The notes below the pieces were generated by a model, which had not been told where the DNA came from, did not search any database, and saw only the letters and a list, made by a program, of their open reading frames with translations. A stretch of DNA of 60,613 bases. Origin: Pseudomonadota bacterium. GTDB lineage: Bacteria > Pseudomonadota > Gammaproteobacteria > Chromatiales > Chromatiaceae. Where the stretch lies: the NCBI GenBank assembly GCA_052035915.1, contig JBPOHE010000007.1, positions 1 to 60,613 of the forward strand. The letters are read 5' to 3'. The translations under genes and the position numbers were made by a program. Shown one piece after another: positions 1 through 60,613 of the stretch; within the stretch, counting starts at the first letter, position 1, and the number at the start of each line of letters is the position of its first letter.

Positions 1-1
1 C

Positions 2-319
2 GACATCGTCTCAGCCGCCGAGTTTTTGAAGGTCCACCCACAGACTCTCGGACGCCTCGCCCGTTCTGGCGAGGTCCCAGCCTCTCGCATTGGTCGCGCC
101 TGGGTGTTCCTGGAGGATGATCTTGTCACCTTTCTGCGATCGCGCTACTTTCAGCCTGGGCAGGCGCCAGCAACGGCGACTGGAGAAAAACGATGCTCTA
201 CAAACGGAATGGATCGGAGACTTGGTGGACAAGATTCACCCCGCCAGGTGGAACAGAAATACGGCGCTCTACTCGCACTACCGATAAACGGCAGGCGCAG
301 GAGTACGAAGACAAGCTGA
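2..319 (+). CDS. AlpA/excisionase-family HTH DNA-binding protein; 5' end probably truncated by the window edge
   Basis: The frame is open from nt 2. The motif ...LKVHPQTLGRLARSGEVPASRIGRAWVFLEDDLVTFL matches AlpA/Xis-type helix-turn-helix proteins. Its 3' tail overlaps the integrase start in another frame. Confidence 0.5.
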   Translation, partial: DIVSAAEFLKVHPQTLGRLARSGEVPASRIGRAWVFLEDDLVTFLRSRYFQPGQAPATATGEKRCSTNGMDRRLGGQDSPRQVEQKYGALLALPINGRRRSTKTS

Positions 320-1242
320 GGTCGGAATACTGGCGGATACGGCAACTCGGCGAGCGTCCAAGGCACACCTGGCCGGAAGCCGTGGTCCGGTGGCTTGAGG
401 AGCAGCCGCCAGGAAAGCCGAGCCTGACTGACGACAAGGCCCGGCTGCGATGGATGGACCCGTGGTTGGGACAAAAACGGCTCGATGAGATCGGGCGGGA
501 CCTGATCGACCGCATGACCAGGACGCGCAAGGCCGAGGGGGTAGCCAATGCCACATGCAACCGAATGCTGGAAGTGTTGCGTGCCATCCTACGGCGAGCG
601 CATAGGGAGTGGGGGTGGATTGATACCATTCCAGCGGTGCGCTTACTGCCGGAGCCAACCAGGAGGATACGGTGGATTACCAGAGAAGAAGCGGACAAGC
701 TCTTGGCCGAACTGCCCGAGCATCTGGCGGAGATGGTGCGGTTCAGCCTCGCCACCGGCCTGCGGGAGGCCAATGTCACCGGCCTGGAGTGGTCACAGGT
801 CGACCTCTCGCGCCGGGTAGCCTGGATACATGCTGATCAGGCCAAAGCGCGTCAACCAATCGGAGTGCCGCTGAACGCGGAGGCGGTGGTGGTGCTGCGG
901 CGCCAGGCAGGGAAGCACCAGACGCGGGTATTCACCTACTGCGGGTCTCCGGTTCTGAAAGCCGGGACCCGGGCGTGGAGACTGGCTATGCAGCGGGCCG
1001 GAATCACAGGATTCCGCTGGCATGACCTTCGGCACACATGGGCGAGCTGGCATGTGCAGGCCGGGACACCGTTGCATGCGCTCCAGGAACTTGGTGGCTG
1101 GCACAGCTATGAGATGGTGTTGAGGTACGCGCACTTGGCCCCAGAGCACCTGGCGGCGCATGCTGAAAAACTGTCTCGACCGCGCGTTTTGGACGCGACC
1201 CGGACAAATTCCGGTACATCATCGGTGGTCATCCAAAAATGA
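193..1242 (+). CDS. Tyrosine-type site-specific integrase (P4-like)
   Basis: The N-terminus MLYKRNGSETWWTRF...RRSTRTTDKRQAQEYEDKL is typical of P4-family integrases. The C-terminal catalytic region reads HDLRHTWASWHVQAGTPLHALQELGGWHSYEMVLRYAHL (R...HxxR...Y). It lies immediately next to a tRNA 3' end. Confidence 0.9.
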   Translation: MLYKRNGSETWWTRFTPPGGTEIRRSTRTTDKRQAQEYEDKLRSEYWRIRQLGERPRHTWPEAVVRWLEEQPPGKPSLTDDKARLRWMDPWLGQKRLDEIGRDLIDRMTRTRKAEGVANATCNRMLEVLRAILRRAHREWGWIDTIPAVRLLPEPTRRIRWITREEADKLLAELPEHLAEMVRFSLATGLREANVTGLEWSQVDLSRRVAWIHADQAKARQPIGVPLNAEAVVVLRRQAGKHQTRVFTYCGSPVLKAGTRAWRLAMQRAGITGFRWHDLRHTWASWHVQAGTPLHALQELGGWHSYEMVLRYAHLAPEHLAAHAEKLSRPRVLDATRTNSGTSSVVIQK

Positions 1243-1284
1243 CCCTTAAAACTGTCCGTAACGCATTGAAGTACAAATGGATTT

Positions 1285-1361
1285 TGGCGCGCCCGGAGGG
1301 ACTCGAACCCCCGACTCCCAGGTTCGAAGCCTGGTGCTCTATCCAACTGAGCTACGGGCGC
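1285..1361 (-). tRNA. tRNA-Arg (anticodon UCG), CCA encoded
   Basis: The reverse complement GCGCCCGTAGCTCAGTTGGATAGAGCACCAGGCTTCGAACCTGGGAGTCGGGGGTTCGAGTCCCTCCGGGCGCGCCA folds as a canonical cloverleaf with anticodon loop CTTCGAA. The 3' end faces the integrase gene. Confidence 0.88.
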
Positions 1362-1565
1362 TGAAAGGACGTTGTACCAGAGATCACCAGTTGCTGGTTG
1401 CTGGGTACCTCGGGCTTGGCATTGTAAGCCAGGCGCGGCGCGAATGGGTTCAGCAAAACTTATGTAATGTGCTTCTTAAAATTATTTTCTTATGCTGTTC
1501 GGCTTGTATCGCCCAAGCCCGGCGGCCTTGGGCGATCAACCCAGGGTTCCAGGCCGATCCCCGCT

Positions 1566-2747
1566 TCACAACCGACGCTCCAGTACCTCGGCCAGTTCGG
1601 CGTCCGTCAGTTCGATGGGATTGGTCTGCATGCTGCCACCGCGACTCTGAGCCACCACCCGGGGAATGTCGGTGCTGGTCAGGCCGAGAGCGGACAGGCG
1701 GGACAATCCCAGCCGCTTGGTCCAGCGATCCAACTCCTCCACCAAGGCTGTAAGCGCGGCCTCTTGGTTGAGTCCGGCCTGACCGCAAAGCAGGCGTCCC
1801 ACCCGGGCATATTTTTCCACCGCCGGGCTGTATGGCGCCCGCTGCCCCAAAGCGCGGATGTTGATGGCCGTCGCCTCGGCGAGCAGGGTGCCGCATACCA
1901 GGCCATGAGGGATGGGAAAAAAGGCGCCCAGGGGAGAAGCCAAGCCGTGCACCGCACCCAGACCGGTCTGGGCAAGGCAGATGCCGGATTGCAGGGAGCC
2001 ATAGGCGATCCGGGCCCGGCCATCGGGATCGCCTTCCATGGCGGCGTCCAGCCCGGCGCGAAACTGGGTCATCCCCGACCAGGCCAGGGCCTCGGTCATG
2101 GGGTTGGCCCGGATGGAGACGAAGGATTCCAGCAACTGGGTGAAGGCGTCCATGCCCTGGGCGGCCATCAACTCCGGCGGGCAACCGGCGAGCAACTCCG
2201 GATCGACGATAGCGACCTGGGCCACCAGGGCCTCATGGCGGAAGGATTTTTTGAAGCCATCGGCACCACGTAGACTAAGCACCGCGTTCTTGGTGGCCTC
2301 GCTGCCGGTGCCCGCGGTGGTGGGCACGGCGACGAAAGGCGTCGATGGCCCCTGGTAAGGGACCCCGCGACCAACCCCTTCCAGATGATCCATCACCGAA
2401 GTTGTATGGGGCAACAGCCCGGCGATCGCCTTGGCGGCATCGAGCACACTGCCACCGCCGACGCCCAGGACCACCCGGGGTGACCAGGGACGAAAGGTCT
2501 CCAGCGCCTGATCCACCAATTCCGGCGAGGGCTCGTCGCTGACCTGGGTCAGGCGCCAGGAGATACCCCGCGCCTCCAGACCGGCCATCATAGGGGCCCA
2601 AGCCAGGGAAGCCGGAAAGGAACGTGCCCCGGTGACGATCAACAGCCGCTCGCCGAAGGCCGCCACCTGCGCGGGGATCTCCCGCACCCGTCCGGCACCG
2701 AAGAGAAGGCGCGGCAGACGGGCGAAATCGAAGCCGGGCAGGATCAC
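1566..2747 (-). CDS. Iron-containing (group III) alcohol dehydrogenase
   Basis: Motifs GGGSVLDAAKAIA and VPTTAGTGSEAT; length 393 aa. Confidence 0.85.
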   Translation of the reverse strand: MILPGFDFARLPRLLFGAGRVREIPAQVAAFGERLLIVTGARSFPASLAWAPMMAGLEARGISWRLTQVSDEPSPELVDQALETFRPWSPRVVLGVGGGSVLDAAKAIAGLLPHTTSVMDHLEGVGRGVPYQGPSTPFVAVPTTAGTGSEATKNAVLSLRGADGFKKSFRHEALVAQVAIVDPELLAGCPPELMAAQGMDAFTQLLESFVSIRANPMTEALAWSGMTQFRAGLDAAMEGDPDGRARIAYGSLQSGICLAQTGLGAVHGLASPLGAFFPIPHGLVCGTLLAEATAINIRALGQRAPYSPAVEKYARVGRLLCGQAGLNQEAALTALVEELDRWTKRLGLSRLSALGLTSTDIPRVVAQSRGGSMQTNPIELTDAELAEVLERRL

Positions 2748-3046
2748 GTCGATTCCCGGGGAAACAGGGCCTGGTAAGGAACCCCCTGTCGCGGTTCGGC
2801 CATCATCCCGGCCACCGCATCGCGCCAGGCGAGGTAATGGGCCGTTTCTTTGTGCGCCTTGGCGGAAGCGGCATCCACATAGGCCTCGTAGAGGATGAAG
2901 CGGGTCGGATCCTGGGGATCCTGCAACACATCGAAGCGCCGGTTGCCCGGTTCGCGCACCGAGGACTCGTGATTGAGCCGGGTCGCCTCGATGAAGGCCG
3001 CCACCTGCTCGGGTTTGACATGGACATGGACCAAGGTGACCTGCAT
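2744..3046 (-). CDS. Antibiotic-biosynthesis-monooxygenase (ABM) domain protein
   Basis: MQVTLVHVHVKPEQVAAFIEATRLNHESSVREPGNRRFDVLQDPQDPTRFILYEAYVDAASAKAHKETAHY is an ABM/ActVA-Orf6-like fold. The start was trimmed to the ATG preceded by GGAGA. It overlaps the ADH gene by 4 nt. Confidence 0.65.
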   Translation of the reverse strand: MQVTLVHVHVKPEQVAAFIEATRLNHESSVREPGNRRFDVLQDPQDPTRFILYEAYVDAASAKAHKETAHYLAWRDAVAGMMAEPRQGVPYQALFPREST

Positions 3047-3101
3047 GCTCTGTCTCCGGAATGGGGTTGAAACACTCATGGAACCGGGGCGACGGCCTGG
3101 C

Positions 3102-4298
3102 TCAGCCGTTACAGCCGACAACCTTGAACTCCACCCGCCTGTCGATGGCGTCGCGCTCATCGTTAGTACCTGTGCCGATGATGTTCTCCGTATAGCCCAG
3201 GCCCTCGGTGCGGATCTTTCTGGAACTCTCACTGGCCTCGGCCCGCAGGAGTTCCATCAATCGCTCGGCCCGCTTGAGCGAGAGCTTTTTATTATGCTCC
3301 TCGCTTCCCGAACGGCTGGCATGGCCCACGATGGTGATGCAGGAACCCGATTCCGCGATCCTTTTGGCGATCTGACGCATCCAGATCGAATATTCCGGCA
3401 GTTTGTTGTTCTTGAAAAAGTCGGTCTTGTTGACCTCGAAGAGGAATTTCACGCTGATATTCCCGGCCTGCAACCCCAACTTGGTCAGGCTGGCGAAGGC
3501 CTCTTCCGCCTCCGGCATCATTCCCAGCCGATAGAAGCATTGATAGAGTCCCGAATAGGTCTTCATCACCTGTCCATCGTCCCGTTCCGCCGCCTTGGCG
3601 AACAACCCCAGTGCCCGCCGATAATCATTCTTGTCATAGGCCGCGCTGGCCTCGTCCAGCAAGGCATTGGTGGCCAGGGTATCGAAATATTCCCTGTTCG
3701 CCATGCTGCCAGCCGCCGCCCGGGCGGTGGCGATCAGGGCATCCACCCGTTTGTCTTTGATATACATGGGGCTGTCCCGATACATGGGGGTGGGCTCGAA
3801 CTCCAACTTGGCATTGGAGATCCAGGCATCCGAATGGGCCACCACCTGGCCCGATTTGGTATTCACGATGGAGACCGTCAAGTGGGGCAACTTGGCGGCC
3901 TCGCCCCGATAGTGTTCCAGTTGCATGATGCCGCTGACGACATAGGCGGCCCTGGCAAGGTTCTCCGAGGTCATCTCCTGCAATAGGAAGCGGGGCATCT
4001 TCATCCGTGCCTGGGCCGAGATCAGTTTCTCGATGTTGCGGCTGGTGCTGGTAACCTCGCCGGTATCGGCATCGATCACCGGATCAATGACAAAAACCGC
4101 CTCCTGTTCCTTCAACTTTTCCATCAGGCTGTGCTGCTCGCTGACCTGACGGAACAGATCATCCGCCATGATGCGCACCGCCGCCTCGAACGGCAGCGGC
4201 GTGGGGCGGTACCCCCGGGGGGAGACACAGGCCGACAGGATCAGAAACAGCATCAACAAGAGAGGCAATTTATAGGTTTTCATTTCCATGGTCCGCAT
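3102..4298 (-). CDS. OmpA-family lipoprotein with TPR-like repeats
   Basis: Lipoprotein signal MKTYKLPLLLMLFLILSAC. TPR-like region YDKNDYRRALGLFAKAAE...YQCFYRLGMMPEAEEAF. C-terminal OmpA domain NKTDFF...IVGHASRSGSEEHNKKLSLKRAERLMELL. The start codon is uncertain (4283/4289/4298). Confidence 0.75.
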   Translation of the reverse strand: MRTMEMKTYKLPLLLMLFLILSACVSPRGYRPTPLPFEAAVRIMADDLFRQVSEQHSLMEKLKEQEAVFVIDPVIDADTGEVTSTSRNIEKLISAQARMKMPRFLLQEMTSENLARAAYVVSGIMQLEHYRGEAAKLPHLTVSIVNTKSGQVVAHSDAWISNAKLEFEPTPMYRDSPMYIKDKRVDALIATARAAAGSMANREYFDTLATNALLDEASAAYDKNDYRRALGLFAKAAERDDGQVMKTYSGLYQCFYRLGMMPEAEEAFASLTKLGLQAGNISVKFLFEVNKTDFFKNNKLPEYSIWMRQIAKRIAESGSCITIVGHASRSGSEEHNKKLSLKRAERLMELLRAEASESSRKIRTEGLGYTENIIGTGTNDERDAIDRRVEFKVVGCNG

Positions 4299-4408
4299 GA
4301 CTTCAGAGTGTTGTTCAGGCATCAAGGTAGAGAGGGAACTCAGAGTTTGGGAAAATTTCTGCTGCGCTTGCCAATACTTGGTCGCTCGCGAGGATTTTTC
4401 ACCAACTC

Positions 4409-5593
4409 TCAGTTTCCACATTCGCGACGGTATTCTCCGGCGCCAATCATTCCATCCTGGAAGCGCTCCAATAAGCCCCGACAGCGTGCCGACATTCCAC
4501 CCGCAGACGCTTTCGGCTGAGCAGCGGTGACGAGGGGAGCGGGTTTGAATCTCGGCTGAGCCTGGGAGACGGCCTTCACCGCCGGCTTGGATTGCGCCAC
4601 CATCGTTTCCGGCGCCTTGGATTTTGCTTTTTCCCCAGCCCCGGCGATGGGCTGGGGGGCAAGCGGCTTCGCGGCTACCGAGGGGGGCAAGGGGGCCGTA
4701 GGGGGTGTCGGAGATACAGTCGGAGTCACGGGCTGTGTCTCGATTTTCGCCAGAGCACTACAGCCGGCGAAGCAGAATTCCCCTTTCAACGAGGTGTTCT
4801 CCCAGGGCACCTGGCCGCCCTGGCTCTCCTCGACCACGGCCTCCCGCACCGACTTGAACATGGCCTCCACCGTCAGGCCGGGTTGGGCCAGGAAACGCAA
4901 CAGGTGCTTGGTATAGAGCCCGTTCGCACCGCCACCATCGGCGGCCACACCGCCCGGGGCCGTGGCATAGGCGATGAGAGACCCCACAGGTCCGCTCAGG
5001 GCGGTCAGACCCCTGTTGGTACCGCTGCGAAAGCCTTTGAAGGGATTATCCCGACAGGCATCCAGGATGAGGATGGTAACCCGGGTTCCCGCCTGTTCCG
5101 CCGCTTCGAAGACCACCCCCACATCGAGGGCGCGGTTGCGGAGTTCGGTCTTGCTGGCAATACGGGCCTGCACCGGGATCAGATAATTGTTGCCATCCGC
5201 CTGCACGCCATGGCCGGAATAGTAGAACAACCCGACGCTGTCCTTCCCGAGTCGCCGCCCGAACTCGCGCACGGCCTCTTCCATGCCGGACTGATCCGCA
5301 TTCTCGCGATAGATGACCTGGAAGCCCAGTGTTTCCAGCACCACCTTCAGGGCACGGGCATCATTGACGGGATTTCGCAACGGCGATTCTTCGTAGGTCT
5401 GATTGCCGATCACCAGGGCCAGTCGTTGCTCTTCCTGCACCCGCTTGAAGCCCCGGGTTTCACTGGGGATCGGCGCCGTCGGGGCCTGGTTTCCTTCGGC
5501 GCCAAAGATCGGTTTTGACAGGATCGCACCCAGAACGGTCAGCAACAATCCTGCCCACATCCACTTGTTCGGTCTATCCAGGGGACCGGCCAT
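4409..5593 (-). CDS. Secreted caspase-like peptidase (C14 family) with Pro-rich linker and Cys-containing C-terminal tail
   Basis: Signal peptide present. LALVIGNQTYEE...FYYSGHGVQ...ILILDACRDNPF gives the caspase His/Cys dyad. The C-terminus is Pro/Ala/Lys-rich and ends ARCRGLLERFQDGMIGAGEYRRECGN. Confidence 0.75.
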   Translation of the reverse strand: MAGPLDRPNKWMWAGLLLTVLGAILSKPIFGAEGNQAPTAPIPSETRGFKRVQEEQRLALVIGNQTYEESPLRNPVNDARALKVVLETLGFQVIYRENADQSGMEEAVREFGRRLGKDSVGLFYYSGHGVQADGNNYLIPVQARIASKTELRNRALDVGVVFEAAEQAGTRVTILILDACRDNPFKGFRSGTNRGLTALSGPVGSLIAYATAPGGVAADGGGANGLYTKHLLRFLAQPGLTVEAMFKSVREAVVEESQGGQVPWENTSLKGEFCFAGCSALAKIETQPVTPTVSPTPPTAPLPPSVAAKPLAPQPIAGAGEKAKSKAPETMVAQSKPAVKAVSQAQPRFKPAPLVTAAQPKASAGGMSARCRGLLERFQDGMIGAGEYRRECGN

Positions 5594-5798
5594 CCAACCC
5601 GCGAGATTCAAACAGCAGGCCCTCCATCAGCCTGGTTAATCAAGGGTTAAGCGCCTTCGATACCTTGGTCCAAGTATCGGCTCATAATCATAAATTCCCC
5701 AAGGTATCTTATCTATTCTATTTTCAGTGCTTCAACGGGTCGGCCCCTTACCTATCGGCTGCTTCCAATTCGTCCGCGGCTTCCATGGTCGGCTGGTT

Positions 5799-6287
5799 TC
5801 ACGAACCGGTCTCGGCCACGGCCTCGAGAAACGCATACACCAATCGATAGGTCCCTGGACGCCGACTCTCCCGGGGACCGGCGATGTTGAGTTGCGCGAT
5901 CCGATGGGTCTCGAGCCAGTCCAGCGTCCGCCGAACCGACAGGGAATCAGGACCGGCCTCGAGTTGCAGGACCAAACAGGGCCGTCCCAAGGCTTCGGCG
6001 AGAGTCAGGGTCTCCAGCGTGCCACCATCCAGGGCGCCCAGATTGAGGATGAGGGTGCCGTCGCTGTCCAGGACGTTGCGCCTGGTGCGGTCGATATACC
6101 TGGATGTCGGCATCTCGCGCAGGTTGTAGCGCGGCGGGATGGGGCCATCCTCGGCCAGGCGTCCCCGGGGACACCAGCCGCCATGGGCTAGGCCACGGTC
6201 GATGGCCCAATCCAGGGCGGCACGGTCGGCGCCGCTCTGGCCGCCCGATACTATCCGATCGACTCGTCCGAGCCTGTCCGACCTCAT
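5799..6287 (-). CDS. SLOG-domain 'putative molybdenum-carrier' (YpsA-like) protein
   Basis: IVSGGQSGADRAALDWAIDRGLAHGGWCPRGRLAEDGPIPPRY...DSDGTLIL matches the MoCo_carrier/SLOG signature. Confidence 0.7.
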   Translation of the reverse strand: MRSDRLGRVDRIVSGGQSGADRAALDWAIDRGLAHGGWCPRGRLAEDGPIPPRYNLREMPTSRYIDRTRRNVLDSDGTLILNLGALDGGTLETLTLAEALGRPCLVLQLEAGPDSLSVRRTLDWLETHRIAQLNIAGPRESRRPGTYRLVYAFLEAVAETGS

Positions 6288-6292
6288 CTCGA

Positions 6293-8425
6293 TCAGTCCA
6301 GTCGCTCCCATACCGTGAGTTCGGCCAGGCTGTGCTGGAACTTGCGTTTGGTCTCCCGGATCACGAAGGGGACATCCCTGGGTTCACCGACGAGACGGAA
6401 CCGCCGGCCGAGGATCTCGCTCATGGCGTCCAGGGTGGTCAGATTCTCCCCGTCCTTTTTGAAGCCGCCGATCCATTCGTCGCGCTCGGTGTGCTCGATC
6501 AGCCAGGTGTAGGGGGAACTGATCACCAGCAGACCGCCCGGGCGGAGACGTTCGTGGATGCCGGCCAGGAATCGGCGCGGACTGTAGAGCCGATCGATCA
6601 GATTACCAGCGAAGATAAGGTCATAGTCGGCGTAGATCGGCTTGAGATTGCAGGCATCGGCCTGGAAGAACTCGACCCTGGATTCGCTGCCCACCAGTCC
6701 CGTCTCGCTCAGGCGGCTTTCGTGGTAGGACACCAGCTCTCCCTCCTCCGGCAACACATACTGGATGTAGCCCTTGGATTTCATCTCCTCGGCGATGCGG
6801 ATGAAACGCGCCGAAAAATCCAGACCCGTAACCCGGGCGAAGCCGGTCGCCAGCTCGAAGCTGGTGCGTCCCAGGGCACAGCCTATGTCCAACGCCCGCT
6901 CCCGAGGGCGATCCCGCATCAGCTCGAGGCAGAGGCGGGCACATTCCCGCGGATAATTGGCGACGCCGAAATACTCCCGGCCCCAGTGCAACTCGCAATA
7001 CTGGGCCACCAGCACATCGGTCTCGTAATAGTCGCTACGGACCCTGACCTGATGCTCCGACTCCAGATAACGAAATCCGGCATGCTGGAAAAAATGCCGC
7101 CGGAAGGCATAGCGCGCATCCTTGGTCGCCTCGTTGCCGGTGGAGATCCAGGAACCGCCCTTGATCAGGTTGTGCTTGGTGTCGAAGGTCGGGGTGGAAA
7201 AGTCGTCGTAGAGGGGATGCACCCGGAAACCCGGAAAGCCGTTGATGGGGGTCTCGGTCCACTGCCAGACATTACCGACGACATCGTAAAAAGGTCCCTG
7301 GGGAAACTCGTCCACCGGACAGGCCGAGGCCCAGTGTTCGAGATTGATATTCCCCGGCGCGCCCCGCCAGCCGTCCACATCCGGTAGGCCGCTGAGTTCC
7401 CGCAGGCGATACCACTCCTCCTCGGTGGGCAGCCGGATCGGCTTGTCCCGGCGCGCGCCGAACCAGTTGCAGAAGGCCTTGGCCTCCAGATAGTTGACCT
7501 CAACCGGCCAATTCCAGGGCATGGGGATTTCCTCCAGCATCAGCCGCAGACGCCAATCGCCAGTCGGCTGGGGGCGCCAGAACAGGGGATGCTCGGCTTG
7601 GCGATAGCCGCGCCAGGCCCAACCTTCCTCGGTCCACCAACGGGATTCGCGATAGCCGCCATCCTCGACAAAACCCAGGTATTCGGCATTGGAGACCAAA
7701 TAACGACCGGCTCGGAAGGCCGCTATCTCCTGTTCCAGTTGGCCGTATTCGTTGTCCCAGCCGTAGAAGGGGTGATCCTTGGCCTTGCCGAGCCGGAGGA
7801 TTCCGGCGGGCACCTCGACCAAGTCATTCGGCGGTGCCTCGCCGACCTTGGGACAGACGCGCCAGAAAGGATCCGGGCGCAGCCATTCCAAGGGCAACTG
7901 CCGGATGAGCACGGAGGAGGTTTCGAGGTGGATGCGCTCGTGCTCGATACCCATCATGATGGCCCAGAACGGCGAGTCCCAATCGATGGGCAGACTCAAG
8001 GGTAATTCCCGGATGACCCGGTCCAGGGTTTGACGCACCTCTTGCCGATAGGCCCAGACCTCGGCCACCGAGGGCCAGTCGTAATGGGCCTCGTTGAGAT
8101 CGTCCCAGGACATCTCGTCCACCCCTACCGCGAAGATGGACTCGAATCTCGGGTTGATACGCTCGGACAGCCGCTTCGCCAGCACCAGTTTGTTGATAAA
8201 AAACACCGCGGTGTGACCGAGGTAGAAAATGAGCGGGTGACGCAGGAGATCCGCCTTGCGATAGTAGGCCTCATCCCTGGCCAGGGTGGCGAAGAGCCGT
8301 TCGTAGATATCGAAGCTGGCGTGGAAATAGCGGCGGATGCTTTCCCGCTTGGCGTCGGGATCTCCCGAACGCAGGTCGGGCGTATAGGCGGGTTCGAGGT
8401 CTAATGACATGATCAATTCTCGCAA
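6293..8425 (-). CDS. ovoA: 5-histidylcysteine sulfoxide synthase (ovothiol biosynthesis) OvoA
   Basis: Three-domain architecture. DinB-like N-terminus with HERIHLETS. FGE-sulfatase-like middle region (GGSWISTG...RYAFRRHFFQHAGFRYL). C-terminal class I SAM methyltransferase (LDIGCALGRTSFELA). Length 710 aa. Confidence 0.85.
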   Translation of the reverse strand: MRELIMSLDLEPAYTPDLRSGDPDAKRESIRRYFHASFDIYERLFATLARDEAYYRKADLLRHPLIFYLGHTAVFFINKLVLAKRLSERINPRFESIFAVGVDEMSWDDLNEAHYDWPSVAEVWAYRQEVRQTLDRVIRELPLSLPIDWDSPFWAIMMGIEHERIHLETSSVLIRQLPLEWLRPDPFWRVCPKVGEAPPNDLVEVPAGILRLGKAKDHPFYGWDNEYGQLEQEIAAFRAGRYLVSNAEYLGFVEDGGYRESRWWTEEGWAWRGYRQAEHPLFWRPQPTGDWRLRLMLEEIPMPWNWPVEVNYLEAKAFCNWFGARRDKPIRLPTEEEWYRLRELSGLPDVDGWRGAPGNINLEHWASACPVDEFPQGPFYDVVGNVWQWTETPINGFPGFRVHPLYDDFSTPTFDTKHNLIKGGSWISTGNEATKDARYAFRRHFFQHAGFRYLESEHQVRVRSDYYETDVLVAQYCELHWGREYFGVANYPRECARLCLELMRDRPRERALDIGCALGRTSFELATGFARVTGLDFSARFIRIAEEMKSKGYIQYVLPEEGELVSYHESRLSETGLVGSESRVEFFQADACNLKPIYADYDLIFAGNLIDRLYSPRRFLAGIHERLRPGGLLVISSPYTWLIEHTERDEWIGGFKKDGENLTTLDAMSEILGRRFRLVGEPRDVPFVIRETKRKFQHSLAELTVWERLD

Positions 8426-8608
8426 AGGGCCGCTGTCGGGCGATCCGCTGGCGGCTTCAAGTGTAGCGACGATTCTAAGCCGTCCATCCTGATCGGTGAA
8501 ACACCCATCGAGGGCAACAACGCCCTTATTCCGCTGAGAAATATTTGCCTGGATCTGGCCTGGGAACTAGAGTCAGAGTAAAGAACCTCCCCCATCAGGA
8601 GCCGGCCC

Positions 8609-9604
8609 ATGCGCACCCGTCGTCTCGGTAACACGGACCTCCAGCTTTCCTGCATCGGCCTGGGAACCTGGGCCATCGGTGGTCCCTGGGACTTCGGTTG
8701 GGGGCCGCAATCGGACGAGGATTCGATCTCCACCATACGTCGGGCGCTGGACCTGGGCGTCAATTGGATCGACACCGCCCCCGTCTACGGTCTCGGGCAC
8801 GCCGAACTGGTCGTGGGCCGGGCCATCAACGGACGACGCGACAAGGTCATCATCGCCACCAAATGCGGTCTGGTGTGGGACGAATGCCCCCAGCGCAAGT
8901 TATGCGGCCGACTCAAGGCGGAAAGCATCAAGCGGGAGGCGGAAAACAGCCTGCGACGGCTGGGTATCGAGACCATCGACCTCTATCAGGTCCACTGGCC
9001 GAATCCCGAACCCGATATCGAAGAGGCTTGGTCGGCCATCGGGGAGCTGATCGCCGAGGGCAAGATCCGTTATGCCGGGGTCGCCAACTTCTCCGTGGCC
9101 CAGATGGAACGACTTCAAGCCATCCACCCCATCGCCTCCCTGCAACCGCCTTACAGCCTGCTGGATCGGGCCGTCGAGAGCGAATTGCTGCCCTATTGCG
9201 TAGCCCAGGGTATCGGCATCGTGGCCCACGGCCCCATGGCCTATGCCCTCTTGACCGGGAAGTTCAGCCACTCCTATATCGCCACCCTGCCCGCCGACGA
9301 CTGGCGCCGTCGGGGCGGTTGCTTCCAGGAACCCGAACTCAGCGCCAACCTGGCGTTCGTCGACAAGCTCAAGACCCTCGCCGAACGCCGCGGCCATCAG
9401 GTGGCCCATCTCGCCATCGCCTGGGTGCTGCGCCGACCCGAGGTGACCGCCGCCATCGTCGGCGCGCGTCGCCCCCAGCAGATCGAACAAACCCATGCCG
9501 CCGCCTCTCTGGATTGGCTGCCGGAAGATCTGGAGACCATTGAGGCCTGGCTGGCCGAGCGGGATCGGATCATCAGCACCCATATAGCCTGCTCCCCGGT
9601 GTGA
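8609..9604 (+). CDS. Aldo/keto reductase
   Basis: MRTRRLGNTDLQLSCIGLGTWAIGG...IDTAPVYG... gives the AKR fold over 331 aa. The stop codon abuts the MITE. Confidence 0.85.
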   Translation: MRTRRLGNTDLQLSCIGLGTWAIGGPWDFGWGPQSDEDSISTIRRALDLGVNWIDTAPVYGLGHAELVVGRAINGRRDKVIIATKCGLVWDECPQRKLCGRLKAESIKREAENSLRRLGIETIDLYQVHWPNPEPDIEEAWSAIGELIAEGKIRYAGVANFSVAQMERLQAIHPIASLQPPYSLLDRAVESELLPYCVAQGIGIVAHGPMAYALLTGKFSHSYIATLPADDWRRRGGCFQEPELSANLAFVDKLKTLAERRGHQVAHLAIAWVLRRPEVTAAIVGARRPQQIEQTHAAASLDWLPEDLETIEAWLAERDRIISTHIACSPV

Positions 9605-9754
9605 TACCATTTCTTGATAGGTATTATCGATATTCGTAGGCTGGTGTTGAGGCGCGAAGCGCTGAAACCCAGCTTCTGAGTAGCTGGGATTCGCTTCGCT
9701 CATCGCCAGCCTACCCCATGACTTTCAGGCGGATAAACTAATAGGAAATGGTAT
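9604..9754. mobile_element. MITE-A copy 1 (151 bp, TIR ATACCATTTC/GAAATGGTAT), left boundary of low-GC islet
   Basis: Near-identical to 14639-14792. It has perfect 10-bp terminal inverted repeats and an internal long palindrome (GCGAAGCGCTGAAACCCAGC...), with a 5-6 bp deletion relative to copy 2. Confidence 0.65.
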
Positions 9755-9970
9755 GAGATCCTCTTCCGATCCCTGATCAACACTGGACACCAGCACGCGA
9801 CCGGGGGTGAAGGGGAAGCTGATAACAATGTTTATGTACTAATGATATTTTGTTGAATATTTTTATGTAGCAATGCTTCTACCGCCCATGCCCGGGGCCT
9901 TTTGGGTCGATAAGCGGGTTGTCGTCGCCGGCTCGTCCTTCTCGGACTCTATCCAGCATGAGAGAACACC

Positions 9971-10372
9971 ATGAGCATCGAAGAGGAACATCAAGACGTC
10001 CTGCAGAATATCGAGTTCGTCGTCACCCAGATCTATAGACGCCATCCAACATTGACCGACTACGGCGTTCTGCGCGCCTACGAGGCCCTGGTTCAAACCT
10101 ATACCGCGGAACTCTCGGGACGTCCGCCGAAGCCGTTGATGTTACAAGGAGGGCCTGAAGGGGTGATGCTGGAGAACCTCAGAATCATCTGTGAATGGCG
10201 TCTGGGTCGGATCAACAGGCCAAACGCCGCGGGCCGGGGAGAACAGTCAGAGCCCATTGATATTCCGACCCTGATTCAATGCCTGAAAAGGCTCATCAAG
10301 TCCGTCAACAAGTGGAACAAAAGCGGCGGCCAACAAGGGTACCTGCACTTCATGACGCAATTTATCCATTGA
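9971..10372 (+). CDS. Hypothetical protein (islet cargo)
   Basis: A 133-aa ORF preceded by an AT-rich promoter-like stretch. No recognisable motif. Confidence 0.4.
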   Translation: MSIEEEHQDVLQNIEFVVTQIYRRHPTLTDYGVLRAYEALVQTYTAELSGRPPKPLMLQGGPEGVMLENLRIICEWRLGRINRPNAAGRGEQSEPIDIPTLIQCLKRLIKSVNKWNKSGGQQGYLHFMTQFIH

Positions 10373-10687
10373 GGGCTCGGACGACAGGCCGATCGGCCTG
10401 TGGTGGGTTGGCTTCGCTTATCAGCCTCACCAAGAGACGGCTGCCTCAGCCCTCTATACGCTGGTTCCCAAGCTCCAGCTTGGGAACCACTGCGTGGCAA
10501 GCTCTTGCTTACCGACCTTCGACATTCCCAAGGAGGACCTTGGGAACGAGCGGACCTCCTGTCATCACTGCTTGACTGTGAACAACTCCTCTTCAGGGTT
10601 CACGATGTTTGCATGTGCGATTGCCCTGTTGATGGTGGCGATTAAACATGCGTGCGATTAGGCTACGCCAATCGCACCTACGGCCCT

Positions 10688-10972
10688 TTAATACACCTCG
10701 TCGTGGGTGCCAATATCATGCAAAATGATGACTTCACATCCTGTTTTCTCATCGATTTCAATGGAGAAAACAATGCGGCAATCATAGCCACGGGAGCAGG
10801 CCCACAATCCCAGCAGAGCACCGCTAAGTTTATGCGTTCACGGGGCAGGCGCAAATACATCCGCCTGCATTCGCCGAAGCACCTCATCAATATAATCTTG
10901 CAACTTGGGAGTCTGTTTTCCAAATTTCCGATAGGCTCGCCGAAATCTTGGCGTGATAACCAACAGCCTCAT
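10688..10972 (-). pseudogene. RelE/ParE-family toxin interrupted by an in-frame TGA at codon 45
   Basis: The minus-strand translation reads MRLLVITPRFRRAYRKFGKQTPKLQDYIDEVLRRMQADVFAPAP*THKLSGALLGLWACSRGYDCRIVFSIEIDEKTGCEVIILHDIGTHDEVY. The C-terminal half (HKLSG...IGTHDEVY) is the conserved RelE/YafQ-type core. The ATG overlaps the antitoxin stop (ATGA). It is not in the ORF track because of the stop. Confidence 0.6.
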
Positions 10973-11199
10973 TCATCATCCTCAAGCGTCCGATGCAACT
11001 CGGCAATGGCCTCTTCTGCAGATTGCGCCTTGAATTGGCCATCGCGGAAAGCCGCTATTGACTTATTAGCATCGACCATGATTTCCTGCCGCCGGGTTTC
11101 AATCCGGCGCTTGCTTAGAATGTCGATCAGCATTTCTTGCTGATCTGGCGGAAGTTGCAAAACGGTATTAATGGCTTGATCCAAGGTTATGGCATTCAT
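10969..11199 (-). CDS. Addiction-module antitoxin (TIGR02574-like)
   Basis: MNAITLDQAINTVLQLPPDQQEMLIDILSKRR... contains the LxLPxxxRxxL hallmark of this antitoxin family. It sits directly upstream of the RelE-like pseudogene. Confidence 0.55.
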   Translation of the reverse strand: MNAITLDQAINTVLQLPPDQQEMLIDILSKRRIETRRQEIMVDANKSIAAFRDGQFKAQSAEEAIAELHRTLEDDE

Positions 11200-11392
11200 C
11201 GTTTCCACAATCTCCTTGCTTTCATTACAGCCGTAGAAGGTACGCGATGCGTACCCTACGAGGCTCTCCTGCGTCACGCATGCGTTCGGGTGGGATCATG
11301 AGTTCTAACGCCTGCCTCAGCCGCGAGCGTAGCGAGTCGTCTGGAGGCGCATGTTAGGAAATTACGTGTATTCTCTGGTTGCATTCAGCGTC

Positions 11393-11441
11393 GTTGGATG
11401 TTGGGTTGGCGATACGGCCGCCAACCCAACCTATGGTGCTG
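11393..11441. repeat. REP-like palindrome GTTGGGTTG-N-CAACCCAAC
   Basis: GTTGGGTTGGCGATACGGCCGCCAACCCAAC. The same palindrome type recurs at 59335-59430. Confidence 0.4.
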
Positions 11442-11477
11442 GGTCCGAGTGAAAGCGCAGGTTAGCTTTCAAATTCA

Positions 11478-11729
11478 TCAGTAGATTTCTCGACGATGGC
11501 CTATTGCAATAACGATCACAACTAACTGTTCGTCGTGGATTTCGTAGATGACTCTGAAATCGCCAATTCGGATTCGCCACGCATCTCTACCTGTGAGTTT
11601 CTTGCTGCCGACTGGTCTTGGATTGTGGGAAAGCGCTTTTACCTGATCAGCAATCTCTGCTCGACGGACTTTATCAATTTTTGCAAGGGACTTCTGCGCG
11701 CTTCGAGTGATTGAGATCGATTAGCTCAT
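11478..11729 (-). pseudogene. RelE-family toxin with nonsense mutation at codon 3 (ATG AGC TAA)
   Basis: The minus-strand reads MS*SISITRSAQKSLAKIDKVRRAEIADQVKALSHNPRPVGSKKLTGRDAWRIRIGDFRVIYEIHDEQLVVIVIAIGHRREIY. The downstream 80 aa are a full-length RelE core (compare E. coli RelE ...YRLVYQVIDEKVVVFVISVGKRERSEVY). The ATG overlaps the antitoxin stop. Codon 3 is an aromatic residue in homologs (TAY to TAA). Confidence 0.65.
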
Positions 11730-11932
11730 GAGCTGACATCAGTATCTATCTCGTTCAGTGCCTGATCAAAAGGGATTATCTCGTCGCTAGTGAGTTTAGC
11801 TTCGTCGTAAGCCTTTATGTCTTCGAGTTCCTCTATGGCGCTGAGGATTTCCCGCCATTCATTAATGGGTAAGACTACGGACTTAGGAGTCTGATTAGAG
11901 TCGACAATGTATTCTGGATGAAGAATGTTCAT
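11726..11932 (-). CDS. Phd/YefM-family antitoxin
   Basis: VVLPINEWREILSAIEELEDIKAYDEAK is a typical Phd/YefM/RelB-like antitoxin of 68 aa. The stop overlaps the RelE pseudogene start. Confidence 0.7.
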   Translation of the reverse strand: MNILHPEYIVDSNQTPKSVVLPINEWREILSAIEELEDIKAYDEAKLTSDEIIPFDQALNEIDTDVSS

Positions 11933-12040
11933 GGTGTGTACCTATTGTAACCACGCTTCGGATTTCGACTAGTTTAGTAGGTCGAAAAAACACAGTGTTG
12001 CCCGACATTTTATAGAAGATGTCGGGCACAGGTGCCCGAC

Positions 12041-13159
12041 CTACCGGGCTGTCTTCACTCTATGTTTTTCGTAGGCTTCCATTTTGTATCTTTCTAAAGA
12101 CTCAATAACCAGTTTACTGACTGTGCTTCTGGTTAATCCTTCTTCATTTGCTTCTAATCTGAGCATCGAAAGATTAAGCGTCAACTCGCCCCCCGCAGAC
12201 TCATCCTTATCAGAAAACTCAAATAGTATTCTGCATGTTCCAGAGCAATTATCGCCTTCAAACTCATAATCACATTGAAGCCCGAACAATCGGATATACG
12301 GATGAATGGATTTATCACTGACGAAAAATGTCGAGTGAAGCCCCTGTCCCTTCATCTTCATGTCTTCGATCTTATCCTTCATCCACGCAATATTCTGCGG
12401 CGGGTTAGCAACGCTGTGATCTGGTGAAAAATGAATGTCCCTGGTGTCAACAAAGCGCAGCATTGAGTGACTTACGTTTTGGGTGAGATCATTCATAAAT
12501 TGTACGCGTGATTCATTCGTGAAGTCTGAATACCTGATTATTGTTACGCCGACACTTTGTTTGATGTGCCCTTCGCTTTTGAAGTGCTTTATCAAAGCAC
12601 TTGAGACTTTGTTTCCGAAGTCGATTGTTTCTGGTGCGGTATGGCTTAGCGAAATGTTTAAGGACTTACCATCGTTGCTTTTCCGTATTTCAACACGGCC
12701 CCCATGTGTGACTGTGTTTTCTCCCCAGTTCTTAACTGGATCACGTCTATCAATCTCGAAATCCATGTAGATGTGATCTGGATTATCATTTGATGCAGTA
12801 AAATTTGACATACTTGAAAGACTGAATACACCAAACTGGTCATTCAGAAGAGTCTCGTAGTCAGCCATATCTGGCAAAGACTCAAGCAAGTTGGATTCAG
12901 AATCCCAGCTAATAGTGCGAGTTTTAGATTTTGGCGATTCCTCTTTTGTCCTATAGCTCTCGCGCAAGTCCACGTACTCAAAGGGAGACAGCCCGGTCTT
13001 GATGAGAATGGGGCCTAGAACTTCCTTCTGATCTGACCCTGTAAATACCCCTCTTGCGCGCAAAACGTTTTTTAATTCGGCGTTCTTAACCTTTGTCTGG
13101 CCAATTAGCTGGCGCAAAAAATCCCTAGTAGGAAGCAAGACCTCTTCGTTGTTATTCAT
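12041..13159 (-). CDS. Hypothetical protein B of islet two-gene operon (372 aa, no recognisable domain)
   Basis: About 42-45% GC against a roughly 63% background. It overlaps the upstream gene by 8 nt (translational coupling). No Walker, HEPN, TIR or SIR2 motifs were seen. Confidence 0.6.
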   Translation of the reverse strand: MNNNEEVLLPTRDFLRQLIGQTKVKNAELKNVLRARGVFTGSDQKEVLGPILIKTGLSPFEYVDLRESYRTKEESPKSKTRTISWDSESNLLESLPDMADYETLLNDQFGVFSLSSMSNFTASNDNPDHIYMDFEIDRRDPVKNWGENTVTHGGRVEIRKSNDGKSLNISLSHTAPETIDFGNKVSSALIKHFKSEGHIKQSVGVTIIRYSDFTNESRVQFMNDLTQNVSHSMLRFVDTRDIHFSPDHSVANPPQNIAWMKDKIEDMKMKGQGLHSTFFVSDKSIHPYIRLFGLQCDYEFEGDNCSGTCRILFEFSDKDESAGGELTLNLSMLRLEANEEGLTRSTVSKLVIESLERYKMEAYEKHRVKTAR

Positions 13160-14102
13160 TATTCAAGCTCCTGTAGTCTGGCCGAAAGCTAGCTACTTTT
13201 ATCCGGGTAAAGATATCGCTCTCAAAACCTGTGGCAGCCCTCTTGACTGCATCACCATGACTAGACTCAACATAATTAGGAAATAGAAACAGCAACGTGC
13301 AACTCATGTCTTGAGTGTATTCTTTGGCTGCTTGGATTAGCCTGCGCAGAGAGTCTTGCGCAAAACCTTCTATGGTAGACAGACAGAAAATATCCTGATC
13401 ATGCCGGGACTGTGCCTTAATGATTAGCGGAATCAAAGGTGAGGTCAGAAATTCAAGCGGACATACCTTTCCATATCTCGATATGGTTTTGTCAACATAA
13501 CTTAGTGAAGTCTCAGGATAATAAAAGTGCAGGCGATCGGAGTCGTACTCATGTCTCAAATACTGCACGGTGTCGAATATAAAGTTTATTCTCTGATTAT
13601 CAACCACATGAAACGACTCAAAGCTCCAATCGGAATCAAGTTGTGAGTTTGCAATTTTTGATACGACATCATCATATGTTTCTTCGTTACTCGATAGCCA
13701 GAACAATACCCCGGAATCCCTACTTTTCGTTGTTCGCCCCAACAATTCCTGCTGTTGCTTTTTTAACTCTGAATGTTTGTAACACTCCAAGGTTTCGACT
13801 AAGTCCTTGGCGTGCGATTTGAAAGTCGACTTTGGATTGTTTTCGTACGGGTTTTGTGAATGCTTAACAGATATTACCGCGCTTTCGGCAGTCGAGCCTT
13901 CAAGTGGGCTTCTATAGCAGTACAAATAGTCAATTCCATGTGTTTCTCTTTTTCCAGTCTTTGACCCTTCACTGGCATGTTTGCTTGGCTTTCTACATGG
14001 CAGTTCTTGCCCAGATAAAACGCCTTCCCACCCCAATAAATGGAAGAAATTGCCAACGATATTCTCGCCAATTTCTCCAATTTTTTTAGATTTTTCACCC
14101 AT
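13152..14102 (-). CDS. Hypothetical protein A with N-terminal PD-(D/E)xK (Mrr/Hjc-like) nuclease signature, 316 aa
   Basis: The N-terminal approx. 85 aa read IGEIGENIVGNFFHLLGWEG...THGIDYLY...ESAVISVKH. This fits the E...D...(E/S)xK pattern of restriction-endonuclease-like folds. The remaining approx. 230 aa are unassigned. It is the first gene of the operon, with an AT-rich promoter region upstream (14103-14220). Confidence 0.55.
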   Translation of the reverse strand: MGEKSKKIGEIGENIVGNFFHLLGWEGVLSGQELPCRKPSKHASEGSKTGKRETHGIDYLYCYRSPLEGSTAESAVISVKHSQNPYENNPKSTFKSHAKDLVETLECYKHSELKKQQQELLGRTTKSRDSGVLFWLSSNEETYDDVVSKIANSQLDSDWSFESFHVVDNQRINFIFDTVQYLRHEYDSDRLHFYYPETSLSYVDKTISRYGKVCPLEFLTSPLIPLIIKAQSRHDQDIFCLSTIEGFAQDSLRRLIQAAKEYTQDMSCTLLFLFPNYVESSHGDAVKRAATGFESDIFTRIKVASFRPDYRSLNNE

Positions 14103-14503
14103 TGCAAGTTCCTTTCACCAATCTGCGGGTTGGATTTTTATGCATAACATGTAATCGACGACATCGTCTTCCTACCAAAAGTATCTAAATCTAGATACCA
14201 ACCCTTACCCCAATGGTCCTCCATCAGCTCCCACCCTGGATCCCAACCCCGGGGCTACGGCATTTTCGTAGCCTGACTTCCACAACCGCGGATGAGGTCG
14301 CCATATCCATCCAGCCTGATTGACCTCGTTGCGCCGATCGATCTCCCAATATTCCACCCGAGCTGTACGCCACGCAGGCCGGGCACTTTATGGGATGCCC
14401 GACATTTTCCATTGAATCCCTGGACAAGGCCAGGCTTTGGCCCAACCTTCTACATCACTCCCTAACAGCTGAGATAACCTTGAAGAGTCAGGTTTTGGCG
14501 TTC

Positions 14504-14622
14504 CCGGGCATGGGCGGTTTAGCCCGATTTTTCCTTCTCCTAGAGAGAACAATGCCCCATCATGAATGGGCATATGTTCTCTTTAGAAGAACGAAGAATG
14601 GCCGTTTGGGGCCCATGCCCGG
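14504..14622. mobile_element. MITE-C family copy (C7)
   Basis: TIRs CCGGGCATGGGCGG.../...GGCCCATGCCCGG flank an AT-rich core GAGAACAAT-N20-ATGTTCTC-N6-AGAAC. Confidence 0.5.
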
Positions 14623-14638
14623 AACCTGGAAGGGCCTC

Positions 14639-14792
14639 ATACCATTTCTCGATAGGTATTATCGATATTCGTAGGCTGGTGTTGAGGCGCGAAGCGCTGA
14701 AACCCAGCTTCTCAGTAGCTGGGTTTCAGCGCTTCGCTCATCGCCAGCCTACCCCATGGCTTTCAGGCGGATAAACTAATAGGAAATGGTAT
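14639..14792. mobile_element. MITE-A copy 2 (154 bp), right boundary of low-GC islet
   Basis: A direct repeat of 9604-9754 with intact TIRs and a perfect internal 21-bp-arm palindrome. Confidence 0.65.
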
Positions 14793-14861
14793 CAGCGACT
14801 AGCTCGGCCATCCTTTGCCGAGGTTCCCTGAAACACCCGAGCCCTTCCCCGCGACCAAGGC

Positions 14862-16409
14862 TCAAGGATTCACCGCCAAGGGCGCCTCGAAGTGTTGGGT
14901 GGTGAAGACCTCGAAGGCGGCGCCTTCCTTCCAGGCGTCCTCCGGCAGACCAGCCTTGCGCGCCAGATGAGAGAGGGTTTGTTCCCGATTCCAACCCTGT
15001 TCCCGGGCCACTTCGGGGAGAAAAACCGCGCTCCGACCTTCCTTGTGCAGGATGATGCCGTGCACACCGGGCTGGAAGTCCTCGACTGAGGGGATGGACT
15101 GGGGCGGGCTGAGCACGCTGACGGTTAGTTCCAGCTCTTTCAATTCCTCCGGCTGCACCGGCGGGAAGCGGTAATCCTGCTGAGCGGCGTTGAGGCCGTT
15201 GAGGATCACTGCCCGATACAGGGGCTCCTTGGGCAGGATGTAGCCGATGCAACCGCGCAGCTCGCCATGTTTCTTCAGGGTGACGAAGGCCCCCGAGGGT
15301 TGACGACCGGCCTCCGGCATCTCGGCCAGGAGTCTTTCATAGTCCGCTGCGATGCCGCTTTGGGGTAGCACGGCATCGATGACCGCGATCCGGGCCAATC
15401 GATGCAGCCAGGGCAGCAGTTCCGGAGTCGGGGCCGTCTCGGCGCGCTTGGGCGCGGCGGCCTTGGACAGAGGGGCCGGATCATAGACGCCGATGCTGAG
15501 GTAACTGACCGAATGGTCCCATTGCTGGGTCAAGGCGCCGCTGGTGTCGTATTGGATCAGCTCGACCTTGGAGCCGGGATTGAGCAGATGGACCAGGATC
15601 AGCAAAGGGGAGAGACCGCAGGCGGTAATGCCGGTACGCCTATGGTATTCCGCCAGGCCTGGGGCATCCTGTTTGGTGATAAATTCAAAGGCCCCCAGAT
15701 CGAGGTTCCGCAGGCGCTCGGGCAATTGCTGATCCGGCGGGAAAGGCAGATAGTCGTATCTGGGACCGTAGTGGGTGAAGTCGCCGGAGATCAGCAACAG
15801 GCTGGTGTCGTCCAACAAAGGGCGCAGCAACTCGGCGGCAGCGGCATAGTCCTGTTCCTCCATGACACCGACGAGTACGGGCAGGAGTTGCCAGCCCGGG
15901 GCCAGACTGCGTTGCAGGAAGGGAAGCTGGATCTCCAGGCTATGTTCGCCCAGGCGGATCGCCTCGTCTCCATGCACCAGGGGTGATGCCCGCAAGGTGG
16001 CGATCGCCGCCGTATCCAGGGGGATGCTGCCCAGAGGAGTGGCATAGTGACTGGCTTCTGGTATCGCCAGACCACGAAAGCCACCGCCATGGGCCGGTCC
16101 AACGGCGATCACCCGTTTCAGTGCCCGCCCCTGGAGCTGGATATACCCCTTGGCCGCGGTGGCGCCTGAATATTGATACCCGGCATGGGGACTCACCAAT
16201 GCCCGCAGCTCGGTGGGCGGCGGGCTGGGGGCCGGTCCGGCCTGCTTGAGCAACTGGTCGATAATCTCCTGGAGTTGGGCCGGCTCCTGCGGATACCAGT
16301 AGCCGGCGATGGCCGAGGGCCGGATGGAGTCGGCGTAGACCGTACCCAGTCCCCAGAACAACCCCAGACAGAGTCCCAGAAAACCCCAGCGCATTGGATC
16401 TCGCCTCAT
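14862..16409 (-). CDS. Fused AmmeMemoRadiSam system proteins B (MEMO1-like) and A (AMMECR1 domain), secreted/periplasmic
   Basis: Signal peptide present. AGYWYP...LVSPHAGYQYSG...VIAVGPAH is the MEMO part. The C-terminal LKKHGELRGCIGYILP is the AMMECR1 hallmark. The start was trimmed to the ATG after the SD GGGGAGGGGGAG. The upstream part of the ORF is GC-rich read-through. Confidence 0.8.
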   Translation of the reverse strand: MRRDPMRWGFLGLCLGLFWGLGTVYADSIRPSAIAGYWYPQEPAQLQEIIDQLLKQAGPAPSPPPTELRALVSPHAGYQYSGATAAKGYIQLQGRALKRVIAVGPAHGGGFRGLAIPEASHYATPLGSIPLDTAAIATLRASPLVHGDEAIRLGEHSLEIQLPFLQRSLAPGWQLLPVLVGVMEEQDYAAAAELLRPLLDDTSLLLISGDFTHYGPRYDYLPFPPDQQLPERLRNLDLGAFEFITKQDAPGLAEYHRRTGITACGLSPLLILVHLLNPGSKVELIQYDTSGALTQQWDHSVSYLSIGVYDPAPLSKAAAPKRAETAPTPELLPWLHRLARIAVIDAVLPQSGIAADYERLLAEMPEAGRQPSGAFVTLKKHGELRGCIGYILPKEPLYRAVILNGLNAAQQDYRFPPVQPEELKELELTVSVLSPPQSIPSVEDFQPGVHGIILHKEGRSAVFLPEVAREQGWNREQTLSHLARKAGLPEDAWKEGAAFEVFTTQHFEAPLAVNP

Positions 16410-16657
16410 CTCCCCCTCCCCTTTTGGTTCAAGATTCATCCTCCGGCAGCGCCCGATAATAGGCCGCCTCCGGATACCCGTAGGGTGCGCAAAGCGCACC
16501 AGAATGGTGGGCGATGCTTCGACTTCGCTCAGCACAGGTGCCCACCCTAGCGTTCCCGGGCACCACAGGCACAGCGGCGCCCAGCACCACCCCGGCACAC
16601 AGCCACAAGAAATACCGTCGATCCGCCTCCCATTCATCTGTGTTCATACTCTCCTCC

Positions 16658-17638
16658 TCAGTGCCAGACCCCGGCGATGGGCTGTTGACAACTCGGGCAG
16701 CGACCATCGGCGGTCAGATGATTGGCGATGACCCGCATGCCGCTGCGTTGGACCAACAGGGTGCCGTCCCTTGGGCAGAAGGTGGATTCCGCTTCGTGCC
16801 CGAAAAGATTGCCGATATAGACATGATGCAGTCCCGCGTCCCGCGCCTCCTCCCGCGCCCGCACCAGGCTGGTCTCCGGCGTCGGCGGCAGGCTGCGCAT
16901 GCGGTACATGGGCACGAAGCGCAGGAAATGCAGCGGCGTATCCGCCCCCAGTTCGTCCCGCATCCAGCGCGCCAGGCGCCGCACCAGGGCCATATCGTCG
17001 TTGAGACTGGGGATCATGAGATTGGAGACTTCGAGCCAGACCTTTTCCTCACGAAAGATCACCATGGCGTCCAGCACCGGCTTGAGGCTGCCGCTGCACA
17101 CCCGGCGGTAGAAGCCGTCGTCGAAGGCCTTGATGTCCAGGGTGGTGGCGTCGAGCCAGCGGCAGAGTTCGCGCAGGGGTTTGGGGTTGATGTAGCCGGC
17201 GGTGACGAAAACATTGTTCAGCCCCTTGGCCTTCGCCAGCTCGGCGCTATCCCGCACATATTCGTAGAAGACGATGGGATCGTTGTAGGTATAGGCCAGC
17301 CCCTGGCAATGACGATCCAGCGCCTCTTGCACCAGACCGGCGGGCGGCAGGGAGTAGATCTGTTCCATCTCCTCGCCGCCGCGCTGGGAGAGTTGCCAGT
17401 TCTGGCAATTGAGGCAATGCAGGTTGCAGCCGGCGGTGCCGATGGAAAACACCGAGGTGGTCGGGCGGAAATGATAGAAGGGTTTCTTTTCGATGGGGTC
17501 GATGTGGACCGCCGAGGGGCGTCCATAGGTGGTCGCCCGCAGTTTCCCCTCGATATTGACCCGCACCCGGCAGTCCCCCGCCGCCCCTTCGGGGATGACG
17601 CAGAGACGGGGACAGAGTTCGCACTGGACCTTGGACAC
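16658..17638 (-). CDS. AmmeMemoRadiSam system radical SAM enzyme
   Basis: GTAGCNLHCLNCQNWQLS gives the CxxxCxxC cluster typical of this family. Length 326 aa. Confidence 0.85.
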   Translation of the reverse strand: MSKVQCELCPRLCVIPEGAAGDCRVRVNIEGKLRATTYGRPSAVHIDPIEKKPFYHFRPTTSVFSIGTAGCNLHCLNCQNWQLSQRGGEEMEQIYSLPPAGLVQEALDRHCQGLAYTYNDPIVFYEYVRDSAELAKAKGLNNVFVTAGYINPKPLRELCRWLDATTLDIKAFDDGFYRRVCSGSLKPVLDAMVIFREEKVWLEVSNLMIPSLNDDMALVRRLARWMRDELGADTPLHFLRFVPMYRMRSLPPTPETSLVRAREEARDAGLHHVYIGNLFGHEAESTFCPRDGTLLVQRSGMRVIANHLTADGRCPSCQQPIAGVWH

Positions 17639-17689
17639 GCTGTTCGAGACCTGGGAATCAGGGAGCCGTGTTTAATTTTAGACCGTTGA

Positions 17690-17932
17690 TCAGCGCGGCC
17701 GTTCGCGCCCCGCTTCCACCGGCTTGGACCAGAGCGCCTCACGCATCTGTAACTCCCCCGATTGCAGCCGCCGCGCCAGGGCCTCGGTATCGATGCGGCG
17801 CCAGCCGCCCACCGGGGCCATCTCTTCCTGACCGCTGGCGAGAAACAGCCCAATGGCGATCAGGTTGGCGAGAACGAAGCCGAGAAACCTGAATTCGCGC
17901 GGGCGGAGATGGCGCCAGAGAAGAGCTTTCAT
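17690..17932 (-). CDS. Small single-TM protein, translationally coupled to upstream giant gene
   Basis: An 80-aa ORF whose start overlaps the stop of 17929-21621 by 4 nt. It has a hydrophobic segment FLGFVLANLIAIGLFLA. Confidence 0.35.
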   Translation of the reverse strand: MKALLWRHLRPREFRFLGFVLANLIAIGLFLASGQEEMAPVGGWRRIDTEALARRLQSGELQMREALWSKPVEAGRERPR

Positions 17933-20900
17933 GGCCTTCGAGTATAGGCTTCAGGCGGGATCACAGGATGTTCCTGGCCCAGTGCCGGCTCGCTCGGTTT
18001 CCGCGGCCTGAGCCTGGTGTCCCTGGCGGTGAGACAGCGGTTGCAGTGGATGCAGTCGATATCCAGCGCTTCCTGCACCCCGAGATCGCAGTGTTCGATC
18101 CGCCGTTGCGGGGCAAACCGCCGCAGCAGGGCGATCTTGTTGCCGAGGGCGACGAAGGCGCCGAAGGGACAGAAATAGCGGCACCAGAAGCGATAGTAGA
18201 ACAGCGAGCCCAAGAGACTGACGGCGATGACGCCCCCCATCCAGCCCCGCCAGTGGCCGCCGAAACAATGCTGCATCGGGTTGAAGGTGGCCCAGATCTC
18301 CTCACCGCCGATCCAGACCCCCAGCAGCACCAGCGCCAGCAACAGGAACTTGAGATAGCGCAGCCGCGACTCCAACGTCCGCTCCGGGTAGCTGCGCAGA
18401 CGCAGCCAGCGGCCCAGGCGGGAGATGAACTCCTGGAGCGCGCCGAAAGGACAGACATAGCCGCACCAGACCTGACCGAACAAGAGCGCGGTCAGGCCGA
18501 CGAAGCCGAGCAGCAGCCAGCGCAGGGGGTTGGTGGCCAGGTCGGAGAGCCGCCCCTGACTCAGGTTGACCAGGTCGATCTCAGTCACCAGGGTATTCAG
18601 CCAGAGGCCCAGCACCAGCAGAGTCGCCGCCTGGAACAGCAGCCGCGCCGGTTCCGATCCCGAGAGATAGACCGGGAAAAAGATCAGCAACAGCGCCAGG
18701 CTGGTCAAAAATCCCGGGCTAAGCCAGGCCGGGGCGGTTTCGATCTCGGCCTGGGGGGCGAAGCTGCTACCGAAGACCTCCCGACCCGCCAGGCGGGCGG
18801 CCTGGTTGATCGTTTCCAGGGCCGCGCGGCTGCTGACCGTGGCCCCGCTGAGACCATCCAGGCGTTGCAGGCTCAGCGGCGGCTCGGTCAGGCTGTGTCC
18901 CGCCAGTCGCTCCAGCCAGGTGTCGATGCCGGCGACATAGGCGGGGGTCTCGTTCGAGCCCAGATAGCGCACCCCCCGCAGCCGACCCTGTCGATCGAAC
19001 GACACCAGCAGGTCGATGGGACCGGCGTAGCCCCGGATATCTCCGGCCACCGCCCGGGTCGCCAGGCTCACCGTCTCCCCCGCCTCGCCGCCCTGACCGA
19101 GATAATGGGGGAAGGGTCGCTCCCGTAGCTCGAAGCTGGCCGAACCACTGAGTCTCGCCAGGGTGACATCGTCGAAATGGAGTTGCGGACCGGGTTGAGC
19201 GGCGCGATTGAGCAACATGAGCACAAAGCTGGTGAGCACCAGAAACCCCAGTCCCCAGCTCAGGCCCTGATAGGGAAAGGCCCGCCCGCCTCTCGCCACC
19301 AGCGCCGGGAGGCGCTCCGGGGCATATTCGGCGAAGAGCAGGGGGACGCAGACCAGTAGCGCCATCATCGCCAGCACCCAAGCCGTCCCCGCCACCCCGA
19401 GCAAAGGCACCATGAGCGCCCCGGTCAACAGGCCGCCGAGCGCCCCGCCCAGGCTGTCCGCCGCCTCGATGAGACCACTGGACTGCACCGTCTCCTCGGT
19501 ATCCAGATGGGCCAGATGCACCCCCAGGGGGAAACCGGCGCCGGTGACCAGCCCCGCCAGACCGCACAGCCCGAGATAGACCGCCTCCTGAGCCCCGGCC
19601 CCCAGGCCGTCGAGAAACTCGAAGCCCGCGGGCAAAGCGGCGCAACCGGCGGCGATGACCAACATCAGACCGATCAGCGCCAAGCCGGGACGGCGCCGCC
19701 GGGGCAGCGAGCGCCCGAACACCCCGGCGCCGATCACCAGCCCGGTCATGAAGAGCCCATTGAGCAGGGCTATCCGGCTGAAGACAAAGCCCAGATGGGC
19801 CTGGTAGGCGAACAGCAGACAGAGCTGCACCGCCATGGCGATCAATCCCTGCACCGCCAGGGCGAGGATCGCCGCCCATCTCCGGGTACGGCGTCGTGGG
19901 GCTCCGGCGAGGGCGGACTTGAGCATCAAGAGCCAGACCATCACCCCCAGGGGCACCAGGTAGGGCCAGGGGCCCAGGGCCCGCGCCGACTCCAGCCAGG
20001 TCACCAGGGCCGAGGCGGTGAACTTCCCCCAGAGCAGCATGTTGAGGTAATAGGTCAGGGGGCGGGCATCGGTATTGATCTCCGCCTCCTCTTGTTCGAG
20101 TTGGGAGCGCACATAGGCGATCCGCCCCGGGTCCAGCAGGTTGTGGAATGAAGTAGCGGGGAAACGGTGTTCGTCCAGAGGCACCACCAGATAACGCCGG
20201 GACAGCTCCCAGGCGTCTTCGGTCACCCGTTCCGCCAGGGCGGCGGCGCAATAGAGGTGCTGATCCCCGGGGGCGATGGCGATGAAGGGCCACACCGGCT
20301 TCAGGCTGTGATAGACCGAGGCGCTGTAACTCTTCACCTCCCGCCCGAGATAGTTGGAGGCGCTGCTCACCGCCGTGCAGAACACCCCTTCCGGCGTCAT
20401 GAGATGCTGAATACGCCGATAAAACTCCAGGGTGAAATAACGATTGCCGTGGGCGCTGCTGGGGTCGTCGCGCAACACCAGCACCAGGTCATAGGGAGAC
20501 GGCTCCCGCGGTTCCTTGAGAAAACGCCGCCCATCCATGAACACCAGCCGCACCCGGGGGTCCTTCAAGGCCGCCTGGGTGACCTCGGGTAAGTGTGGTC
20601 GCATGCGCTCGAAGGCGAGCTGGTCCTGCTCGATCAGATCGATCCGCTCGACCGGATAACGCAACAGGGCCTCGACCAGCCCGCCGGCGCTGCCGCCGAA
20701 CAAGAGCAGCCGTTTCGGCGCCTCGGCCTGGGAATAGACATAGGCGGCTTCCTGGTCGGCTTCCCGTTGCGCCGGAAAACTCTCGCCGATGCGTCCGTCG
20801 GCGACCAGGGAAAACTGGTCGCCGGTGCGTCCCAGAGCGAGATGACCGTATCTGGTCTCCACCGCGTCCACCCATTGCAGCGCCGGTTGCAGGGTGGCGA

Positions 20901-21621
20901 ACCTCAGCGCCTCCAGCCTCGGCTCCAACCAGGAACTCAGGGGGGTGAAGCCCAGGGCGAGTCCCATCGTCAGCACCAGAGCCAATCCCAGCCGCCGCCA
21001 GCCGCCGCTCCCCAAGGGCCAGGCCGTCAACCCCAATAAGAGCGCCACCACCCCCAGGGTGCGCCAGGTCCCCAGCCATTCGACAAAGACGAAGGTGAAC
21101 AGAAGCCCTCCCAGCAGCGCCCCGATGGCCTCGAAGATATAGAGGCCGGAAACCGCGCCCAGGGTGCCGGGGAGATCCTGATCCGCCTGCCGATCCGGAC
21201 GCAGACCCCGCGCCGCCAAGGGAAAGGCGAGACCGATCAGGATACCGGCGGGCGCCACCACCAGGGCGATGGCGACGAACACCTGTCCGAGAGGGATGAG
21301 TTCGGTCGGCGAGACATCCAGCAACAGCCGCACCCCCCGGGTCACCAGGATCTGCCCGGCGAGCACCAGCGGCAATAACAACAGCGTCCCGCTCAACACC
21401 GGCAGCGGCTGCCGCACCCAGTCCCGCTCCCGCCAATACACCACCAGCGCCGAACCGACGGCGATCCAGAACAACCAACTGCCGTAGAAGGCCCCCAGGG
21501 TGACCTCGTTGCCATAGAACACCACCAGGCACTCGCGGATGAGCATCGCCTGGCTGAGCTGGGAATAGACCCCGAGCACCAAGAGGGTCAGAAAGAGATT
21601 GTGTTGCCTGCGATGGACCAT
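17929..21621 (-). CDS. Giant polytopic fusion protein: spermidine-synthase-like domain, FMN_bind domain and NosR/NapH-like 4Fe-4S polyferredoxin membrane domain
   Basis: N-terminal multi-TM region. Spermidine synthase fold LLLFGGSAGGLVEALLRYPVERIDLIEQD...DPRVRLVFMDGRRFL...YDLVLVLRDDPSS...FTLEFY...TPEGVFCT. A further TM block. FMN_bind-like region GYAGPIDLLVSFDRQGRLRGVRYLGSNETPAYV. C-terminal CGYVCPFGALQEF, CRYFCPFGAFVALG and CIHCNRC. Start trimmed to the ATG after GGGGAGGGGAT. Confidence 0.75.
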   Translation of the reverse strand: MVHRRQHNLFLTLLVLGVYSQLSQAMLIRECLVVFYGNEVTLGAFYGSWLFWIAVGSALVVYWRERDWVRQPLPVLSGTLLLLPLVLAGQILVTRGVRLLLDVSPTELIPLGQVFVAIALVVAPAGILIGLAFPLAARGLRPDRQADQDLPGTLGAVSGLYIFEAIGALLGGLLFTFVFVEWLGTWRTLGVVALLLGLTAWPLGSGGWRRLGLALVLTMGLALGFTPLSSWLEPRLEALRFATLQPALQWVDAVETRYGHLALGRTGDQFSLVADGRIGESFPAQREADQEAAYVYSQAEAPKRLLLFGGSAGGLVEALLRYPVERIDLIEQDQLAFERMRPHLPEVTQAALKDPRVRLVFMDGRRFLKEPREPSPYDLVLVLRDDPSSAHGNRYFTLEFYRRIQHLMTPEGVFCTAVSSASNYLGREVKSYSASVYHSLKPVWPFIAIAPGDQHLYCAAALAERVTEDAWELSRRYLVVPLDEHRFPATSFHNLLDPGRIAYVRSQLEQEEAEINTDARPLTYYLNMLLWGKFTASALVTWLESARALGPWPYLVPLGVMVWLLMLKSALAGAPRRRTRRWAAILALAVQGLIAMAVQLCLLFAYQAHLGFVFSRIALLNGLFMTGLVIGAGVFGRSLPRRRRPGLALIGLMLVIAAGCAALPAGFEFLDGLGAGAQEAVYLGLCGLAGLVTGAGFPLGVHLAHLDTEETVQSSGLIEAADSLGGALGGLLTGALMVPLLGVAGTAWVLAMMALLVCVPLLFAEYAPERLPALVARGGRAFPYQGLSWGLGFLVLTSFVLMLLNRAAQPGPQLHFDDVTLARLSGSASFELRERPFPHYLGQGGEAGETVSLATRAVAGDIRGYAGPIDLLVSFDRQGRLRGVRYLGSNETPAYVAGIDTWLERLAGHSLTEPPLSLQRLDGLSGATVSSRAALETINQAARLAGREVFGSSFAPQAEIETAPAWLSPGFLTSLALLLIFFPVYLSGSEPARLLFQAATLLVLGLWLNTLVTEIDLVNLSQGRLSDLATNPLRWLLLGFVGLTALLFGQVWCGYVCPFGALQEFISRLGRWLRLRSYPERTLESRLRYLKFLLLALVLLGVWIGGEEIWATFNPMQHCFGGHWRGWMGGVIAVSLLGSLFYYRFWCRYFCPFGAFVALGNKIALLRRFAPQRRIEHCDLGVQEALDIDCIHCNRCLTARDTRLRPRKPSEPALGQEHPVIPPEAYTRRP

Positions 21622-21728
21622 GATCCCCTCCCCTTGCGGGAAAGTATGGCCCGTTCCGGCGGCTCTGGAAGAGACCGCGGGCCGGGAGGCTCCGTTCATG
21701 GCAAGCCTGTCGAACCACTCGTGGATCG

Positions 21729-21848
21729 TCCGGGCACAGCCGCCTGAAGGAAGATATTTGTTCTCAAAAAGAGAACAATAAGCATATTTGACAGGCTATT
21801 ATTCTCTTATTAAGAACACTTTTGAGGCCAATTCGGTCCATGCCCGAG
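21729..21848. mobile_element. MITE-C family copy (C1) in divergent promoter region
   Basis: Core TGTTCTC-aaaaa-GAGAACAAT...ATTATTCTC-ttatta-AGAACA. GC-rich arms CCGGGCAC.../...CCATGCCCGAG. Confidence 0.5.
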
Positions 21849-22167
21849 CCGTTTCGAGGTTTTCTCTATTCCGCTCCGGGTTGTTGTCCGAGCGACCAGG
21901 GTCAGCCACTCGGTCGGGCCTCCGGGTCCGATATCAGTGATGGAGCTCGGACGGGGTCCGACGTTTGAAATATCGTCCTGGAGTTGTCGGGCTGTAGCTG
22001 TACCCAAGACTCCCCGCCGGTGCCATGTGGAGAAGGGGGATTTTCTGGCCTGAACCCCCGCGGCCAGGATGGCCCGGACCTTTCATGGACGCCATCGGAC
22101 CAATCTGAGAAAATGCGCACGTTTCGCTAGTCGCTGAATTTGGCGAACAGCGGTTTTTCCATGGATC

Positions 22168-22192
22168 GAGCCGGGATCACCCCGGCTTTTTT
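22168..22192 (+). terminator. Rho-independent terminator-like hairpin immediately upstream of yjeT-like gene
   Basis: GAGCCGGGATCACCCCGGC followed by TTTTTT. Confidence 0.4.
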
Positions 22193-22200
22193 GTGAAACT

Positions 22201-22395
22201 TTGTCCATGTCCCACGAACTCTGGATCGCCTTTGCCCTGCTCCTGGTCATCGAAGGCATCTGGCCCTTCTTGAGCCCAGGGAGCTTCCGCAACATGTTGG
22301 CCAACATGGCCCAGCAAGAGGATACATTGATCAGAACCCTGGGTTTCATCAGCATGGTCGTCGGCGTCGTGCTCCTGTATATCGTCAACGGCTAG
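22201..22395 (+). CDS. DUF2065 (YjeT-like) small membrane protein
   Basis: 64 aa with two hydrophobic helices. It sits upstream of hisZ-purA, as in the enterobacterial hflKC-yjeT-purA neighbourhood. Confidence 0.6.
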   Translation: MSMSHELWIAFALLLVIEGIWPFLSPGSFRNMLANMAQQEDTLIRTLGFISMVVGVVLLYIVNG

Positions 22396-22405
22396 CCGGA
22401 CCCCC

Positions 22406-24918
<2,513 letters not shown>

Positions 24919-25083
24919 TTCCCGCTCCGGATCTCCGGCCCGAGAGCCGGAGATCCCCCTTCCCTATCGGATTGACACCGGCGTCGCCGGGCGCTGATTA
25001 TCCGGCGATTGCGCAGAAGCAAGGACGACCACGGCCATCGGCCCTTACACTTGGATCTCCTCCACGCGGGAAAGGGCCGCCCC

Positions 25084-25635
25084 ATGCTCTACCAGATCGA
25101 AGAACAGATTCGCCGCCAGGCGAAGACACCCCATGAACTCTTCATGCTCAATCTGGCCGTCTTTCACCTGCTGCTGGCACCGGCGGCCATCGTACTCAAG
25201 ATCGGCATCCTGGGATTTTTCGTCCCCCTGTCCGCCTCCCTGGGTCTGATCGGCTTCACCTATTGGCGCAGCCGAGAAACCAGGCCGGATCGACCCTGGT
25301 TCGTCAAGGTGCATTGGAAGCTGGCCTCCCGGCGCAGCCGGATCCTGCTCATCGCCTATGTCCTGAGCGGGAGCCTCCTGGGCCTCGGGCTCTTGGTCGC
25401 CTCCGGGGCCGACAAACACACCACCCAGGACATCATCACCACGGTCTTCGCCCGGATTGCCGTTTTTCCCGTGCTCGTCGCCGTGATGCTCGGCTTCGTC
25501 CTGGAGTCGGGGGCCATCTACCAGGCCACCAAGGGTGAGGTGCCCGACTTCATGATCAAGACGAACCCAGCCCCGGCGGATCTGCCGAGCCTGACGCCGA
25601 CGGCGGAAGAACCCTCTGTCGATCCCACCGCCTGA
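25084..25635 (+). CDS. Hypothetical 4-TM membrane protein
   Basis: Hydrophobic segments, no motif. The start was chosen at MLYQIEEQ. Confidence 0.45.
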   Translation: MLYQIEEQIRRQAKTPHELFMLNLAVFHLLLAPAAIVLKIGILGFFVPLSASLGLIGFTYWRSRETRPDRPWFVKVHWKLASRRSRILLIAYVLSGSLLGLGLLVASGADKHTTQDIITTVFARIAVFPVLVAVMLGFVLESGAIYQATKGEVPDFMIKTNPAPADLPSLTPTAEEPSVDPTA

Positions 25636-25647
25636 CCACCCTTAGAA

Positions 25648-25727
25648 GCAGAGTAGGTCGGCAATCCTTTGCCGACACCCCTTGATCGGCATCAAATGGC
25701 GGCAAGGGGTTGCCGCCCTACGAACTC
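25648..25727. repeat. REP-B element copy 1
   Basis: GCAGAGTAGGTCGGCAATCCTTTGCCGAC...GGCGGCAAGGGGTTGCCGCC has two 8-bp-stem hairpins. It is repeated at 34165-34244 and 52486-52567. Confidence 0.6.
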
Positions 25728-25845
25728 CCCAGGGTGGCGGCCACAGGCCCGGCCAGGGCCTGGTCTACAATGGAGCTATGGAGGGAGCGGGTTTGTCGAC
25801 TAGCCCGACCCCCGGACGATCCATTCTTCTAGAGGAGAGACCCTC

Positions 25846-26319
25846 ATGACCGTGGCCACGAAACTTCAAACCTATCTAGATGAGATGGGTGAGGGTTATG
25901 AGCTGATCCGCCACCCTCATAGCCATTGCAGCATGGAAAGCGCGGCGTCCGCCCATATCCCGGGAGACAATCTGGCGAAAGGGATAGTGCTGCGGGATAC
26001 CCAGGGACATGTATTGCTGGTGGTGCTCCCCGCGGATTTTCATGTCAACCTCAAGCAACTCGGTACCTTGCTGCAGCGGGAAGTCCATCTGGTGGACGAA
26101 GAGGAACTCGGATCGCTGTTTCCAGACTGCGCCCTCGGGGCCATCCCGCCCATAGGTCCGGCCTATGCCCTGCCGACCATCTGGGATCGGGTGCTGGGCG
26201 ATAAGGAAACCGTCTTTTTCGAGGCGGGCGATCATGAATCCCTGGTCAAGGTGAGCGGCCGCGTCTTCCATGAACTCATGGCCCCGGCGGAGCGGGCCCA
26301 TTTCAGCCGGCATCTGTAG
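25846..26319 (+). CDS. YbaK/ProX-family aminoacyl-tRNA deacylase-like protein
   Basis: 157 aa with RBS GGAGAGA. The sequence ...KGIVLRDTQGHVLLVVLPADFHVNLKQL... resembles a prolyl-tRNA editing-domain fold. Confidence 0.65.
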   Translation: MTVATKLQTYLDEMGEGYELIRHPHSHCSMESAASAHIPGDNLAKGIVLRDTQGHVLLVVLPADFHVNLKQLGTLLQREVHLVDEEELGSLFPDCALGAIPPIGPAYALPTIWDRVLGDKETVFFEAGDHESLVKVSGRVFHELMAPAERAHFSRHL

Positions 26320-26415
26320 CCCGCTTTTCTCGCCAGTCGTCCAGGGCGGGGACCGAGCCTGAAGCCGCCGACGGGAGAAAGCCCCGGCAGAGAGGGATAT
26401 CAGCGCTCGGAGGCT

Positions 26416-26531
26416 CCGGGCCTGGGCTGAAAAGCGCTGGTTTCTGTTCTCATTAGGAGAACAATGCGGCCTGTAGAAAGGCATTGTTCTCGATTGGAGA
26501 ACAAAAAACCGGGCCAAAGCGCCCTGGCCCG
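26416..26531. mobile_element. MITE-C family copy (C2)
   Basis: CTGTTCTC-N5-GAGAACAAT-N19-ATTGTTCTC-N5-GAGAACA with GC-rich arms CCGGGCC.../CCGGGCCAAAGCGCCCTGGCCCGG. Confidence 0.5.
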
Positions 26532-26812
26532 GAAGCGTCAAAAGACGAACTGGCCGGCCATGAAGGTCGCCGCCAGGCCCGCCTGGCCGGCGGCGAACCT
26601 GATGGCTCCAACGACTCCGGCTCCGTCCCGACCTCCCAGGGCTCATCTTCCCAGGCCAGCCAGGCCTCCATCCGCTGTTGTCGCGCGTCCCTCTCCAATT
26701 GGCGCCGATCCCTGTGCGCCCCGCCCTTGCGCAGCAAGGGCGATTTGGCCGCCAGATTACGTATCTTCACCCCTTTCATACTTTCTCTCCCAAGGCCACT
26801 GAAAGCCTTCAC

Positions 26813-28009
26813 TCACCCCTTCACGCACACCAGCTGTTTCAAGGTGTGCACCACTTCCACCAGGTCGGTCTGATTGGCCATCACCTGGTCGATGTCTTTA
26901 TAGGCGCCGGGGATCTCGTCGATCACCCCGCCGTCCTTGCGGCACTCGATCCCCTGGGTCTGGGCGGCCAGGTCGTCGGTGCTGAATTTCCGCTTCGCCG
27001 CATGGCGGCTCATGCGCCGGCCCGCGCCGTGAGAGCAGGAGCAAAAGGACTCCGGGTTGCCGAGACCGCGCACCACATAGCTTCTGGCCCCCATGCTGCC
27101 GGGAATGATGCCGAGCTGGTCCGCGTAGGCGGCGATGGCCCCCTTGCGGGTCAGGTAGACCTTGGCCCCGTAGTGCTCCTCGAGGCTCACGTAGTTGTGA
27201 TGGCAGTTCACCGCCTCCTTGGTGGCCTCGAAGGGGGGCAGCACCGGGCGCAGGGCCTCGACGATCAGCCGCATCATCTCGCGGCGGTTGGTCATGGCGT
27301 AGTCCTGGGCCCAGTGCACCGCCTCCACGTAGTCGTCGAAGTGTTCGCTACCCTCGGTGAGATAGGCGAGGTCTTTGTCCGGCAGGGTCCCCAGCAGCTT
27401 ACCCATGTCCCGCTTGGCGAGGTCGATGAAATAGGTGCCCATCACGTTGCCGATGTTGCGGCTGCCGGAGTGCAGCATGATCCAGACCTGATCCGCCTCG
27501 TCGAGACAGATCTCGATGAAGTGGTTGCCGCCCCCCAGGGTGCCGAGCTGGCGTACCCAGGGGAGAAAGGCGCGGCTTTGCTTGCGGTTGATGCCGGGGT
27601 GCTTGGCGATGATCCGCTCCAACCGCTGATCCAGGGCGACGATGGTGGAGCGTTTCACCGGGTCGTGATCGTGCTGCTCGAACCCCACCGGCACGGCCGC
27701 CTCGATAGCGGAGCGCAGGCGATGGAGCTTGTCCGGCAACTGCTCGGCACGCAGGCCCAGGCGCACGGCGTTCATGCCGCAGCCGATGTCCACCCCCACG
27801 GCGGAGGGGATGATCGCCCCGACGGTGGGGATCACCGCGCCGATGGTGGCGCCGATACCCATGTGCACGTCCGGCATCGCCGCCACATGATGGTGAATGA
27901 AAGGGAGCTGGGCGATGTTGCCGAGCTGATCGATGGAGGCGGCGTCGATGTCGTCGGTGTAGACCTTCACCGGCGCCTTGCCTTTGTTGAGGGTCATCTT
28001 GATGGGCAT
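26813..28009 (-). CDS. rtcB: RNA-splicing ligase RtcB
   Basis: HHHVAAMPDVHMGIGATIGAV and GCGMN motifs; length 398 aa. Confidence 0.9.
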   Translation of the reverse strand: MPIKMTLNKGKAPVKVYTDDIDAASIDQLGNIAQLPFIHHHVAAMPDVHMGIGATIGAVIPTVGAIIPSAVGVDIGCGMNAVRLGLRAEQLPDKLHRLRSAIEAAVPVGFEQHDHDPVKRSTIVALDQRLERIIAKHPGINRKQSRAFLPWVRQLGTLGGGNHFIEICLDEADQVWIMLHSGSRNIGNVMGTYFIDLAKRDMGKLLGTLPDKDLAYLTEGSEHFDDYVEAVHWAQDYAMTNRREMMRLIVEALRPVLPPFEATKEAVNCHHNYVSLEEHYGAKVYLTRKGAIAAYADQLGIIPGSMGARSYVVRGLGNPESFCSCSHGAGRRMSRHAAKRKFSTDDLAAQTQGIECRKDGGVIDEIPGAYKDIDQVMANQTDLVEVVHTLKQLVCVKG

Positions 28010-28102
28010 TGGGGGTTCTCCAAAGGTAGCTGTTAGAATTCTATGAGCTTCTCAACCTGCGTTTGGCAGAAAGTTATTGTCTGTGGCAAGGGTAAAACAG
28101 CC

Positions 28103-28351
28103 ATGCGAATCACCGCTGAACTCGATCAACAGCACTTCGAACGATTGCAACAGCTCGAGCAACAGTCCGGCAAGGACACCTCGAGGCTGATTGAAGAGGC
28201 CATCGACGAGATGTTCGCCCACCGCAAGGACGTTCCGGCTCACCAAGCCCTCGAAATCATGCGTCGCAACGGCTTTATCGGCTGTATGGAGGGCGACGAC
28301 GACCTTTCGGTTCTCTACAAGGAAAAGCTCGACTGGTCCCATAAGCTATGA
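28103..28351 (+). CDS. vapB: RHH/VapB-type antitoxin
   Basis: MRITAELDQQHFERLQQLEQQSGKDTSRLIEEAIDEM has a ribbon-helix-helix N-terminus. The stop overlaps the vapC start (ATGA). Confidence 0.6.
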   Translation: MRITAELDQQHFERLQQLEQQSGKDTSRLIEEAIDEMFAHRKDVPAHQALEIMRRNGFIGCMEGDDDLSVLYKEKLDWSHKL

Positions 28352-28767
28352 TCATCGCCGACACCGGTTTCTGGATCGCCTTGGGAAACCGCAAAGATCA
28401 GTTTCACCAAACGGCCATCGATGCCATGAAGCAGATCGATGAGCCCCTGATCACCACTTGGCCGGTCATGACGGAGGTCTGTCACCTTCTCCTCAAACAG
28501 CTCGGCGTGCGTGGCGAAACCTCGTTTTTGAAGAGCTGGCGCGATGGCGCATTCGTACTTTTCGATCTTCGAGACGAGCACTTACCCCGCCTGGTTCAGT
28601 TGGTCGAAAAGTACGCTGACTTACCTATGGACCTTGCTGATGCGTCGCTCGTCATCCTTGCCGAGGAGCTTCGCGAAGGCCGCATCCTGAGCACCGACCG
28701 CCGCGACTTTCGGGCTTACTGCTGGAAAAACCAGCACCCTTTTCATAATCTGCTGTTTGATCAATAA
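28348..28767 (+). CDS. vapC: PIN-domain ribonuclease toxin VapC
   Basis: MIIADTGFWIALGNRKDQFH...TTWPVMTEVCHLL gives the PIN acidic residues. Length 139 aa. Confidence 0.85.
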   Translation: MIIADTGFWIALGNRKDQFHQTAIDAMKQIDEPLITTWPVMTEVCHLLLKQLGVRGETSFLKSWRDGAFVLFDLRDEHLPRLVQLVEKYADLPMDLADASLVILAEELREGRILSTDRRDFRAYCWKNQHPFHNLLFDQ

Positions 28768-28834
28768 CCATAAAGGGATTGTTTTTTCGCTCCTGAACGC
28801 CTATCCAGGCGGCGCCTCCGCGCCGCCCGGTGGG

Positions 28835-29983
28835 TTATCCCGGCCCGATCCTCACCAGCCCGTTCAGCACCCCTTCCAGCCCGCCGAAGACATGCAGGCT
28901 ACCGATCCGCTCGGTGACCTTCTCCAGGGTCTCCAATTCCTTGAGCCGCAGCAGCAGTGGGTTCTCCTCCATGAGCTTGGCGGTGTTGAGCAAAGAGCGG
29001 GTGGCGGCGGTCTCCTCCCGACGCTTGATGACGTTGGCCTGGGCCGCCTTTTCGGCCTCCACCACCTGGTTGAGGATCGTCTTCATCTCGCCGGGCAGGA
29101 TCACGTCCTTGACCCCCACCTCCCGCACCTCCAGCCCGAAGGGGGCCACCTTGGCCCGCACCTGCTCCAAGAGCCCGGAGTCCAGGGACTCCTTGTCTCC
29201 CAGCAGTTCTTCCAGGGTGCGAGTGCCGACCGCCTGCCGCAGGGCGAATTGCAACTCGCGGTAGAGAAAACCGCTCCAGTCCTCCAGCTCGGCGCGGGCC
29301 TTCAGCGGATCGGCGAGGCGGAAGCCGGCGCTCAGGTTGAGCCTCAGGCTCACCTTGTCCTTGGTGAGGATCTCCTGGCCTCCCACCTCCAGGGTTTGGA
29401 GCCGCAGGTCCAGGGTCTCTACCTTGACCGCCCGCAACCAGGTCCAAAACCCATGCAGACCGGGCTTGAGGCTGTCCACCAAGTCGCCGTCCACGAACAC
29501 CAAGCCGAGATGCTGGGCCTTGACCTCAACCACCAGCACCCCGGCGGACAAGGCCCTGACCAGGACCGGCTGGCTGCGGGAGCGTGCGATCAAGTCCAAT
29601 ACCGCTACGGGCACTCGCAGGTCGTCGCCGATCTCGATCAGCTCCACCCGTACCTCCACCGGGCCGCGCCAGTAAACGCGCCGGGCGGCGGGCGGCAAGA
29701 GATCGGTCAGCTTGTCGTCCTGGAACACCAGTCCCACCTGGCGCTCACCCACATCCACCCGTTGCAGGTGGGCGGCACAGACCTCCGGGGCGGTGCGCAC
29801 CAGCATCTCGGCGCCAGCGAGTTCGAGCTCCACCCGACCCAGGTCGCAGAGCTGTACCGCGACCCGATTCAAGGGGTCGAAGTAACGGTAGACACCGGGC
29901 CTGAGCACGGCCCGCAGGGTACGGTCGCGAAACAGCAGGCCACGCTCCTGCTGGGCCACCACGATGCGCCTGAATCCGAACAT
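28835..29983 (-). CDS. SPFH/band-7 (stomatin/flotillin-like) protein
   Basis: SPFH core ...EVGGQEILTKDKVSLRLNLSAGFRL... followed by a coiled-coil. Start trimmed to the ATG after AAGGAG. The upstream 97 codons of the ORF are GC-rich read-through. Confidence 0.8.
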   Translation of the reverse strand: MFGFRRIVVAQQERGLLFRDRTLRAVLRPGVYRYFDPLNRVAVQLCDLGRVELELAGAEMLVRTAPEVCAAHLQRVDVGERQVGLVFQDDKLTDLLPPAARRVYWRGPVEVRVELIEIGDDLRVPVAVLDLIARSRSQPVLVRALSAGVLVVEVKAQHLGLVFVDGDLVDSLKPGLHGFWTWLRAVKVETLDLRLQTLEVGGQEILTKDKVSLRLNLSAGFRLADPLKARAELEDWSGFLYRELQFALRQAVGTRTLEELLGDKESLDSGLLEQVRAKVAPFGLEVREVGVKDVILPGEMKTILNQVVEAEKAAQANVIKRREETAATRSLLNTAKLMEENPLLLRLKELETLEKVTERIGSLHVFGGLEGVLNGLVRIGPG

Positions 29984-30410
29984 GATTCTTCTCCTTTCTA
30001 CACAAGGGCGGCTTGCCGCCTGGGAAGAGAGCCGCCCGCTGTTGGCGGACGCCTTCTCCATTGGCCTCGACAGGGCCGGATAGGCCAGGTCGAGGCGGTA
30101 GTGGCGGCCAAGTCCCGGAGAGGGGAAAGGCGGCCACCGCCGAATAAGCCGTTCCGGGATCGCCGGAGGCGGCTGAAAATCTGGAGACCACCCCGCACCC
30201 GCCCAGCGGGCCACGGGGGCCGGGGGATGGACCCAGGACGGGCCTCGGTAAGGGGCGCTCCGGCGCTGTTTCACTCCTGTGATCCCCTACCTTGGCTGGT
30301 TCTGGGCCGACCCTCCCCGCCGATCCGTCACACAAGCCGGGCGGGTGCCGCGACGCTTGGCGGTCGGGGAGTCGCCTCCCCGCTTCCCCCTCCGTCGCCG
30401 GGGGGTTCCA

Positions 30411-30532
30411 TGCTGTCAAGCGGATTCGAACCGCGGACCCTTGCGGGTCTTTCCTATGGCGGAAATGGAGGATTTGAACCCCCTACCCACTGGTGATCGG
30501 CCAGTTGCTCTACCCAACGAGCTCATTTCCAC
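30411..30532 (-). pseudogene. tRNA-like remnants: one 76-nt tRNA-like sequence (G-1, His-like arms, aberrant anticodon loop CCGATCA) plus a downstream T-arm/acceptor fragment
   Basis: The minus strand reads GTGGAAATGAGCTCGTTGGGTAGAGCAACTGGCCGATCACCAGTGGGTAGGGGGTTCAAATCCTCCATTTCCGCCA. It has acceptor, D and T arms but lacks U33 and purine-37. It is followed by ...GACCCGCAAGGGTCCGCGGTTCGAATCCGCTTGACAGCA (T-loop TTCGAAT, no 5' partner). Confidence 0.45.
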
Positions 30533-30678
30533 GGGCTTTCAAGGATCTCGCTGCCCCGGTACGGACCCTGCGATCGCGCCATCCATTCGAGGCGGCGGAG
30601 AGGCTTGGGCACGCCAGGCCGGAATGGGAACCGGCACCGCTGGAGCAGAGAGCCTTCCCTGAAAGAGTTTTACGGGGC

Positions 30679-30840
30679 TTAAGGCGATTTCTGTCAAAAG
30701 ATAACCAGCCTGCGGGTCTGTTCGTCCGCCTTCGGTGTTCCGCCAGCCGTTACAGAGCTCGCTCTGCGCCGTCTGACGCGCCTGGAAAGCGAACGAACCG
30801 CCGTCGCATTCAGGTATGTCTTTTTCCGGCAATCGCCTAA
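30679..30840. mobile_element. MITE-D copy 1 (about 160 bp, TIR TTAGGCGAT/ATCGCCTAA)
   Basis: Highly similar to 37506-37664. Nested internal palindromes CTGTTCGTCCGCC...AACGAACAG. Confidence 0.55.
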
Positions 30841-31107
30841 AACGACAGAGCCCCGGACGGCGTCATGCCGACCGGGGCTCTGAGTCCGGAAGGCATCGCC
30901 GAGCGGGCCTTCCGCAATGGAATTCCGGAAGCCCTAGATCAGGTTGAATTTCCCACCGCGCCCGTGCGCGGCCACTTGGTTGAATGTATTCGGGTCATGG
31001 ATCATTGGACTTGGATACCAAACATGCGCTGGAAAGAAGGCGGCGGATTCTAAGCCGAAACCGCGGATTGTCAATAAGCATTTTATCCATGACGACCGGG
31101 CAATCGC

Positions 31108-33645
31108 CTAATCTCCGCACTCGGCCGGCGTCATGGGCAGATCCCGGGTTTCGGCGATCGAGAAGGGGGCGAATACCGCCTTGTAGGGGAAGAAGCCCTC
31201 CGCCCAGGCGAAGAGGGTCACCTGGCCGTTGCCGTCCGTCGGGATATCGTCCAAGGCGTACAGACCGTCGCCACCACAACTGAACTGGCTCTGGCCGTTG
31301 GCCAGCAGCATGGCGCAGACGGGGATGGTCGTCCCCGCCAGAAACACCTTGCCCGAAAGACTTGCCTTGGGCAGGCTGCTGTGTTGAGTGGTCGTACCAC
31401 CGTCCGGCCCCTGGCAGGGTGACACCCTCATGGCCACATCGACCTGCCCGAAGGTCGTGTCTGGGGTGAACACCAGCTTATAGGGATCGAAACCATCGGC
31501 CCAAGAATACAGGGTGACCTGGTCCTGACTATCGAGGGGAATGGATTGCAAGGCGAAGCGGCCTTCCCCATCACAACTGAACTGGCTCCGGCCGTTGGCC
31601 AACACCAGGGCGCAGACAGGGATGTCGGTGCCGAACAGGGAGACGACGCCGGAGAGGTCGATCTGGGAAAAGAGACTCAGTTTGGCGACGAAGGCGTCAT
31701 CATAAGAATTGCCGTTATGCGCCCGAAGCGGAGCACCCCAGGTGGCCAGACTCCAACCGGTCACGTAGACATGACTGGTTCCCTTCAGCGCAATACCTTT
31801 GCCCGAATCGGTTTCGCTGCCGAGAAAGGTGTTCCAGAGGAGGAAGCCATTGAGGTTGAGCTGGGCGACAAAGGCATTGGGACATGGGAAGGTGTACCCA
31901 TCGCCGCAGGTTCCACCGCTATAAGGCTGGAGCGGACTGGCCCAGGTGGCGGAACTGTACCCAGTCACAGAAAGATTGCCGTTGGCGTTTATCGCGAGGC
32001 CATAGCCGAAATCGTTATGGCTGCCGCCGAGGAAGCTGTTCCAGAGCAGGGCGCCATCAGCGTCGATCTGGGCGACAAAGGCGTCGATACAAGGGTATAT
32101 TCCAGGGGCAGAGCCGCAAGCTCCGCCGCTATGCGTCCGCAACGGGCTGCCCCAGGTGGCGTCGCTACCTCCCGTCACATAGACATGGTCACTGTCGTCC
32201 AGGGCGATACCCCGACCTGAATCGTAGCCGCTGTTACCAAGAAAGGTGTTCCAGAGCAGCTCGCCATGGGCGTCGAGCTTGGCGACAAAGGCATCGTAAC
32301 CGCCGCTATGCGCCCGTAGTGGACTACCCCAGGTAGCGAAACTGTACCCGGTCACATAGATATGGCCACTGCCGTCTAGGGCGATGCCATAACCGAGGGC
32401 CCCGTCGCTGCCGCCGAGGAAGCTGTGCCAGAGCAGGGCGCCATTGGGGTCGAGCTTGGCAACAAAGGCACCGGCACCACTATGCGTCCGCACCGGGTTG
32501 CCCCAGGTGGTGCCGCTGCCTCCCGTCACATAGACATGGCCACTGCCGTCCACGGCGATACCATAGCCGAAATCGTTTTGGCTGCCGCCGAGAAAGACAT
32601 TCCAGAGCAGGGCGCCATCGGCATCGAGCCGGGCGGCAAAGGCATCGGTACAAGGGATTGGCACACGGTAACCACAATATCCGCCACCATACTCTCGCAA
32701 CGGACTACCCCAGGAAGCGTTGCTGCGACCGGTCACAAAAATATGGCCGCTGCCATCCAAGGCGACACCCTCACCTAAATCGTCGCCGCTGCCACCCAGG
32801 AAGGTGTTCCAGAGCAAGGCGCCATCGGGATCGAGCTTGGCGACAAAGGCATCGTAACCGCCGCCATGCGCCCGTAGTGGACGGCCCCAGGTGGCGTCGC
32901 TGGAACCAGCGACATAGATGTTGCCGTCGCCATCCACCGCGAGGCCATTACCAGCATCACTACCACTACCGCCCAAAAAGGTATTCCAACTCAAGGTGGG
33001 ATCGATCCACAGCGGGCGGGTCGGATCGTGCTCACCCAACGCAAAGCCCAGTTCCCGTTCGCCATGCTGGACAAAGGAGACGCTGACGGATAGACGCTGG
33101 CCGTCCACTTCCTGCCAGGCGATGGGCGCGGATTCGCTGAGGACGCCGGTATCAAAACGGATGCTCAGGCGGCCATCGGCGGTGAGGTTCAAGGACCGGT
33201 TGTAGCGCAGCCGTACCTGATTGATGTCGGCGCCTGGTTGCAGTCGGTAGAGACTTTCGGCGATACCGCCCGGCGCGGCGTGGTAGCTGAGGTCGATGCC
33301 GTCCCAGAGATTGGGGTAGCGTACTTGCGTCAGGGGCGGGGCCGGCGACTCCTGGCCGGTCGCCGCCGGGGTGTCGCTCTGGGGGATGACAGGCTGGGCG
33401 TTGAGGAATTCCACCTTGAGCCCATGATGACCGCTGGCCGTGAGTAGGTACCGAGGAGCAAAACCCAGCACATGACCACCGGCGGTAAAGGTCTGTAGTT
33501 CAGGTGTCGGCGGCGAGGTGAGCGTTGTCCTGCCCTCCGGCAAGGGGGACGTCATGGGTTCCATCCCCCCGAGACTGGCTGATCCCACCCCCACCAGGCC
33601 GAGCAGCCCGGCCAATCCAAGTCCATACCACAGCTTCAGATTCAT
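31108..33645 (-). CDS. Secreted SBBP-repeat (beta-propeller) protein
   Basis: Signal peptide MNLKLWYGLGLAGLLGLVGVGSASLG. Tandem LWNTFLGGSG.D.G.GIA.DGSG.IYVTG.S...WG.P.....GGYDAFVAKL repeats. Duplicated C-terminal module. Start trimmed to the ATG after AAGGAGG. Confidence 0.8.
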   Translation of the reverse strand: MNLKLWYGLGLAGLLGLVGVGSASLGGMEPMTSPLPEGRTTLTSPPTPELQTFTAGGHVLGFAPRYLLTASGHHGLKVEFLNAQPVIPQSDTPAATGQESPAPPLTQVRYPNLWDGIDLSYHAAPGGIAESLYRLQPGADINQVRLRYNRSLNLTADGRLSIRFDTGVLSESAPIAWQEVDGQRLSVSVSFVQHGERELGFALGEHDPTRPLWIDPTLSWNTFLGGSGSDAGNGLAVDGDGNIYVAGSSDATWGRPLRAHGGGYDAFVAKLDPDGALLWNTFLGGSGDDLGEGVALDGSGHIFVTGRSNASWGSPLREYGGGYCGYRVPIPCTDAFAARLDADGALLWNVFLGGSQNDFGYGIAVDGSGHVYVTGGSGTTWGNPVRTHSGAGAFVAKLDPNGALLWHSFLGGSDGALGYGIALDGSGHIYVTGYSFATWGSPLRAHSGGYDAFVAKLDAHGELLWNTFLGNSGYDSGRGIALDDSDHVYVTGGSDATWGSPLRTHSGGACGSAPGIYPCIDAFVAQIDADGALLWNSFLGGSHNDFGYGLAINANGNLSVTGYSSATWASPLQPYSGGTCGDGYTFPCPNAFVAQLNLNGFLLWNTFLGSETDSGKGIALKGTSHVYVTGWSLATWGAPLRAHNGNSYDDAFVAKLSLFSQIDLSGVVSLFGTDIPVCALVLANGRSQFSCDGEGRFALQSIPLDSQDQVTLYSWADGFDPYKLVFTPDTTFGQVDVAMRVSPCQGPDGGTTTQHSSLPKASLSGKVFLAGTTIPVCAMLLANGQSQFSCGGDGLYALDDIPTDGNGQVTLFAWAEGFFPYKAVFAPFSIAETRDLPMTPAECGD

Positions 33646-33845
33646 AGATCGTTCCTCCTTCTGTCCTTTCTGATCGTTGTCTTCCGGGAATTCCACTGGG
33701 CGACAGAGTGTATCCCAGTCCGATCGCCAGCCATCAGTGACCTCGATCAAAGAATCAACACCTTCTCGGTCGATGACTGCCGTGACCGGCAGATCGGCGG
33801 CGATTTGTTGCTGATTGCGGTTTGCCCGGACCAGCACGAGCTGGG

Positions 33846-33963
33846 CCGGGCATGGGGGCACGAGTCGGCCTATTGTTCTTTTTATGAGAACAATATATTC
33901 AAAAAATAAATTATTGTTGTTTTTAAAAGAACGGAAATGAACCTATTCGGCCCGATGCCCGGA
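33846..33963. mobile_element. MITE-C family copy (C3)
   Basis: CCGGGCATGGGGGCACGAGTCGGCCTATTGTTCT-N6-GAGAACAAT...AAGAAC...CCTATTCGGCCCGATGCCCGGA, a long imperfect TIR. Confidence 0.5.
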
Positions 33964-34164
33964 TATTTCTGGTCGGGGACATCAGGGACGCCGGATTCAC
34001 TGCCCGGCGGCCCGCGAGCTCAAGGTCTCCGTCTCAGCGGACGCGCCAGACGACCACCCTTCACATGCCAAGATTGCACCCACCTCGGACAATGCCTAGA
34101 GTGATGAGCAGCCGCTCATGTTCATTGGCGGAGCGGACATCCCCAAAAGCGAGGTTTGAGGTTG

Positions 34165-34244
34165 GCAGAGTAGGTCGGCAATCCTTTGCCGACACTCCCT
34201 GATCGGCATCAAATGGCGGCAAGGGGTTGCCGCCCTACGAACTC
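34165..34244. repeat. REP-B element copy 2
   Basis: Same sequence as 25648-25727 with 2-3 mismatches. Confidence 0.6.
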
Positions 34245-34292
34245 GGAAGTGGCCACGAGAATTTCCAAGCAGCTTTTAGATATCTTTAGAGG

Positions 34293-34847
34293 TTGGGTTC
34301 TATGGCGGGCATCACCCCGGAACAGGCGAATGCGGTATGGACGGCTTCCCCCTGCTTATTGCCGGGGACAGCGATACAAGCGGCCCTGGATCGTATGGCC
34401 GCCGAGATCACCCGGGTCCTGGCCACGGCGGATCCGCTGGTCTTGGTGGTGATGCAGGGAGGGGTGATTCCGGCTGGACAACTCTTACCCCGATTGGATT
34501 TCCCGCTACGCCTGGACTATGTGCATGCCACCCGCTATCGGGAACAGACCCGGGGCGGCGAACTGCATTGGCTGAAACCCCCGCCGCCATTGGCCGGGGA
34601 ATGCGTATTGATCCTGGACGATGTGTTGGACGAAGGCATCACCCTGGCCGAGATCGTCTCCGCCTGTTATCGGCAGGGCGCCAAACAGGTCTACACAGCC
34701 GTCGTGGTGGAAAAACACCGCCCCCGCCAGGTGCCCCTGGTGGCCGATTTCATCGGCGTGCGGGTGGAGGATAGGTATCTGTTCGGCTACGGCATGGACT
34801 ACAAAGGCTATCTACGCAACGCCAACGGCATTTATGCCGTGGACTGA
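34293..34847 (+). CDS. hpt: Hypoxanthine-guanine phosphoribosyltransferase
   Basis: CVLILDDVLDEGITL is the PRPP-binding motif. C-terminal FGYGMDYKGYLRN. Confidence 0.85.
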   Translation: MGSMAGITPEQANAVWTASPCLLPGTAIQAALDRMAAEITRVLATADPLVLVVMQGGVIPAGQLLPRLDFPLRLDYVHATRYREQTRGGELHWLKPPPPLAGECVLILDDVLDEGITLAEIVSACYRQGAKQVYTAVVVEKHRPRQVPLVADFIGVRVEDRYLFGYGMDYKGYLRNANGIYAVD

Positions 34848-35060
34848 ATATCACCCTGGCCAGACCGGGTTCAATCTCTTAGCGCTCAGAACCTTTTCCC
34901 TTTATGATTGTAGTTATTGATAAATAGAATGAACGCATAACCTGACCCCGGGAGGGGTACAGGGAAACCGAACAAATCCAGACCCGGTTGTTTTCCGCCG
35001 CTCTTTGGCGTGAAGGGTTTGGCCACCAGAGCGACCACCTATAATAGGAGGAGCCTTTTC

Positions 35061-35504
35061 ATGATTGCCCTTGACTCAGTCCGTGATCAGCATCTCCAAC
35101 TACAGGAGATGATTACCGATATCAAGGCCATGCTGAAGCCCGAGGTGCTCAGCATCAAGCCGAATGCCAAGCTGGCCTACGAGATGATCTGTTCCCTCGG
35201 GGTCAAGATGAAGGAACATCTGGCCGCCCAGGACGAGGGGTTGTATCCGAGTCTGTTGACCCACCAGGATCCCCAGTTGAAATCCGTCGCCTGGGGTTTC
35301 ATCAACGGCGAAAAACCTCTGCGGCGGGTATTCGACGATTACTACAAAAAGTGGCTGAAAGATTGCGACTTCAGCTTCAACACCGAGTTCATGACGGATA
35401 CCCGCGATTTGCTCACGATGCTGGAAAACCGTATCAACCGGGAGAAAACCCTGCTCCTGCCCAAACTGGAACAGACCGGCCTGTTCGGTCGCCTTCAAGC
35501 CTGA
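35061..35504 (+). CDS. Hemerythrin-like domain protein
   Basis: 148 aa with RBS GGAGGAG, helical with His/Glu/Asp spacing (H...EH...D). The assignment is weak. Confidence 0.5.
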   Translation: MIALDSVRDQHLQLQEMITDIKAMLKPEVLSIKPNAKLAYEMICSLGVKMKEHLAAQDEGLYPSLLTHQDPQLKSVAWGFINGEKPLRRVFDDYYKKWLKDCDFSFNTEFMTDTRDLLTMLENRINREKTLLLPKLEQTGLFGRLQA

Positions 35505-35671
35505 GCCAGCCTTACCAAGGGACCGGCCGACCTGGACAGGCGGTCGGTCGGTTCGCTCGTTGCGTTTTGTATCCTTCAGATTCCCTTCCTTCGGTGGCCG
35601 CTATTCACATCCCCTCCGCCCGCCTCTCCCCCAGGGGATTGAACGATCAACGGCTGAGGTGACTCGGGGCC

Positions 35672-36406
35672 ATGCTGGCGATCATCGGCGGTTCCGGCCT
35701 GAACAGTCTCCAGGGGTTCGAGGTGCATCGCACCCTGGAGGTGGCGACCCCATTCGGTTCTCCTTCCGCCCCGCTCGGTTTCGGTCGCATCGGCGACCAC
35801 GAATTCATCTTTCTCCCCCGACATGGGGTGGGACACCGTCTCCCACCTCACCTGATCAATTACCGCGCCAATATCTGGGCGCTCTGGAAAGCCGGGGCGA
35901 AAACGATCATGGGGGTGGCCGCCGTCGGCGGGATCAGCCCCCGGATGCGCCCCACCAGCCTGGTGATACCGGATCAGATCATCGATTACACCTGGGGCCG
36001 GGAGTCGAGCTTCGGCACCGATTCGGACGGCCGGGTGCTTCACATCGACTTCACCCATCCCTATTGTGAAGCCCTGCGGCAGAACATCCTCGCCGCGGCG
36101 GAAGGGCTGGGGATCGCGGCGATCGACGGCGGCACCTATGGCGCCATGCAAGGCCCCCGCCTGGAAACCGCCAGGGAGATCCAGCGCCTGGAACGGGACG
36201 GTTGCGATCTGGTCGGCATGACCGGCATGCCGGAGGCCGCCCTGGCGAGGGAATTGGGCCTCTGTTATGCCTGTTGTGCCCTGGTGGCGAATTGGGCGGC
36301 CGGTAAAGAGGCTGCTATCCTCAGCATGACTGAAATCGAGCAGACCCTCCGGTTGGGTATGACCCAGGTGCTCAGACTCATTCCAGCCCTCCTCGATCAG
36401 TTTTGA
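35672..36406 (+). CDS. mtnP: S-methyl-5'-thioadenosine phosphorylase (PNP/MTAP family)
   Basis: MLAIIGGSGLN...GVAAVGGISP...GMTGMPEA gives the PNP-UDP fold over 244 aa. Confidence 0.8.
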   Translation: MLAIIGGSGLNSLQGFEVHRTLEVATPFGSPSAPLGFGRIGDHEFIFLPRHGVGHRLPPHLINYRANIWALWKAGAKTIMGVAAVGGISPRMRPTSLVIPDQIIDYTWGRESSFGTDSDGRVLHIDFTHPYCEALRQNILAAAEGLGIAAIDGGTYGAMQGPRLETAREIQRLERDGCDLVGMTGMPEAALARELGLCYACCALVANWAAGKEAAILSMTEIEQTLRLGMTQVLRLIPALLDQF

Positions 36407-36499
36407 CCGGTTATCGGCCCAGCCCAAAGGGTTGCAAGTGGGAATCTTCCGCTCGGGGCCATAATCGCCTCCCTACTTCTTTGTTTCCGGACAGCCAGT

Positions 36500-37480
36500 A
36501 TGAACGACAACATCGCCCATCCCCTTGATCATGACATCCTCTGTATCGACACCGGGGATTTTCGCCATCGTATGGTGGCGAGTTACCTGGTGGAACAGGA
36601 TGGTCATGCGGCCTTCGTCGATACCGGCACCGCCCGCGCCCTCGGGCGGCTGATGTCGGTTTTGCAGTCAAGAGGATTGAGTCCGGAACAGGTCGATTAC
36701 GTTATCCCCACCCATGTCCACCTCGACCATGCCGGGGGGTCCGGCAGCCTGATGCAGCTTTGCCCCAATGCCAAGTTGGTGATCCATCCCCGAGGGGCAC
36801 CCCACATGGTCGATCCCAGCAAGCTGATTGCCGGCTCGCTGATCGTCTATGGCGAAGAGGTGTTCGCCAGGGATTTCGATACCCTCCACCCGGTGCCCCA
36901 GGAACGTGTGATCGTGGCGGAAGATGGTTATGAGTTGGAACTCGGCGGGCGACGCCTGAGCTTCCTGGACACCCCGGGGCACGCCAATCACCACTTCTGC
37001 GTCTTCGACCATCGCAGTCGGGGCTTTTTCACCGGCGACACCTTCGGTATTTCCTACCGGGAATTCGACAGCGACCTGGGCCCCTTTCTCTTTGCCCCGA
37101 CCACGCCGGTGGCCTTTGACCCGGAGGCCTGGATAAGCAGCGTCGATCGCATGCTGTCCTATCAACCGGAATGGATGTACCTCACCCATTTCGGGGCCAT
37201 CCTTCCCACGCCGGAACAGATCGATCAACTCAAGGCCAGTATCCGCCGCATGGCGGAGATCGCCTTGGCCGAAGAGGTAGGAAATCCAACCGGACGCCAG
37301 GAACGCATTCGCCTCGGGGTAGAGGCGGAACTGGTCGCCGGCGCCATGGCCAATGGTAGCGGTCTGGATGCGGATGGCTGCCGGGAATTGCTGGCCTTCG
37401 ACGCGGATCTCAATGCCCAGGGTCTGGAGGTCTGGCTGGTACGGCGGGAAAAGGCCCGGCGGGCGGGGATGTCTACTTAG
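36500..37480 (+). CDS. MBL-fold metallo-hydrolase
   Basis: THVHLDHAGG motif; length 326 aa. Confidence 0.8.
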   Translation: MNDNIAHPLDHDILCIDTGDFRHRMVASYLVEQDGHAAFVDTGTARALGRLMSVLQSRGLSPEQVDYVIPTHVHLDHAGGSGSLMQLCPNAKLVIHPRGAPHMVDPSKLIAGSLIVYGEEVFARDFDTLHPVPQERVIVAEDGYELELGGRRLSFLDTPGHANHHFCVFDHRSRGFFTGDTFGISYREFDSDLGPFLFAPTTPVAFDPEAWISSVDRMLSYQPEWMYLTHFGAILPTPEQIDQLKASIRRMAEIALAEEVGNPTGRQERIRLGVEAELVAGAMANGSGLDADGCRELLAFDADLNAQGLEVWLVRREKARRAGMST

Positions 37481-37505
37481 GGGCCAATCGAACAGGAATT
37501 GGCAT

Positions 37506-37664
37506 TAGGCGATTTCTGTCAAAAAATATACCAGCCTGCTGGTCTGTTCGTCCGCCCTCGGCGTTACGCCAGCCGTTACAGAGCGCGCTCCGCGCCGGCT
37601 GGCGCGCCTGGAAGACAAACGAACAGAGGGCGCATCAGATATATCTTTTCCGGCCATCGCCTAA
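37506..37664. mobile_element. MITE-D copy 2
   Basis: A direct repeat of 30679-30840 with the same TIRs. Confidence 0.55.
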
Positions 37665-38065
37665 CGTCCTTTCCATGGAATCTCTGGCGATAAAAGTCAA
37701 AGAAGGCGTGGTCAAGAGGCTTATAGTGGTCGATCTCCGATATGACCAAGGATCGCCATTCATTATGCAGGGTGATGGAAAGTATCGACATGATCGCCCG
37801 CAGGCCAATCATTTCACTCGCCAAATCGAGGGTCTATGTTTTGCGGTTGAGCTGGGAATCCGGGATGTTCGGACTCTTTAAGGACGAGATATGGCGCTAT
37901 CCACCCCCCCCGTTATCCCGATGCGCGACTCCCACCACATCGACTATCGACAACCCACAGCGACCCCATGCTGCGGGTTGTCGACATTCATGATCTCTCC
38001 GAAGAAGAATGGTATCAGCACGCTGTCACTCCTTGCCTCCATGTGCCCAAATACAGAACGCCTCT

Positions 38066-38518
38066 TTATTTGATGGCCGAGTACATACCGCGCCCGGACG
38101 AGGTGAGCCGTCCCTTCTTCTTTAAGTAAGCCAACAATTGACTCAGGTTGGCGACTTCGACACCGATTTCGGCGAGGTGGTCCTTTATTTCTTTGGTCGA
38201 CGCTTGGGATTGCGCGTTGACAAAGTCGACTACTTTCTGCGTCGCCTGAATTTTTCCGGCAGGCGGCGTTGTAGCGGTTGTGGACGCACTGGCCGTGACC
38301 GTTTTACGCCTTCTACCGATCAGATTCTGTAATTCCGACTCGATTTCACGGATCTGGCGGTTGTATTCGTTGGTAACCTCCTTCCGTTTGGCCCGCAACT
38401 CTTCAATGCGTTGCTTACGAGCCTCTTTCTGTTGCTCTTTCTCCAACTCGGCACGCTGCCGAGCGAGTTCATACAGCTCTTGCGACGTCATTTCTTCGAA
38501 GGCTTTGTTATTGATCAA
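38066..38518 (-). CDS. Coiled-coil DNA-binding protein, possibly H-NS/MvaT-like nucleoid-associated protein
   Basis: N-terminal charged coiled-coil (ELARQRAELEKEQQKEARKQRIEELRAKRKE). C-terminal basic helix plus SGRG motif (LAYLKKKGRLTSSGRGMYS). The gene is AT-rich and lies in an AT-rich 1.7-kb islet. Confidence 0.45.
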   Translation of the reverse strand: MINNKAFEEMTSQELYELARQRAELEKEQQKEARKQRIEELRAKRKEVTNEYNRQIREIESELQNLIGRRRKTVTASASTTATTPPAGKIQATQKVVDFVNAQSQASTKEIKDHLAEIGVEVANLSQLLAYLKKKGRLTSSGRGMYSAIK

Positions 38519-39337
38519 GGCCGATCTCCTCTATGAATGATGGATCTACAATATTTATTGTATACAATAATATCGGCGAATGAAAATAGAGATTCGGTCC
38601 TTTATGGGCATTGATTTCTAGCTTGAGGTAAAAAATCCGCAGATCGGGCCATGACCGGTCTTACTTTTCATGATGGCTGTCTGTCGCCTGGATCAAACCG
38701 GTATCAAGGCGGAACCTATCGGCGGTGTTGCTCGCATGAGGGCCGCCAGGATCCCGCACTCTAGGATCCAAGCCTAAAGAGTCGGGGTGCCAAATGATCC
38801 TGGAGATACCAGAGTCTTGACAGAGAGGACAAACCGCCATACTCCAACTTCATTTTTCGCTCGCAACCAAAAGCCATCCATAGTGAACACCCGGGTCATT
38901 ATCTGCACCGACCCTGGGTTATCTGTGTCTATGACAGCGTTTCTCAGCCGGAACCGACACCTTGGAGGGCACGACACAATAGGTTCAGGCCTCCCCCGCC
39001 TGTCGAGGCGGCGCGGCCATGACTCGATATGGAGCAAATGATGGTGAAGAATGGAATCTCAATCGGCGCTGTTTCTGGGGTTATCGCATGACAGGCGGCC
39101 TGTCTCGAAGTCCTTCTGGTGAGATATCCCCGAGACCTCGTCCAGCGGATCCGGCCGGAGACAGACAGAAAACCTTCCGGACCGCCTCGAGCTGGATCAT
39201 GGCAACCACCCTCTCGCTTCTGTTACAGTGTTTATCGGAAGCGAGATACGCCAGCCAAGGGCACCTCACCGCTGTTACGGGCTTCCAGCCTCAGTCTTTC
39301 CGCACAGATATCCCTTCGCCGAGTGGAGACGTTTAGC

Positions 39338-39790
39338 ATGTTTGGTTTCAAGGCCGCCGAATCCTATCAAAGCGAGCATTGCCTGTTGAAGAATGTGGGT
39401 GTCGCCTCATTCAACAAACAGCACCTCCGTCTCGCCAGTTATGCCGTGGAGTTCAACCAGATCGCCGAACAGCTCAAAGGCCGATCGCCGCGGCCCGAGG
39501 AATGGAAACAGATCGACGCCCTGTTCAGTCGCATCTCCATCTTCGTGGCGACGCACTTTCGCGAAGAAGAAGACATGATGGAAACCCATGCCTACCCAGG
39601 GTTTCCCGAACATAAACGCCAGCATGACCGATTCGTCGAAGAATTGGCGCGGATACAATCCCAAATCAACAACAGGAACGCGGATTTCAGGGGCCGCCTG
39701 GGCTCCCTGTTATGGGATTGGCTATACAAACATATCAACGAGACGGACTATCAGTATCGGGAATTCTTTCGCGAGAAAGGCGTTTCCTGA
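39338..39790 (+). CDS. Bacteriohemerythrin
   Basis: HF..EE..M....YP....H...H..F....DWLYKHI gives the hemerythrin His/Glu/Asp ligand pattern. Start trimmed to the ATG after GGAGA. Confidence 0.8.
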   Translation: MFGFKAAESYQSEHCLLKNVGVASFNKQHLRLASYAVEFNQIAEQLKGRSPRPEEWKQIDALFSRISIFVATHFREEEDMMETHAYPGFPEHKRQHDRFVEELARIQSQINNRNADFRGRLGSLLWDWLYKHINETDYQYREFFREKGVS

Positions 39791-39817
39791 TCCCGGGTGG
39801 ATGGAGTTCGACGGACG

Positions 39818-40144
39818 ATGAAGATCGGCAACCGGCTCGGCATCGGCGTTATGGTCTGTCTTTTGGCGACCGCCCAGATGGAAGCAGGAGCCCCGGCAAG
39901 CGCGGCCTCCACCCAGGAGGTATTGAGCCCCTCCCCTGGCGAGATCTCGCTTCAGTCAGGCTCCCTGCCCTCATCGCCACCCACGACCGGTCTGCCGAGT
40001 GAACGGGGACCAGGTGTCAATCCTCCCAAGACCCTGACCAGCTTTTTTCTCATCGGCATCGTGCTCAACCTGTTGCTGGTGATCCTGGTGGGATCCTGGG
40101 CCTACAAACGTCTTCGCAAACCTCGAAGGCCGAACAATCCGTGA
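39818..40144 (+). CDS. Small secreted/anchored protein (signal peptide plus C-terminal TM)
   Basis: MKIGNRLGIGVMVCLLATAQMEAG... followed by a Pro/Ser-rich stretch, then a TM helix and a basic tail. Confidence 0.35.
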   Translation: MKIGNRLGIGVMVCLLATAQMEAGAPASAASTQEVLSPSPGEISLQSGSLPSSPPTTGLPSERGPGVNPPKTLTSFFLIGIVLNLLLVILVGSWAYKRLRKPRRPNNP

Positions 40145-40776
40145 AACCAACGACGCTTCCGATCGGTACCCTGGCCGGGTTTCTACTCTGGGTTGGATTG
40201 CTGGGAGCCGCCCTGTTCTGGTGGAGTTCGGTAAGCCGACCCATCTCTCCTGAATTGAAACAGGTGCTGCGTAGCCAACCCCGGCTCTTGCAAGGCTTCT
40301 CCCTGGTTGATCAATACCAAAGACCCTTTACCGATGCCAATCTGCGGGGGAAATGGACCTTCCTGTTTTTCGGCTACACCTATTGTCCGGATATCTGCCC
40401 CACCACCCTCGGGACGCTCAAACAGAGCCTCGATCTGTTGCGTAAGACGCCCCAGGACGCGGACGATCTCCAGGTAGCCTTCGTATCCGTGGATCCGGAG
40501 CGCGACCGCACCGATGTATTGCGGAACTACATGGCCTATTTCGATAAAACCTTTATCGGTCTCACCGGACAACGCCAACAGATAGACAATCTGGTGGCCC
40601 AGACGGGGGCGGGATATATCAAGGAAGCGGAACAGACGCCAGGGAATTATTTGATCAGTCACAGCTCTTCGCTGTTTCTCATCAACCCGACCGGACAGCT
40701 GGTGGCGGTTTTCCCGCCACCACTCTATCCGGACTCGATCGCTTCACTCTACCGGGAGCTACGGGCCCATTATTGA
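40141..40776 (+). CDS. SCO1/SenC copper chaperone
   Basis: FLFFGYTYCPDICPTTL is the CxxxC motif of a thioredoxin-like SCO fold. Confidence 0.85.
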   Translation: MKPTTLPIGTLAGFLLWVGLLGAALFWWSSVSRPISPELKQVLRSQPRLLQGFSLVDQYQRPFTDANLRGKWTFLFFGYTYCPDICPTTLGTLKQSLDLLRKTPQDADDLQVAFVSVDPERDRTDVLRNYMAYFDKTFIGLTGQRQQIDNLVAQTGAGYIKEAEQTPGNYLISHSSSLFLINPTGQLVAVFPPPLYPDSIASLYRELRAHY

Positions 40777-40797
40777 TTCGCGCCCGGACTGATACTC

Positions 40798-41262
40798 TCA
40801 GTGGTGCCTGTGCTCGTGAGAATCTTCAGCACCTTTGCGGACTTCCACCATGAGGGGGATCGGGCGGCCCTCCTTGAACTCCAACTCCAGCGGGACAGTA
40901 TCACCCGCGACCAGGGCCTTTTGGGGCCGCATCAACATAAAATGATTACCACCCGGCTCGAACACCACCGTTTCGCCTGGGGGGATACGGATCTCATCCA
41001 GATGGAACATCTGTGCCATGTCATTCTGGATCCTTGTCCCATGCAACATGACATGACCAAAGAGCGGGCTGCTGGCACCGGTCAATATCCGCATGCCCTG
41101 ACCGGTATTCTGTATCTTCATATAAGCGGCCAGGGCCTCTGCTGTTGGGGGAGCTTCGCGTATCCATGGGTCCTGGATCCGAAGCGCGGCCTCTTCGGCC
41201 AGGAGCGGCGTCAGACTGGCCGCCATGACGATTCCAGCCAGAGCCCGAACCAAGGTGTTCAT
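40798..41262 (-). CDS. Periplasmic copper chaperone PCu(A)C (DUF461)
   Basis: Signal peptide. HVMLHGTRIQNDMAQM (H-x-M-x-M type Cu(I) motif). His-rich C-terminus. Confidence 0.8.
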   Translation of the reverse strand: MNTLVRALAGIVMAASLTPLLAEEAALRIQDPWIREAPPTAEALAAYMKIQNTGQGMRILTGASSPLFGHVMLHGTRIQNDMAQMFHLDEIRIPPGETVVFEPGGNHFMLMRPQKALVAGDTVPLELEFKEGRPIPLMVEVRKGAEDSHEHRHH

Positions 41263-41408
41263 CTATTCATCTCCTGTTTTCATTGCCGCGGCAAAGCGGT
41301 TTCGCTATCACACAAACACAGCCAGAGGTTCGCCCAAACCTTCAACAAGGGTTTTTCTTTCTGGCCACCAGAAGCCTCTTGGATGGCGGCTACGACGAGA
41401 GAAGGGTT

Positions 41409-41825
41409 ATGGACAAGATAAGTCTGCTTCCACCACTCCAGGCGACGCTGAATATCCTGGCCACCGCACTCATGATCGCCGCCTATTATGCCATTCGCCG
41501 CAACCACCCATCCGCTCATCGGCTAGGCATGATCGGCGCCTTGATTACCTCGATCCTCTTCCTCGGCTCCTATCTCATCTATCATCATGAAGTCGGCTAT
41601 GTGCCCTTCACCGGTCAAGGGATCATGCGTCCTCTCTATTTCACTATTCTGTTCACCCATATCGCCACCGCCGCGGCCATCGTCCCCTTGGTGCTCATCA
41701 CCCTGTTTCACGCCCTGCGGGGACATACCCAGCAACATCGACGGATCGCCGCCTGGACCTTGCCGCTGTGGTTGTATACCTCCATCACCGGCGTCATGGT
41801 CTATATCCTGGTGTTTCGGCTTTAG
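41409..41825 (+). CDS. DUF420 membrane protein (oxidase-associated)
   Basis: A 4-TM protein with the HHE motif LIYHHEVGY. RBS GAGAAGGG. Confidence 0.7.
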   Translation: MDKISLLPPLQATLNILATALMIAAYYAIRRNHPSAHRLGMIGALITSILFLGSYLIYHHEVGYVPFTGQGIMRPLYFTILFTHIATAAAIVPLVLITLFHALRGHTQQHRRIAAWTLPLWLYTSITGVMVYILVFRL

Positions 41826-42061
41826 CCCGCATTTCTCACCGGGCGCCGTAGCGAGGACGCGAGGGGCCACTGTGGTGGGGCTCACAGAGGAATCGGCGGC
41901 GAAGGCGTAGCTGAGACTACGTCGAGCCGAGGATTCCGCGTACGTCCCGCCACAGCAAGCCAATCGGCGTCCGCAGTAGACGACTGGTGAGAAATGCGGG
42001 CCAGATCCCGAGCCGGCCAGATCTCATACCCCTTGCTGTTGGTTTTTTCCTCATGAGCCAT

Positions 42062-42180
42062 ACGGGCCAGGCACTGAGGCGCGGATTTTCTGTTCTCTTA
42101 GTGAGAACAATTATAAAGAATAAGGCGATATTGTTCTTCAAATAAGAACTAAAATTACCCATTTTCCGTCGATGCCCGGA
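42062..42180. mobile_element. MITE-C family copy (C4)
   Basis: TGTTCTC-ttagt-GAGAACAAT-N21-ATTGTTCT-N7-AGAAC...CGTCGATGCCCGGA. Confidence 0.5.
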
Positions 42181-42295
42181 ACAACCGAGCCTGAATATGG
42201 CTTCCTGTCGAATCTTTCCCTCAGCGGTGAACGATGGGCTGGCGCGCGCCTCCGCCTGATCCACTCGAAGACCCAGCAGGCATTCGGAAAGGGGG

Positions 42296-42481
42296 TCAGT
42301 TCCGCAGCAGAAAGTGCAAGGCCTGGAAACTGGTCAGGGCCAAGACGAGGATGATCAGGAAAAACACCAGGCTGCGGTTTGGCAGCAAGGCGCCGCGTCG
42401 ACGCTCGATCAGATTGAGGATCCAGTCCGACAGGGCGTAGAGCAGCACCGCCACGACTGTGTAGGCGAGCATCTCCAGCAT
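42296..42481 (-). CDS. Small 2-TM membrane protein
   Basis: 61 aa, downstream of the HCO-like gene on the same strand. Confidence 0.3.
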   Translation of the reverse strand: MLEMLAYTVVAVLLYALSDWILNLIERRRGALLPNRSLVFFLIILVLALTSFQALHFLLRN

Positions 42482-42503
42482 GGGGTCGATCTCTGTGGGT
42501 TGG

Positions 42504-43886
42504 TCAGTTTCCGGATTTTCCAGGCCACATCGCCTTGAAGCAGATGATGAGAAACAGCAGACCGCCGATGATGGCAATGAGGCCGCCAAGCCCCATCAAT
42601 CCCATGCCGAGGGTCTCCTGCAAGGTATGCAGCACCTGGGCGCTACCGGCGGTTTTGCGCTGTACCCCATAGCCGCCCGACCAGGCCAGACCGAGCACAT
42701 GGAGCAACTGCCCACTGCCGTAAATGATAGGCTGCCAGCGCACCATCCAGCCCTCCGGGCGGCGAAACCCAAGCCGCGGGAGCAGATGATAGGTCACCCC
42801 CATATAGGCCAGGGTGACGCTGACGATGGACCCATGGTAGTGGGCAGGCACCGTGACATTGGCGCCACTGATCAAGAAACCGATGATCCCGCCGGCGCCG
42901 AAGAGGATGATGGAAAACCAGAGCGCGTTGCGTTCCGGTGCCTGTTCCACTGGCGAACGCCCCGCCCGCGCCAGGGCCCAAAGAATGGCCAGTCCTATCG
43001 GCAGACTGGAGAGACCACCGCCGTACTGCATGAGCCAGGTGAGCCCAAGCATGTGGTAGGCCGAACCGATCTCGTACCTCAGGTACAGGGGCAGGATCAG
43101 GAGCACGGGCGCCGCGCCCAGGCCCAGTATCAGGATGGCGACCCGCGGGCTCAGCGGTGGTCGGGCCTGGGAGACCCAGGCCAGCCACAACCAGGCGACC
43201 AACATCAACTGGGTATGGGTGAACTGAATGGCATGGCCGCCACCCCAGAAAAGGACCTCGTAATATTGGGCACCGATCAAGGAGGACGGAGTCCCCTTAT
43301 AGGAGCCCGCCAAGGCCAGCAGGGCGATCAAAGCGGCGACTTGTCCGGTGATCAGGCCAAACCCCAGCGTCTTCTCTCCCGGACCAGCCATTGCCATGGA
43401 AGAGCGGCTGAACAGGGAATGCAGCACCAGGATCAGGAAACCAAGACCGAACAACCCGAGTCCGACGAAAAAGACCGGTGCCTGCAACACCGGCACATAG
43501 TTGTTCATCAAGGGACCACCGGCCCCGACGAATGGCGAGATCGAAATCACCCCGGCCCCGGCCACGGCCAGATAGAGGGCCCCACGACCGCAGGCCCGGC
43601 AGCGGTCGTTCAGGTTCAGACTCCACAACACCCCCGCAAAGGCCAGGAACCACACCAGTACGGTCAGATCCACATGCACCACCAAGGCGGTATGGAAAAA
43701 ATCCACCCAGGGGATGAGATCCTGAATCTTGGGTGTCCGTGACAAGACGATGAGAATAGTGAACACACCGCCGACCACCAGGGAGCCCAGGGCCAGCCAC
43801 AGCCAACCTATGGCCAGGGAACGAGGCTCCCCGGTGGGAACGCGGAGCACGAAGGCCCCATCAATGGCATCTGTTTGTTGGTTCAT
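42504..43886 (-). CDS. Divergent heme-copper-oxidase subunit I-like 12-TM protein (NorB/NnrS-like?)
   Basis: 12 TM helices with conserved His in TM2 (HTALVVHVDL), LFWGGGHAIQFTH (compare LFWFFGHPEVY) and HYHGSIV in place of the HH CuB pair. Confidence 0.5.
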   Translation of the reverse strand: MNQQTDAIDGAFVLRVPTGEPRSLAIGWLWLALGSLVVGGVFTILIVLSRTPKIQDLIPWVDFFHTALVVHVDLTVLVWFLAFAGVLWSLNLNDRCRACGRGALYLAVAGAGVISISPFVGAGGPLMNNYVPVLQAPVFFVGLGLFGLGFLILVLHSLFSRSSMAMAGPGEKTLGFGLITGQVAALIALLALAGSYKGTPSSLIGAQYYEVLFWGGGHAIQFTHTQLMLVAWLWLAWVSQARPPLSPRVAILILGLGAAPVLLILPLYLRYEIGSAYHMLGLTWLMQYGGGLSSLPIGLAILWALARAGRSPVEQAPERNALWFSIILFGAGGIIGFLISGANVTVPAHYHGSIVSVTLAYMGVTYHLLPRLGFRRPEGWMVRWQPIIYGSGQLLHVLGLAWSGGYGVQRKTAGSAQVLHTLQETLGMGLMGLGGLIAIIGGLLFLIICFKAMWPGKSGN

Positions 43887-44383
43887 CGGAACAAGAATCC
43901 GTTTTCTGGGTTGAAGTCAATGACCAGGAGTTTTCCCACGAGCAGATCGGCCTGGTGTTCGGCGCTGTGGGTGAAGCCCTCGACCCGGCTGTTGTCGTTC
44001 ATCCGCACTTGAAAGGAATGCCGGCCCGCCGCTACCCGCAGGCTGCGAAAGATATCCACCGAGCCATCCTCGAACAATCCGGGTGACTTGGCAACCACCC
44101 GCAACAGGGGTTTCCCATCCATGAATAGCTCGACCTGAATGGGGGAGCGGGCGCGAGGACAATCGGTCGGTTTGCGCATGTTCGGCGGTAGTTTCGCCAA
44201 CTCCTCCGCCGTCAGGGTGCGACAGGGTTCCCGGGGCTGACCCGCATGGCCGAAGGCAAGGGTCACCTGCGCCTGGTCTCCTTCGAGATGGCGATAGGGC
44301 GGTGCGACGGAGAAATACCCCACCACGGCCATAAAGATGAAGTAATTCAGCGCCTGCAAGGGATAACGCCACCAACTAGACAT
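43883..44383 (-). CDS. Hypothetical periplasmic protein with N-terminal TM anchor
   Basis: 166 aa. The start overlaps the upstream stop by 8 nt (coupled). Confidence 0.45.
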   Translation of the reverse strand: MSSWWRYPLQALNYFIFMAVVGYFSVAPPYRHLEGDQAQVTLAFGHAGQPREPCRTLTAEELAKLPPNMRKPTDCPRARSPIQVELFMDGKPLLRVVAKSPGLFEDGSVDIFRSLRVAAGRHSFQVRMNDNSRVEGFTHSAEHQADLLVGKLLVIDFNPENGFLFR

Positions 44384-45995
44384 GAGACTCTCCCTGGCGC
44401 TCCGGCGATGGCTCCTGGGCCTTGAGTTCGCGCAATGAGTCGCGGAAGGCATCGAGTTCGCGTTTGAGCCAAGCCCCATCGGACTCGGACGCCCCCTCCA
44501 TCCGCCAACGCCGCGGATCGACACGGTTGCGGAGCACAGGTTTGCGCATACCGGCGAGGCGCTTGCCCAACCATCTGTTGCCGAACCGGAAATAGCAATC
44601 CGCCGCGCGGCAACCGGAGACCAGAACGCCATCGGCCCCTTTCTTCAGCCCGTATTCGATCAGGGATGGGGGGACCATGCCGCTGCAAAAGAGGCTGAGG
44701 CCAACCGTGTCCGGGCCGTTGAAGCGGGTAACATCGAAGCCGTGTTCGCAGCCCAGGATCAGGATCCGAATCTCGCCCTGCAATCCGGCCAGGGCGGCGT
44801 CGGTTTGCCGGCGGATGTCGTGCAGCGGGAACTGAGGCATGTCAATGCCGGTTTTCAAGACCTGATCGGCGCGGCGTAGCGGATTGGATGACGGACAGGA
44901 CCCCATGCAGATACCGCAGGCGGCACATAACTGAGGGGATACCACCACCTCGTACTCCCAATGGGAGTTGTCGGTACGTTTTTGCAGCGTGATGGCGTCG
45001 AAGGGGCAGTCATCGAAGCACTGACCGCAGCCATTGCAGTGGTTGAGATCGACCACCGCCGCCGGCCCGGTGCGCTTGCGCGGCAGCCAGGGCATGAGCA
45101 TGAGCAACAGGGTGACGCTCGTGGTCAGGAGCCAGGTCTCCCCGGCCGTCCAATAATCCAGCAAGGGATAGACATTGAGATAGAACCAGTCCAGATGCAG
45201 GGTGGCGGGAACCCGGCTGAGGTCCGCCGGTTCGTGACTCACCGCCGGCATGACCAATGACAAGGCCAGCAAGCCGATGAAGCTGCCGATCGCCAGCCCC
45301 CGGGGCGGGTTGATGCTGACATGGGAGAGCCGCCGTACATGAAACCAGAGCATGAACACCAGGAACATGGGTTGTCCCAGGAGATGGAGAAAACCCATGA
45401 GGATGAAAAAGCGATCGTTCAGGTGGCCTTCGAGAAAATTGCGTGTCATGGCCTCGGGAAAGATGGGCACCGCGTCCATGAGCCGGGAGGAACCGATGGC
45501 GACATACTGGGCCAGCAGATCCCACACCAGCCAGTAGCCGGTGATCCCCAGCAGGATGATCATCCACAGGGTCGGGATGCCGGTAAACCAGGAGTACCAG
45601 CGGAAACCGCGATAACGGTCGAGGGCGAACTCGCGGAACAGATGCAGCAGGATGGTGACCACGGCGGCGTCCGAGGCATAGCGATGCAGGCTGCGCATCA
45701 CCCCCCCGGCGTACCACTGTCCATGGGTGATCTGCTGCACCGAGGCGTAGGCGCCATGGATGCTGCTATTGAAAAAGACGAAAAGATAGAGGCCACTGAT
45801 CAGCACCACCCACAAAAAGAAAAAGGTCAGGGTTCCCAGGTGATAGAGGGGGTTCCAGGCGGGGGTGAAGGAAAGATTGAACCAGTCTTCGAGGGCCAGA
45901 TAGCCCCGCTTGATGAGATTGAAGGGTTTCAAGGCGGTATCCTCGCGGGGTACGGCTGGGGGGATCGCGGTCGTCTTGTTATCGCACAACCTCAT
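44376..45995 (-). CDS. Fusion protein: cytochrome b-like membrane domain, 2x[4Fe-4S] ferredoxin domain and MvhD/FlpD-like domain
   Basis: N-terminal cytochrome b/b6-like helices (WYAGGVMRSLHRYASDAAVVTILLHLF...). CNGCGQCFDDCP and CAACGICMGSCP clusters. C-terminal ILILGCEHG...LFCSGMV...GCRAADCYF, typical of the methyl-viologen-reducing hydrogenase delta subunit. Confidence 0.7.
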   Translation of the reverse strand: MRLCDNKTTAIPPAVPREDTALKPFNLIKRGYLALEDWFNLSFTPAWNPLYHLGTLTFFFLWVVLISGLYLFVFFNSSIHGAYASVQQITHGQWYAGGVMRSLHRYASDAAVVTILLHLFREFALDRYRGFRWYSWFTGIPTLWMIILLGITGYWLVWDLLAQYVAIGSSRLMDAVPIFPEAMTRNFLEGHLNDRFFILMGFLHLLGQPMFLVFMLWFHVRRLSHVSINPPRGLAIGSFIGLLALSLVMPAVSHEPADLSRVPATLHLDWFYLNVYPLLDYWTAGETWLLTTSVTLLLMLMPWLPRKRTGPAAVVDLNHCNGCGQCFDDCPFDAITLQKRTDNSHWEYEVVVSPQLCAACGICMGSCPSSNPLRRADQVLKTGIDMPQFPLHDIRRQTDAALAGLQGEIRILILGCEHGFDVTRFNGPDTVGLSLFCSGMVPPSLIEYGLKKGADGVLVSGCRAADCYFRFGNRWLGKRLAGMRKPVLRNRVDPRRWRMEGASESDGAWLKRELDAFRDSLRELKAQEPSPERQGESHV

Positions 45996-46016
45996 CCCGA
46001 GGCGACTTGATGGGTA

Positions 46017-46850
46017 TCAATGCCCGGGCAGTCCTGGGCCGCGACGCCATTCCCGGACGACAAACCAAGCCGCCAAAATAAGGATGAAGCCGCCAATGAT
46101 CAGGCCAATGAACAGCGACAGATCCACATAATAGGCATCGCGGCTGGGATCGTAGGTGGTGCAGAAGAAACGGATGCGATTGAGAAGACTAGCCAGGAAG
46201 GGCTGGCCCGGCTTGGGCTGCCCAAGCACTAATTCCTTGAGCGGTTCCACCAACAGCGGGGTCTCGAACACCTCGCCATAGACCTGACGATAGATGCGCC
46301 CATCGGCGTCGATGACCGTGGCCTGGATGATATGGTCGAAGCCGCGCGGGGAATCCACATAGGTGAATCCCAGCTCCCGCATCAGAGCCTCCGCCGTGGC
46401 GCGATCAGCGCTCAAAAGCAGCCAATCCGCCCCGGCGATGCCCTGGTTCCTGGCGAACTGGCGCATGGATTCCGGGCTGTCGTGCAGGCTGTCGAAGCCC
46501 AGGGTGGCGACACGAAAACTCTCTTGGCCCAGGGCCTCCCTGGCTTTGGCGACTACTTTGGCCAGATGCTGGGTGGTCAGGGGACAGACATGGTAGCAAC
46601 TGGTATAGACCAAGCTGAGCACCAGGGGCTTGCCCTTCAGGCTTGACAAGGAAAGTCGGTCTTCCGCACCTGTAGTGAAGACGTAGTCCCCCAAGGATCG
46701 GCCGATCGCCTGCTGGCTAGCTTCCAGGGCTCGCTTGCTATCGAATTTGGTGGTGGTTTCCTGATGTCCGGTCCTCGACCAAGCCGGGAAAAGTATCGCG
46801 AGCCAGGCGAAGATCAGCGCGCAGGCGAGGAGAGGGAGCCGATACCTCAT
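46017..46850 (-). CDS. SCO1/SenC-like thioredoxin-fold protein with C-terminal TM
   Basis: SLVYTSCYHVCPLT is the CxxxC motif. Start trimmed to MRYRLPLL. Confidence 0.7.
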   Translation of the reverse strand: MRYRLPLLACALIFAWLAILFPAWSRTGHQETTTKFDSKRALEASQQAIGRSLGDYVFTTGAEDRLSLSSLKGKPLVLSLVYTSCYHVCPLTTQHLAKVVAKAREALGQESFRVATLGFDSLHDSPESMRQFARNQGIAGADWLLLSADRATAEALMRELGFTYVDSPRGFDHIIQATVIDADGRIYRQVYGEVFETPLLVEPLKELVLGQPKPGQPFLASLLNRIRFFCTTYDPSRDAYYVDLSLFIGLIIGGFILILAAWFVVREWRRGPGLPGH

Positions 46851-46879
46851 CGGGGGATCCGCAGGAGAGGCGATCGAGG

Positions 46880-47737
46880 TCAAGACACCAGCCAGGCGTC
46901 CAGGACAGCGCTTGTCAATAGACAGGTCAGTTGCACCAGGGAAGCAAAAAAACAACTCATCGCGGTCTTGGCGGTGGGATCCCTGACCAGTTGGAGATTT
47001 TTCTGTAGAAAATAGCCCCCACCGATCAGGGCGCCGGCCAGATAGATCCAACCGAGACCAAAGAAAAAGGGAAGAATGGAAAATGTCACCAGGACCAGGG
47101 TGTTGAGCAATACGGCCCGCGCTGCCCGCGCATTGCCCACCACCACCGGCAACATCGGAACCCCCGCAGCGACATAATCGTCGCGCTGGGCAATGGCCAG
47201 ACTCCAGAAATGGGAGGGGGTCCAGAAAAACAACACGATGGCGAGAAGGATAGGTACCGGACTGAGACTCGGGTCAACCGCCGCAGCCCCGGCGAGTACC
47301 GCAAAACTGCCGGATGCCCCACCGATGACGATGTTGAGCCAAGTCCGGCGTTTCAGCCAGACTGTATAGACGATCGCATAGAAAAACGCCCCGAGAAAGA
47401 TATAGAGGGCGGCCACGCCGTTCAGCAGCAGTGCGGCACCCAAAACTCCCATCGCCAGCAGCGCCATGATCAACATCAACCAGAAGGGCGTATGGGAGAA
47501 ACTCCCGGTCACGAAGGGGCGGTTGTGGGTCCGCCGCATCCGACTATCGATATCCAACTCATAATATTGGTTGAAGGCACCGGCACTGGCGGCCGCCATG
47601 AGTACCGTCAGGGCCAGGACAAGGGTGTGCCAGCCGCCAAGAGGTTCTCCCGGAGTCACCACCATGGCCGCAATCGCGGTAAAGGCCATGATGATACCGA
47701 TACGGAGTTTGAACAGATTGGTGAGCTGCTTGAGCAT
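46880..47737 (-). CDS. ctaB: Protoheme IX farnesyltransferase (heme O synthase)
   Basis: A UbiA-family polytopic protein with NQYYELDIDSRMRRTHNRP motif. Start trimmed to MLKQLTN. Confidence 0.85.
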   Translation of the reverse strand: MLKQLTNLFKLRIGIIMAFTAIAAMVVTPGEPLGGWHTLVLALTVLMAAASAGAFNQYYELDIDSRMRRTHNRPFVTGSFSHTPFWLMLIMALLAMGVLGAALLLNGVAALYIFLGAFFYAIVYTVWLKRRTWLNIVIGGASGSFAVLAGAAAVDPSLSPVPILLAIVLFFWTPSHFWSLAIAQRDDYVAAGVPMLPVVVGNARAARAVLLNTLVLVTFSILPFFFGLGWIYLAGALIGGGYFLQKNLQLVRDPTAKTAMSCFFASLVQLTCLLTSAVLDAWLVS

Positions 47738-47858
47738 ATCGAACTCGCTGTCGGGGTTGACCGATCCCTGGTGCTTCTCCACCAAGCGGAGAAGCACCAG
47801 GGGTACGCTGTTGGACGGGACAAGAGATCTTGCCCCGCCCCGTATTTTCAAACCTGGG

Positions 47859-49592
47859 CTATTTGAGTGGCCAGACGGCCGCCAGATAGTTCCAGTTGAT
47901 GAAATAATACAGCACAAAGGACACCAGCAAGACCATGGCGAGGGCAAAAGTACCAGGCGCTTCGAAACCCGCCGAGCCGTGCTGTTCCACCACCGGCCGG
48001 CTGGCCATGGGCAGTTGCTCCGGCTGCTCGAAGGTATAGACAGAAGCCGCAAGCGGCTTGCCGAAGCTCTGCAGCAACCCCGCGGAAGGCTCCAGCTTCT
48101 TGCCGAACACCAGCGAACCCACGGTGACGATGAGGTACATGGCGCCGCCGACCATCGCCAGGAGGGCACCGATTCCGGCGATACCCATCAGCACATAGGC
48201 GGTCCCCGGATACTTGAAGCCCAAAGGATTGCCCGCAAAGCCCATGTCCCAGTGGCGACGGGCCACTCCCAGGGTACCCGCGCCCATGAGGAACAAGGAC
48301 ACGATAGTCATGCCTAGACCGAAGACATAGGGCTGCCATTTCGCCACCGTGGGCAGGATCATCTGGCGACGGAACAAAACCGGGATCAGCAGGTAAGTCA
48401 GGGCCATGAAGGCCAGGGTGGTGCCTATAACGACCGTGGCATGGAAGTGGCCCGGTACATAGATGGTGTTGTGGATGATGATGTTGATCTGCTCGGTACC
48501 CATCACCACACCTGAGATGCCACCCAGGAAACCAAAACCTACCAGCGAGATGAACATGCCCGAGAACACCGGATTATCCCAGGGGGCCTTGCGCAACCAC
48601 TCGAACATACCCTTGGTGAATCCCTTGTGTCGCTGGGCCACCTCGATGGCGCCAGGGACGGTCAGGCCGTGGATCATGCTGGCCAGCACCGCCAGATACA
48701 TGGCATAGCTGGTGTTGAATACCTTCCACTCGGAGCTGATACCCGGATCCACCAGGATGTGGTGGGCGCAGGCCAGTTGCAGGAAGAGGATGTAGAGCAG
48801 ATAGGCCGAACGGCTGACCTTCTCCGACATGGGCCGGGCGCCGAAGACCACACCCGCGATCAGATACCACACGGCCACATGGGCGGCGACGTTGATCTGT
48901 TGGGAGGAGTGCCCGAGGCCCCACCAGATGACCCGGTACATCAGGGCGTCGATGTGGCCGATGTAGCCGATGGACCAGAGGAAGGTCGGGATCAGAATGA
49001 TCGCCCCCGAGGCGATGGTGAAGACGGCGATGATAGCCGCGGTGATGGCGCCGAAGGTCACAAGGGGCACCGAGCCCTGATAGGTGTTCTCATCCTTGGC
49101 GATGACCAGGGTGCCGAAGAACACAAACACAGCGATTAGCGCACCCACGGCGAACAAAATCAACCCGAGATAGAAGGTTGGCTGGGCGGGCATGGGCACA
49201 TAGGAAGTCATCATCACGCTGGAACCGCCCTGGAAGATGGTGACGAGGGTGGTGATGGAGCCTATTACCATGAGCGCGAAGCCGAGCCAAGCCCAGCGTG
49301 GTGTAGCCAGGCGGCAGCGCAACAGGGTCGAGGAGGCGAAATAGAGGATGGCTATTTCGAAAAAGATGATCCAGAAGATGAGCGCGCCGATGCCATGGGC
49401 GGTCAGCACCATATAGAAGGAGTCCGCCGGCAAAAGATGCACCGCCGGCCATCTGGTCAGGGCGACCAGCACCCCGAGCACACCAGAGATCAAGAGGCTC
49501 ACCGCGGCGGCGACCGCGTTGACCTTCATCAGGCTCTCGGCGGACTTATGGAAATACAGCCCTGAGGATGGGCAAACCCGAAACTCTGCCAT
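47859..49592 (-). CDS. Cytochrome c oxidase subunit I (ba3/type-B-like)
   Basis: 12 or more TM helices with the heme-copper His pattern (WGLGHSSQQINVAAHVAVWY...HFHATV). Length 577 aa. Confidence 0.85.
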   Translation of the reverse strand: MAEFRVCPSSGLYFHKSAESLMKVNAVAAAVSLLISGVLGVLVALTRWPAVHLLPADSFYMVLTAHGIGALIFWIIFFEIAILYFASSTLLRCRLATPRWAWLGFALMVIGSITTLVTIFQGGSSVMMTSYVPMPAQPTFYLGLILFAVGALIAVFVFFGTLVIAKDENTYQGSVPLVTFGAITAAIIAVFTIASGAIILIPTFLWSIGYIGHIDALMYRVIWWGLGHSSQQINVAAHVAVWYLIAGVVFGARPMSEKVSRSAYLLYILFLQLACAHHILVDPGISSEWKVFNTSYAMYLAVLASMIHGLTVPGAIEVAQRHKGFTKGMFEWLRKAPWDNPVFSGMFISLVGFGFLGGISGVVMGTEQINIIIHNTIYVPGHFHATVVIGTTLAFMALTYLLIPVLFRRQMILPTVAKWQPYVFGLGMTIVSLFLMGAGTLGVARRHWDMGFAGNPLGFKYPGTAYVLMGIAGIGALLAMVGGAMYLIVTVGSLVFGKKLEPSAGLLQSFGKPLAASVYTFEQPEQLPMASRPVVEQHGSAGFEAPGTFALAMVLLVSFVLYYFINWNYLAAVWPLK

Positions 49593-49598
49593 AGATGC

Positions 49599-50135
49599 TT
49601 ACTCCTTGACGTAGATCTTGCCCAGCATGGTGTGGTGCAAGATGCCGCAATATTCGTTACAGACGATGGTGTACTCGCCCGCCTGGTCCGGGGTCACCGT
49701 CATGACCATCTCGTAGCCCGGCAGGACCTGCACATTGATGTTGACGGGTTGCAGGGAGAAGCCGTGCTGCCAATCCATCGACGAAAGATGAAGCCGGTAG
49801 CTCTTGTTCTTTTTCAGTTCAAGCATCGGATACCATTGCCAGAGCCGGCCCAACATATAGACATCGCTGTCCGCGGGTGGAGCGACCACGGGTAACCCCG
49901 CCTCATCTCTCACCTTATGGTCCTTGACCATGGCCTCCACCTTGGCCAGGTGTTTGGCCGGTGTGGTCTGATAGGCCTCGTTGGACAGATTCTGCTTACC
50001 GTAAAGGTGCCAGTAGGGCATCATGAGGAACATGATCAGGCACCAGACTACCGCCAACAGGATCCAGACGATTTCGGTCTTGCCGACCGGTTCTTTCCAC
50101 CAGATGCGTTCGGCCGGTGGTGTAAAGCTGCTCAT
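49599..50135 (-). CDS. Cytochrome c oxidase subunit II (single-TM, CuA)
   Basis: CNEYCGILHHTM is the CuA motif. A 178-aa ba3-type CbaB-like protein. Confidence 0.8.
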   Translation of the reverse strand: MSSFTPPAERIWWKEPVGKTEIVWILLAVVWCLIMFLMMPYWHLYGKQNLSNEAYQTTPAKHLAKVEAMVKDHKVRDEAGLPVVAPPADSDVYMLGRLWQWYPMLELKKNKSYRLHLSSMDWQHGFSLQPVNINVQVLPGYEMVMTVTPDQAGEYTIVCNEYCGILHHTMLGKIYVKE

Positions 50136-50156
50136 CGGTATTTCCCCCTCTCAGAC

Positions 50157-50345
50157 TTATGGCGTAACGGGCAGGGTGACGATCTCCATGATCCCCCACA
50201 GGATGTAGAACACCGTCGGCATCACCACACCGATAAAAAGGAGCAAAAAAGGGTTATCTATCAACTTCTGCATAGCAGGAATCTTTTCCCGCTTTTCTGG
50301 GTTTGTTCTGGATGCAACATTTGGAGTCGGTTCTCCCATAGACAT
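50157..50345 (-). CDS. Small single-TM oxidase-associated subunit (IIa-like)
   Basis: A 62-aa hydrophobic protein immediately upstream of subunit II. Confidence 0.4.
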   Translation of the reverse strand: MSMGEPTPNVASRTNPEKREKIPAMQKLIDNPFLLLFIGVVMPTVFYILWGIMEIVTLPVTP

Positions 50346-50649
50346 ATCTCCTCAAAGATGGCGAAACACACAACACGGATTGGCGAAGCCCGAAGGCAGG
50401 CGAAGCTGCTTGGTTCGTTCAGACGAGGGCCGCGATGCCTTCGGATGTTGCCTTCCGATACAACCAGACAGATCGTTGTACCCCCTCAACATCCGGATGG
50501 AACAACCCTCAGATACGCGAATGAGTGTTGATTTACCCGCCACCCCGAACCTTGATCTCGATCAAGAGTTGAAAAATATTCCCTTGCGGTAAGCGGATGA
50601 GGCATTATGGGGAGTTTGATCCCTTCTCCAGTTCACGAGATTTCAGGCT

Positions 50650-51702
50650 ATGTCCGTGACCGAAACTGCTGCAAATAGAACGGTTGCCCTCTGGTTGTTG
50701 ATCTGCTGTGCCGCCATCTTCGCCATGGTGGTGCTGGGAGGGGTGACGCGGTTGACGGGCTCCGGGCTCTCCATCGTACGCTGGGAACCCATCACCGGGG
50801 TGCTGCCGCCCCTGAACGAAACCGCCTGGGAACAGGTATTCCAGCTCTATCAGCAATCGCCGGAATATCGGCTGAAGAACCGGGGGATGTCGCTCGAGGG
50901 CTTCAAAACCATCTTCTGGTTCGAATACGCCCACCGCCTGCTCGGCCGGCTGATTGGGGTCATCTTTCTCGTCCCCCTGATCTTTTTCGTGATCCGCAAG
51001 CAGCTGAACCGCTCGCTCATCCCCAAGCTGGTCCTGATGTTCGTGCTCGGTGGGCTGCAGGGCCTGCTCGGCTGGTATATGGTGATGAGCGGACTGGTCA
51101 ATGATCCCCACGTGAGCCAATACCGCCTGACCGCCCACCTCGGGCTCGCCCTTCTCATTTATTCTTATATGTTCTGGGTGGCGTTGGATCTGTTGTTTCC
51201 CGACACCGGTCACATCCAAAAAAGGGGGGCAACGGCAGGCCTGATCGTCTTGCTGGTGTTTCTGACCGCCCTTTCCGGTGGTTTCGTCGCCGGCACCCGG
51301 GCGGGTCTGGCCTACAACACCTTCCCCTTGATGGACGGCCAATGGGTTCCTGGGGGAATGTTCACCCTGACTCCCCTGTGGAGCAACTTGTTCGAGAATG
51401 TCACCACGGTGCAGTTCGACCACCGCCTGCTGGCCACCCTGCTGTTCTTGGTCATCCCGGCGTTCTGGTGGCGCGCCCGCCGACAGCCGCTCGCACCCCG
51501 GGTCCAGATCGGGCTCCATGTCCTGCTCATGACCCTATTCCTACAGCTCGGGCTGGGCATCTCCACGCTGCTGCTCCGGGTGCCGGTGGCCCTGGGAACG
51601 GCGCATCAGGGCGGTGCCGTGTTGTTGCTGACCGCGGCCCTGTTCGTCTGGCATCGAATGCGTCGGGAGCCTCTCCAGCAGCCGATCTCAGGATTTGTCT
51701 AG
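50650..51702 (+). CDS. ctaA: Heme A synthase (COX15/CtaA)
   Basis: VTRLTGSGLSIVRWEP plus 8 TM helices and conserved His pairs. Confidence 0.8.
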   Translation: MSVTETAANRTVALWLLICCAAIFAMVVLGGVTRLTGSGLSIVRWEPITGVLPPLNETAWEQVFQLYQQSPEYRLKNRGMSLEGFKTIFWFEYAHRLLGRLIGVIFLVPLIFFVIRKQLNRSLIPKLVLMFVLGGLQGLLGWYMVMSGLVNDPHVSQYRLTAHLGLALLIYSYMFWVALDLLFPDTGHIQKRGATAGLIVLLVFLTALSGGFVAGTRAGLAYNTFPLMDGQWVPGGMFTLTPLWSNLFENVTTVQFDHRLLATLLFLVIPAFWWRARRQPLAPRVQIGLHVLLMTLFLQLGLGISTLLLRVPVALGTAHQGGAVLLLTAALFVWHRMRREPLQQPISGFV

Positions 51703-51771
51703 CCGCTCGCCCTGCCTTGCCGGCGTTTTTCATCAACCGAGCCTATTACGCCACCCAGACCATCCGACTCC

Positions 51772-52446
51772 ATGATCAAGTCCAAACTCGACTTCTCCTA
51801 TAAATATGATCAGGACTTTGCCGAGCGCTATCACCAGAGTCGGGAGGAAAGCCTGGAGCGTCGCGTTGCCAGTCAACTGGAAATCCGCATGGCCCGCCGC
51901 GGTCTTCAGTTGGCGGGGCACCCCAAGTCGGTGCTCGATCTCCCCTGCGGCACGGGAAGATTCTGGTCGATGCTGGCCGAGGACCCGGAGCGCCTGCTCC
52001 TGGCTGGCGACAGCAGCCAGGCGATGATACATACCGCCATCCAGCATCACCCGGATCTTGCCCCCAGATTCCAGCTGTATCACCTGGACGCCCTCGCCAT
52101 CGATCTGCCGGATCGCTCGGTCGAAAGCGTATTCTGCATGCGTCTGCTGCATCACGTCTTCGATGTCGAGACGCGGCTACAGATCTACCGCGAATTCGCC
52201 CGGGTAAGCCGTCACACGGCCTGCATATCATTGCGGGTCACGGGGAATTTCCATGCCTGGCGGCGGCAGTACCGTCTGCGACACAGGAACCAACCCGGGA
52301 GAAACCGCACTGTGCTGGACCCGCGCCAAGCGGAGACAGAGTTCAGCATGGCGGGGTGGAAGGTGATCGGGAAGGTCGACCTGCTGCCCTATCACTCGAT
52401 GTGGCGCACCTACGTGCTGGCCCTGAAGGAGGCTCCCCAAAGCTGA
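51772..52446 (+). CDS. Class I SAM-dependent methyltransferase
   Basis: VLDLPCGTGRFW is SAM motif I. Confidence 0.75.
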   Translation: MIKSKLDFSYKYDQDFAERYHQSREESLERRVASQLEIRMARRGLQLAGHPKSVLDLPCGTGRFWSMLAEDPERLLLAGDSSQAMIHTAIQHHPDLAPRFQLYHLDALAIDLPDRSVESVFCMRLLHHVFDVETRLQIYREFARVSRHTACISLRVTGNFHAWRRQYRLRHRNQPGRNRTVLDPRQAETEFSMAGWKVIGKVDLLPYHSMWRTYVLALKEAPQS

Positions 52447-52485
52447 GTCGCCCGATCCTGGCGGCTCCGGGAAGGGGACCGCGTA

Positions 52486-52567
52486 GCAGAGTAGGTCGGC
52501 AATCCTTTGCCGACCCCCCCCCTGATCGGCATCAAATGGCGGCAAGGGGTTGCCGCCCTACGAGCTC
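52486..52567. repeat. REP-B element copy 3, flanked by a 20-bp direct repeat
   Basis: TCCGGGAAGGGGACCGCGTA lies before the element and TCCGGGAAGGAAACCGCGTA after it, consistent with a target-site duplication. Confidence 0.6.
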
Positions 52568-52666
52568 CGGGAAGGAAACCGCGTAATCGGATGGAGGCGG
52601 ACGGGGGCCACGAAGGTGTGGCTGAGAAAAAGACTCAGCAGGAATCGGTATTCGAGTTCGGGTGTT

Positions 52667-52784
52667 CCGGGCATCGACGGCCAATGGCCGATTTCCGTTC
52701 TAATACAGAGAACAATATATCAATATCTCGCGGTATTGTTCTCTAATGGAGAACAAAAACCGGCCCAACACAGCCAGGCCCGGG
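52667..52784. mobile_element. MITE-C family copy (C5)
   Basis: CCGGGCATCGACGG...CGTTCT-N6-GAGAACAAT-N20-ATTGTTCTC-N5-GAGAACA...CCGGCCCAACACAGCCAGGCCCGG. Confidence 0.5.
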
Positions 52785-52906
52785 AGGCTCTCCCAACCAC
52801 CAGGGGCCAAATCCAAATCTGATTGGCCAGTTATTTCAGCGAGAGAGGGATGTGCCGTCACTCCCCTCGCCCGTTTGCGGGAGAGGGGAGCTGGACGGTT
52901 ACAAGA

Positions 52907-54688
52907 TCACAACAACCCGGCGTAGTCGGCTATCCCCGGATTGCCTTTTACCCCCACGAGTTTCGGGCTGTTGACTTTGGCCAGCTTCACCTGGCCTTTG
53001 AGGCGGAGATAATCGGCGACCACATCCCACACCGGACGCCCGGGCGCTTGGGAGCCCACGGTGGCCCAGCCGGAGACGATATAGTTTTTCCCCGCCTCGA
53101 CCGGGGTACCGTCGTCCAGGGTCATCTGACTGATGCGCTGGCCCATCTCCCGGCTGGGATCACAGACATAATCCAGCCCCCCGACGCGCACCATATCCCC
53201 ACCCTGCTGGTAATAGGGGTCCGGATTGAACAGGTTGTCGCAGACATCTTCGAGAATGGTCTTGATGTCGGCGCCGGTCATCTCGCGTCGATAGGTTTCC
53301 GGGTAGGTGATACAGGTCTGGTCCAATACCTGTTCCATGGTGATCGCCTGTCCCGGCAGGATGCTGGTACCCCAGCGGAAGCCGGGCGAGAGGGCGATCT
53401 GAGCGTCATTGACCTCCCGCAGGGCATCGCAGATGACCTGGTCGAAAGTGCCGTTGAAGTTCCCCCGTCGATAGAGGGTGGCCTCGGTAACCGCCAGTTT
53501 CTCCTCCAGCCGATCCTTGTAAGGCGCACGCACCTTATCGATATAGGCCTGCATCTCCGGGTCGGCGGGCAGGAGGTTGGAGAACACCGGCAACAGCCGG
53601 TAGCGGAAATCCCGTACCTGTCCGCCCTTCACCTCCAAGTCCATGACGCCGAGAAACTTGCCGTTGGAACCGGCATTGGTCACCAGGGTACGCCCGTTGC
53701 GGTTCTTGATGAGGCTCGGCGCCGGCACACCGTCATGGGTATGGCCGCCGAAGATGACGTCGATACCGCTCACCCGCTCCGCCATCTTGAGGTCGACATC
53801 CATGCCGTTGTGGGAAAGCACCACTATGACTTCGGGTTTTTCCTTCGCCTTGAGCTTGTCGACGACTTCCTGCATGTGCTTGTCTTCGATGCCGAAGGTC
53901 CAATCCGGGATAAAGCGCTGCGGGTTGGCGATGGGGGTATAGGGAAAGGCCTGGCCAATGACGGCCACGCGAACCCCGCCTACCTCCTTGATGGTATAGG
54001 GGCGGAAGGCCTGGCCGCTGTCGCCGTCGAAACCCGCGTATTTGGCGAATTTGTAATCGAAGAGGGCGTCCTCCTTGACCTTGATGTTCTGCGCCACGAA
54101 CTCGGCCTTGAGCTCGGCCAGGTTCTCCATGACCTCCTGGTCCAGATAGGTGAACTCCCAATGGCCGGTCATGACATCCACGCCCAGGAGGTTGCAGGCC
54201 CCTACCATGTCCTTACCCCGGGTCCAATAGGCGGTTCCCGATCCCTGCCAGGTATCGCCGCCGTCCAATAAGAGGGTATTGCCTGGGCCCCTGGCTTCCC
54301 GCAGGCGCTTCACCAGGGTCCGCAGATGGGCGAAGCCACCAACCCGACCATAGCGCTTGGCCGCCTCATCGAAATGGAGATAGGTGAAGGCATGGGCGTC
54401 GAGGCCACCGCCGGTCAGACCATAGTGTTTCAACAGGGCCTCGCCGACCAGATGCGGCGGTTTGCCCAGGGCGGTGCCAACGCCCAGGTTGACATTGGGT
54501 TCCCGGTAATAGACTGGATTCAGCTGGGCATGGGTATCAGTGATATGCAACAGGCTCAGATTACCGAATTTGGGGACATCATAGATGTCGGCCGCCTGGG
54601 TCTTGGCGGCAGCCAAGGACCTGGGCAGGATCCCCGCCGCCCCGGCCATGGCCATCAAGTGGAGAAACTCACGTCTGGAGATACTCAT
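52907..54688 (-). CDS. soxB: Tat-secreted SoxB-like thiosulfohydrolase (metallophosphoesterase/5'-nucleotidase family)
   Basis: Tat signal MSISRREFLHLMAMAGAAG. LHITDTHAQ and LLLDGGDTWQGS metallophos motifs. VMTGHWEF. A 5'-nucleotidase C-terminal domain. Start trimmed to the ATG after GAGGAG. Generic UshA-type nucleotidase cannot be excluded. Confidence 0.65.
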   Translation of the reverse strand: MSISRREFLHLMAMAGAAGILPRSLAAAKTQAADIYDVPKFGNLSLLHITDTHAQLNPVYYREPNVNLGVGTALGKPPHLVGEALLKHYGLTGGGLDAHAFTYLHFDEAAKRYGRVGGFAHLRTLVKRLREARGPGNTLLLDGGDTWQGSGTAYWTRGKDMVGACNLLGVDVMTGHWEFTYLDQEVMENLAELKAEFVAQNIKVKEDALFDYKFAKYAGFDGDSGQAFRPYTIKEVGGVRVAVIGQAFPYTPIANPQRFIPDWTFGIEDKHMQEVVDKLKAKEKPEVIVVLSHNGMDVDLKMAERVSGIDVIFGGHTHDGVPAPSLIKNRNGRTLVTNAGSNGKFLGVMDLEVKGGQVRDFRYRLLPVFSNLLPADPEMQAYIDKVRAPYKDRLEEKLAVTEATLYRRGNFNGTFDQVICDALREVNDAQIALSPGFRWGTSILPGQAITMEQVLDQTCITYPETYRREMTGADIKTILEDVCDNLFNPDPYYQQGGDMVRVGGLDYVCDPSREMGQRISQMTLDDGTPVEAGKNYIVSGWATVGSQAPGRPVWDVVADYLRLKGQVKLAKVNSPKLVGVKGNPGIADYAGLL

Positions 54689-55064
54689 CTTCTTATCGCT
54701 CCTCATAACCATACCGGGGCTTGGTGACGGGTTATCGGGCTGTCGCCGCTTGGAAGCCTGGCTCCTCCTGCCTTCCTGGTGACAACAAGCCGAACCCGGA
54801 TATCGCCAAGTATAAGATGGCACCAGCGGGACAACATCCCAGGTCACCAAGGGTTTTCCCGGATATTCCCTCCTCTCCCCTTTCGCCACGCCGTCCTGCC
54901 CCTGTCCCCGGCCACTGGCTAAGCCGGGGAATGTGTGGAAGGATCCGGGGCGCGCCTGCTGTGAAAGTCCCTGGCCCAACCGGCGGCGGAAGCGGTTCTC
55001 TCGAACCCGGCCACCACAACAGCCAGGCGGCAACGAAACCCAAGGTCAATGAGGAGAGAAGGTC

Positions 55065-56051
55065 ATGAAATCGAAGCTTTTGCTTGGCTTGTTGTTGGCG
55101 TCGGTCCTGAGCCTGTCGGCCCATGGGGACGAAAACCAGATCCGTATCGCCGGCGGGCCGGCCACCGGCGAATATATCAATATCGCCAGATCCCTGTGCG
55201 CCTCCCTGGGAAAGCTGTTCCAGTGTCAACCGACGGAAACCGCCGGTACCCTGGACAACCGCAAGCGATTGGAGGCCGGGCAGGCGGAATTCGGCCTCGC
55301 CAAGAGTAATGCCGCGGATGACTGGATGAAGGATCCGACCTTTGCCGCCAAGCATACGATCGTGCGCCGGATCGGCGACGAATCCCTGTTCGTGTTCGCC
55401 AAACCGGAGATCCTGCAGGCCGCGGGCAGTTGGCTGGGGGTGCGCGAGAACGCCTTTCTGTTGAGCCTCGGCCTGCCGGGCGAACTCTCTGGCGATGCGA
55501 CAGTATTCAACGCCCTGAAGTCGGTGCCTGGTTCACCCCTCGCCAATATAGAGGTCAAGATGTTCCCGGATCGCCCGGCGCTGGTCGAGGCGGTAAAAAC
55601 CGGTAAGGTCAAGCTGGGTTTCATCACCCAGGTGCCCAACCCCACCAACCCCCTCTTCGCCTCCATCAATGAATCCGGGCTCATGATCATGGGCGTGGTG
55701 GATCCGGACATGATCACCTTCGGCGAGACCTTCCGCATCAAGCCGGTCACGGTGAAGAATGCCAAATGGTTCGGCCTCGGCGGCGGTGCCCATCAGATCG
55801 AGACCGCCAATGTCCCCGCCGCCATAGTCGCGGTGAAACCCGAGACCCTGCAGGGACGCGCGGCCATGGTGCAACAGGCCGCCATCAAGCGGATCCAGGA
55901 GGCCAAGGAGGCCGAGCTGCTGCCGCAGCAAAGCTGGATGCAGGAACTCGCCAATACCACTTCCTTGAAGGCCGGGGCCGGTCTGGAGAATGCCATGAAG
56001 TCCATGGAAAAGGCCGCCGCCGGGGCCAAGGAGCGGCTCGGCAAACTCTGA
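55065..56051 (+). CDS. TAXI-family TRAP solute receptor-like periplasmic binding protein
   Basis: Signal peptide. IRIAGGPATGEYINIARSL...TETAGTLDNRKRLEAGQAEFGLAKSNAA resembles the TAXI fold. No adjacent permease genes. Confidence 0.6.
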   Translation: MKSKLLLGLLLASVLSLSAHGDENQIRIAGGPATGEYINIARSLCASLGKLFQCQPTETAGTLDNRKRLEAGQAEFGLAKSNAADDWMKDPTFAAKHTIVRRIGDESLFVFAKPEILQAAGSWLGVRENAFLLSLGLPGELSGDATVFNALKSVPGSPLANIEVKMFPDRPALVEAVKTGKVKLGFITQVPNPTNPLFASINESGLMIMGVVDPDMITFGETFRIKPVTVKNAKWFGLGGGAHQIETANVPAAIVAVKPETLQGRAAMVQQAAIKRIQEAKEAELLPQQSWMQELANTTSLKAGAGLENAMKSMEKAAAGAKERLGKL

Positions 56052-56555
56052 GCCGCAAGATTGTGGCTCGCCGGAACGACCGCCTCGACCTGGCGCGTCG
56101 TCCCGGCGCAAGCCAACGCGCCCTGACCTCGGGATGAGCCAGGGGGGCAGGGTTCTGAACCACCGACGGCTCATCGACTCCCGGGCCTCCTGCTCCTCCC
56201 TCTCCCGGGGAGACGGGGTGATGATGTATGTCATTGGGAGAAGAGCCTTTCCGTGGCACCCTTGCGCTTTTCCCGAGGGACGAAGTGACCGCGCCCAACA
56301 GCCTCCGCCAAGAGAAGGGCCGTTGAGGCGATAGTTTGACAGCGGTCCTCCCGGCTTCGAGCCGGTATTCCGCGTCTGGACGAAGGTCCGCAACCAAGCG
56401 ACGAGTCACTGACGCCGAGGATCCCGGACCCGCTTGTTTGCACACCCCGGCCACAGACACAGCATCGATAATGTCGTTTTCCCTAAATACACCACCTATG
56501 CAATGGTCAGTTTAGCCCCCAGGCCCGCTCGCCCCGGCCCACAGGAACATCTCCC

Positions 56556-59009
56556 ATGATCCGTCGAGAGTGGCTGGTTCACTTGGTCAGCGGCGTCCTC
56601 ATTTGCGGGATGGCGGTGGCCGCCTGGTTCGGCGAGCGGCTCAACAACGAGCGGCATACCGCCCAGGTCCGCGCCGCCACCCAGGAACGCTTGAACGAGC
56701 TACGCAGCCGGTTGGAAAACAATCTCCTCAGCAACATCCAACTGAGCCAGGGGCTGGTCAGCGTGATCGCCGCCAACCCGCGCCTGACCCAGGAAGAATT
56801 CATCCGCTCCGCCAGGCCTTTATTCGATGGCGGATCCCAATTGCGCAACATCGGCGCCGCCCCGAACATGGTGATTCGTCTGATGTATCCGCTGGTGGGC
56901 AATGAAAAGGCGATCGGGCTCGATTTCCGTCGTACCCCGAATCAGTTCGAGACCGCGGACCTGGCCCGTCGAACCGGGCGCCTGGTGTTGGCCGGACCGC
57001 TGGAGCTGGCGCAGGGCGGGTCCGGCCTCGTGGCCCGCATCCCGGTCTTCCTCGATGGAGACAGCGGGGAGAAAGCGTTTTGGGGACTGATCTCCAGCGT
57101 GATCGACACCCAGAGGCTGTTCGCGGACAGCGGGCTCCTCAGCGACCGATTGCCGATCGAATTGGCGATCCGGGGCAAGGATGCCGGTGGCCCCCGGGGC
57201 GAGGTCTTTTTCGGGCGCGCCAGCCTGTTCGACGAGGAACCTATCGCGGCCATCATCCCTCTCCCCCTCGGTTCCTGGGTGTTGGCGGCGGTGCCGGTCG
57301 GCGGTTGGCCCCAGCAGGCGGACAATGCCTGGTGGTTGCGTGGGGTCTTCCTGCTGGTGGCCGTCCTCGTCTTCGGTCCCATCTTCGCGTTGGGAAGAGC
57401 CCTGCGGGCTACCGAACACGCCCGGCGCCGGGCGGACACCGGCGCCTCCCGCCTGGTGGCCACCCTGGAAAACACCCCCAATGTCGCCGTGCAGTGGTAC
57501 GACCAGAATGGTCGCGGGAACTACTGGAATCAGGCATCTGAACGCTTGTTCGGCTGGTCGTCACAGGAGGCGGTCGGCCAGACGCTCGATCGACTCATTC
57601 TCAAGGCCGAAGAGATGGAAGCTTTCTTGTCCACCATGACGCAGATCGCCGGGAGCGGTCAGACCATAGGTCCGGTCGAGTTCGGCATCCACCATCGTGA
57701 CGGCTCGCCCCGCCAGGCCCTCTCCACCATCTTTCCCATTCCCGGGGATGACCGACCGCTCTTCGCGCGCATGGACGTCGACATCACCTGGCAAAAACAG
57801 GTCGAACAGGACCTCATCGCCGCCCGCGACGAAGCGCAGAAGGCCTATCGGGTCAAATCCGACTTTCTCGCCAATATGAGCCATGAGATCCGCACCCCGA
57901 TGAATGCCATCATCGGCTTCAGCCACCTGGGTCTTGCCGCGACCTCGGCGGAAAAAATGCGGGAGTATCTGGACAAGGTGTATGTCTCCTCGACCAATCT
58001 TCTTGGCATCATCAACGACATCCTCGACTTTTCCAAGATCGAGGCCGGCAAACTGGAACTCGAAATCGCCCCCTTTCAGCTCCGACGACTGGTGTGGGAG
58101 ATCCGCGACACCATGGAGCTGGAAGCCGAGGCCAAGGGACTGCGGCTCGAGTTCCAGATCGCCGAGGAGGTGCCGGATCCGCTGCTGGGGGATAGCCTGC
58201 GGCTACGCCAGGTGATCACCAATCTGATCTCCAATGCGGTCAAGTTCACCGCCCAGGGCCACATCCGGGTGAGCGCCGAGTTGGTCTCCCGGGTGGAGGA
58301 TCAGCTCCGGCTCAGGTTCTCCGTCGCCGATACGGGGATAGGTATGACCGCCGAGGAACAGGGTCGGTTATTCCGCGCCTTCAGCCAGGCGGACAGCTCC
58401 ACCACCCGGAGATACGGGGGTACGGGGCTGGGTCTGGCCATCAGTCGACAACTGGTGGAGATGATGGGTGGAAAGATCAGCCTCCTCAGTGAACCTGGCC
58501 AAGGCAGCACCTTCAGTTTCACCATCAACCTCGAAGTGAATCCCGAGCCCCATGAGCCCGCCCATATCCTCAACTCCGGCTCTTCACCGGCGGCGATACT
58601 GGAACAGGCTGCCGCCCTGTTGCGGGGCCTGCGGGTGCTGTTGGTGGAGGACAATGTCGTCAACCAGTTGCTGGCCCAGGCGATGCTGGACAAGGTCGGC
58701 ATCCTGGTCGAGCTCGCCGTCAACGGGCGCGAGGCGGTGGAGAAGCTGAGACGATCCCCCGACTACGACCTGGTGTTGATGGATATCCAGATGCCGGAAA
58801 TGAACGGCTATGAGGCGACCGGCCTCATCCGTCGCCAACTCGGCTTGACCGCCTTGCCCATCATCGCCATGACCGCCCACGCCATGAGCGAGGAACGCAC
58901 CCGCTGCCTGGATACAGGCATGGACGACATCATTACCAAACCGATCGACGTCAAATTGCTCTATGCCAAATTGGCGGAGTACCGCCAAGCGCGACCTTCC
59001 AACCGCTAG
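56556..59009 (+). CDS. Hybrid sensor histidine kinase/response regulator (TM, periplasmic sensor, PAS, HisKA, HATPase_c, REC)
   Basis: SHEIRTPMNAIIGF (H-box), DTGIGM...GGTGLGLAI (G-boxes), and a C-terminal receiver LLVEDNVVNQ...DLVLMDIQMPEMNGYEAT. Confidence 0.85.
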   Translation: MIRREWLVHLVSGVLICGMAVAAWFGERLNNERHTAQVRAATQERLNELRSRLENNLLSNIQLSQGLVSVIAANPRLTQEEFIRSARPLFDGGSQLRNIGAAPNMVIRLMYPLVGNEKAIGLDFRRTPNQFETADLARRTGRLVLAGPLELAQGGSGLVARIPVFLDGDSGEKAFWGLISSVIDTQRLFADSGLLSDRLPIELAIRGKDAGGPRGEVFFGRASLFDEEPIAAIIPLPLGSWVLAAVPVGGWPQQADNAWWLRGVFLLVAVLVFGPIFALGRALRATEHARRRADTGASRLVATLENTPNVAVQWYDQNGRGNYWNQASERLFGWSSQEAVGQTLDRLILKAEEMEAFLSTMTQIAGSGQTIGPVEFGIHHRDGSPRQALSTIFPIPGDDRPLFARMDVDITWQKQVEQDLIAARDEAQKAYRVKSDFLANMSHEIRTPMNAIIGFSHLGLAATSAEKMREYLDKVYVSSTNLLGIINDILDFSKIEAGKLELEIAPFQLRRLVWEIRDTMELEAEAKGLRLEFQIAEEVPDPLLGDSLRLRQVITNLISNAVKFTAQGHIRVSAELVSRVEDQLRLRFSVADTGIGMTAEEQGRLFRAFSQADSSTTRRYGGTGLGLAISRQLVEMMGGKISLLSEPGQGSTFSFTINLEVNPEPHEPAHILNSGSSPAAILEQAAALLRGLRVLLVEDNVVNQLLAQAMLDKVGILVELAVNGREAVEKLRRSPDYDLVLMDIQMPEMNGYEATGLIRRQLGLTALPIIAMTAHAMSEERTRCLDTGMDDIITKPIDVKLLYAKLAEYRQARPSNR

Positions 59010-59139
59010 CCGCCAGGGTTGGCGCCCTTGGCTGGATTGGGCAGGCACACCTGGTTACCCGGCATGTGGTGATACCTAGACGTCGGGCAACGGAGCCCGA
59101 CTGGCCTGGCATTACAGGAATGGGTATCGCGCCCGGTCG

Positions 59140-59265
59140 TTCTGGGCCTCGACTGAAAAAGGCTTGTTTTCGTTCTTTTATGAAGAACAATACCTCAATA
59201 TAACCGTTATTATTCTCTATTTGAGAACAATAACGCTTCCAAAACCGCCACCCCCGGCCCTCCCC
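59140..59265. mobile_element. MITE-C family copy (C6, arms more degenerate)
   Basis: CGTTCT-N8-AGAACAAT-N21-ATTATTCTC-N6-AGAACAAT. Confidence 0.35.
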
Positions 59266-59334
59266 GAAAAGGGAAAAAGGAAACAGATCAAAGGGAAGAA
59301 GCCAATATCCTGGCCAGACGAAAACCCCAGGGGG

Positions 59335-59430
59335 AAGTCCCAGCGGCGTAGGTTGGGTTGACACCGTCAACCCAACATTCCAAGCAGCGCCGGGGAGAAA
59401 TGTTGGGTTGCGCAATACGCAACCCAACCT
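59335..59430. repeat. Two REP-like palindromes GTTGGGTTG...CAACCCAAC
   Basis: GGTTGGGTTGACACCGTCAACCCAAC and GTTGGGTTGCGCAATACGCAACCCAAC. Confidence 0.45.
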
Positions 59431-59678
59431 ACGATACTTGTTAGGCCATTTTCAGGTTTCATAATTTAGCTTGGTCCCTTTTCAACTTTTCCCAAACGGA
59501 TCAGCTCGCGTAGCTCCGATTAGCGACAGCGTAATCGGAGGAATGTAGCTTTCATGCGTGCGATTACACTAGGGTAATCGCACCTACGGTCCTTTGGTGG
59601 TTGCACGTGCAAGCCTCCTAACACGTTCAAATTAACCGGCCTGCGCGGCTTTTCGCGCAGGTCCGATTGAATGCTGGG

Positions 59679-60230
59679 TTAGGGCACAGCGGGTTCATCG
59701 ATAAGAGCATGGCGCAAATACTCCGGATGTTGGCGAGAGGCTACAGAATGCCTGTTACCGTCGATGAGCCAACCGATGACTGGCTCAATGTTGGCCCACG
59801 GCGGTGGTTCGCTCGGGCCGCCAAGGGACTTTGTGAAATAGCTTGTGCGCCCTTCGGCCAATTGGACGGTTGCGATGCCGTGAGCCTTCGCAAACTCCAG
59901 AGCACCTGATTGAAAGCCAGAGCTAGAAAAGACCATGCCCTTCTGGGCACCAACCGACAATAGCTTGCTGTGAAGGCTCTGAATGACTTCGCGCTTCACC
60001 GGATTTTTGTAGTGCTTACACTCGACAAGCACCAGAAACTCAGCATCAAGAGCGCCGAAGCGAACGGTGACATCGATTTCGTAGTCTCCGTCGTGCCCTT
60101 CGACAACCTCGCGGTGTTGAGAGTCGTATCCGTGTAGGTTGAGGCCAAGAACATCAAGCATTGCCTTTACCTCAAGCTCAAATTGCTCAGGTGTAAGTTG
60201 GATCGGTGGATATTGGCCAAGGCGCGGCAT
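59679..60230 (-). CDS. Mrr-family (type IV restriction-like) endonuclease domain protein
   Basis: DGDYEIDVTV...LVLVECKHYKNPVKREVIQSLHSKLLSVGAQKGMVFSSSGFQSGALEFAKAHGI is the Mrr_cat pattern (D...ExK). About 52% GC against a roughly 63% background. Confidence 0.8.
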   Translation of the reverse strand: MPRLGQYPPIQLTPEQFELEVKAMLDVLGLNLHGYDSQHREVVEGHDGDYEIDVTVRFGALDAEFLVLVECKHYKNPVKREVIQSLHSKLLSVGAQKGMVFSSSGFQSGALEFAKAHGIATVQLAEGRTSYFTKSLGGPSEPPPWANIEPVIGWLIDGNRHSVASRQHPEYLRHALIDEPAVP

Positions 60231-60379
60231 GCTGTGCCCTAACGTAGAGTTAACCGGTGGCCAAGACGACGCGAAGCGGCGTTTTGGGCGTTCGGATTGA
60301 ACGCCATGTTATATCAATTGTCGTTATGACTTACCACTTTCAAAGCCAGATAGGGTCCGCTGTGCGGACCAAACATTCC

Positions 60380-60500
60380 AACGAAAACGAGGCGGGGAGA
60401 AGGGCCGTAGGGCCGTAGGGCGCAATAGGCGGTAGCCGTATTGCGCCGCATGGCTTTGGGTTTGATATCCGGCGCAATACGCTTCGCTATTGCGCCCTAG
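60380..60500. repeat. Cluster of GGCGCAATA/TATTGCGCC hairpin repeats
   Basis: GGCGCAATAGGCGGTAGCCGTATTGCGCC and GGCGCAATACGCTTCGCTATTGCGCC. Confidence 0.4.
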
Positions 60501-60613
60501 TGTGCCCGGCATGGGCCAAGACTTGTAGCCTGAAAGGAGGCTACCGGAGAGAGTGACGACAACCGTAGAGAAGCGCAAGGGGGAAGCCGCGAGGCCAGCC
60601 TGAAAGAAGCGTG

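Follow-up and report, generated by a model that had tools for sequence, protein, structure and literature searches.

Independent MITE insertions on either side of a strain-variable defence gene islet in an activated-sludge gammaproteobacterium

Gene content of the islet

The locus described here lies in a window of 60,613 nucleotides (the whole stretch of DNA analysed, from contig JBPOHE010000007.1 of assembly GCA_052035915.1) of an uncultured activated-sludge gammaproteobacterium, whose PurA shares no more than 77% identity with that of Sedimenticolaceae and Chromatiaceae MAGs. Between an aldo/keto reductase gene and a Memo/AMMECR1 fusion gene, the window features two copies of a MITE enclosing 4.9 kb of DNA with a GC content of 41-56%, compared to 60-67% in the flanks (Table 1). 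These values agree with the AT-richer composition reported for this DNA in the initial annotation, and what the two copies enclose is strain-variable accessory DNA. It contains a small gene of no assigned family, toxin-antitoxin genes, a two-gene operon, and several kinds of repeats. Among the latter, sub-units of the 290-nt mosaic recur elsewhere in the genome, and the 82-nt palindromic element overlaps the stop codon and the last three sense codons of the neighbouring gene GAPS4b. No transposase or integrase gene was found in the window.

Table 1. Features of the islet and its borders in window coordinates. L numbers denote metagenome contigs; H1 to H3 denote haplotypes distinguished by their cargo (see text).
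Feature	Position	Strand	Details
Aldo/keto reductase gene	8609-9604	+	Pfam PF00248, E 5e-77
Left MITE duplication, TGA	9602-9604 and 9754-9756		
Left MITE copy	9605-9753	+	149 nt, TACCATTTC...GAAATGGTA
133-aa gene	9971-10372	+	No family match; in H1-H3, not in the more distant L093 strain
Mosaic of short palindromic repeats, 290 nt	10398-10687		Duplicated in L001
RelE/StbE-like toxin pseudogene	10688-10972	-	In-frame stop at codon 45
Putative antitoxin, 76 aa	10969-11199	-	Gene calls in L001 and L079; no significant family match
Repeat module of attC-like look, 137 nt	11305-11441		Also in L001 (cargo breakpoint) and L057
ParE toxin pseudogene	11478-11729	-	Stop at codon 3
RelB-like antitoxin, 68 aa, intact	11726-11932	-	PF18506, E 8e-8
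Structured palindromic element, 82 nt	11969-12050		Fold z -4.8 and -6.2
GAPS4b, 372 aa	12041-13159	-	NF047934, 383 bits (cut-off 300); PF26110
Strain-variable cargo segment	12051-14184		GAPS4 here; other genes in H2 and H3
GAPS4a, 316 aa, PD-(D/E)xK nuclease	13152-14102	-	NF047933, 349 bits (cut-off 270); PF26115
Framework DNA	14185-14636		97% conserved, in all haplotypes seen
Second palindromic repeat family, about 125 nt, one copy	14496-14626		Inside framework DNA
Right MITE duplication, TCA	14637-14639 and 14792-14794		
Right MITE copy	14640-14791	+	152 nt, private 3-nt CAG insertion
Memo/AMMECR1 fusion gene	14862-16409	-	Right islet boundary, 70 nt from MITE

Two RelE-type toxin-antitoxin modules had been noted in the islet. 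Both are present, but neither toxin is intact, each gene being interrupted by a premature stop codon. The RelE-like sequence, when repaired, matches TIGR02385 weakly (25 bits, below the cut-off of 27.9), and its counterpart in L001, a contig of metagenome assembly WBZP01, carries a frameshift at another place. To judge by its position, the 76-aa protein is the putative antitoxin partner of this toxin. The ParE pseudogene is otherwise identical at 82/83 positions to an intact gene in L001 that belongs to PF05016. A type II toxin-antitoxin pair (RelB/ParE) with both genes intact was not found in the window.

The operon that follows, previously described as the A-B operon, is confirmed and corresponds to the known anti-phage system GAPS4. 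It was named via precomputed Pfam and NCBIfam assignments, with both family models above their cut-offs (Table 1); no match was obtained in the local Pfam and PADLOC sets, neither of which holds GAPS4 models. Close to the N-terminus of GAPS4a, the nuclease motif reads H55-G-I-D58 ... S78-V-K80 in the translation, as in the HGxD...SxK motif of GapS4a (bioRxiv 10.1101/2025.09.07.674715). The segment 12054-14148 is 83% identical to the GAPS4 operon of an unrelated genome (47% GC, compared to about 42% for the GAPS4 DNA here), and homology to that operon stops no more than 4 and 37 nt from the breakpoints of the cargo segment. The GAPS4 cargo is thus probably of foreign origin.

A dispersed and recently active MITE family

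The two MITE copies, placed initially at 9604-9754 and 14639-14792, are real, in direct orientation, and about 96% identical as had been stated, with 4 substitutions and one 3-nt indel over 151/154 nt. Identity between them ends abruptly at ATACCATTTC...GAAATGGTAT, and the limits of the elements could be refined to 9605-9753 and 14640-14791 on the basis of an empty site and of a survey of copies. Their terminal inverted repeats, TACCATTTC and GAAATGGTA, are perfect in nearly all copies surveyed, but comprise 9 bp and not the 10 bp first assigned, the outer A and T being part of the target duplication. The MITE has no coding capacity, and the open reading frames that overlap it enter from flanking DNA. 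When folded as single-stranded DNA, the right copy reaches -50.4 kcal/mol (z = -11 versus shuffles). A 41-nt MITE probe allowing up to 3 mismatches matched the window only at these two places (0 expected from shuffles), and no third copy was detected in the window by BLAST, so that both approaches agree with the earlier count.

The distribution of the element was surveyed in two activated-sludge metagenomes using its left-end 21-mer as a probe. This sequence was found in 49 metagenome stretches corresponding to 41 distinct insertion sites, a figure which, the source genome being represented by fragmented metagenome contigs only, is not a proven copy number per genome. Only about 8 of the sites were found in more than one contig set. 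TNA lies immediately 5' of the element at 40/41 sites, with a perfect 3-bp TNA duplication in 20/26 complete copies. Copies show 0-5 differences from a 149-nt consensus, and 7 are identical to it. The identification of the repeat as a MITE is thereby upheld by its inverted repeats, TNA duplications, 41 sites and empty sites, and this is a true MITE, present in multiple copies and recently active. The initial annotation had also considered that it might be a ubiquitous intergenic repeat with no association to variable regions, and the first half of this description does apply, since many dispersed copies were found. One low-GC flank was observed beside some MITE copies, an uncontrolled observation from which no association with variable regions is drawn. 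In 6/23 copies the duplication coincides with the stop codon of an open reading frame of at least 80 codons, which is suggestive at most. On either side of the islet, short-read contigs end 25-53 nt inside the MITE, which is what a repeat would cause.

An autonomous IS element with matching terminal repeats was not found in the window, in related contigs totalling about 580 kb, or in species-representative genomes, 185,579 of which yielded a single chance match to the left-end 21-mer, inside an Ignavibacteriales gene. Repeat collapse in assembly could hide a cognate IS element. A search for terminal repeat pairs 500-3000 nt apart with a TNA duplication gave nothing except a 524-nt stretch in L041, rejected as a parent IS because it consists of a MITE plus a solo end. 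Six stretches featuring the left end only were also rejected, being MITEs interrupted by an IS621-like element. This element, which shares 64-67% identity with IS621 in the C-terminus of its transposase, is found at one fixed MITE position in six different copies, and the MITE in L039 is interrupted by an IS3-like element. Duplications of 3-bp TNA are made by IS5-family subgroups of the IS1031/IS427 type. Going by this duplication, the enzyme that mobilises the MITE in trans would probably be a DDE transposase of the IS5-family type, with its gene at another place in the genome.

Cargo exchange at internal breakpoints

The cargo of the islet differs between haplotypes. It consists of GAPS4 in H1, of a gene for an AriA/OLD/GajA-like ATPase (PADLOC AriA, E 5e-23) in H2, and of BrnT (E 2e-27; toxin-antitoxin pair) together with a 152-aa gene without assigned function in H3. 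In a fourth haplotype, represented by L093, even the 133-aa gene is missing. The breakpoints common to the haplotypes are located at window positions 12050 and 14185, and not at the MITEs. The left breakpoint is the sharp end, at ...CCTACCGGGCT, of the 82-nt element. This end recurs in four different contexts, and in a two-cassette haplotype the element stands before each of the cassettes. Short-read contigs also end at 12016-12022, which fits the coexistence of several haplotypes in one sample. The region is a hotspot at which defence and toxin-antitoxin genes vary between strains.

Cargo is swapped at these internal breakpoints, which adjoin short palindromic repeats, most likely by recombination in conserved framework DNA following uptake of foreign DNA. 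That the 82-nt element ends sharply at the same place in all four contexts could nevertheless reflect site-specific exchange instead of simple homologous recombination. Taken further, the repeats of the islet, and chiefly the 82-nt element, might be the junctions of a type of cassette exchange based on neither integrons nor transposons, an idea which we hold to be improbable. If true, it would mean that a repeat-rich genome swaps small modules of defence and toxin-antitoxin genes at the edges of repeats, with MITEs and the IS621-like element as further players in the same repeat ecosystem.

A cassette array of the integron type, devoid of its own integrase and with attC-type sites recognised by an integron integrase encoded elsewhere, appears less probable still. 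By eye, positions 11298-11355 show the arrangement TTCTAAC...imperfect palindrome with extra bases...GTTAGGA, of which a second copy (GGCTAAC...GTTAGGC) occurs at the cargo breakpoint of L001; moreover, each exchanged module consists of a single gene or a small operon, with toxin-antitoxin pairs among them, and the sharp end of the 82-nt element would also be in keeping with such an array. However, the attC-like stretch folds like its shuffles on both strands (z about 0), a strict RYYYAAC...GTTRRRY pair was not found in the islet, and the third copy, in L057, lacks the left box. With this fold and box scan, the module at 11305-11441 is not supported as an attC site. GTT/AAC boxes are missing from the 82-nt element itself, neither the window nor the flanking contigs (L002, L017) contain an integrase gene, and the same small repeats are also found outside the islet.

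Independent insertion of the two MITE copies

Each MITE copy is bordered by its own matching duplication (TGA/TGA on the left, TCA/TCA on the right), and the two copies bear different private substitutions, such that each derives from the consensus and not from the other. They represent independent insertions. The left copy is strain-dependent and is missing from L001, L007 and L093-L098, which represent three other haplotypes; in L001 and L007 its place is taken by the empty site ...GGTG TGA GATCC... In L001, the reductase gene is followed by 2.3 kb of the islet at 99% identity, the left copy being absent. The same gene order without the MITE, which the initial annotation had named as evidence against its own proposals, is hence observed, for the left copy only. 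The right copy was found in every informative contig, including L017, a separate contig of WBZP01 which, in an assembly so fragmented, is not proven to come from the same strain as L001.

The reading that we consider very likely is that independent MITE insertions flank a pre-existing hotspot whose cargo is exchanged at internal breakpoints. The accessory region between the aldo/keto reductase and Memo/AMMECR1 genes would predate the MITEs, and two separate insertions of one non-autonomous MITE would have occurred on either side of it. The right copy appears to be the older one, as it is present in all haplotypes seen. The target triplet of the left copy is the TGA stop codon (9602-9604) of the reductase gene; insertion of this copy would have taken place later, exactly at this codon, which the duplication would preserve. 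An ancestral islet-free state is not visible among relatives, whose reductases reach about 70% identity at most without shared synteny; the closest homologues outside the lineage are 69-70% identical, and their gene order is not shared. The arrangement is an ordinary one, because the MITEs did not bring the patch in.

It had been suggested at first that the islet is a composite, trans-mobilised unit, i.e. that the MITE pair and its cargo entered the interval between the reductase and Memo genes together, moved by a transposase that used the inverted repeats at the outer ends. The near-identical direct copies around AT-rich accessory genes are suggestive of such a composite transposon, and MITE-flanked mobilisation of integrons and resistance genes has been documented in other bacteria (PMC10969869). 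We nevertheless regard it as very improbable here. The outer flanks of the pair are unequal (TGA versus TCA), with each copy having its own duplication and no single duplication common to the outer ends; a composite insertion would have left each copy between triplets that do not match. The precise empty site of the left copy is found in a haplotype that retains the adjacent 2.3 kb, and the variable part is internal to the islet, the cargo changing while both copies stay. Finally, the GAPS4 operon of the other genome has no adjoining MITE. The second mechanism put forward, recombination between MITE copies, by which a circular molecule with one MITE would have recombined homologously with a resident MITE and left its insert between direct copies, is just as improbable: the direct orientation and about 96% identity are compatible with it, and mismatched TNA flanks in a few copies elsewhere (TAA/TCA in L026, TGA/TAA in L031) suggest that MITE-MITE recombination occurs in this genome, but such an event would leave mismatched flanks where both copies here match, the islet is also present without the left copy, and the private substitutions are distinct over the whole length, with no chimeric pattern.

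Comparison with known systems

This element has several features in common with MITEs derived from the IS5 family, i.e. 149 nt of non-coding DNA, terminal inverted repeats, a 3-bp TNA duplication, a strong internal hairpin, dispersed near-identical copies, and presence or absence depending on the strain. It differs in that no cognate transposase or full-length IS element was found here, the parent family being a presumed one. With the MITE-bracketed integrons and resistance genes known from other bacteria (PMC10969869), the islet has only its layout in common, namely two direct copies around accessory genes, whereas in this case a separate duplication borders each copy, some haplotypes retain the adjoining cargo but lack the left copy, and no second occurrence of the unit was seen. 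A pair of identical repeats enclosing foreign genes is easily misread as a composite transposon but does not amount to one by itself; the question is decided by target duplications and empty sites.

Like defence-island hotspots, the islet features fixed flanking genes with alternative cargo in co-occurring strains, low GC content and decaying toxin genes, but at about 5 kb it is very small, it lacks an integrase or any other mobility gene, and its breakpoints are located beside short palindromic repeats. The GAPS4 system of Mahata et al. (bioRxiv 10.1101/2023.03.28.534373, 10.1101/2025.09.07.674715) has the same overlapping GapS4a and GapS4b genes and the same motif; here it is located in a chromosomal hotspot of an uncultured activated-sludge gammaproteobacterium and not in a GMT island. 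As with IS621 and the IS110 family, insertion of the IS621-like element takes place into a repetitive palindromic sequence, although the target is a MITE and not a REP, and only one junction was seen because of contig breaks. None of the three, MITE family, hotspot or IS621-like target, is new in kind. What is documented here is a MITE family with recent activity and TNA duplications in an uncultured gammaproteobacterium of activated sludge, a compact chromosomal hotspot in which GAPS4, an AriA/OLD-like ATPase and toxin-antitoxin modules interchange among co-occurring strains, and a MITE into which an IS621-like element of the bridge-RNA type preferentially inserts.

The repeat family and its activity

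The pair of direct repeats reported at the two edges of the islet in the initial annotation was confirmed by aligning both copies with their flanks: identity is sharply bounded by ATACCATTTC...GAAATGGTAT, and the copies differ by 4 substitutions and one 3-nt indel. The repeat also seemed initially to occur only twice in the 60.6-kb window; indeed, a 41-nt probe allowing up to 3 mismatches matched at 2 places (0 expected from shuffles), and no third copy was detected in the window by BLAST. As single-stranded DNA, the right copy is predicted to fold at -50.4 kcal/mol (z = -11).

Contigs of related strains were retrieved via exact-protein look-ups. One of these, L001 (WBZP01009845.1), is a 99% match to window positions 5708-9604 and 9750-12050, without the left copy. 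Since L001 reads ...CCGGTG TGA GATCC... and the window ...CCGGTG TGA (TACCATTTC...GAAATGGTA) TGA GATCC..., the element proper has 149 nt and TGA was duplicated upon this insertion. When metagenomes were scanned for the left-end 21-mer, 49 stretches were found, nearly all from the activated-sludge assemblies WBZP01 and Ga0268298, with 41 distinct sites. TNA is found directly 5' of the element at 40 of the 41 sites, and is perfectly duplicated in 20 of the 26 complete copies (TGA 6, TAA 6, TTA 5, TCA 3). Individual copies have 0-5 differences from the 149-nt consensus, seven of them matching it exactly; longer variants (~210 nt) have slightly different right ends and TNA flanks too. With 41 sites, TNA duplication and near-consensus copies, the repeat is a genuine MITE, as first proposed, and a recently active one. 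Short-read contigs end 25-53 nt inside the MITE on either side of the islet, a break to be expected in repeated DNA. Some subgroups of the IS5 family typically generate a 3-bp TNA duplication. No autonomous partner IS was found in the window, in ~580 kb of related contigs or in species-representative genomes.

The TGA duplicated by the left copy is the stop codon of the reductase gene. Among 23 non-redundant copies, 6 duplicate a TNA that serves as stop codon to an ORF of at least 80 codons (window 9602-9604; L028, L049, L061, L067, L068). Each of the four TNA triplets reads TAA or TGA on one of the two strands, so that stop-codon insertions keep the end of the reading frame. A few complete copies (L026, L031, L033, L030/L040) have mismatched yet TNA-like flanks, e.g. 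TAA/TCA or TGA/TAA, consistent with MITE copies having recombined at other places in the genome.

An IS621-like (bridge-RNA type) element appears to insert preferentially into the MITE: six different copies, seen as left ends (L035 5585-5701, L038, L042, L044, L048 10954-11185, L053), are all interrupted at one position, after nt 36 (...ATTCGTAG/ATACTGTTATCC...), and the interrupting element codes at its end for a transposase C-terminus with 64-67% identity to IS110/IS621 transposases. In L039, an IS3-like element is inserted at MITE nt 113. A second palindromic repeat family of ~125 nt (ends CCGGGCATGGGC.../...GCCCATGCCCGG; fold z -5.8) is more abundant than the MITE and accompanies it at about 30 of its loci. 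The usual distance to a MITE copy is 40-300 nt, so that both families are concentrated in shared intergenic regions.

Origin of the islet

The islet was not brought in by the MITEs. Its AT-richer interior, noted initially, is evident from a GC content of 0.41-0.56 between the copies versus 0.60-0.67 in the flanks, with a minimum of 0.41-0.44 over 11.6-14.2 kb. The accompanying proposals of a composite, trans-mobilisable element or of an insertion through recombination between MITE copies are both refuted, by the same four lines of evidence. First, transposition as a unit or copy-copy recombination predicts mismatched flanks at each copy, and each copy was found to have its own duplication, TGA/TGA on the left and TCA/TCA on the right, the outer flanks of the pair being unlike (TGA versus TCA). 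Second, L001 and L007 lack the left copy and have a precise empty site in its place, and the more divergent strains L093-L098 lack it too; the right copy is at the same site in L017, a separate contig of the metagenome assembly of L001. Third, private substitutions differ between left and right copies and each set is common to orthologues in other strains, so that each copy derived from the family consensus. Fourth, strain-to-strain differences sit within the islet, away from the MITEs.

The other long ORFs of the window are housekeeping-like, with no transposase or integrase among them. For PurA, identity to Sedimenticolaceae and Chromatiaceae MAGs does not exceed 77%, and no synteny is shared around the nearest reductase homologues (69-70% identity), which points to a gammaproteobacterium from activated sludge as the host. 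No islet-free ancestral state was observed among the reductase homologues compared.

Features of the window in and around the islet
Feature	Position	Strand	Remarks
OmpA-domain and peptidase C14 (caspase-like) gene pair	3072-5814		Missing from related L003, L093, L094
Aldo/keto reductase gene	8609-9604		Left flank
Left MITE copy	9605-9753
133-aa gene		plus	No family match
76-aa putative antitoxin and RelE-like toxin gene	10688-10972 (toxin)	minus	Toxin stop at codon 45
attC-like sequence	11298-11355
RelB-like antitoxin and ParE gene	11478-11729 (ParE)	minus	ParE stop at codon 3
Strain-variable cargo	12051-14184
GAPS4a and GAPS4b		minus	Nearest Memo side; NCBIfam 349 and 383 bits, above cut-offs; precomputed Pfam PF26115 and PF26110
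Palindrome GTATCTAAATCTAGATAC	14143-14200		Right cargo breakpoint, upstream of GAPS4a
~125-nt palindromic repeats	14496-14626, 26480-26543, 52664-52785
Right MITE copy	14640-14791
Memo/AMMECR1 fusion gene	14862-16409		Right flank
80-nt repeat	34165-34244, 52485-52568		Also L017 1912-1991
43-nt copy of a small hairpin repeat of the islet	59553-59595		Adjoins the next gene
Mrr-type restriction endonuclease domain gene	59679-60230		183 aa, PF04471; near the window's end

Haplotypes and cargo

Four islet haplotypes were distinguished. In the window (H1), both MITE copies are present and the cargo is GAPS4. H2, a putative haplotype pieced together from separate contigs of one metagenome assembly (L001 and L017), lacks the left copy, has the right one and carries a 571-aa AriA/OLD/GajA-like ATPase (PADLOC AriA, E 5e-23) together with an intact ParE gene (in L001) and duplicated repeat modules. 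H3 (L027) has both copies, with a BrnT/BrnA-like pair and a 152-aa gene of unknown function. In H4 (L093) the left copy is absent, the right copy was not seen, and the 133-aa gene is lacking. Breakpoints at window 12050 and 14185 are common to H1-H3, and short-read contigs end at 12016-12022 as well, consistent with a mixture of several haplotypes within a sample. GAPS4 DNA has a GC content of ~42%, and segment 12054-14148 is 83% identical to an operon in an unrelated 47%-GC genome. The alternative cargo, common breakpoints and foreign-like GAPS4 identify the islet as a small strain-variable defence/toxin-antitoxin hotspot, in which the exchanged unit is hardly more than the operon itself. The 83%-identical GAPS4 operon of the unrelated genome (L089, Ga0491192_0000220, 9956-12049) is flanked by HigB/HigA and ParD modules within a set of catabolic genes, and again resembles a bare operon-sized insert adjoining toxin-antitoxin pairs. 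Near the islet, the OmpA-domain/peptidase C14 gene pair forms another segment that varies between strains.

Both islet toxin genes are inactivated in the window. At the L001 locus (5026-5217), where ParE is intact, the RelE-like gene is frameshifted elsewhere than the window's lesion, showing that the two were inactivated independently. In some strains (L082 539-1591, L087 573-1124), an IS630-family transposase gene (DDE_3) is found just downstream of a truncated islet ParE gene.

Possible routes of cargo exchange

The simplest explanation would be that foreign DNA is taken up and the cargo is then swapped as conserved framework DNA recombines homologously. A site-specific process at repeat ends may also serve as exchange route. 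On the left, the breakpoint coincides with the end of a strongly structured 82-nt element (fold z -4.8 and -6.2). In four contexts this element terminates at ...CCTACCGGGCT, and each of the two H3 cassettes is preceded by it. Intergenic spacers of the islet are mosaics of short palindromic repeats also found elsewhere in the genome. An integron, considered because of the attC-like sequence, is not supported: this sequence folds no better than shuffles and failed a strict box scan, and no integrase was found among the genes of the window or of contigs L002 and L017.

At the same place as the breakpoint palindrome of the window, H3 has four or five repeats of related TATCTA-NNN-TAGATA palindromes (L027 4492-4620); such palindromes may act as operators or as sites of recombination. 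One haplotype (L027) has, upstream of the 133-aa gene, a 121-nt insertion with ~25-nt inverted ends (CGCTCTTCCTGCGTTTCGGAC...GTCCGAAACGCAGGAAGAGC; L027 1084-1204, between window 9849 and 9858), probably a further small mobile repeat.

Relation to known systems

Two loose ends are of most interest: cassette junctions bounded by repeats, and an IS621-like element that apparently targets the MITE repeatedly. The MITE is a new member of a known MITE class, and the islet is an ordinary variable hotspot. Its GAPS4, which carries the HGxD...SxK motif, is an already known defence system, described as a DNase system triggered by DNA breaks (bioRxiv 10.1101/2025.09.07.674715).

Follow-up and report, generated by a model that had tools for sequence, protein, structure and literature searches.

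Known routes of toxin–antitoxin decay

Chromosomal toxin–antitoxin (TA) modules are known to decay in two steps. As long as the toxin is active, loss of its antitoxin by mutation would kill the cell, whereas loss of the toxin would be tolerated. Because antitoxin loss is lethal at this stage, function is expected to be lost first in the toxin, leaving an intact 'orphan' antitoxin that would then be free to decay later. In Escherichia coli, TA decay by nonsense mutations has been reviewed (PMC7167474), and decay of ccdO157 is a described case of toxin-first erosion (Mine et al., 2009, as cited in PMC7167474 and PMC13617665). Among TA copies of Photorhabdus, the toxin alone is a pseudogene in 185, both genes in 186, and the antitoxin alone in 8 (Belot et al., 2026, PMC13617665). 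Following a different track, a chromosomal antitoxin may provide anti-addiction, an established concept illustrated by the chromosomal ccd of Erwinia facing the ccd of the F plasmid (Saavedra De Bast et al., 2008, as cited in PMC7167474 and PMC13617665).

The locus described here shares three features with toxin-first erosion as seen in ccdO157 and Photorhabdus (PMC13617665): toxins are lost by point mutation, truncation or insertion sequence (IS) while the antitoxin open reading frame (ORF) persists; the modules sit in small, high-turnover 'TA islets'; and close relatives carry multiple independent lesions. It differs in that the lesions form a standing polymorphism, at about 99% identity, in metagenomes of an uncultured bacterium rather than a pattern across cultured species, and in being known from sequence alone.

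Two TA pairs in a variable islet

The window, that is, the whole stretch of 60,613 nucleotides that was analysed, comes from an uncultured sulfur-oxidising gammaproteobacterium that has SoxB. Among named relatives, its PurA is closest to those of Sedimenticolaceae and Chromatiaceae MAGs, at 75-77% identity. The features of concern are the following.

11726..11932, minus strand: antitoxin 1, 68 aa, RelB-like, ORF uninterrupted
11478..11729, minus strand: toxin 1, pseudogene of the RelE family, TAA at codon 3 (11723-11721)
10969..11199, minus strand: antitoxin 2, 76 aa, no Pfam family, ORF uninterrupted
10688..10972, minus strand: toxin 2, pseudogene, YafQ-like, RelE superfamily, TGA at codon 45 (10840-10838)
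10843-10841 and 10792-10790, minus strand: Pro44 and Arg61, missense sites of toxin 2 that replace an invariant Leu and an invariant Cys
12041..14102, minus strand: putative GAPS4 anti-phage gene pair, 316 aa and 372 aa, low GC, in the same islet and adjoining the TA pairs
9604..9757, plus strand: left copy of a 153-bp direct repeat, MITE-like with terminal inverted repeats, islet border
14639..14792, plus strand: right copy of the repeat, 95% identical to the left one, islet border

Both pairs have the architecture of type II TA operons, the antitoxin lying directly upstream of the toxin on the same strand, with a 4-nt ATGA overlap between antitoxin stop and toxin start (11729-11726 in pair 1, 10972-10969 in pair 2). 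The initial annotation had described both antitoxins as intact and their ATGA coupling as preserved, and the translations agree. Antitoxin 1, with a RelB-like Pfam match at 7.8e-08, is intact in 19/19 related contigs, with three amino-acid variants and no stops; antitoxin 2 is intact in 17/17. The latter has no credible family in Pfam or NCBIfam, even at E up to 5. Its arrangement with the toxin is found elsewhere: in Thiocapsa marina a 77-aa gene, 61% identical to antitoxin 2, stands upstream of an intact toxin 2 homologue with the same 4-nt overlap, and a gene 91% identical to it stands upstream of P0001, the toxin 2 homologue considered below. The 60 kb of the window contain no paralogue of any of these toxins and antitoxins.

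These pairs belong to a foreign-looking, variable, low-GC defence and TA islet of 5 kb. GC of the adjoining gene pair is 0.43. Precomputed Pfam assignments for proteins identical to its 316-aa and 372-aa products are PF26115 (PDDEXK_GAPS4) and PF26110 (GAPS4b_N), while direct Pfam and PADLOC scans of the candidate pair gave no matches; PADLOC likewise returned none for both toxins and four neighbouring proteins. In other strains the islet carries an AAA_21 ATPase or BrnTA. Many metagenome contigs end at the left repeat, and at the right border contigs of other samples break off some 100 nt beyond the Memo/AMMECR1 gene. Since these ends coincide with the 153-bp direct repeat, they are ambiguous as evidence of strain variation; real variation of the cargo is shown by contig L001 and by the BrnTA-bearing contigs. 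In a crude sigma-70 scan of 10400-12200 neither operon is preceded by a promoter-like site, the two terminator-like matches in that interval are at chance level, and Rfam reports two tRNAs over the whole window, none of them in the islet.

Toxin 1, stopped at its third codon

Basic residues and a C-terminal tyrosine of RelE are used in catalysis. Toxin 1 reads MS*SISITRSAQ...HRREIY* on the minus strand of the window (asterisks mark stops). It scores 55.2 bits against Pfam ParE_toxin (PF05016; cut-off 23) and 35.8 bits against TIGR02385, RelE_StbE (cut-off 27.9), curated thresholds that place it in the RelE_StbE branch of the RelE/ParE superfamily. Because these scores exceed the cut-offs and an identical 83-aa protein, codon 3 apart, is encoded by 11 other contigs, the frame is a real gene and not a chance ORF. 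A phmmer search of the PDB retrieves 2khe (6e-9) and E. coli RelE (4fxe and 4v7j, about 3e-5). The basic stretches WRIRI and FRVIY of toxin 1 align with YKIKL and YRLVY of RelE, and its C-terminal ...GHRREIY aligns with the ...GKRERSEV(Y) region, where the printed RelE alignments stop one residue before the final Tyr; the full match, ...HRREIY to ...HARDVY, is seen only against 2khe. By its likeness to RelE, the family is predicted to be a ribosome-dependent mRNA endonuclease.

The resemblance to RelBE (RelE of E. coli or Thermus thermophilus, with a RelB-like antitoxin of PF18506) thus covers a full-length alignment with 4fxe, 4v7j and 2khe, Tyr3 included, and an antitoxin placed upstream with a 4-nt overlap. 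The differences are that the nearest genomic relative of toxin 1 is only 59% identical, and that codon 3 is TAA, so that no complete ORF remains and no toxin is made. The initial annotation had read the gene as ATG AGC TAA followed by a RelE core and had predicted a change from TAY to TAA. Both points are confirmed, the first by translation, Pfam and TIGR02385, the second by a sister allele that has TAT and by the residue found at this position in 61 homologues collected in a genome-contig scan with the repaired toxin (Tyr in 51, Phe in 7, His in 2, Cys in 1). The orthologous locus itself was not found among the 78 loci of that scan, where identity reached 59% at best. The suggestion that a single, minimal lesion had inactivated the gene also stands: the other 82 codons are identical to those of the intact allele, codon 3 alone being different, and the TAA is very recent. 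In the window, then, toxin 1 is a pseudogene of the RelE family.

Toxin 2, broken more than once

Toxin 2 consists of 44 N-terminal residues, a TGA and, still in frame, 49 C-terminal residues. When the stop is repaired, 438 homologues are found; of the 120 listed, almost all have a length of 94 aa, and the 27 that were aligned run through the stop position with no gap (best E = 6.8e-49); because they span it, the frame is a real gene rather than a chance ORF. Of some 15 billion proteins searched, no intact one comes closer than 86% identity. Codon 45 encodes Gly in homologues and is GGA in the sister allele.

The family is an outlying one. Against YafQ_toxin (PF15738), toxin 2 of the window scores 23.6 bits, its repaired form 25.9 and intact homologues 25-29, with E-values of 1e-5 to 1e-6 and a gathering cut-off of 30, which makes toxin 2 a relative of PF15738 and not a formal member. 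The toxin 2 profile matched no sequence in the PDB. An AlphaFold model of P0001, a homologue 86% identical to repaired toxin 2 and not the window pseudogene, has a pLDDT of 88.8, and Foldseek superposes it on YoeB/ParE 6n90 (TM 0.77), YafQ 4mmj (0.76), RelJK 3oei (0.78) and YoeB 2a6r (0.76). The model thus predicts the beta-alpha-alpha-beta4 microbial RNase fold of RelE, YoeB and YafQ. With the YafQ/YoeB-like toxins (PF15738; DinJ-YafQ, YefM-YoeB) the family has in common the annotation of its members as YafQ-family or RelE/StbE mRNA interferases, a model that superposes on YoeB, YafQ and RelE at TM 0.75-0.78, and conserved His, Asp and Arg with a C-terminal His-x-x-x-Tyr. It differs from them in falling just below the Pfam gathering cut-off with no PDB sequence match, in a partner antitoxin that belongs to no Pfam family and is neither DinJ nor YefM, and, for the window copy, in its lesions.

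In the P0001 model the TGA falls at the start of strand beta-2; the 44-aa product is therefore devoid of the sheet and of the conserved H47, D64, R66, H90 and Y94. Beyond this stop, Pro44 and Arg61 occupy positions where Leu and Cys are invariant in 34 intact homologues (L44P, C61R), so that toxin 2 carries more than one lesion and lacks both a complete ORF and the invariant residues of its family. The initial annotation rightly placed a TGA at codon 45 that splits the sequence, but the rest is not 'otherwise complete', and a single minimal lesion does not describe this gene, given the two substitutions and the several types of lesion found among relatives. Repair of the TGA alone may not restore toxicity, and a resurrection of toxin 2 must include reverting P44L and R61C. 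What holds for both genes is that they are of the RelE superfamily and bear independent point nonsense mutations.

Alleles in other metagenomes

Nineteen contigs from other metagenomic samples, recovered by a search for contigs encoding the proteins, on which all allele counts rest, share the locus at 98.5-99.8% identity to the window. Thirteen contigs have TAT (Tyr) at codon 3 of toxin 1; the window and five other contigs (L002, from JGI 3300006092, L005, L008, L010 and L094) have TAA. At the level of sequencing runs, SRR14610228 gave TAT, and SRR14610232 and SRR14610245 gave TAA. Two of the TAT copies (L004 and L009) are cut at codon 69 by an IS630/DDE_3 element, and the toxin is intact in 11 related contigs. 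A DNA pattern laid across the toxin 1 start found only two metagenome contigs, both already counted.

The situation of toxin 2 is more severe. Its TGA recurs, identical, in nine other contigs, and none of 12 complete copies is intact, each one carrying the TGA, a frameshift of +1 T at codon 61, or the two together. In three further contigs the gene ends at codon 5: at an IS3/rve junction in L092, and at the same base in L003 and L094. Every contig that reaches the lesion sites is broken, and in several ways, the IS3 junction being a further allele, so that toxin 2 is an older, population-wide pseudogene. Its polymorphism looks unconstrained, with 7 non-synonymous to 3 synonymous changes and an indel.

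The window is a metagenome-derived contig, and consensus assemblies can mix strains, so that both stops might be artefacts of sequencing, assembly or binning. This we hold to be improbable in the extreme. Both lesions are substitutions, not homopolymer indels, and the same base changes recur in samples that were independently sequenced and assembled (JGI, ENA and several SRA projects). Since the same locus is present in 19 contigs of other samples, with TAA in five and TGA in nine, the stops are not sequencing errors; the recurrence refutes an artefact in practice.

Could the cells go on producing small, tuned amounts of toxin through read-through, near-cognate reinitiation or recoding at leaky stops? 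Among bacterial stop codons, TGA is the leakiest. The ATGA coupling would bring ribosomes to the site, and in toxin 1 the Pfam domain begins at residue 5, past the stop, so that a product initiated just downstream would hold the whole domain. However, toxin 1 has no in-frame ATG, GTG or TTG from the TAA to codon 71, and in toxin 2 initiation at the earliest in-frame start past the TGA would yield no more than 39 aa. The RNA 3' of each stop is no more stably folded than its shuffled versions (z = -0.76 and +1.23), therefore there is no SECIS-like or read-through element; recoding through SECIS is rejected on this basis, and programmed read-through, which the initial annotation had named among the outcomes that would overturn its reading, finds no support in the folds. 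Codon 45 is Gly, not Cys, in homologues, and the sister alleles have plain sense codons, TAT and GGA. TAA and TGA end neighbouring genes normally and, because they terminate the four genes of both operons, the genetic code is standard. Finally, toxin 2 is also frameshifted or IS-disrupted in other strains, as expected of a pseudogene. Taken together, leaky expression is a very improbable reading, if less so than artefact.

Decay or selected loss

At least five independent loss-of-function alleles are thus found, all in toxins (TAA and IS630 in toxin 1; TGA, +T and IS3 in toxin 2) and none in antitoxins. This asymmetry admits a second account, in which toxin loss is positively selected, for example through the cost of a ribosome-dependent RNase or of suicide by abortive infection, with antitoxins actively kept as anti-addiction immunity against homologous toxins brought in by plasmids or phages, or as transcription factors. 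Variants that abolish toxin 1 are at appreciable frequency (TAA in 6/19 including the window, IS in 2/19), while synonymous variants are absent; that absence, together with several toxin knock-outs of independent origin among sequences about 99% identical, could reflect positive selection rather than drift. The islet is a defence hot spot, whether by its GAPS4 pair or by the AAA_21 ATPase or BrnTA of other strains. TAA is moreover found with each of the two upstream haplotype blocks and with either state of codon 61 in toxin 2, a four-gamete pattern consistent with spread by recombination; that it lies on more than a single flanking haplotype calls for recombination, recurrence or a chimeric assembly. 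Contigs from metagenomes are consensus sequences of uncertain phase.

The counts are nevertheless too small to carry this account. Five events in toxins against none in antitoxins give p of about 0.05 by gene length, a marginal value, and pair 2 alone (3 against 0) gives about 0.17. The comparison of antitoxin with toxin divergence called for by the initial annotation has a mixed outcome: toxin 2 does look unconstrained, at 7:3 against 3:4 for antitoxin 2, but the contrast is not significant. An intact ORF of 230 nt is expected at about 1% divergence even without selection, and antitoxin 1 must stay intact anyway wherever toxin 1 is live; judging from these contigs, divergence is too low to show that antitoxins are kept by selection. 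In PLSDB, 72,556 plasmids hold no close mobile relative, with best identities of 52% for toxin 1 and 47% for toxin 2, though this collection hardly samples the uncultured host. As in the ccd of Erwinia, a chromosomal antitoxin could here neutralise a homologous incoming toxin; by contrast with Erwinia, where the chromosomal toxin is present, the toxins are broken, and no matching mobile toxin was found in PLSDB. The lethality asymmetry accounts for the pattern without extra assumptions. We therefore regard selected loss as unlikely. Slightly more doubtful still is its stronger form, in which the five or more knock-outs segregating and recombining at about 99% identity, in many samples, would reveal positive or balancing selection still acting on toxin activity, for example through a trade-off between phage defence and its cost, with antitoxins kept as immunity against homologous toxins carried in by mobile elements. 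If true, it would be a natural-population demonstration of anti-addiction.

These RelE-type modules of a variable defence islet are best read as decaying in the ordinary way, toxin first, and we consider it likely that two horizontally acquired type II TA operons of the RelE superfamily, a RelB-like/RelE pair and a YafQ-like toxin with an unnamed antitoxin, have entered the first stage of that decay. Of the two alternatives offered by the initial annotation, recent selection or pseudogenisation caught early, the second fits the data. Pair 1 would be at the very start: a single change from TAT to TAA at codon 3 ends translation after Met-Ser, and in nature this allele segregates alongside a live and an IS-disrupted one. 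Pair 2 would be further along, an intact toxin being absent from all related contigs found, with the window copy predicted to lose its whole beta-sheet and active site to the nonsense codon and to bear two substitutions of invariant residues in addition. Live toxin alleles would be toxic, antitoxins would still be expressed and would autoregulate their operons, and the asymmetry would arise because losing an antitoxin is lethal, not because antitoxins are selected for. Decay is not general in the islet, since in BrnT/BrnA, the third module of sister strains, the toxin is fully intact in 5/5 contigs.

Significance

No new mechanism is revealed by this locus. For annotation, the consequence is that both toxin genes should be entered as pseudogenes and both antitoxins as orphan antitoxins. 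Metagenome contigs are usable to follow TA decay, and they provide here a natural, well-sampled example of the death of chromosomal TA modules, in which pair 1 is caught at its first mutation, polymorphic against a live allele, while the adjoining pair 2 is dead population-wide via several lesions. On the reading that we consider likely, this confirms toxin-first decay in an uncultured environmental bacterium.

Gene layout and reading frames

Two neighbouring toxin-antitoxin (TA) pairs lie on the minus strand, and in both the TGA that terminates the antitoxin gene overlaps the ATG of its toxin as ATGA:

10688-10972, minus strand: toxin 2; 44 residues, a TGA at codon 45 (10840-10838), then 49 further residues in the same frame
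10969-11199, minus strand: antitoxin 2, upstream of toxin 2; 76 aa counted from the ATG, frame uninterrupted
11478-11729, minus strand: toxin 1; translated as MS*SISITRSAQKSLAKIDKV...IGHRREIY*, with TAA at codon 3 (11723-11721)
11726-11932, minus strand: antitoxin 1, upstream of toxin 1; 68 aa, frame uninterrupted

Translation of both toxin frames bears out the initial annotation as to the position and nature of the two lesions. The product of toxin 1 is reduced to Met-Ser, the next in-frame ATG, GTG or TTG coming at codon 71. In the fold modelled for toxin 2, the stop falls where strand beta-2 begins; the part that can be made consists of beta-1 and two helices only, and the conserved H47, D64, R66, H90 and Y94 are all downstream. 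We find no grounds for assuming recoding or a non-standard genetic code, since the RNA 3' of either stop is no more stably folded than its shuffled counterparts (z = -0.76 and +1.23), codon 45 encodes Gly, not Cys, in toxin 2 homologues, and the four genes of the two operons end in ordinary TAA/TGA terminators.

Family assignment

Sequence matches indicate that the frames of both toxins are real genes of known families. With X at its stop, toxin 1 scores 55.2 bits against Pfam ParE_toxin (cut-off 23) and 35.8 bits against NCBIfam RelE_StbE (cut-off 27.9). Its full length can be aligned with RelE proteins of solved structure (2khe, 6e-9; E. coli RelE 4fxe and 4v7j, about 3e-5), the aligned part taking in the N-terminal M-x-Y, the basic WRIRI and FRVIY stretches and the C-terminal HRREIY, and its antitoxin is matched by Pfam RelB-like at 7.8e-8. 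Repaired toxin 2 has 438 homologues, nearly all of the 120 listed being 94 aa long; their source annotation is YafQ-family or RelE/StbE mRNA interferase, and the match runs without gaps across the stop in 27/27 aligned homologues. Because the family scores 25-29 bits against Pfam YafQ_toxin, just below the cut-off of 30, and a PDB sequence search with it returned no match, we modelled a structure, using not the window copy but P0001, its closest intact homologue (86% identical to repaired toxin 2). The model (pLDDT 88.8) superposes on YoeB/ParE 6n90, YafQ 4mmj, RelJK 3oei and YoeB 2a6r with TM 0.75-0.78. Antitoxin 2 has no Pfam family. In Thiocapsa marina, a 77-aa gene 61% identical to it stands upstream of an intact toxin homologue with the same 4-nt overlap, and a gene 91% identical to it stands upstream of P0001; antitoxin 2 is therefore the cognate, full-length partner.

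Alleles in related contigs

Exact-sequence look-ups with both antitoxins and the 44-residue piece of toxin 2 yielded 19 distinct contigs (L numbers below) from NCBI, JGI, ENA and numerous SRA runs. Their identity to window 10400-12100 is 98.5-99.8%; they were aligned and each variable site tabulated.

Toxin alleles in the window and related contigs
Toxin 1, codon 3 TAA: window, L002 (JGI 3300006092), L005 (SRR14610245), L008 (SRR23459706), L010 (SRR14610232), L094 (SRR19905886)
Toxin 1, codon 3 TAT (Tyr): 13 other contigs
Toxin 2, P44 + stop45 + R61: window, L002, L008, L098, L099
Toxin 2, L44 + G45 + T inserted before the codon-61 TGT (frameshift, stop after 63 codons): L001, L006, L007
Toxin 2, P44 + stop45 + codon-61 T-insertion frameshift: L005, L091, L095, L097

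A sequencing or assembly artefact is excluded as the source of the stops. At codon 3 of toxin 1 the TAT and TAA alleles are exactly the TAY-to-TAA change that had been predicted, and more distant homologues carry Tyr (51/61) or Phe (7/61) there. Save for this one base, the window gene is the live 83-aa allele. Toxin 1 is knocked out in a second, independent way in L004 and L009 (both TAT), where homology is lost at codon 69 and a transposase of IS630 type (DDE_3 and HTH domains) follows. The TAA is found with either upstream haplotype block and with either codon-61 state of toxin 2 (four gametes), a sign of recombination, of recurrence or of consensus contigs that are chimeric.

Toxin 2 is more damaged than a single nonsense codon in an otherwise complete gene would imply. 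The stop at codon 45 stands; P44 and R61 bring the departures from the family consensus (...PA-L44-G45-THKLSG... and ...WACS-C61-GYDCR...) to three, L44 and C61 being invariant in 34/34 intact homologues. The TGA is present in L093 as well. In L092 the toxin 2 sequence gives way at codon 5 to an IS3-family element (rve, HTH_Tnp_1), and L003 and L094 break off at that same base. Three haplotypes are present. As none of 12 complete copies is intact, toxin 2 is dead in the whole population sampled; a collection of 15 billion sequences has, as its closest intact protein, one that is 86% identical.

The antitoxins are intact, as the initial annotation had it: antitoxin 1 is open (68 codons) in 19/19 contigs, with variants L4F, N13S and T15A, and antitoxin 2 (76 codons) in 17/17, with N45H, F56S and A64S. 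Selection that disfavours the toxins and favours the antitoxins, through positive selection or anti-addiction, might be read from this. All five independent loss-of-function events struck toxins (p ~0.55^5 from gene length, or 0.05, by our own arithmetic); pair 2 alone gives 3 versus 0 (p ~0.17). A live toxin 1 in itself keeps antitoxin 1 under constraint. The ratio of non-synonymous to synonymous changes is 3:4 in antitoxin 2 versus 7:3 in toxin 2, a suggestive but not significant contrast. At about 1% divergence an open 230-nt ORF calls for no special explanation. PLSDB, which barely samples such hosts, holds no close plasmid-borne homologue (best 52% and 47% identity). On these grounds we keep selection as an improbable minority rival, neither supported nor excluded; antitoxin retention through selection is unproven.

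The islet and its host

Window backbone GC is 60-64%, and that of the 10-14 kb region 43-51%. On its two sides the islet has genes for an aldo-keto reductase and for Memo/AMMECR1.

9604-9757 and 14639-14792: direct copies, 95% identical, of a 153-bp element, bracketing the low-GC islet
9971-10372, plus strand: 133-aa ORF, no family match; conserved beside the TA pairs in every contig reaching there (L001, L002, L091, L097, L098)
12041-13159 and 13152-14102, minus strand: overlapping genes, 372 and 316 aa, GC 43%
L001, 299-2014: AAA_21 ATPase, 571 aa, upstream of antitoxin 1
L010 (23-521), L003, L097, L098, L099: BrnT/BrnA pair upstream of antitoxin 1; toxin intact and 100% conserved in the 5 contigs

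Proteins from other samples identical to the 372- and 316-aa products carry precomputed Pfam matches to GAPS4b_N (PF26110) and PDDEXK_GAPS4 (PF26115); our Pfam and PADLOC scans of the two proteins did not recover this assignment, and the genes are a putative anti-phage pair of GAPS4 type. Sister strains differ in the cargo they carry upstream of antitoxin 1, which, with the TA pairs and the GAPS4-like genes, makes this a small, variable defence/TA islet. The intact BrnT confines toxin decay to the two RelE-type modules.

The 153-bp copies have terminal inverted repeats (ATACCATTTC...GAAATGGTAT) around a long palindrome, look like a MITE, and are end points of many metagenome contigs; they could be MITE insertions, or recombination sites for exchange of islet cargo. 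Islet spacers hold GC-rich hairpins followed by CTAC or CTAT (10655-10690, 11225-11262, 11395-11440, 12021-12045), which look like REP-type elements. In L001 (NCBI metagenome contig WBZP01009845.1), positions 2029-2452, upstream of antitoxin 1, hold duplicate copies of two intergenic islet segments (window 10400-10687 and 11305-11441), which suggests that these hairpin-rich spacers are mobile or recombinogenic. A XerC/D-like tyrosine recombinase with weak NCBIfam matches (193-1242, plus strand) adjoins a tRNA gene (1288-1361, minus strand) and may lie at the border of a further integrated element. As to the host, it is an uncultured gammaproteobacterium whose PurA shares 75-77% identity with proteins from MAGs of Sedimenticolaceae and Chromatiaceae. 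An OvoA-like protein of ovothiol synthesis (DinB_2, FGE-sulfatase and methyltransferase; 6293-8425, minus strand) and SoxB (52907-55033, minus strand) point to a sulfur-oxidising lifestyle.

Probable toxin-first decay

The lesion pattern fits a known process, in which chromosomal TA modules decay toxin first. As long as a toxin is live, antitoxin-null mutants would die, so that loss of function could begin only in the toxin. Pair 1 would then represent step one, still polymorphic, and pair 2 a state in which toxin death is fixed and further lesions build up. Decay of TA modules through deletion or nonsense mutation is reviewed for E. coli (Fraikin et al., PMC7167474). Among Photorhabdus TA copies, 185 have a pseudogene in the toxin only, 186 in both genes and 8 in the antitoxin only (Belot et al., MBE 2026, PMC13617665), a pattern like the one seen here. 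The early pseudogenisation first proposed holds for toxin 1, one base from its live allele, but not for toxin 2, an older, multiply damaged, population-wide pseudogene. Families and process are already known, and the locus is a fresh instance of both; what it chiefly offers is a neat snapshot, taken in nature, of TA erosion, together with a correction to annotation.

Follow-up and report, generated by a model that had tools for sequence, protein, structure and literature searches.

Memo and AMMECR1 are found in organisms ranging from archaea to humans and have been connected with human disease. Together with the radical SAM enzyme AmrS they make up the three-gene AmmeMemoRadiSam (amr) system, for which we found no biochemical function in the literature consulted. 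Radical SAM enzymes of the PflA type need a one-electron donor for their [4Fe-4S] cluster, and the usual donor is an FMN protein. To our knowledge, radical SAM chemistry is regarded as strictly cytoplasmic, because S-adenosylmethionine (SAM), Fe-S cluster assembly and a low-potential reductant are needed. In the cell envelope, NapH-like flavinylated modules have been described as modular extracytosolic electron conduits (PMC8238504), and Tat is known to export hitch-hiking partners as well as lipoproteins (PMC10924467). Here, we analyzed an amr locus in a 60,613-nt stretch of a Chromatiaceae contig (JBPOHE010000007.1, in the following the window), which lies next to the gene of a giant membrane protein.

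Gene organisation and conservation of the cluster

The AmrS, Memo and AMMECR1 components are adjacent on one strand of the window (Table 1) and occur together in 44 related loci. All four genes of the original prediction, namely the giant gene, the 80-aa membrane protein, AmrS and Memo-AMMECR1, were found on the minus strand with the domains described, but the number of genes increases to five: the apparent 248-nt gap between AmrS and Memo-AMMECR1 contains a conserved 72-aa ORF. Once this gene is counted, the overlaps and short gaps that had been claimed are in agreement with the intergenic distances of -4, 51, 10 and 19 nt. The giant gene likely starts at the ATG at 21621, which is preceded by the ribosome-binding site GGGGAGGGG, resulting in a product of 1230 aa instead of the previously given 1231 aa. 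We infer co-transcription of the five genes from one observation, namely this spacing.

In divergent orientation to the giant gene, a 64-aa ORF (at 22201), hisZ and purA are encoded on the plus strand. Within the intergenic region, an 11/12 inverted repeat (AAGAGAATAATA...TATTGTTCTCTT, about 21750-21815) lies in an AT-rich stretch, and we infer that this region serves as the promoter of the cluster. A consensus scan detected neither a convincing promoter nor an internal terminator, nor was there a good sigma-70 consensus in the intergenic region, which is also not kept in a relative with 87% identity (L081).

Table 1. Predicted features of the cluster (window coordinates).
Feature	Position	Strand	Remarks
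Giant membrane protein gene	17929..21621	minus	1230 aa; full ORF 17929..21699
MFS N-lobe (TM1-6) plus one extra outward-leading TM	20890..21621	minus	
Spermidine-synthase-fold domain, predicted periplasmic	19969..20889	minus	PF01564, 63.7 bits; PDB alignments; Foldseek
Extra inward-returning TM, MFS C-lobe (TM7-12), one outward-leading TM	19198..19968	minus	
FMN_bind domain, predicted periplasmic, covalent FMN predicted	18730..19197	minus	PF04205, 40 bits
NapH-like membrane polyferredoxin	17929..18729	minus	PF12801, two matches
80-aa TM protein gene	17690..17932	minus	overlaps giant gene by 4 nt
AmrS (radical SAM) gene	16658..17638	minus	326 aa; GTG start; TIGR04337
72-aa Tat-signal small protein gene	16429..16647	minus	own RBS; twin-arginine motif
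Memo-AMMECR1 (AmrB-AmrA) fusion gene	14862..16409	minus	515 aa; ATG 16409; TIGR04336 and TIGR04335
Divergent intergenic region	21622..22200	none	579 bp; presumed promoter region

A genome scan for relatives of the giant protein yielded 464 stretches, of which 80 loci were kept. Across 81 loci, AmrS was detected 54 times and Memo-AMMECR1 44 times; where both flanks reached at least 5 kb (33 loci), the two were present in 27 and 23 cases, respectively, at distances of up to 2.7 kb. Among the groups in which giant homologues adjoin the AmrS and Memo-AMMECR1 genes are Pseudomonadota, Thermodesulfobacteriota, Planctomycetota, Bdellovibrionota, Nitrospirota, Omnitrophota and Acidobacteriota. A lack of linkage in other genomes would have spoken against the original prediction, but the linkage turned out to be shared by eight or more bacterial phyla, and gene orders vary between lineages. 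Judged from these neighbourhoods, the linkage of the giant and amr genes is far beyond chance, and the comparison shows that the five genes form a conserved module. The idea that the adjacency is an accident, by chance or within a lineage, and functionally meaningless can hardly be credited, as it is contradicted by the recurrence of the same partners with rearranged orders, fusions and fissions.

Architecture of the giant membrane protein

The giant protein consists of an MFS transporter with an inserted SpeE-like domain, followed by an FMN_bind domain and a NapH-like polyferredoxin; Pfam matches on the ORF are Spermine_synth, FMN_bind and two copies of Fer4_5. The membrane domain shows the 12-TM two-lobe fold of MFS transporters, with H+-coupled exporters of organic cations as the nearest likeness. 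Predicted cytoplasmic loops carry 24 Lys/Arg residues versus 4 on periplasmic loops, and the Arg-rich loops RRRTRR and RRRR of the second membrane segment (19198..19968) are predicted to be cytoplasmic. The topology in Table 1 is predicted from this positive-inside count, from lobe homology and from a co-varying Cys pair, which occurs together in 12 of 13 sequences. Placing the SpeE-like domain in the periplasm requires two AF2 helices of 54-56 residues to be interpreted as TM hairpins; the central loop of an ordinary 12-TM MFS protein is cytoplasmic, which counts against this placement.

In SpeE, the Asp of the GGGDGG motif selects decarboxylated SAM (dcSAM), and the aspartates of DxxDP serve catalysis and amine binding. 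The aminopropyltransferase-like fold that had been proposed for the giant protein is confirmed by Pfam, PDB alignments and Foldseek (TM about 0.72 versus SpeE structures), but the catalytic aspartates are missing. Only the fold-level Pfam domain (PF01564) passes, while the curated aminopropyltransferase cutoffs were missed (PRK03612: 112.9 vs 472; PRK00811: 80.4 vs 260; TIGR00417: 56.8 vs 249.55). The window protein has GGSAGG in place of GGGDGG and L-R-D-D-P at DxxDP. A residue census of 72 homologues found Leu, Ala, Val or Ile at the GGGDGG Asp position, with no Asp among the common residues, and Asn or Leu at the first Asp of DxxDP. D333, D363, D378, R365, N393 and R394 are conserved in the same set. 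At the level of sequence, the census shows that the domain retains nucleoside-binding acidic residues and has lost the aspartates of aminopropyl transfer.

The FMN_bind domain has RnfG-like matches and contains the flavinylation motif D-G-L-S-G-A-T, of which D, G, A and T are invariant or nearly so (23 and 54 homologues). The NapH-like part carries two CX3CP motifs (CGYVCPFG, CRYFCPFG) and a C-terminal Cys cluster (C..CxxCxxC), and these cysteines are invariant. With 49.2 bits for PF12801 and 40 bits for PF04205, the protein classifies as a NapH-like flavinylated system (Meheust 2021) at the sequence level, but it misses the cutoffs for NosR (68.1 vs 1000), the NapH/MauN family (54.7 vs 213.05) and NapH (50.1 vs 234). 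Loci lacking the FMN/NapH part have other transmembrane electron relays, namely a DsbD_2 protein (L039, L061) or a separate NapH-like protein (L086). The module fits the earlier suggestion of a periplasmic or membrane pathway powered by electron transfer, and the original interpretation as a whole is supported.

AmrS, its N-terminal segment and the Memo-AMMECR1 fusion

AmrS of the window is PflA-like, scores 374.2 bits with TIGR04337 (cutoff 220) and contains the CX3CX2C motif as CNLHCLNC. It begins only five residues before the first Cys and carries no signal peptide. It also lacks the canonical N-terminal EAxFYxKL segment, with which canonical cytoplasmic AmrS proteins start (MNEALFYSKL..), and is therefore not full-length; segments of this type sit instead on the 72-aa and 80-aa proteins. 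In the 72-aa protein, the twin-arginine motif DRRYFLW is followed by a hydrophobic stretch, matching the consensus for Tat signals (S/T-R-R-x-F-L-K plus hydrophobic region), and by the C-terminal motif PEAAYYRALP. An equivalent ORF with a consensus-like Tat motif is present in 36 of the 39 loci with adjacent radical SAM and Memo genes in this order, and such an ORF also occurs in L047 and L069. Public collections contain a gene call with exactly this 72-aa sequence. One member of the small-protein family passes the Tat model TIGR01409 (17.6 vs 16.7); the window copy reaches no model.

The 80-aa protein has a single TM helix and a C-terminus (..REALWSKPVE..) that resembles the usual N-terminal segment of AmrS. 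Family searches gave no match for it, but independent pipelines called it as a gene, both in L081 and in public collections. It is confined to Gammaproteobacteria (cluster 12, 10 loci, motif REAxWYHP). Gammaproteobacteria therefore have two motif-bearing small proteins, which counts against an extracytoplasmic location of AmrS, as this assigns a role to just one of them.

Some lineages carry the Tat signal on the N-terminus of AmrS itself, combined with a lipobox in Acidobacteriota. In the other lineages, as in the window, AmrS lacks the N-terminal segment, and the gene directly behind it encodes a small Tat-signal protein with this segment at its end. A DRRxFLKAASLPCLAAC extension is conserved in all aligned sequences from more than 100 Acidobacterial AmrS matches. 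The three of these 39 loci without the small Tat ORF, plus other loci with a short giant protein, have signal and motif fused to AmrS. Either AmrS carries the motif or a small ORF is present, and the two states are mutually exclusive (8 vs 38 loci). An AF2 model of a Tat-fused AmrS was uninformative at its N-terminus. From these signals, AmrS appears to be exported by Tat; since the window AmrS has no signal of its own, its export would rest on a putative complex with the 72-aa protein.

The fusion partner passes its curated models clearly, with 200.1 bits for TIGR04336 (cutoff 26) and 181.6 bits for Pfam PF01875 in the Memo part and 163.1 bits for TIGR04335 (cutoff 99) in the AMMECR1 part (PF01871). 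The Memo motifs PHAG, GPAH, EHSLE, SGDFTHYG and ACG are present, together with RGCIG and DYRF, which correspond to the AMMECR1 motifs RGChG and DxRa (PMC2034487). A Sec-type signal peptide is predicted at the N-terminus (MRRDPMRWGFLGLCLGLFWGLGTVYA|DS). That Memo and AMMECR1 are fused and secreted had been claimed before, and fusion and export signal (signal peptide, lipobox or anchor) are indeed kept in 41 of 41 complete homologues, which argues for export.

Proposed mechanism and comparison with known systems

We lean, with some reserve, towards the interpretation that the locus encodes an extracytoplasmic amr system, in which AmrS is a Tat hitch-hiker, the NapH/FMN module provides electrons and the MFS/SpeE-like module possibly supplies SAM. 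AmrS would fold and receive its clusters in the cytoplasm, bind the 72-aa Tat protein via the detached N-terminal segment and cross the membrane together with it, while Memo-AMMECR1 would be exported through Sec. A cytoplasmic donor would supply electrons to the NapH-like module, which would hand them on to the covalent FMN in the periplasm; this FMN would in turn take the role of flavodoxin and reduce the [4Fe-4S] cluster of AmrS. As quinol-level electrons are too weak for a radical SAM cluster, a low-potential cytoplasmic donor must be assumed. More speculatively, the MFS part might export SAM or re-import the products of its cleavage, and SAM might be held for AmrS on the periplasmic side by the SpeE-like domain. 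The substrate could be an envelope lipid, e.g. an isoprenoid, or an envelope protein. The fuller claim, that this would be the first radical SAM system outside the cytoplasm, with a folded AmrS exported by Tat on its mini-protein, a giant protein delivering both low-potential electrons and SAM, and an envelope component being modified together with exported Memo-AMMECR1, is put forward tentatively and may well be too strong. SAM is not known to occur in the periplasm, and enzymes of the radical SAM type are sensitive to oxygen; both points count against an extracytoplasmic AmrS.

In a second scenario, AmrS remains cytoplasmic, where the small proteins may hold it at the inner face of the membrane, and receives its electrons from the Fe-S end of the NapH-like module in the same compartment. 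The product of AmrS would be a lipid or protein in transit, which the MFS part flips or exports and which periplasmic Memo-AMMECR1 finishes with electrons from FMN, a pathway close to that of the original prediction. The missing signal peptide of the window AmrS, the established cytoplasmic location of SAM and of the Fe-S assembly machinery, and an MFS fold that suits the export of an intermediate are all in agreement with such a division, as is the polyprenyl synthetase gene inside the cluster in two loci (L047, L069). On a Segatella plasmid (Bacteroidota), a signal-bearing Memo-AMMECR1 adjoins a signal-less AmrS, indicating that split localisation may occur. We nevertheless regard a cytoplasmic AmrS as unlikely here, because the RRxFLK motifs fused to AmrS in several phyla, with an additional lipobox in Acidobacteriota, predict translocation of the enzyme itself. 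Furthermore, the N-terminus of a Tat signal anchor faces the cytoplasm and everything behind it lies outside, which would place the AmrS-docking end in the periplasm, and the strict complementarity of AmrS-borne motif and small ORF argues in the same direction.

Alternatively, the giant protein could be polyamine-related and combine a membrane-bound aminopropyltransferase with an amine exporter, with the amr system acting on or with a polyamine-modified envelope component. The Spermine_synth match and partial matches to the PRK03612 and speE models would fit, but all NCBIfam aminopropyltransferase equivalogs lie far below cutoff (112.9 vs 472 for PRK03612), the Asp for dcSAM selection in GGGDGG is missing throughout the family, as is the first Asp of DxxDP, and the predicted location of the domain is extracytoplasmic, where no dcSAM is available; we consider this function improbable. 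Still less credence, very little in fact, is given to the small Tat-motif proteins being RiPP-like or cofactor precursors, in which case AmrS and Memo would modify their aromatic C-terminal motif, either prior to export or following it. Short ORFs with a conserved aromatic C-terminal motif do adjoin the radical SAM gene, and Memo reportedly binds an aromatic phosphopeptide (work attributed to Qiu and colleagues, 2008). The same motif, however, is the ordinary N-terminus of canonical AmrS and is fused to AmrS at the same position in other lineages, which indicates that it is part of the enzyme and not a substrate.

If the extracytoplasmic interpretation is true, the strictly cytoplasmic view of radical SAM chemistry would have to be revised, and export of SAM by bacteria would be implied. 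Proteins annotated as 'fused MFS/spermidine synthase' and some uncharacterised NapH-like flavinylated systems would gain a candidate function, and Tat hitch-hiking would include an unusual case, with a separate mini-gene that encodes the signal and one structural segment of the passenger protein. A variant with transporter, flavin/Fe-S conduit and Tat escort also offers an experimental entry point to Memo and AMMECR1, as the fixed location and the obligatory partners narrow the candidate substrates to envelope molecules. Our literature search found no report of such an extracytoplasmic or membrane-partner arrangement for any radical SAM enzyme, and PMC8238504 and those of its supplements that were consulted do not mention Memo, AMMECR1, spermidine or radical SAM.

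Compared with the described amr systems, all three components exceed their curated cutoffs and are adjacent, and the metal-site motifs of Memo are present. Memo-AMMECR1 fusions also occur in ordinary systems, e.g. in Ideonella. The ordinary systems examined (Ideonella, T. lovleyi) are signal-less and stand alone, whereas Memo-AMMECR1 is predicted to be exported here and the system is tied to the giant protein. Moreover, the window AmrS is N-terminally truncated and has a Tat mini-protein as partner, a signal that is fused to the enzyme in other phyla. The order seen in the giant protein, with the periplasmic FMN_bind domain and its flavinylation motif ahead of a multi-TM part with CX3CP motifs, is also that of NosR, PceC and the uncharacterised NapH-like clusters described by Meheust et al. 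(2021, PMC8238504). NapH-like flavinylated systems share its cytoplasmic Fe-S cysteines, an architecture that serves as conduit to or from periplasmic enzymes (PMC8238504). In contrast to NosR and NapH, the module is fused behind an MFS/SpeE-like unit, and its partner is a radical SAM system instead of a respiratory reductase or oxidase. The giant protein remains below the cutoff of NF037959, the fused MFS/spermidine synthase family (34.3 vs 40), and differs from both NF037959 and PRK03612 in that the SpeE-like domain, from which the catalytic aspartates are missing, is inserted between the MFS lobes via extra TM helices; the names of these families carry neither a function nor a linkage to amr. 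The proposed export follows the scheme of Tat hitch-hikers such as NiFe hydrogenase (small and large subunits) and formate dehydrogenase, in which a signal-less cofactor subunit is exported on a twin-arginine partner. Unlike in these cases, export is predicted and the partner has only 40-75 aa, seemingly consisting of the signal and the detached N-terminal segment of its passenger. Finally, PflA, the closest solved relative of AmrS, is activated by cytoplasmic flavodoxin or ferredoxin, whereas the putative donor of AmrS is a membrane-tethered, covalently flavinylated periplasmic domain that would be fed with electrons through the membrane.

The five-gene operon and its linkage across genomes

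The original prediction described four same-strand genes with overlaps or short gaps, in which the amr genes stand beside a giant of 1231 aa. Pfam/NCBIfam matches and ORF reading bore this out apart from details: the four genes are present on the minus strand, among them the giant ORF with its Pfam domains Spermine_synth, FMN_bind and two Fer4_5 units, but the giant comes to 1230 aa from its likely start, and a fifth gene, a 72-aa ORF, had been missed in the 248 nt separating the radical SAM stop (16658) from the Memo-AMMECR1 start. The latter is most plausibly ATG 16409, behind GGGGAGGGGGAG. The true gaps within the operon are -4, 51, 10 and 19 nt, and their sizes suggest that the five genes are co-transcribed. 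A consensus scan revealed no clear promoter and no internal terminator in the operon, aligning the upstream region with the closest relative gave no conserved regulatory element, and Rfam had no match in the amr locus. Independent pipelines also called both small ORFs (80 and 72 aa) as genes, and strain variants have them intact; NCBI labels them "hypothetical protein".

A 64-aa ORF, hisZ and purA are the divergent neighbours of the giant gene. Upstream of the latter lies an AT-rich stretch with an 11/12 inverted repeat, which is window-specific, being absent from the closest long relative (L081, giant 87% identical). A strong terminator-like hairpin on the plus strand lies just before the 64-aa ORF, with no obvious plus-strand gene upstream of it. 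In L081 the operon is likewise near purA; the upstream context is not fixed, because a two-component system, two CNNM/CorC genes and a cupin gene separate the two there.

A protein search with the giant yielded 282 matches at E <= 1e-10. The best 120 of these 282 are all full-length homologues (51-97% identity), and all but one of them contain the same three Pfam domains. Scanning one genome per species, we obtained 464 stretches encoding giant relatives and kept 80 loci, which by record title belong to Gammaproteobacteria, Magnetococcus, Thermodesulfobacteriota, Planctomycetota, Bacteriovoracaceae, Nitrospirota, Omnitrophota, Acidobacteriota, Ignavibacteriota, Halobacteroidaceae and others. 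Neighbour families were defined in 81 loci, including the window, by tblastn with the window's proteins and all-against-all ORF clustering. Only three are widely shared: the giant (81/81), AmrS (54/81) and the Memo-AMMECR1 fusion (44/81, median length 533 aa); the clustered neighbours include no conserved ApbE or Tat gene. A neighbourhood survey for spermidine-synthase-like partners of amr genes had been proposed together with the original prediction. Taken from the giant's side, it shows conserved linkage: of 33 loci in which each flank extends 5 kb or more, 27 have AmrS, which always lies within 2.7 kb of the giant gene, and 23 have Memo-AMMECR1.

The gene order is giant-80aa-AmrS-small-AmrBA (AmrBA, the Memo-AMMECR1 fusion) in Gammaproteobacteria, AmrS-small-AmrBA-giant in Planctomycetota, and divergent or convergent elsewhere. 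As the order varies, the linkage is maintained by selection and not by common descent of a single arrangement. A "short" giant, comprising the membrane domain and the SpeE-like domain only, is present in many non-proteobacterial loci, and the constant core of these loci is AmrS plus the membrane/SpeE-like protein.

Coordinates of features in the window and in related loci (L numbers)
Feature	Locus	Position	Strand	Remarks
Giant ORF	window	17929..21699	-	likely start ATG 21621 behind GGGGAGGGG
80-aa ORF	window	17690..17932	-	4-nt overlap with giant gene
Radical SAM gene (AmrS)	window	16658..17638	-	GTG start; Pfam Radical_SAM; TIGR04337 374 bits (cutoff 220)
72-aa ORF	window	16429..16647	-	own RBS GGAGGAG; MNTDEWEADRRYFLWLCAGVVLGAAVPVV...PEAAYYRALPEDES
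Memo-AMMECR1	window	14862..16409	-	Pfam Memo, AMMECR1; TIGR04336 200 (cutoff 26), TIGR04335 163 (cutoff 99)
AT-rich stretch	window	~21750-21815		inverted repeat
Hairpin	window	22168-22188	+	terminator-like
GapS4a, GapS4b	window	12041-14102	-	349 bits (cutoff 270), 383 (cutoff 300)
OvoA	window	6293-8425	-	TIGR04344 703 bits, TIGR04345 346 bits
Integrase, tRNA-Arg(TCG)	window	193-1361	+, -	
Peptidase_C14, OmpA/MotB-like	window	3102-5611	-	overlapping
Respiratory gene run	window	42504-49592	-	strong AT skew
Operon context near purA	L081	1-10000		
Second radical SAM family	L062	1374-2456	-	Tat-like signal
Second radical SAM family	L022	12837-13715		
Second radical SAM family	L030	10865-11752		
Second radical SAM family	L080	17343-18230		
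AmrB-AmrA fusion, adjacent AmrS	L084	4411-6828		Segatella hominis plasmid
DUF362	L043	12063-13070		beside Tat-type AmrS
DUF362	L085	4935-5945		beside Tat-type AmrS
DUF362	L086	3062-5369		beside Tat-type AmrS; two genes
Polyprenyl synthetase	L047	6193-7176		Omnitrophota
Polyprenyl synthetase	L069	5472-6458		Omnitrophota

The window holds further features of note. A 760-nt gap separates the amr operon from two overlapping antiphage genes downstream, GapS4a and GapS4b, which are unrelated to it and for which PADLOC 2023 has no model. G+C falls to 43% at about 10-14 kb, and since the pair lies in this low-GC island directly downstream of the operon, the stretch looks like an inserted defence islet. 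A complete OvoA is encoded as well, a 5-histidylcysteine sulfoxide synthase with C-terminal methyltransferase for ovothiol biosynthesis. The phage-type integrase gene adjoining tRNA-Arg(TCG) may mark the edge of an integrated element. A caspase-domain protein (Peptidase_C14) and a protein with an OmpA/MotB-like C-terminus gave weak PADLOC matches (caspase; ZorB-like). Finally, a minus-strand gene run appears to form an unusual respiratory module. Two of its products are divergent proteins resembling subunit I of heme-copper oxidases (COX1 43 and 203 bits, well short of the CtaD cutoff), and another fuses cytochrome b and a 4Fe-4S ferredoxin to an FlpD/HdrA-like part.

Export signals and the N-terminus of AmrS

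All 41 Memo-AMMECR1 homologues whose N-terminus is complete have a hydrophobic segment ahead of the Memo domain. In Gammaproteobacteria this segment is a signal peptide, and in many Planctomycetota a signal anchor; Nitrospirota, Omnitrophota and Acidobacteriota, along with some other groups, have a lipobox (e.g. ..LLCSC, ..TAASC, ..SIAAC). In the window, the N-terminus MRRDPMRWGFLGLCLGLFWGLGTVYA/DS is a predicted Sec-type signal peptide, in agreement with the claim that Memo and AMMECR1 are fused and carry a signal peptide.

Between AmrS and Memo-AMMECR1, 36 of 39 loci contain an ORF of 40-75 aa, which starts with a consensus-like twin-arginine motif (TRRKFV, TRRDFL, GRRRFL and similar), continues with a single hydrophobic stretch and ends in a short basic tail with a terminal aromatic motif (e.g. 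READFYRPHDLAG, KEARYYRTLAG, KKAMFWKRLG, SKWSG). The two small proteins have no Pfam/NCBIfam match, save for one small-ORF homologue that marginally reaches the curated Tat-signal cutoff. The 80-aa protein, specific to Gammaproteobacteria, has a TM helix followed by a terminal motif as on the mini-protein (REALWSKP; REAxWYHP in relatives), and its gene lies directly upstream of AmrS in the same frame, with three stops between.

The three loci without the small ORF all belong to Terriglobia. Here, as in other short-giant loci, AmrS is extended N-terminally by a Tat motif, a hydrophobic stretch and ..REAKFYEKLPYKKIKCKLCPREC. A database search for such Tat-fused AmrS returned at least 120 proteins of about 350-450 aa, mostly from Acidobacteriota, which NCBI names simply "AmmeMemoRadiSam system radical SAM enzyme"; the extension DRRxFLKAASLPCLAAC, a Tat motif followed by a lipobox, is nearly invariant in 39/39 aligned sequences. 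The AF2 model of one of them (P0121, Acidobacterial) has pLDDT < 50 over the first 112 residues. Canonical signal-less AmrS taken from plasmids open directly with the aromatic motif, as in T. lovleyi (MNEALFYSKLDDNHVQCMLCP), Segatella (MKECRYYTKIEEG..VRCELCP) and Ideonella (..ARWWHLLDDGRMQCDLCP). The motif is missing from the window's AmrS and from every AmrS followed by the small ORF; in these the first cysteine is preceded by only 4-8 residues. Presence on AmrS and presence of the small ORF are mutually exclusive (motif without ORF in 8 cases, ORF without motif in 38, never both).

Because the motif is the native N-terminus of canonical AmrS and complementary to the small ORF, it most probably belongs to the enzyme and not to a substrate. 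The mini-protein would then be a Tat signal with the detached N-terminal segment of AmrS, a pattern that would be expected of hitch-hiker export. Other Fe-S enzymes are known to be exported in this way, and Tat lipoproteins are likewise well documented (PMC10924467). We also considered the small ORFs as RiPP-like precursors; this was rejected, the motif being the ordinary N-terminus of canonical AmrS.

Four loci have, close to the cluster, a member of a second radical SAM family that shares about 27% identity with AmrS. The copy in L062 bears a Tat-like signal of its own (ITRRDFIKRSLLLGG..), and radical SAM proteins with Tat signals may therefore not be confined to AmrS. On the Segatella hominis plasmid (L084), an AmrB-AmrA fusion with a signal peptide (MRKIVLVVLLTMCMMMEA) adjoins a signal-less AmrS with normal N-terminus and no giant gene is nearby, which may represent a different, possibly split-compartment, amr variant in Bacteroidota.

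Domains and predicted topology of the giant protein

The giant matches the NCBIfam models for SpeE, NosR, NapH and RnfG only marginally, with scores far short of the cutoffs. The AF2 model, which covers residues 1-1200 counted from one codon before the ATG (true position plus 1), reached pLDDT 86.8 and pTM 0.85 and, together with sequence alignments, revealed a complete spermidine-synthase fold between two lobes (Foldseek TM about 0.72). The window's domain has GGSAGG for GGGDGG and LRDDP for DxxDP. Across 72 homologues (true numbering), the Asp position of GGGDGG holds L/A/V/I, with no Asp among the common residues, and the first Asp of DxxDP is replaced by N or L. Nucleoside-binding positions are retained (E331 mostly, D333, D363, D378), and R365, N393, R394 and T397 are new invariant residues. 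Given the roles of these residues in SpeE structures, we read the domain as one that still binds an adenosyl compound and no longer transfers aminopropyl groups; it would suit SAM rather than dcSAM, because the carboxylate-repelling Asp is lost and arginines are gained. The flavinylation motif DGLSGAT of the FMN_bind domain and the CGYVCPFG, CRYFCPFG and C..CxxCxxC clusters of the NapH-like part are invariant or nearly so in homologues.

Hydropathy, the AF2 helix map and the positive-inside rule suggest the following order: N-terminus inside, six TM helices (N-lobe), one extra TM helix outward, SpeE-like domain outside, one TM helix back in, six TM helices (C-lobe), one TM helix outward, FMN domain outside, and NapH-like TM helices with their cysteines inside. 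Predicted cytoplasmic loops contain 24 K/R residues vs 4 on periplasmic ones, and the Arg-rich loops, including RRRTRR and RRRR, are all on the predicted cytoplasmic side. Each lobe is followed by one outward TM helix and a soluble domain, and the homology of the lobes therefore argues for the same topology. A weakness is that, according to DSSP, the fifth/sixth and eleventh/twelfth helices of the model are single helices of 54-56 residues. The only alternative count, with Arg-rich loops out and the FMN domain in, contradicts known FMN_bind/NapH-like proteins (PMC8238504). A Cys pair of the SpeE-like domain, present together in 12/13 sequences, suggests a disulfide. We consider a periplasmic location of this domain likely.

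Proposed mechanism and comparison with known systems

Where the FMN/NapH part is unfused (L052, L058), separate tblastn matches to the FMN_bind part were obtained in both loci and to the NapH-like part in L058 only. Locus L086 has a separate Fer4_5 NapH-like gene and two DUF362 genes, and in L039 and L061 a DsbD_2 membrane protein adjoins AmrS. The recurrent need seems to be a trans-membrane route for reducing power. DUF362 proteins beside Tat-type AmrS, one with a clear Tat signal (L043, MNPQRRTFLRR), may be a further periplasmic partner. Two Omnitrophota genomes have a polyprenyl synthetase gene placed between AmrS and the short giant, which may hint at isoprenoids as substrate. This echoes Burroughs et al. 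(2019), who reportedly described extended Memo gene contexts and made a similar suggestion.

The data establish that the module is conserved and bears export signals, and that the AmrS N-terminus is split off in some lineages and fused in others; they also establish the folds of the domains and their residue patterns. The earlier interpretation as a periplasmic or membrane modification pathway energised by electron transfer is supported and extended by the conserved linkage and the export signals. AmrS would be exported by Tat, directly or as a hitch-hiker, and Memo-AMMECR1 through the Sec or lipoprotein pathway. The NapH-like module would pass electrons from a cytoplasmic donor to the covalent FMN, which would then reduce the AmrS cluster. 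Flavodoxin, whose role the FMN would thereby take, reduces cytoplasmic radical SAM enzymes. More speculatively, the MFS part, which resembles cation:H+ antiporters, could serve to export SAM or to take methionine and 5'-deoxyadenosine back up, the SpeE-like domain acting as periplasmic holder; alternatively, SAM might be bound before export and regenerated at each turnover.

In the main rival reading, AmrS stays in the cytoplasm and its product is exported by the MFS part. Segatella, with a signal on AmrB and none on AmrS, speaks for this arrangement, which we nevertheless regard as less likely than export of AmrS; the Tat signals, fused to AmrS or encoded next to it, point to an exported enzyme.

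In the accessible literature, neither Tat nor spermidine-synthase-like, FMN_bind or NapH-like proteins are linked with Memo, AMMECR1 or AmrS, although a partial earlier description is possible. Export of a radical SAM enzyme is not described there either, and wording of the kind "periplasmic radical SAM" does not occur. Specialists would be surprised by a radical SAM enzyme that is exported through Tat and has a membrane supply line of its own, and the locus puts the long-standing Memo/AMMECR1 question in a testable, compartment-restricted form. Among known systems, it falls outside SpeE, NosR and NapH, fits the broad class of "NapH-like flavinylated systems", the partners of which are mostly unknown (PMC8238504), and shares with AmmeMemoRadiSam every defining feature but the intact AmrS N-terminus.

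What the first reader, a model, noticed from the sequence alone, without database searches (positions are those of the whole stretch)
17929..21621. Unusual domain fusion: polytopic spermidine-synthase-like domain + FMN_bind + NapH/NosR-type 4Fe-4S membrane ferredoxin
The central region has a clear aminopropyltransferase/methyltransferase fold (GGSAGG...DPRVRLVFMDGRRFL...DDPSS...FTLEFY). The C-terminal third has an FMN_bind domain and three Cys clusters (CGYVCPFG, CRYFCPFG, CIHCNRC) embedded in TM helices, as in NosR/NirI/NapH. I am not aware of a characterised protein combining these modules. It could couple quinol/flavin-derived electrons to a polyamine- or SAM-dependent reaction at the membrane.
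Basis: partly seen in the sequence, partly recalled or inferred. Interest (0 to 1): 0.6.

Follow-up and report, generated by a model that had tools for sequence, protein, structure and literature searches.

The report
Membrane hub of exported Memo–AMMECR1 system
The ORF is a real, widely conserved 1,230-residue membrane protein that joins a transporter carrying a catalytically disabled spermidine-synthase-like domain to a NosR-type electron-carrying module, and it sits beside the unexplained Memo/AMMECR1/radical-SAM gene trio, whose Memo–AMMECR1 enzyme appears here to be exported, which gives a new and testable clue to what that trio does.

Summary
Window 17929–21621 (−) is one intact 1,230-aa ORF with Spermine_synth, FMN_bind and two Fer4_5 hits, and all quoted motifs are present. 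It is not a frameshift: more than 900 protein clusters in at least six phyla share the full architecture, and Nitrospirota encode the two halves as adjacent genes.

1. The membrane helices around the spermidine-synthase-like domain form a 12-helix MFS transporter fold.
2. That domain lacks the two aspartates that define aminopropyltransferases (GGGDGG→GGSAGG; catalytic Asp→Leu383). Polyamine synthesis is therefore unlikely.
3. The gene heads a conserved operon with the AmmeMemoRadiSam trio: the AmrS radical-SAM enzyme plus a fused Memo–AMMECR1. In these loci Memo–AMMECR1 almost always carries a signal peptide, lipobox or membrane anchor.

Each half also pairs with trio genes on its own in other lineages. 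My best model is that the protein is the membrane hub of an extracytoplasmic variant of this system. The NosR-like half would carry electrons across the membrane to or from exported Memo–AMMECR1. The MFS half would link cytoplasmic AmrS chemistry to the periplasm. The function is not proven, and which side of the membrane the spermidine-synthase-like domain faces is unresolved. I found no paper describing this arrangement.

The parts
17929..21621 (-). Whole fusion ORF (1,230 aa): MFS transporter fold with an inserted SpdSyn-like domain, then FMN_bind, then a NapH/NosR-type Fe-S membrane module
   Evidence: AlphaFold model: mean pLDDT 86.6, pTM 0.84
21013..21621 (-). MFS N-domain, residues 1-203 (TM1-6). 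Conserved charged residues R29, E30, E39, R95, R98 and E164
20947..21000 (-). Extra uniformly hydrophobic helix, residues 208-225, between MFS TM6 and the SpdSyn-like domain
   Evidence: Whether it crosses the membrane is unresolved
20062..20886 (-). Spermidine-synthase-fold domain, residues 246-520, catalytically degenerate. G-loop is FGGSAGG (Ala312 replaces the Asp). Leu383 replaces the catalytic Asp. Retained: G309, D333, D363, R365, N393, R394, T397 and R476
19906..19968 (-). Extra hydrophobic helix, residues 552-572, between the SpdSyn-like domain and MFS TM7
19324..19896 (-). MFS C-domain, residues 576-766 (TM7-12). Conserved Q607, G611, F624, M625 and D722
   Evidence: The Nitrospirota split gene ends right after this block
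19198..19269 (-). Anchor helix of the NosR-like module, residues 785-808, leading outward to the FMN domain
   Evidence: In the split versions the C-module gene starts with its own helix of this kind
18772..19170 (-). FMN_bind domain, residues 818-950, predicted periplasmic. The flavinylation motif S925-G-A-T928 lies at 18838-18849. A927 and T928 are invariant in 50 sequences; G926 is present in at least 90%
   Evidence: The [S/T]GA[S/T] motif is defined in PMC8238504. RnfG structures hit
18166..18738 (-). NapH/NosR-type membrane part, residues 962-1152: five helices with two CX3CP motifs (C1053/C1057 and C1147/C1151)
18034..18090 (-). C-terminal four-Cys motif C1178-x11-C1190-x2-C1193-x2-C1196, invariant. 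Inferred to hold a cytoplasmic [4Fe-4S] cluster
17690..17932 (-). Small protein 1 (80 aa) with an N-terminal membrane helix. Its start overlaps the fusion gene's stop (ATGA). Found only in the gammaproteobacterial branch
16658..17638 (-). AmrS, the AmmeMemoRadiSam system radical-SAM enzyme (326 aa), with no signal sequence
   Evidence: TIGR04337 scores 374 bits against a cut-off of 220
16429..16647 (-). Small protein 2 (72 aa) with a twin-arginine-like RRxFL signal. Orthologues carry RRRFLG...L[RK]EAD[FY]YRP and reach the TAT_signal_seq cut-off
14862..16409 (-). Memo-AMMECR1 fusion (515 aa) with a signal-peptide-like N-terminus, MRRDPMRWGFLGLCLGLFWGLGTVYA|DS. The residues that align with human MEMO1's PHAGY, GPSH, SDFCH and TICG motifs (which I take, from memory, to hold the metal ligands) are kept. 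The AMMECR1 RGCIG and DYRF motifs are present
   Evidence: TIGR04336 200 bits and TIGR04335 163 bits

Best explanation
The ORF encodes the membrane hub of an extracytoplasmic variant of the AmmeMemoRadiSam system. Its C-terminal third is a NosR/PceC-type transmembrane electron conduit. That conduit consists of an outward-facing FMN_bind domain that an ApbE-type enzyme would flavinylate at Thr928, five helices, a cluster site built from two CX3CP motifs, and a second four-Cys site at the cytoplasmic face. I infer that it passes single electrons between the cytoplasmic side or quinone pool and the exported Memo-AMMECR1 enzyme, setting or restoring the redox state of Memo's metal centre, much as NosR sustains periplasmic N2O reductase. 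The N-terminal two thirds are a 12-helix MFS transporter whose central TM6-TM7 loop carries a spermidine-synthase-fold domain. That domain has lost the aminopropyltransferase catalytic residues but keeps nucleotide-type binding positions. I infer that this half couples the cytoplasmic radical-SAM enzyme AmrS to the periplasmic enzymes by moving or presenting a cationic, possibly SAM- or amine-derived, ligand. Shown here: the architecture, folds, motif states, conserved gene linkage and export signals. Inferred: cofactor loading, direction of electron flow, what is transported, and the partner contacts.
Against: There are no experimental data for any component, and the biochemical function of Memo, AMMECR1 and AmrS is unknown. 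No ApbE gene was identified among the 41 window ORFs I scanned against Pfam or NCBIfam, and the rest of the genome is unavailable. Export of Memo-AMMECR1 rests on a hydropathy heuristic, not a dedicated predictor. Six of the 34 fusion loci lack the trio nearby, and most stand-alone N-module genes sit in unrelated contexts, so the N-module has a more general role. The module has one ferredoxin-type Cys motif where, as I recall, NosR and NapH have two. The side of the membrane faced by the SpdSyn-like domain is unresolved, and this changes what the N-module could do. All loci come from MAGs or metagenomes.
Confidence: 0.5

Rival explanations
1. One reading: the central domain is an active aminopropyl- or methyltransferase. 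The protein would couple quinol- or flavin-derived electrons to a polyamine- or SAM-dependent reaction at the membrane.
For: The spermidine-synthase fold is genuine. The G-loop glycine G309, the acidic residue at the end of strand 2 (D333) and the adenine-contacting D363 are nearly invariant. From my own knowledge, loss of the G-loop Asp is what converts plant spermidine synthase into the SAM-using putrescine N-methyltransferase, so SAM binding is conceivable. The family has its own invariant motif, P-D-P-x-[ST]-A-x-x-N-R-[FY]-[FY]-T-x-E-F, which could be a different active site.
Against: The catalytic Asp position is Leu383 here and mostly Asn or Leu in relatives. The G-loop Asp is absent from nearly all relatives. 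Scores fall far below every SpeE equivalog cut-off: 113 against 472, 80 against 260, and 57 against 250. If the two flanking hydrophobic helices cross the membrane, the domain would sit in the periplasm, where SAM is not available.
Confidence: 0.15
2. A NosR-like respiratory or quinol-dehydrogenase accessory protein that serves some other periplasmic enzyme, with adjacency to the AmmeMemoRadiSam genes being incidental.
For: NapH-like flavinylated proteins serve many different oxidoreductases (PMC8238504). Six of the 34 loci lack the trio nearby.
Against: The linkage holds across at least five phyla with different gene orders and with overlapping start and stop codons. No other neighbour is conserved. 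No nos, nap, rdh, nirS or exaA genes turned up among the genes flanking it in the window or in L001/L002. The NosR equivalog score is 68 against a cut-off of 1000.
Confidence: 0.07
3. The N-module is a polyamine or other amine exporter or sensor with a non-catalytic ligand-binding SpdSyn-like domain. It was fused to the NosR-like module only for co-expression or co-assembly, with no mechanistic coupling.
For: The stand-alone N-module family is large (2,613 representatives at E<=1e-30) and occurs in varied contexts. The closest MFS structures are amine or drug antiporters, and acidic residues are conserved inside the helices. A PDB entry title reports H. pylori SpeE in complex with FliM (5x0z); I recall this as a spermidine-synthase-like protein acting as a binding partner.
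Against: The fusion has been kept across several phyla. Stand-alone N-modules are themselves found overlapping AmrS genes, which argues for a functional tie to the system rather than a passive fusion.
Confidence: 0.15
4. A sequencing or assembly artefact that joins two or three separate genes.
For: None, beyond the unusual length. Nitrospirota do encode the halves as two genes.
Against: More than 900 independent clusters match in the two searches, and every listed one (240) is a single long protein of about 1,150-1,390 aa. The reading frame is uninterrupted. The full-length model is confident.
Confidence: 0.01

Closest known systems
NosR (N2O-reductase accessory flavo-Fe-S membrane protein), PceC, and the 'NapH-like' flavinylated systems of Meheust et al. 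2021 (PMC8238504)
   Same: An anchor helix, an outward FMN_bind domain with the [S/T]GA[S/T] flavinylation motif, five helices carrying two CX3CP motifs (PF12801), and cytoplasmic Cys-rich Fe-S sites. The presumed job is moving electrons across the membrane to a periplasmic metalloenzyme.
   Different: It scores far below the NosR equivalog cut-off (68 against 1000). It has one C-terminal ferredoxin-type Cys motif where, as I recall, NosR has two. No nos, nap or rdh genes turned up nearby. It is fused behind an approximately 780-aa MFS/SpdSyn-like module. The inferred partner is Memo-AMMECR1, which the paper's main text does not mention; its Pfam accession was also absent from the three supplementary files held as text.
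NCBIfam NF037959 'fused MFS/spermidine synthase', and PRK03612 membrane-type 'polyamine aminopropyltransferase'
   Same: The N-terminal 760 residues match stand-alone proteins of about 770 aa with the same layout and the same non-canonical motifs. Those proteins pass the NF037959 cut-off. The TM block plus SpdSyn-domain arrangement aligns to PRK03612 over residues 13-425.
   Different: The window protein itself scores 34.5 against a cut-off of 40 for NF037959, and 113 against 472 for PRK03612. It lacks the canonical catalytic Asp residues. It carries the additional NosR-like module. Neither family has a tested function as far as I could find.
AmmeMemoRadiSam system (TIGR04335, TIGR04336, TIGR04337; AMMECR1 + Memo + radical SAM)
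   Same: The three downstream genes are clear members, and the linkage of AMMECR1, a radical-SAM enzyme and a ring-opening dioxygenase homologue is long known (PMC2034487).
   Different: From my own knowledge, the characterised members (human MEMO1 and AMMECR1, archaeal PH0010) are intracellular. Here Memo-AMMECR1 carries export signals while AmrS does not, and the system has gained a transporter and electron-conduit membrane protein. Burroughs et al. 2019 (JBC 294:10211) describe further Memo contexts, but I could not read that paper.
Soluble spermidine synthases and polyamine aminopropyltransferases (e.g. T. thermophilus SpeE, PDB 1uir/3anx)
   Different: Only about 20% identity. The G-loop Asp and the catalytic Asp are missing. 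The domain is inserted into a transporter loop.

Membership tests
Polyamine aminopropyltransferase (SpeE; PF01564 / TIGR00417 / PRK00811 / PRK03612) | Spermidine-synthase fold: an N-terminal beta domain plus a Rossmann-like domain | tested here: met
Polyamine aminopropyltransferase (SpeE; PF01564 / TIGR00417 / PRK00811 / PRK03612) | GGGDGG loop, whose Asp contacts the aminopropyl amine and excludes the SAM carboxylate | tested here: not met
   The window has FGGSAGG, with Ala312 at the Asp position. Asp is absent at that position in 53 cross-phylum sequences, and in 131 representatives it is not among the common residues there.
Polyamine aminopropyltransferase (SpeE; PF01564 / TIGR00417 / PRK00811 / PRK03612) | Catalytic Asp, the first Asp of D-[GS]-[ST]-D-P | tested here: not met
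   It aligns to Leu383. Family counts are Asn 24, Leu 18 and Asp 3 of 53. The second Asp is present here (D386), and 38 of 53 sequences have Asp or Glu there.
Polyamine aminopropyltransferase (SpeE; PF01564 / TIGR00417 / PRK00811 / PRK03612) | Score above the curated equivalog cut-offs | tested here: not met
   113 against 472 (PRK03612), 80.4 against 260 (PRK00811), and 56.9 against 249.55 (TIGR00417).
Polyamine aminopropyltransferase (SpeE; PF01564 / TIGR00417 / PRK00811 / PRK03612) | Aminopropyl transfer from dcSAM to a polyamine | not testable with these tools
   This needs an enzyme assay.
Fused MFS/spermidine synthase (NCBIfam NF037959) | HMM score of at least 40 bits | tested here: not met
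   The window protein scores 34.5. Of the seven stand-alone relatives scanned (754-793 aa), six score 44.9-81.9 and one scores 36.4.
Fused MFS/spermidine synthase (NCBIfam NF037959) | MFS-type membrane domain joined to a SpdSyn-like domain | tested here: met
NosR / NapH-like flavinylated membrane Fe-S proteins | PF12801 (Fer4_5) CX3CP motifs within a polytopic membrane domain | tested here: met
   Two Fer4_5 hits. C1053, C1057 and C1151 are invariant and C1147 is present in at least 90%.
NosR / NapH-like flavinylated membrane Fe-S proteins | Extracytosolic FMN_bind domain with an [S/T]GA[S/T] flavinylation motif | tested here: met
   FMN_bind E 6.2e-10. SGAT at 925-928, with A927 and T928 invariant and G926 present in at least 90% of 50 sequences. 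Motif definition. The outside location is inferred from loop charges.
NosR / NapH-like flavinylated membrane Fe-S proteins | Two C-terminal ferredoxin-type [4Fe-4S] motifs (the count for NosR and NapH is from my memory) | tested here: inconclusive
   Only one four-Cys set is present: C1178, C1190, C1193 and C1196.
NosR / NapH-like flavinylated membrane Fe-S proteins | NosR equivalog score and nos gene context | tested here: not met
   68.2 bits against 1000, covering only residues 1028-1193. No nos genes turned up among the scanned ORFs on either side of the operon.
NosR / NapH-like flavinylated membrane Fe-S proteins | Covalent FMN, an ApbE in the genome, and Fe-S clusters actually bound | not testable with these tools
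   No ApbE was seen among the 41 window ORFs scanned. The rest of the genome is not available.
AmmeMemoRadiSam system (the neighbouring genes) | AmrS, Memo (protein B) and AMMECR1 (protein A) above cut-off and co-located | tested here: met
   374 against 220, 200 against 26, and 163 against 99 bits. Adjacent on the same strand. The linkage recurs in 28 of 34 loci.
Major facilitator superfamily | Twelve helices as two homologous six-helix bundles | tested here: met

The most novel reading that the evidence does not exclude
Bacteria in several phyla run Memo-AMMECR1 chemistry outside the cytoplasm. The pathway would span the membrane: radical-SAM AmrS acts inside, the MFS/SpdSyn-like module carries or presents the intermediate, and the FMN/Fe-S module feeds single electrons to the exported Memo metal centre. 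If so, Memo-AMMECR1, whose human homologues MEMO1 and AMMECR1 lack an agreed biochemical function, would be an electron-requiring redox enzyme pair acting on a small exported molecule or an envelope component. The fusion protein would be a new kind of combined transporter and electron conduit.
Probability: 0.3. Interest if true: 0.8.

Novelty: new variant of a known kind. Interest (0 to 1): 0.62.

Why it matters
Memo and AMMECR1 are conserved from archaea to humans and are linked to human disease, yet neither has an agreed reaction. The AmmeMemoRadiSam trio is known only from comparative genomics. This locus type adds three constraints that can be tested at the bench. First, Memo-AMMECR1 appears able to work in a compartment without SAM, NAD(P)H or ferredoxin. 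Second, when exported it is accompanied by a dedicated flavin/Fe-S electron conduit, which points to redox chemistry at its metal site. Third, the radical-SAM partner stays in the cytoplasm and is linked to an MFS transporter, which points to a small-molecule intermediate or to modification before export. The finding also assigns a first functional context to part of a large unannotated family ('fused MFS/spermidine synthase', thousands of clusters). It adds a new partner class to the NapH-like flavinylated electron-transfer systems, most of which have no known partner.

Tried and rejected
- **Frameshift or mis-assembly:** rejected.
- **Canonical spermidine synthase activity:** rejected on the motif states.
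- **True NosR:** rejected on score and context.
- **Literature:** ten full-text searches found no paper on this architecture or on the bacterial function of the trio. Burroughs et al. 2019 is not held.
- **Other conserved neighbours:** all-against-all clustering of ORFs from 54 loci gave only the three known genes plus antisense shadow ORFs.
- **Contexts of stand-alone N-modules:** variable and uninformative.
- **Which side the SpdSyn-like domain faces:**
  - Positive-inside counts fix the FMN domain outside and the Fe-S sites inside, but they do not decide helices 208-225 and 552-572, whose flanks are basic on both sides.
  - The C415/C458 pair co-occurs perfectly but only within one clade.
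  - M. tuberculosis Rv2601 is absent from the EXIT list of exported proteins despite 16 reporter fusions in its SpdSyn domain. This is only weak evidence for a cytoplasmic location.
- **Upstream 22-nt inverted repeat:** not conserved in an 87%-identical relative.
- **Archaeal NapH-like gene near AmrS (L068):** separated by unrelated genes and probably coincidental.
- **afdb50 fold search:** unavailable.

Full report
**1.

The minus strand carries one uninterrupted ORF, 17929..21699. The ATG at 21621 follows GGGGAGGGG and coincides with where homologues begin.

Pfam reports Spermine_synth at 298-452 (E 2.1e-17), FMN_bind at 864-942 (6.2e-10) and two Fer4_5 hits (4.9e-13). NCBIfam adds partial matches to membrane-type polyamine aminopropyltransferase PRK03612 (residues 13-425), the NosR C-terminal region, NapH and RnfG. 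All of these fall well below their equivalog cut-offs.

**2. It is not an artefact**

A search with the window protein found 221 clusters at E<=1e-5. The 120 listed have about 1,145-1,340 aa at 50-97% identity, and 119 of them carry all three Pfam domains. A search seeded with a planctomycete copy found 731 more.

A scan of one genome per species found full-length copies in MAGs of Gammaproteobacteria (Chromatiaceae, Ectothiorhodospiraceae, Sedimenticola and tubeworm endosymbionts), Thermodesulfobacteriota, Myxococcota, Planctomycetota and Bacteriovoracaceae. In Nitrospirota the two halves are adjacent separate genes. The split falls exactly after the last helix of the N-terminal module, and the second gene begins with its own anchor helix followed by FMN_bind. 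This defines two modules: N (residues 1 to about 770) and C (about 785 to 1230).

**3. Anatomy of the C-module**

FMN_bind carries S925-G-A-T928, which matches the [S/T]GA[S/T] motif that ApbE flavinylates on the last residue (PMC8238504). A927 and T928 are invariant in 50 sequences spanning two phyla at about 25% identity, and G926 is present in at least 90%.

Eight Cys are conserved: two CX3CP motifs (C1053/C1057 and C1147/C1151) and C1178, C1190, C1193 and C1196. Seven are invariant and C1147 is present in at least 90%. I infer two [4Fe-4S] sites from this.

Lys+Arg counts per loop across the 50 sequences follow the positive-inside rule closely. They place FMN_bind outside and both Cys sites inside. 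From my own knowledge, that is the topology established for NosR. The module is NosR/PceC-like in design, but it is not NosR: it scores 68 bits against a cut-off of 1000, and no nos genes turned up nearby.

**4. Anatomy of the N-module**

An AlphaFold model built on a 50-sequence alignment is confident (mean pLDDT 86.6, pTM 0.84).

- A profile-profile comparison shows that block 5-199 is homologous to block 580-757 (probability 90.7%, E 1.3e-6), as expected for the two MFS halves.

So the SpdSyn-like domain is inserted in the MFS central loop between TM6 and TM7. It is flanked by two additional uniformly hydrophobic helices, 208-225 and 552-572. Charged residues inside the helices (R29, E30, E164, D722) and the loop motifs G37-N-E39, R95/R98 and Q607/G611 are conserved.

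**5. The SpdSyn-like domain is not a canonical enzyme**

In the HMM alignment to Synechococcus SpeE (6qmm), GGGDGG aligns to GGSAGG, so the Asp becomes Ala312. VDGSDP aligns to VLRDDP, so the catalytic Asp becomes Leu383.

In 53 cross-phylum sequences, position 383 is Asn in 24, Leu in 18 and Asp in 3. The G-loop Asp is absent from all 53. The same holds for 131 representatives, where Asp at position 383 is a minority (15 of 131). These share a family motif, [NL]-x-P-D-P-x-[ST]-A-x-x-N-R-[FY]-[FY]-T-x-E-F.

The positions retained are G309, D333, D363, R365, N393, R394, T397 and R476. The first three correspond to the nucleotide-binding positions of Rossmann-like methyltransferase folds, so binding of an adenosyl-type ligand remains possible.

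**6. The N-module is itself a large family**

An exhaustive HMMER search with residues 1-830 gave 2,613 representatives at E<=1e-30. Most of the best hits beyond rank 40 are stand-alone proteins of about 750-800 aa that cover query residues 9-760. Six of the seven scanned pass the NCBIfam 'fused MFS/spermidine synthase' cut-off, which the window protein narrowly misses at 34.5 against 40. I found no literature on that family, and the stand-alone contexts I sampled vary.

**7. Genomic context is the main new finding**

Downstream on the same strand lie four genes:

- An 80-aa membrane protein whose ATG overlaps the fusion gene's stop codon.
- AmrS (TIGR04337, 374 bits).
- A 72-aa protein with a twin-arginine-like signal.
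- A Memo-AMMECR1 fusion (TIGR04336 plus TIGR04335).

The same five genes follow the orthologue in a tubeworm endosymbiont genome and in another 707-kb contig, while the outer flanks differ.

I classified ORFs from 83 loci with phmmer. Of the 34 loci with at least 3.5 kb on both sides of the fusion, 28 carry AmrS and 28 carry Memo/AMMECR1. Gene order differs by phylum; in Planctomycetota it is AmrS, Memo-AMMECR1, then the fusion, with overlapping ends. All-against-all clustering found no other neighbour conserved across phyla.

**8. Memo-AMMECR1 appears to be exported in these loci**

The window protein begins MRRDPMRWGFLGLCLGLFWGLGTVYA|DS. The true start at 16409 has a strong ribosome-binding site. 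The longer 591-aa ORF is an upstream extension that overlaps small protein 2.

In 40 of 41 loci a hydrophobic 15-mer lies within 90 residues upstream of the Memo core, and five have lipobox-like motifs. The residues that align with human MEMO1's PHAGY, GPSH, SDFCH and TICG motifs, which I take from memory to hold the metal ligands, are kept. The AMMECR1 RGCxG and DxR-aromatic motifs are also kept (motifs as defined in PMC2034487). AmrS has no signal sequence.

**9. Each module links to the trio on its own**

Locus L051 has a 423-aa FMN_bind+Fer4_5 gene immediately followed by an exported stand-alone Memo. No N-module or AmrS lies within 7 kb.

As an independent sample, I seeded a metagenome scan on AmrS, using an archaeal sequence first. 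Most AmrS genes had none of these partners within 6 kb. In 9 loci a stand-alone N-module lies adjacent to or overlaps AmrS: L135, L137, L140, L148, L149, L154, L159, L168 and L169. Two further loci carry a truncated copy (L126) and a full fusion (L162). Four of the nine also have an exported Memo-AMMECR1. The only two Memo genes without a hydrophobic N-terminus (L091 and L104) had neither module nearby. The numbers are small, but they point the same way.

**10. Interpretation**

The most economical reading is as follows. When Memo-AMMECR1 works outside the cytoplasm it needs two things that the cytoplasm would otherwise supply. It needs reducing equivalents, which the NosR-like FMN/Fe-S conduit would provide. 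It also needs a connection to the cytoplasmic radical-SAM enzyme, which the MFS/SpdSyn-like module would provide by moving or presenting a probably cationic ligand.

The window protein fuses both services into one chain. This fits the published view of NapH-like flavinylated proteins as modular conduits to extracytosolic oxidoreductases, most of whose partners are unknown. From my own knowledge, there are two precedents: NosR sustains periplasmic N2O reductase, and the ferredoxin XylT reactivates an extradiol dioxygenase by re-reducing its iron. Cofactor loading, electron direction, cargo and contacts are all inferred.

**11. What stays open**

The side of the membrane faced by the SpdSyn-like domain is unresolved.

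- *For an outside location:* helices 208-225 and 552-572 are uniformly hydrophobic, join the MFS helices by 3-4-residue turns, and occupy the position of the extra helix pair seen in 14-helix MFS proteins.
- *For an inside location:* the nucleotide-binding positions are conserved, both flanks of each helix are basic, the layout is homologous to PRK03612-type proteins, and M. tuberculosis Rv2601 is absent from the EXIT exported set despite 16 reporter fusions in its SpdSyn domain. That last point is weak, because none of its loops scored either.

I put the odds near even. In addition, no ApbE was identified among the 41 window ORFs I scanned. The export calls are heuristic. I could not read Burroughs et al. 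2019, which describes further Memo gene contexts and may overlap with this finding.

**12. Verdict**

The domain fusion is real and conserved, and I found no characterisation of it. The polyamine-synthesis idea is unlikely. The protein is best filed as a new variant that combines two known kinds: a NapH/NosR-like flavinylated electron conduit and a 'fused MFS/spermidine synthase' transporter. It serves a periplasm-facing version of the AmmeMemoRadiSam system. I score interest at 0.62, because it turns the long-standing question of what Memo and AMMECR1 do into concrete experiments.

Noticed in passing
window 12041-14102 (-): A GapS4b (372 aa, NF047934, E 1e-114) plus GapS4a (316 aa, NF047933, E 2e-104) antiphage gene pair. 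It sits in a low-GC island (GC 0.43-0.51 against about 0.62 elsewhere) immediately downstream of the operon.
   Followed up: partly
window 16429-16647 (-), and L001, L002, L004, L005, L007, L008, L010: A small ORF between AmrS and Memo-AMMECR1 has a twin-arginine signal (RRRFLG) and a conserved C-terminal motif, L[RK]EAD[FY]YRP. Two orthologues reach the TAT_signal_seq cut-off. It is seen only in the gammaproteobacterial branch. It could be a Tat-exported small subunit or a peptide substrate. From memory, Memo homologues bind Tyr-containing peptides.
   Followed up: partly
window 17690-17932 (-): An 80-aa protein with one N-terminal membrane helix and a conserved W-R-R-I-D...L-x-S-G tail. It is translationally coupled to the fusion gene (ATGA overlap). 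It was found in 10 gammaproteobacterial loci and matches no family.
   Followed up: partly
window 14862-16637 (-): The longest ORF for Memo-AMMECR1 (591 aa) overcalls the gene. The real start is 16409 (515 aa, with a strong ribosome-binding site), and the 5' extension overlaps small protein 2 in another frame.
   Followed up: yes
window 21759-21780 / 21797-21818: A 22-nt AT-rich inverted repeat (86% complementary, 16 nt apart) lies about 140-200 nt upstream of the fusion gene in an otherwise GC-rich region. It is not conserved in the 87%-identical relative L089.
   Followed up: yes
window 6293-8425 (-): A 710-aa protein with DinB_2, FGE-sulfatase and methyltransferase domains. From my own knowledge this is the architecture of OvoA-type 5-histidylcysteine sulfoxide synthase, used in ovothiol synthesis.
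   Followed up: no
window 26678-30840 (+): A run of five co-oriented ORFs (452, 102, 139, 579 and 115 aa) with no Pfam match except a weak ribbon-helix-helix hit in the second.
   Followed up: no
window 193-1242 (+); 3102-5611 (-): A phage-type integrase lies at the window start. Nearby is a caspase-domain protein (400 aa) next to an OmpA/TPR protein (439 aa).
   Followed up: no
L057 7547-8020 and L067 7496-7969: In two Nitrospirota loci with the split version, a conserved 157-aa soluble protein with no family match lies immediately upstream of the N-module gene and overlaps it.
   Followed up: partly
L086 / L087 1351-9295: A stand-alone N-module gene (764 aa) directly follows a BatA / VWA / BatD / TPR-SH3 gene cluster in two metagenome contigs.
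   Followed up: no
fusion protein residues 415 and 458 (window 20377-20379 and 20248-20250): Two Cys that I place on neighbouring strands of the SpdSyn-like domain, judging from the usual methyltransferase strand order, co-occur almost perfectly: 141 sequences have both, 244 have neither and 2 have one. The pair is confined to one clade (all 121 gammaproteobacterial sequences plus 20 of the representatives). Planctomycete copies instead carry 3-4 Cys at positions 279, 297, 316 and 332.
   Followed up: partly
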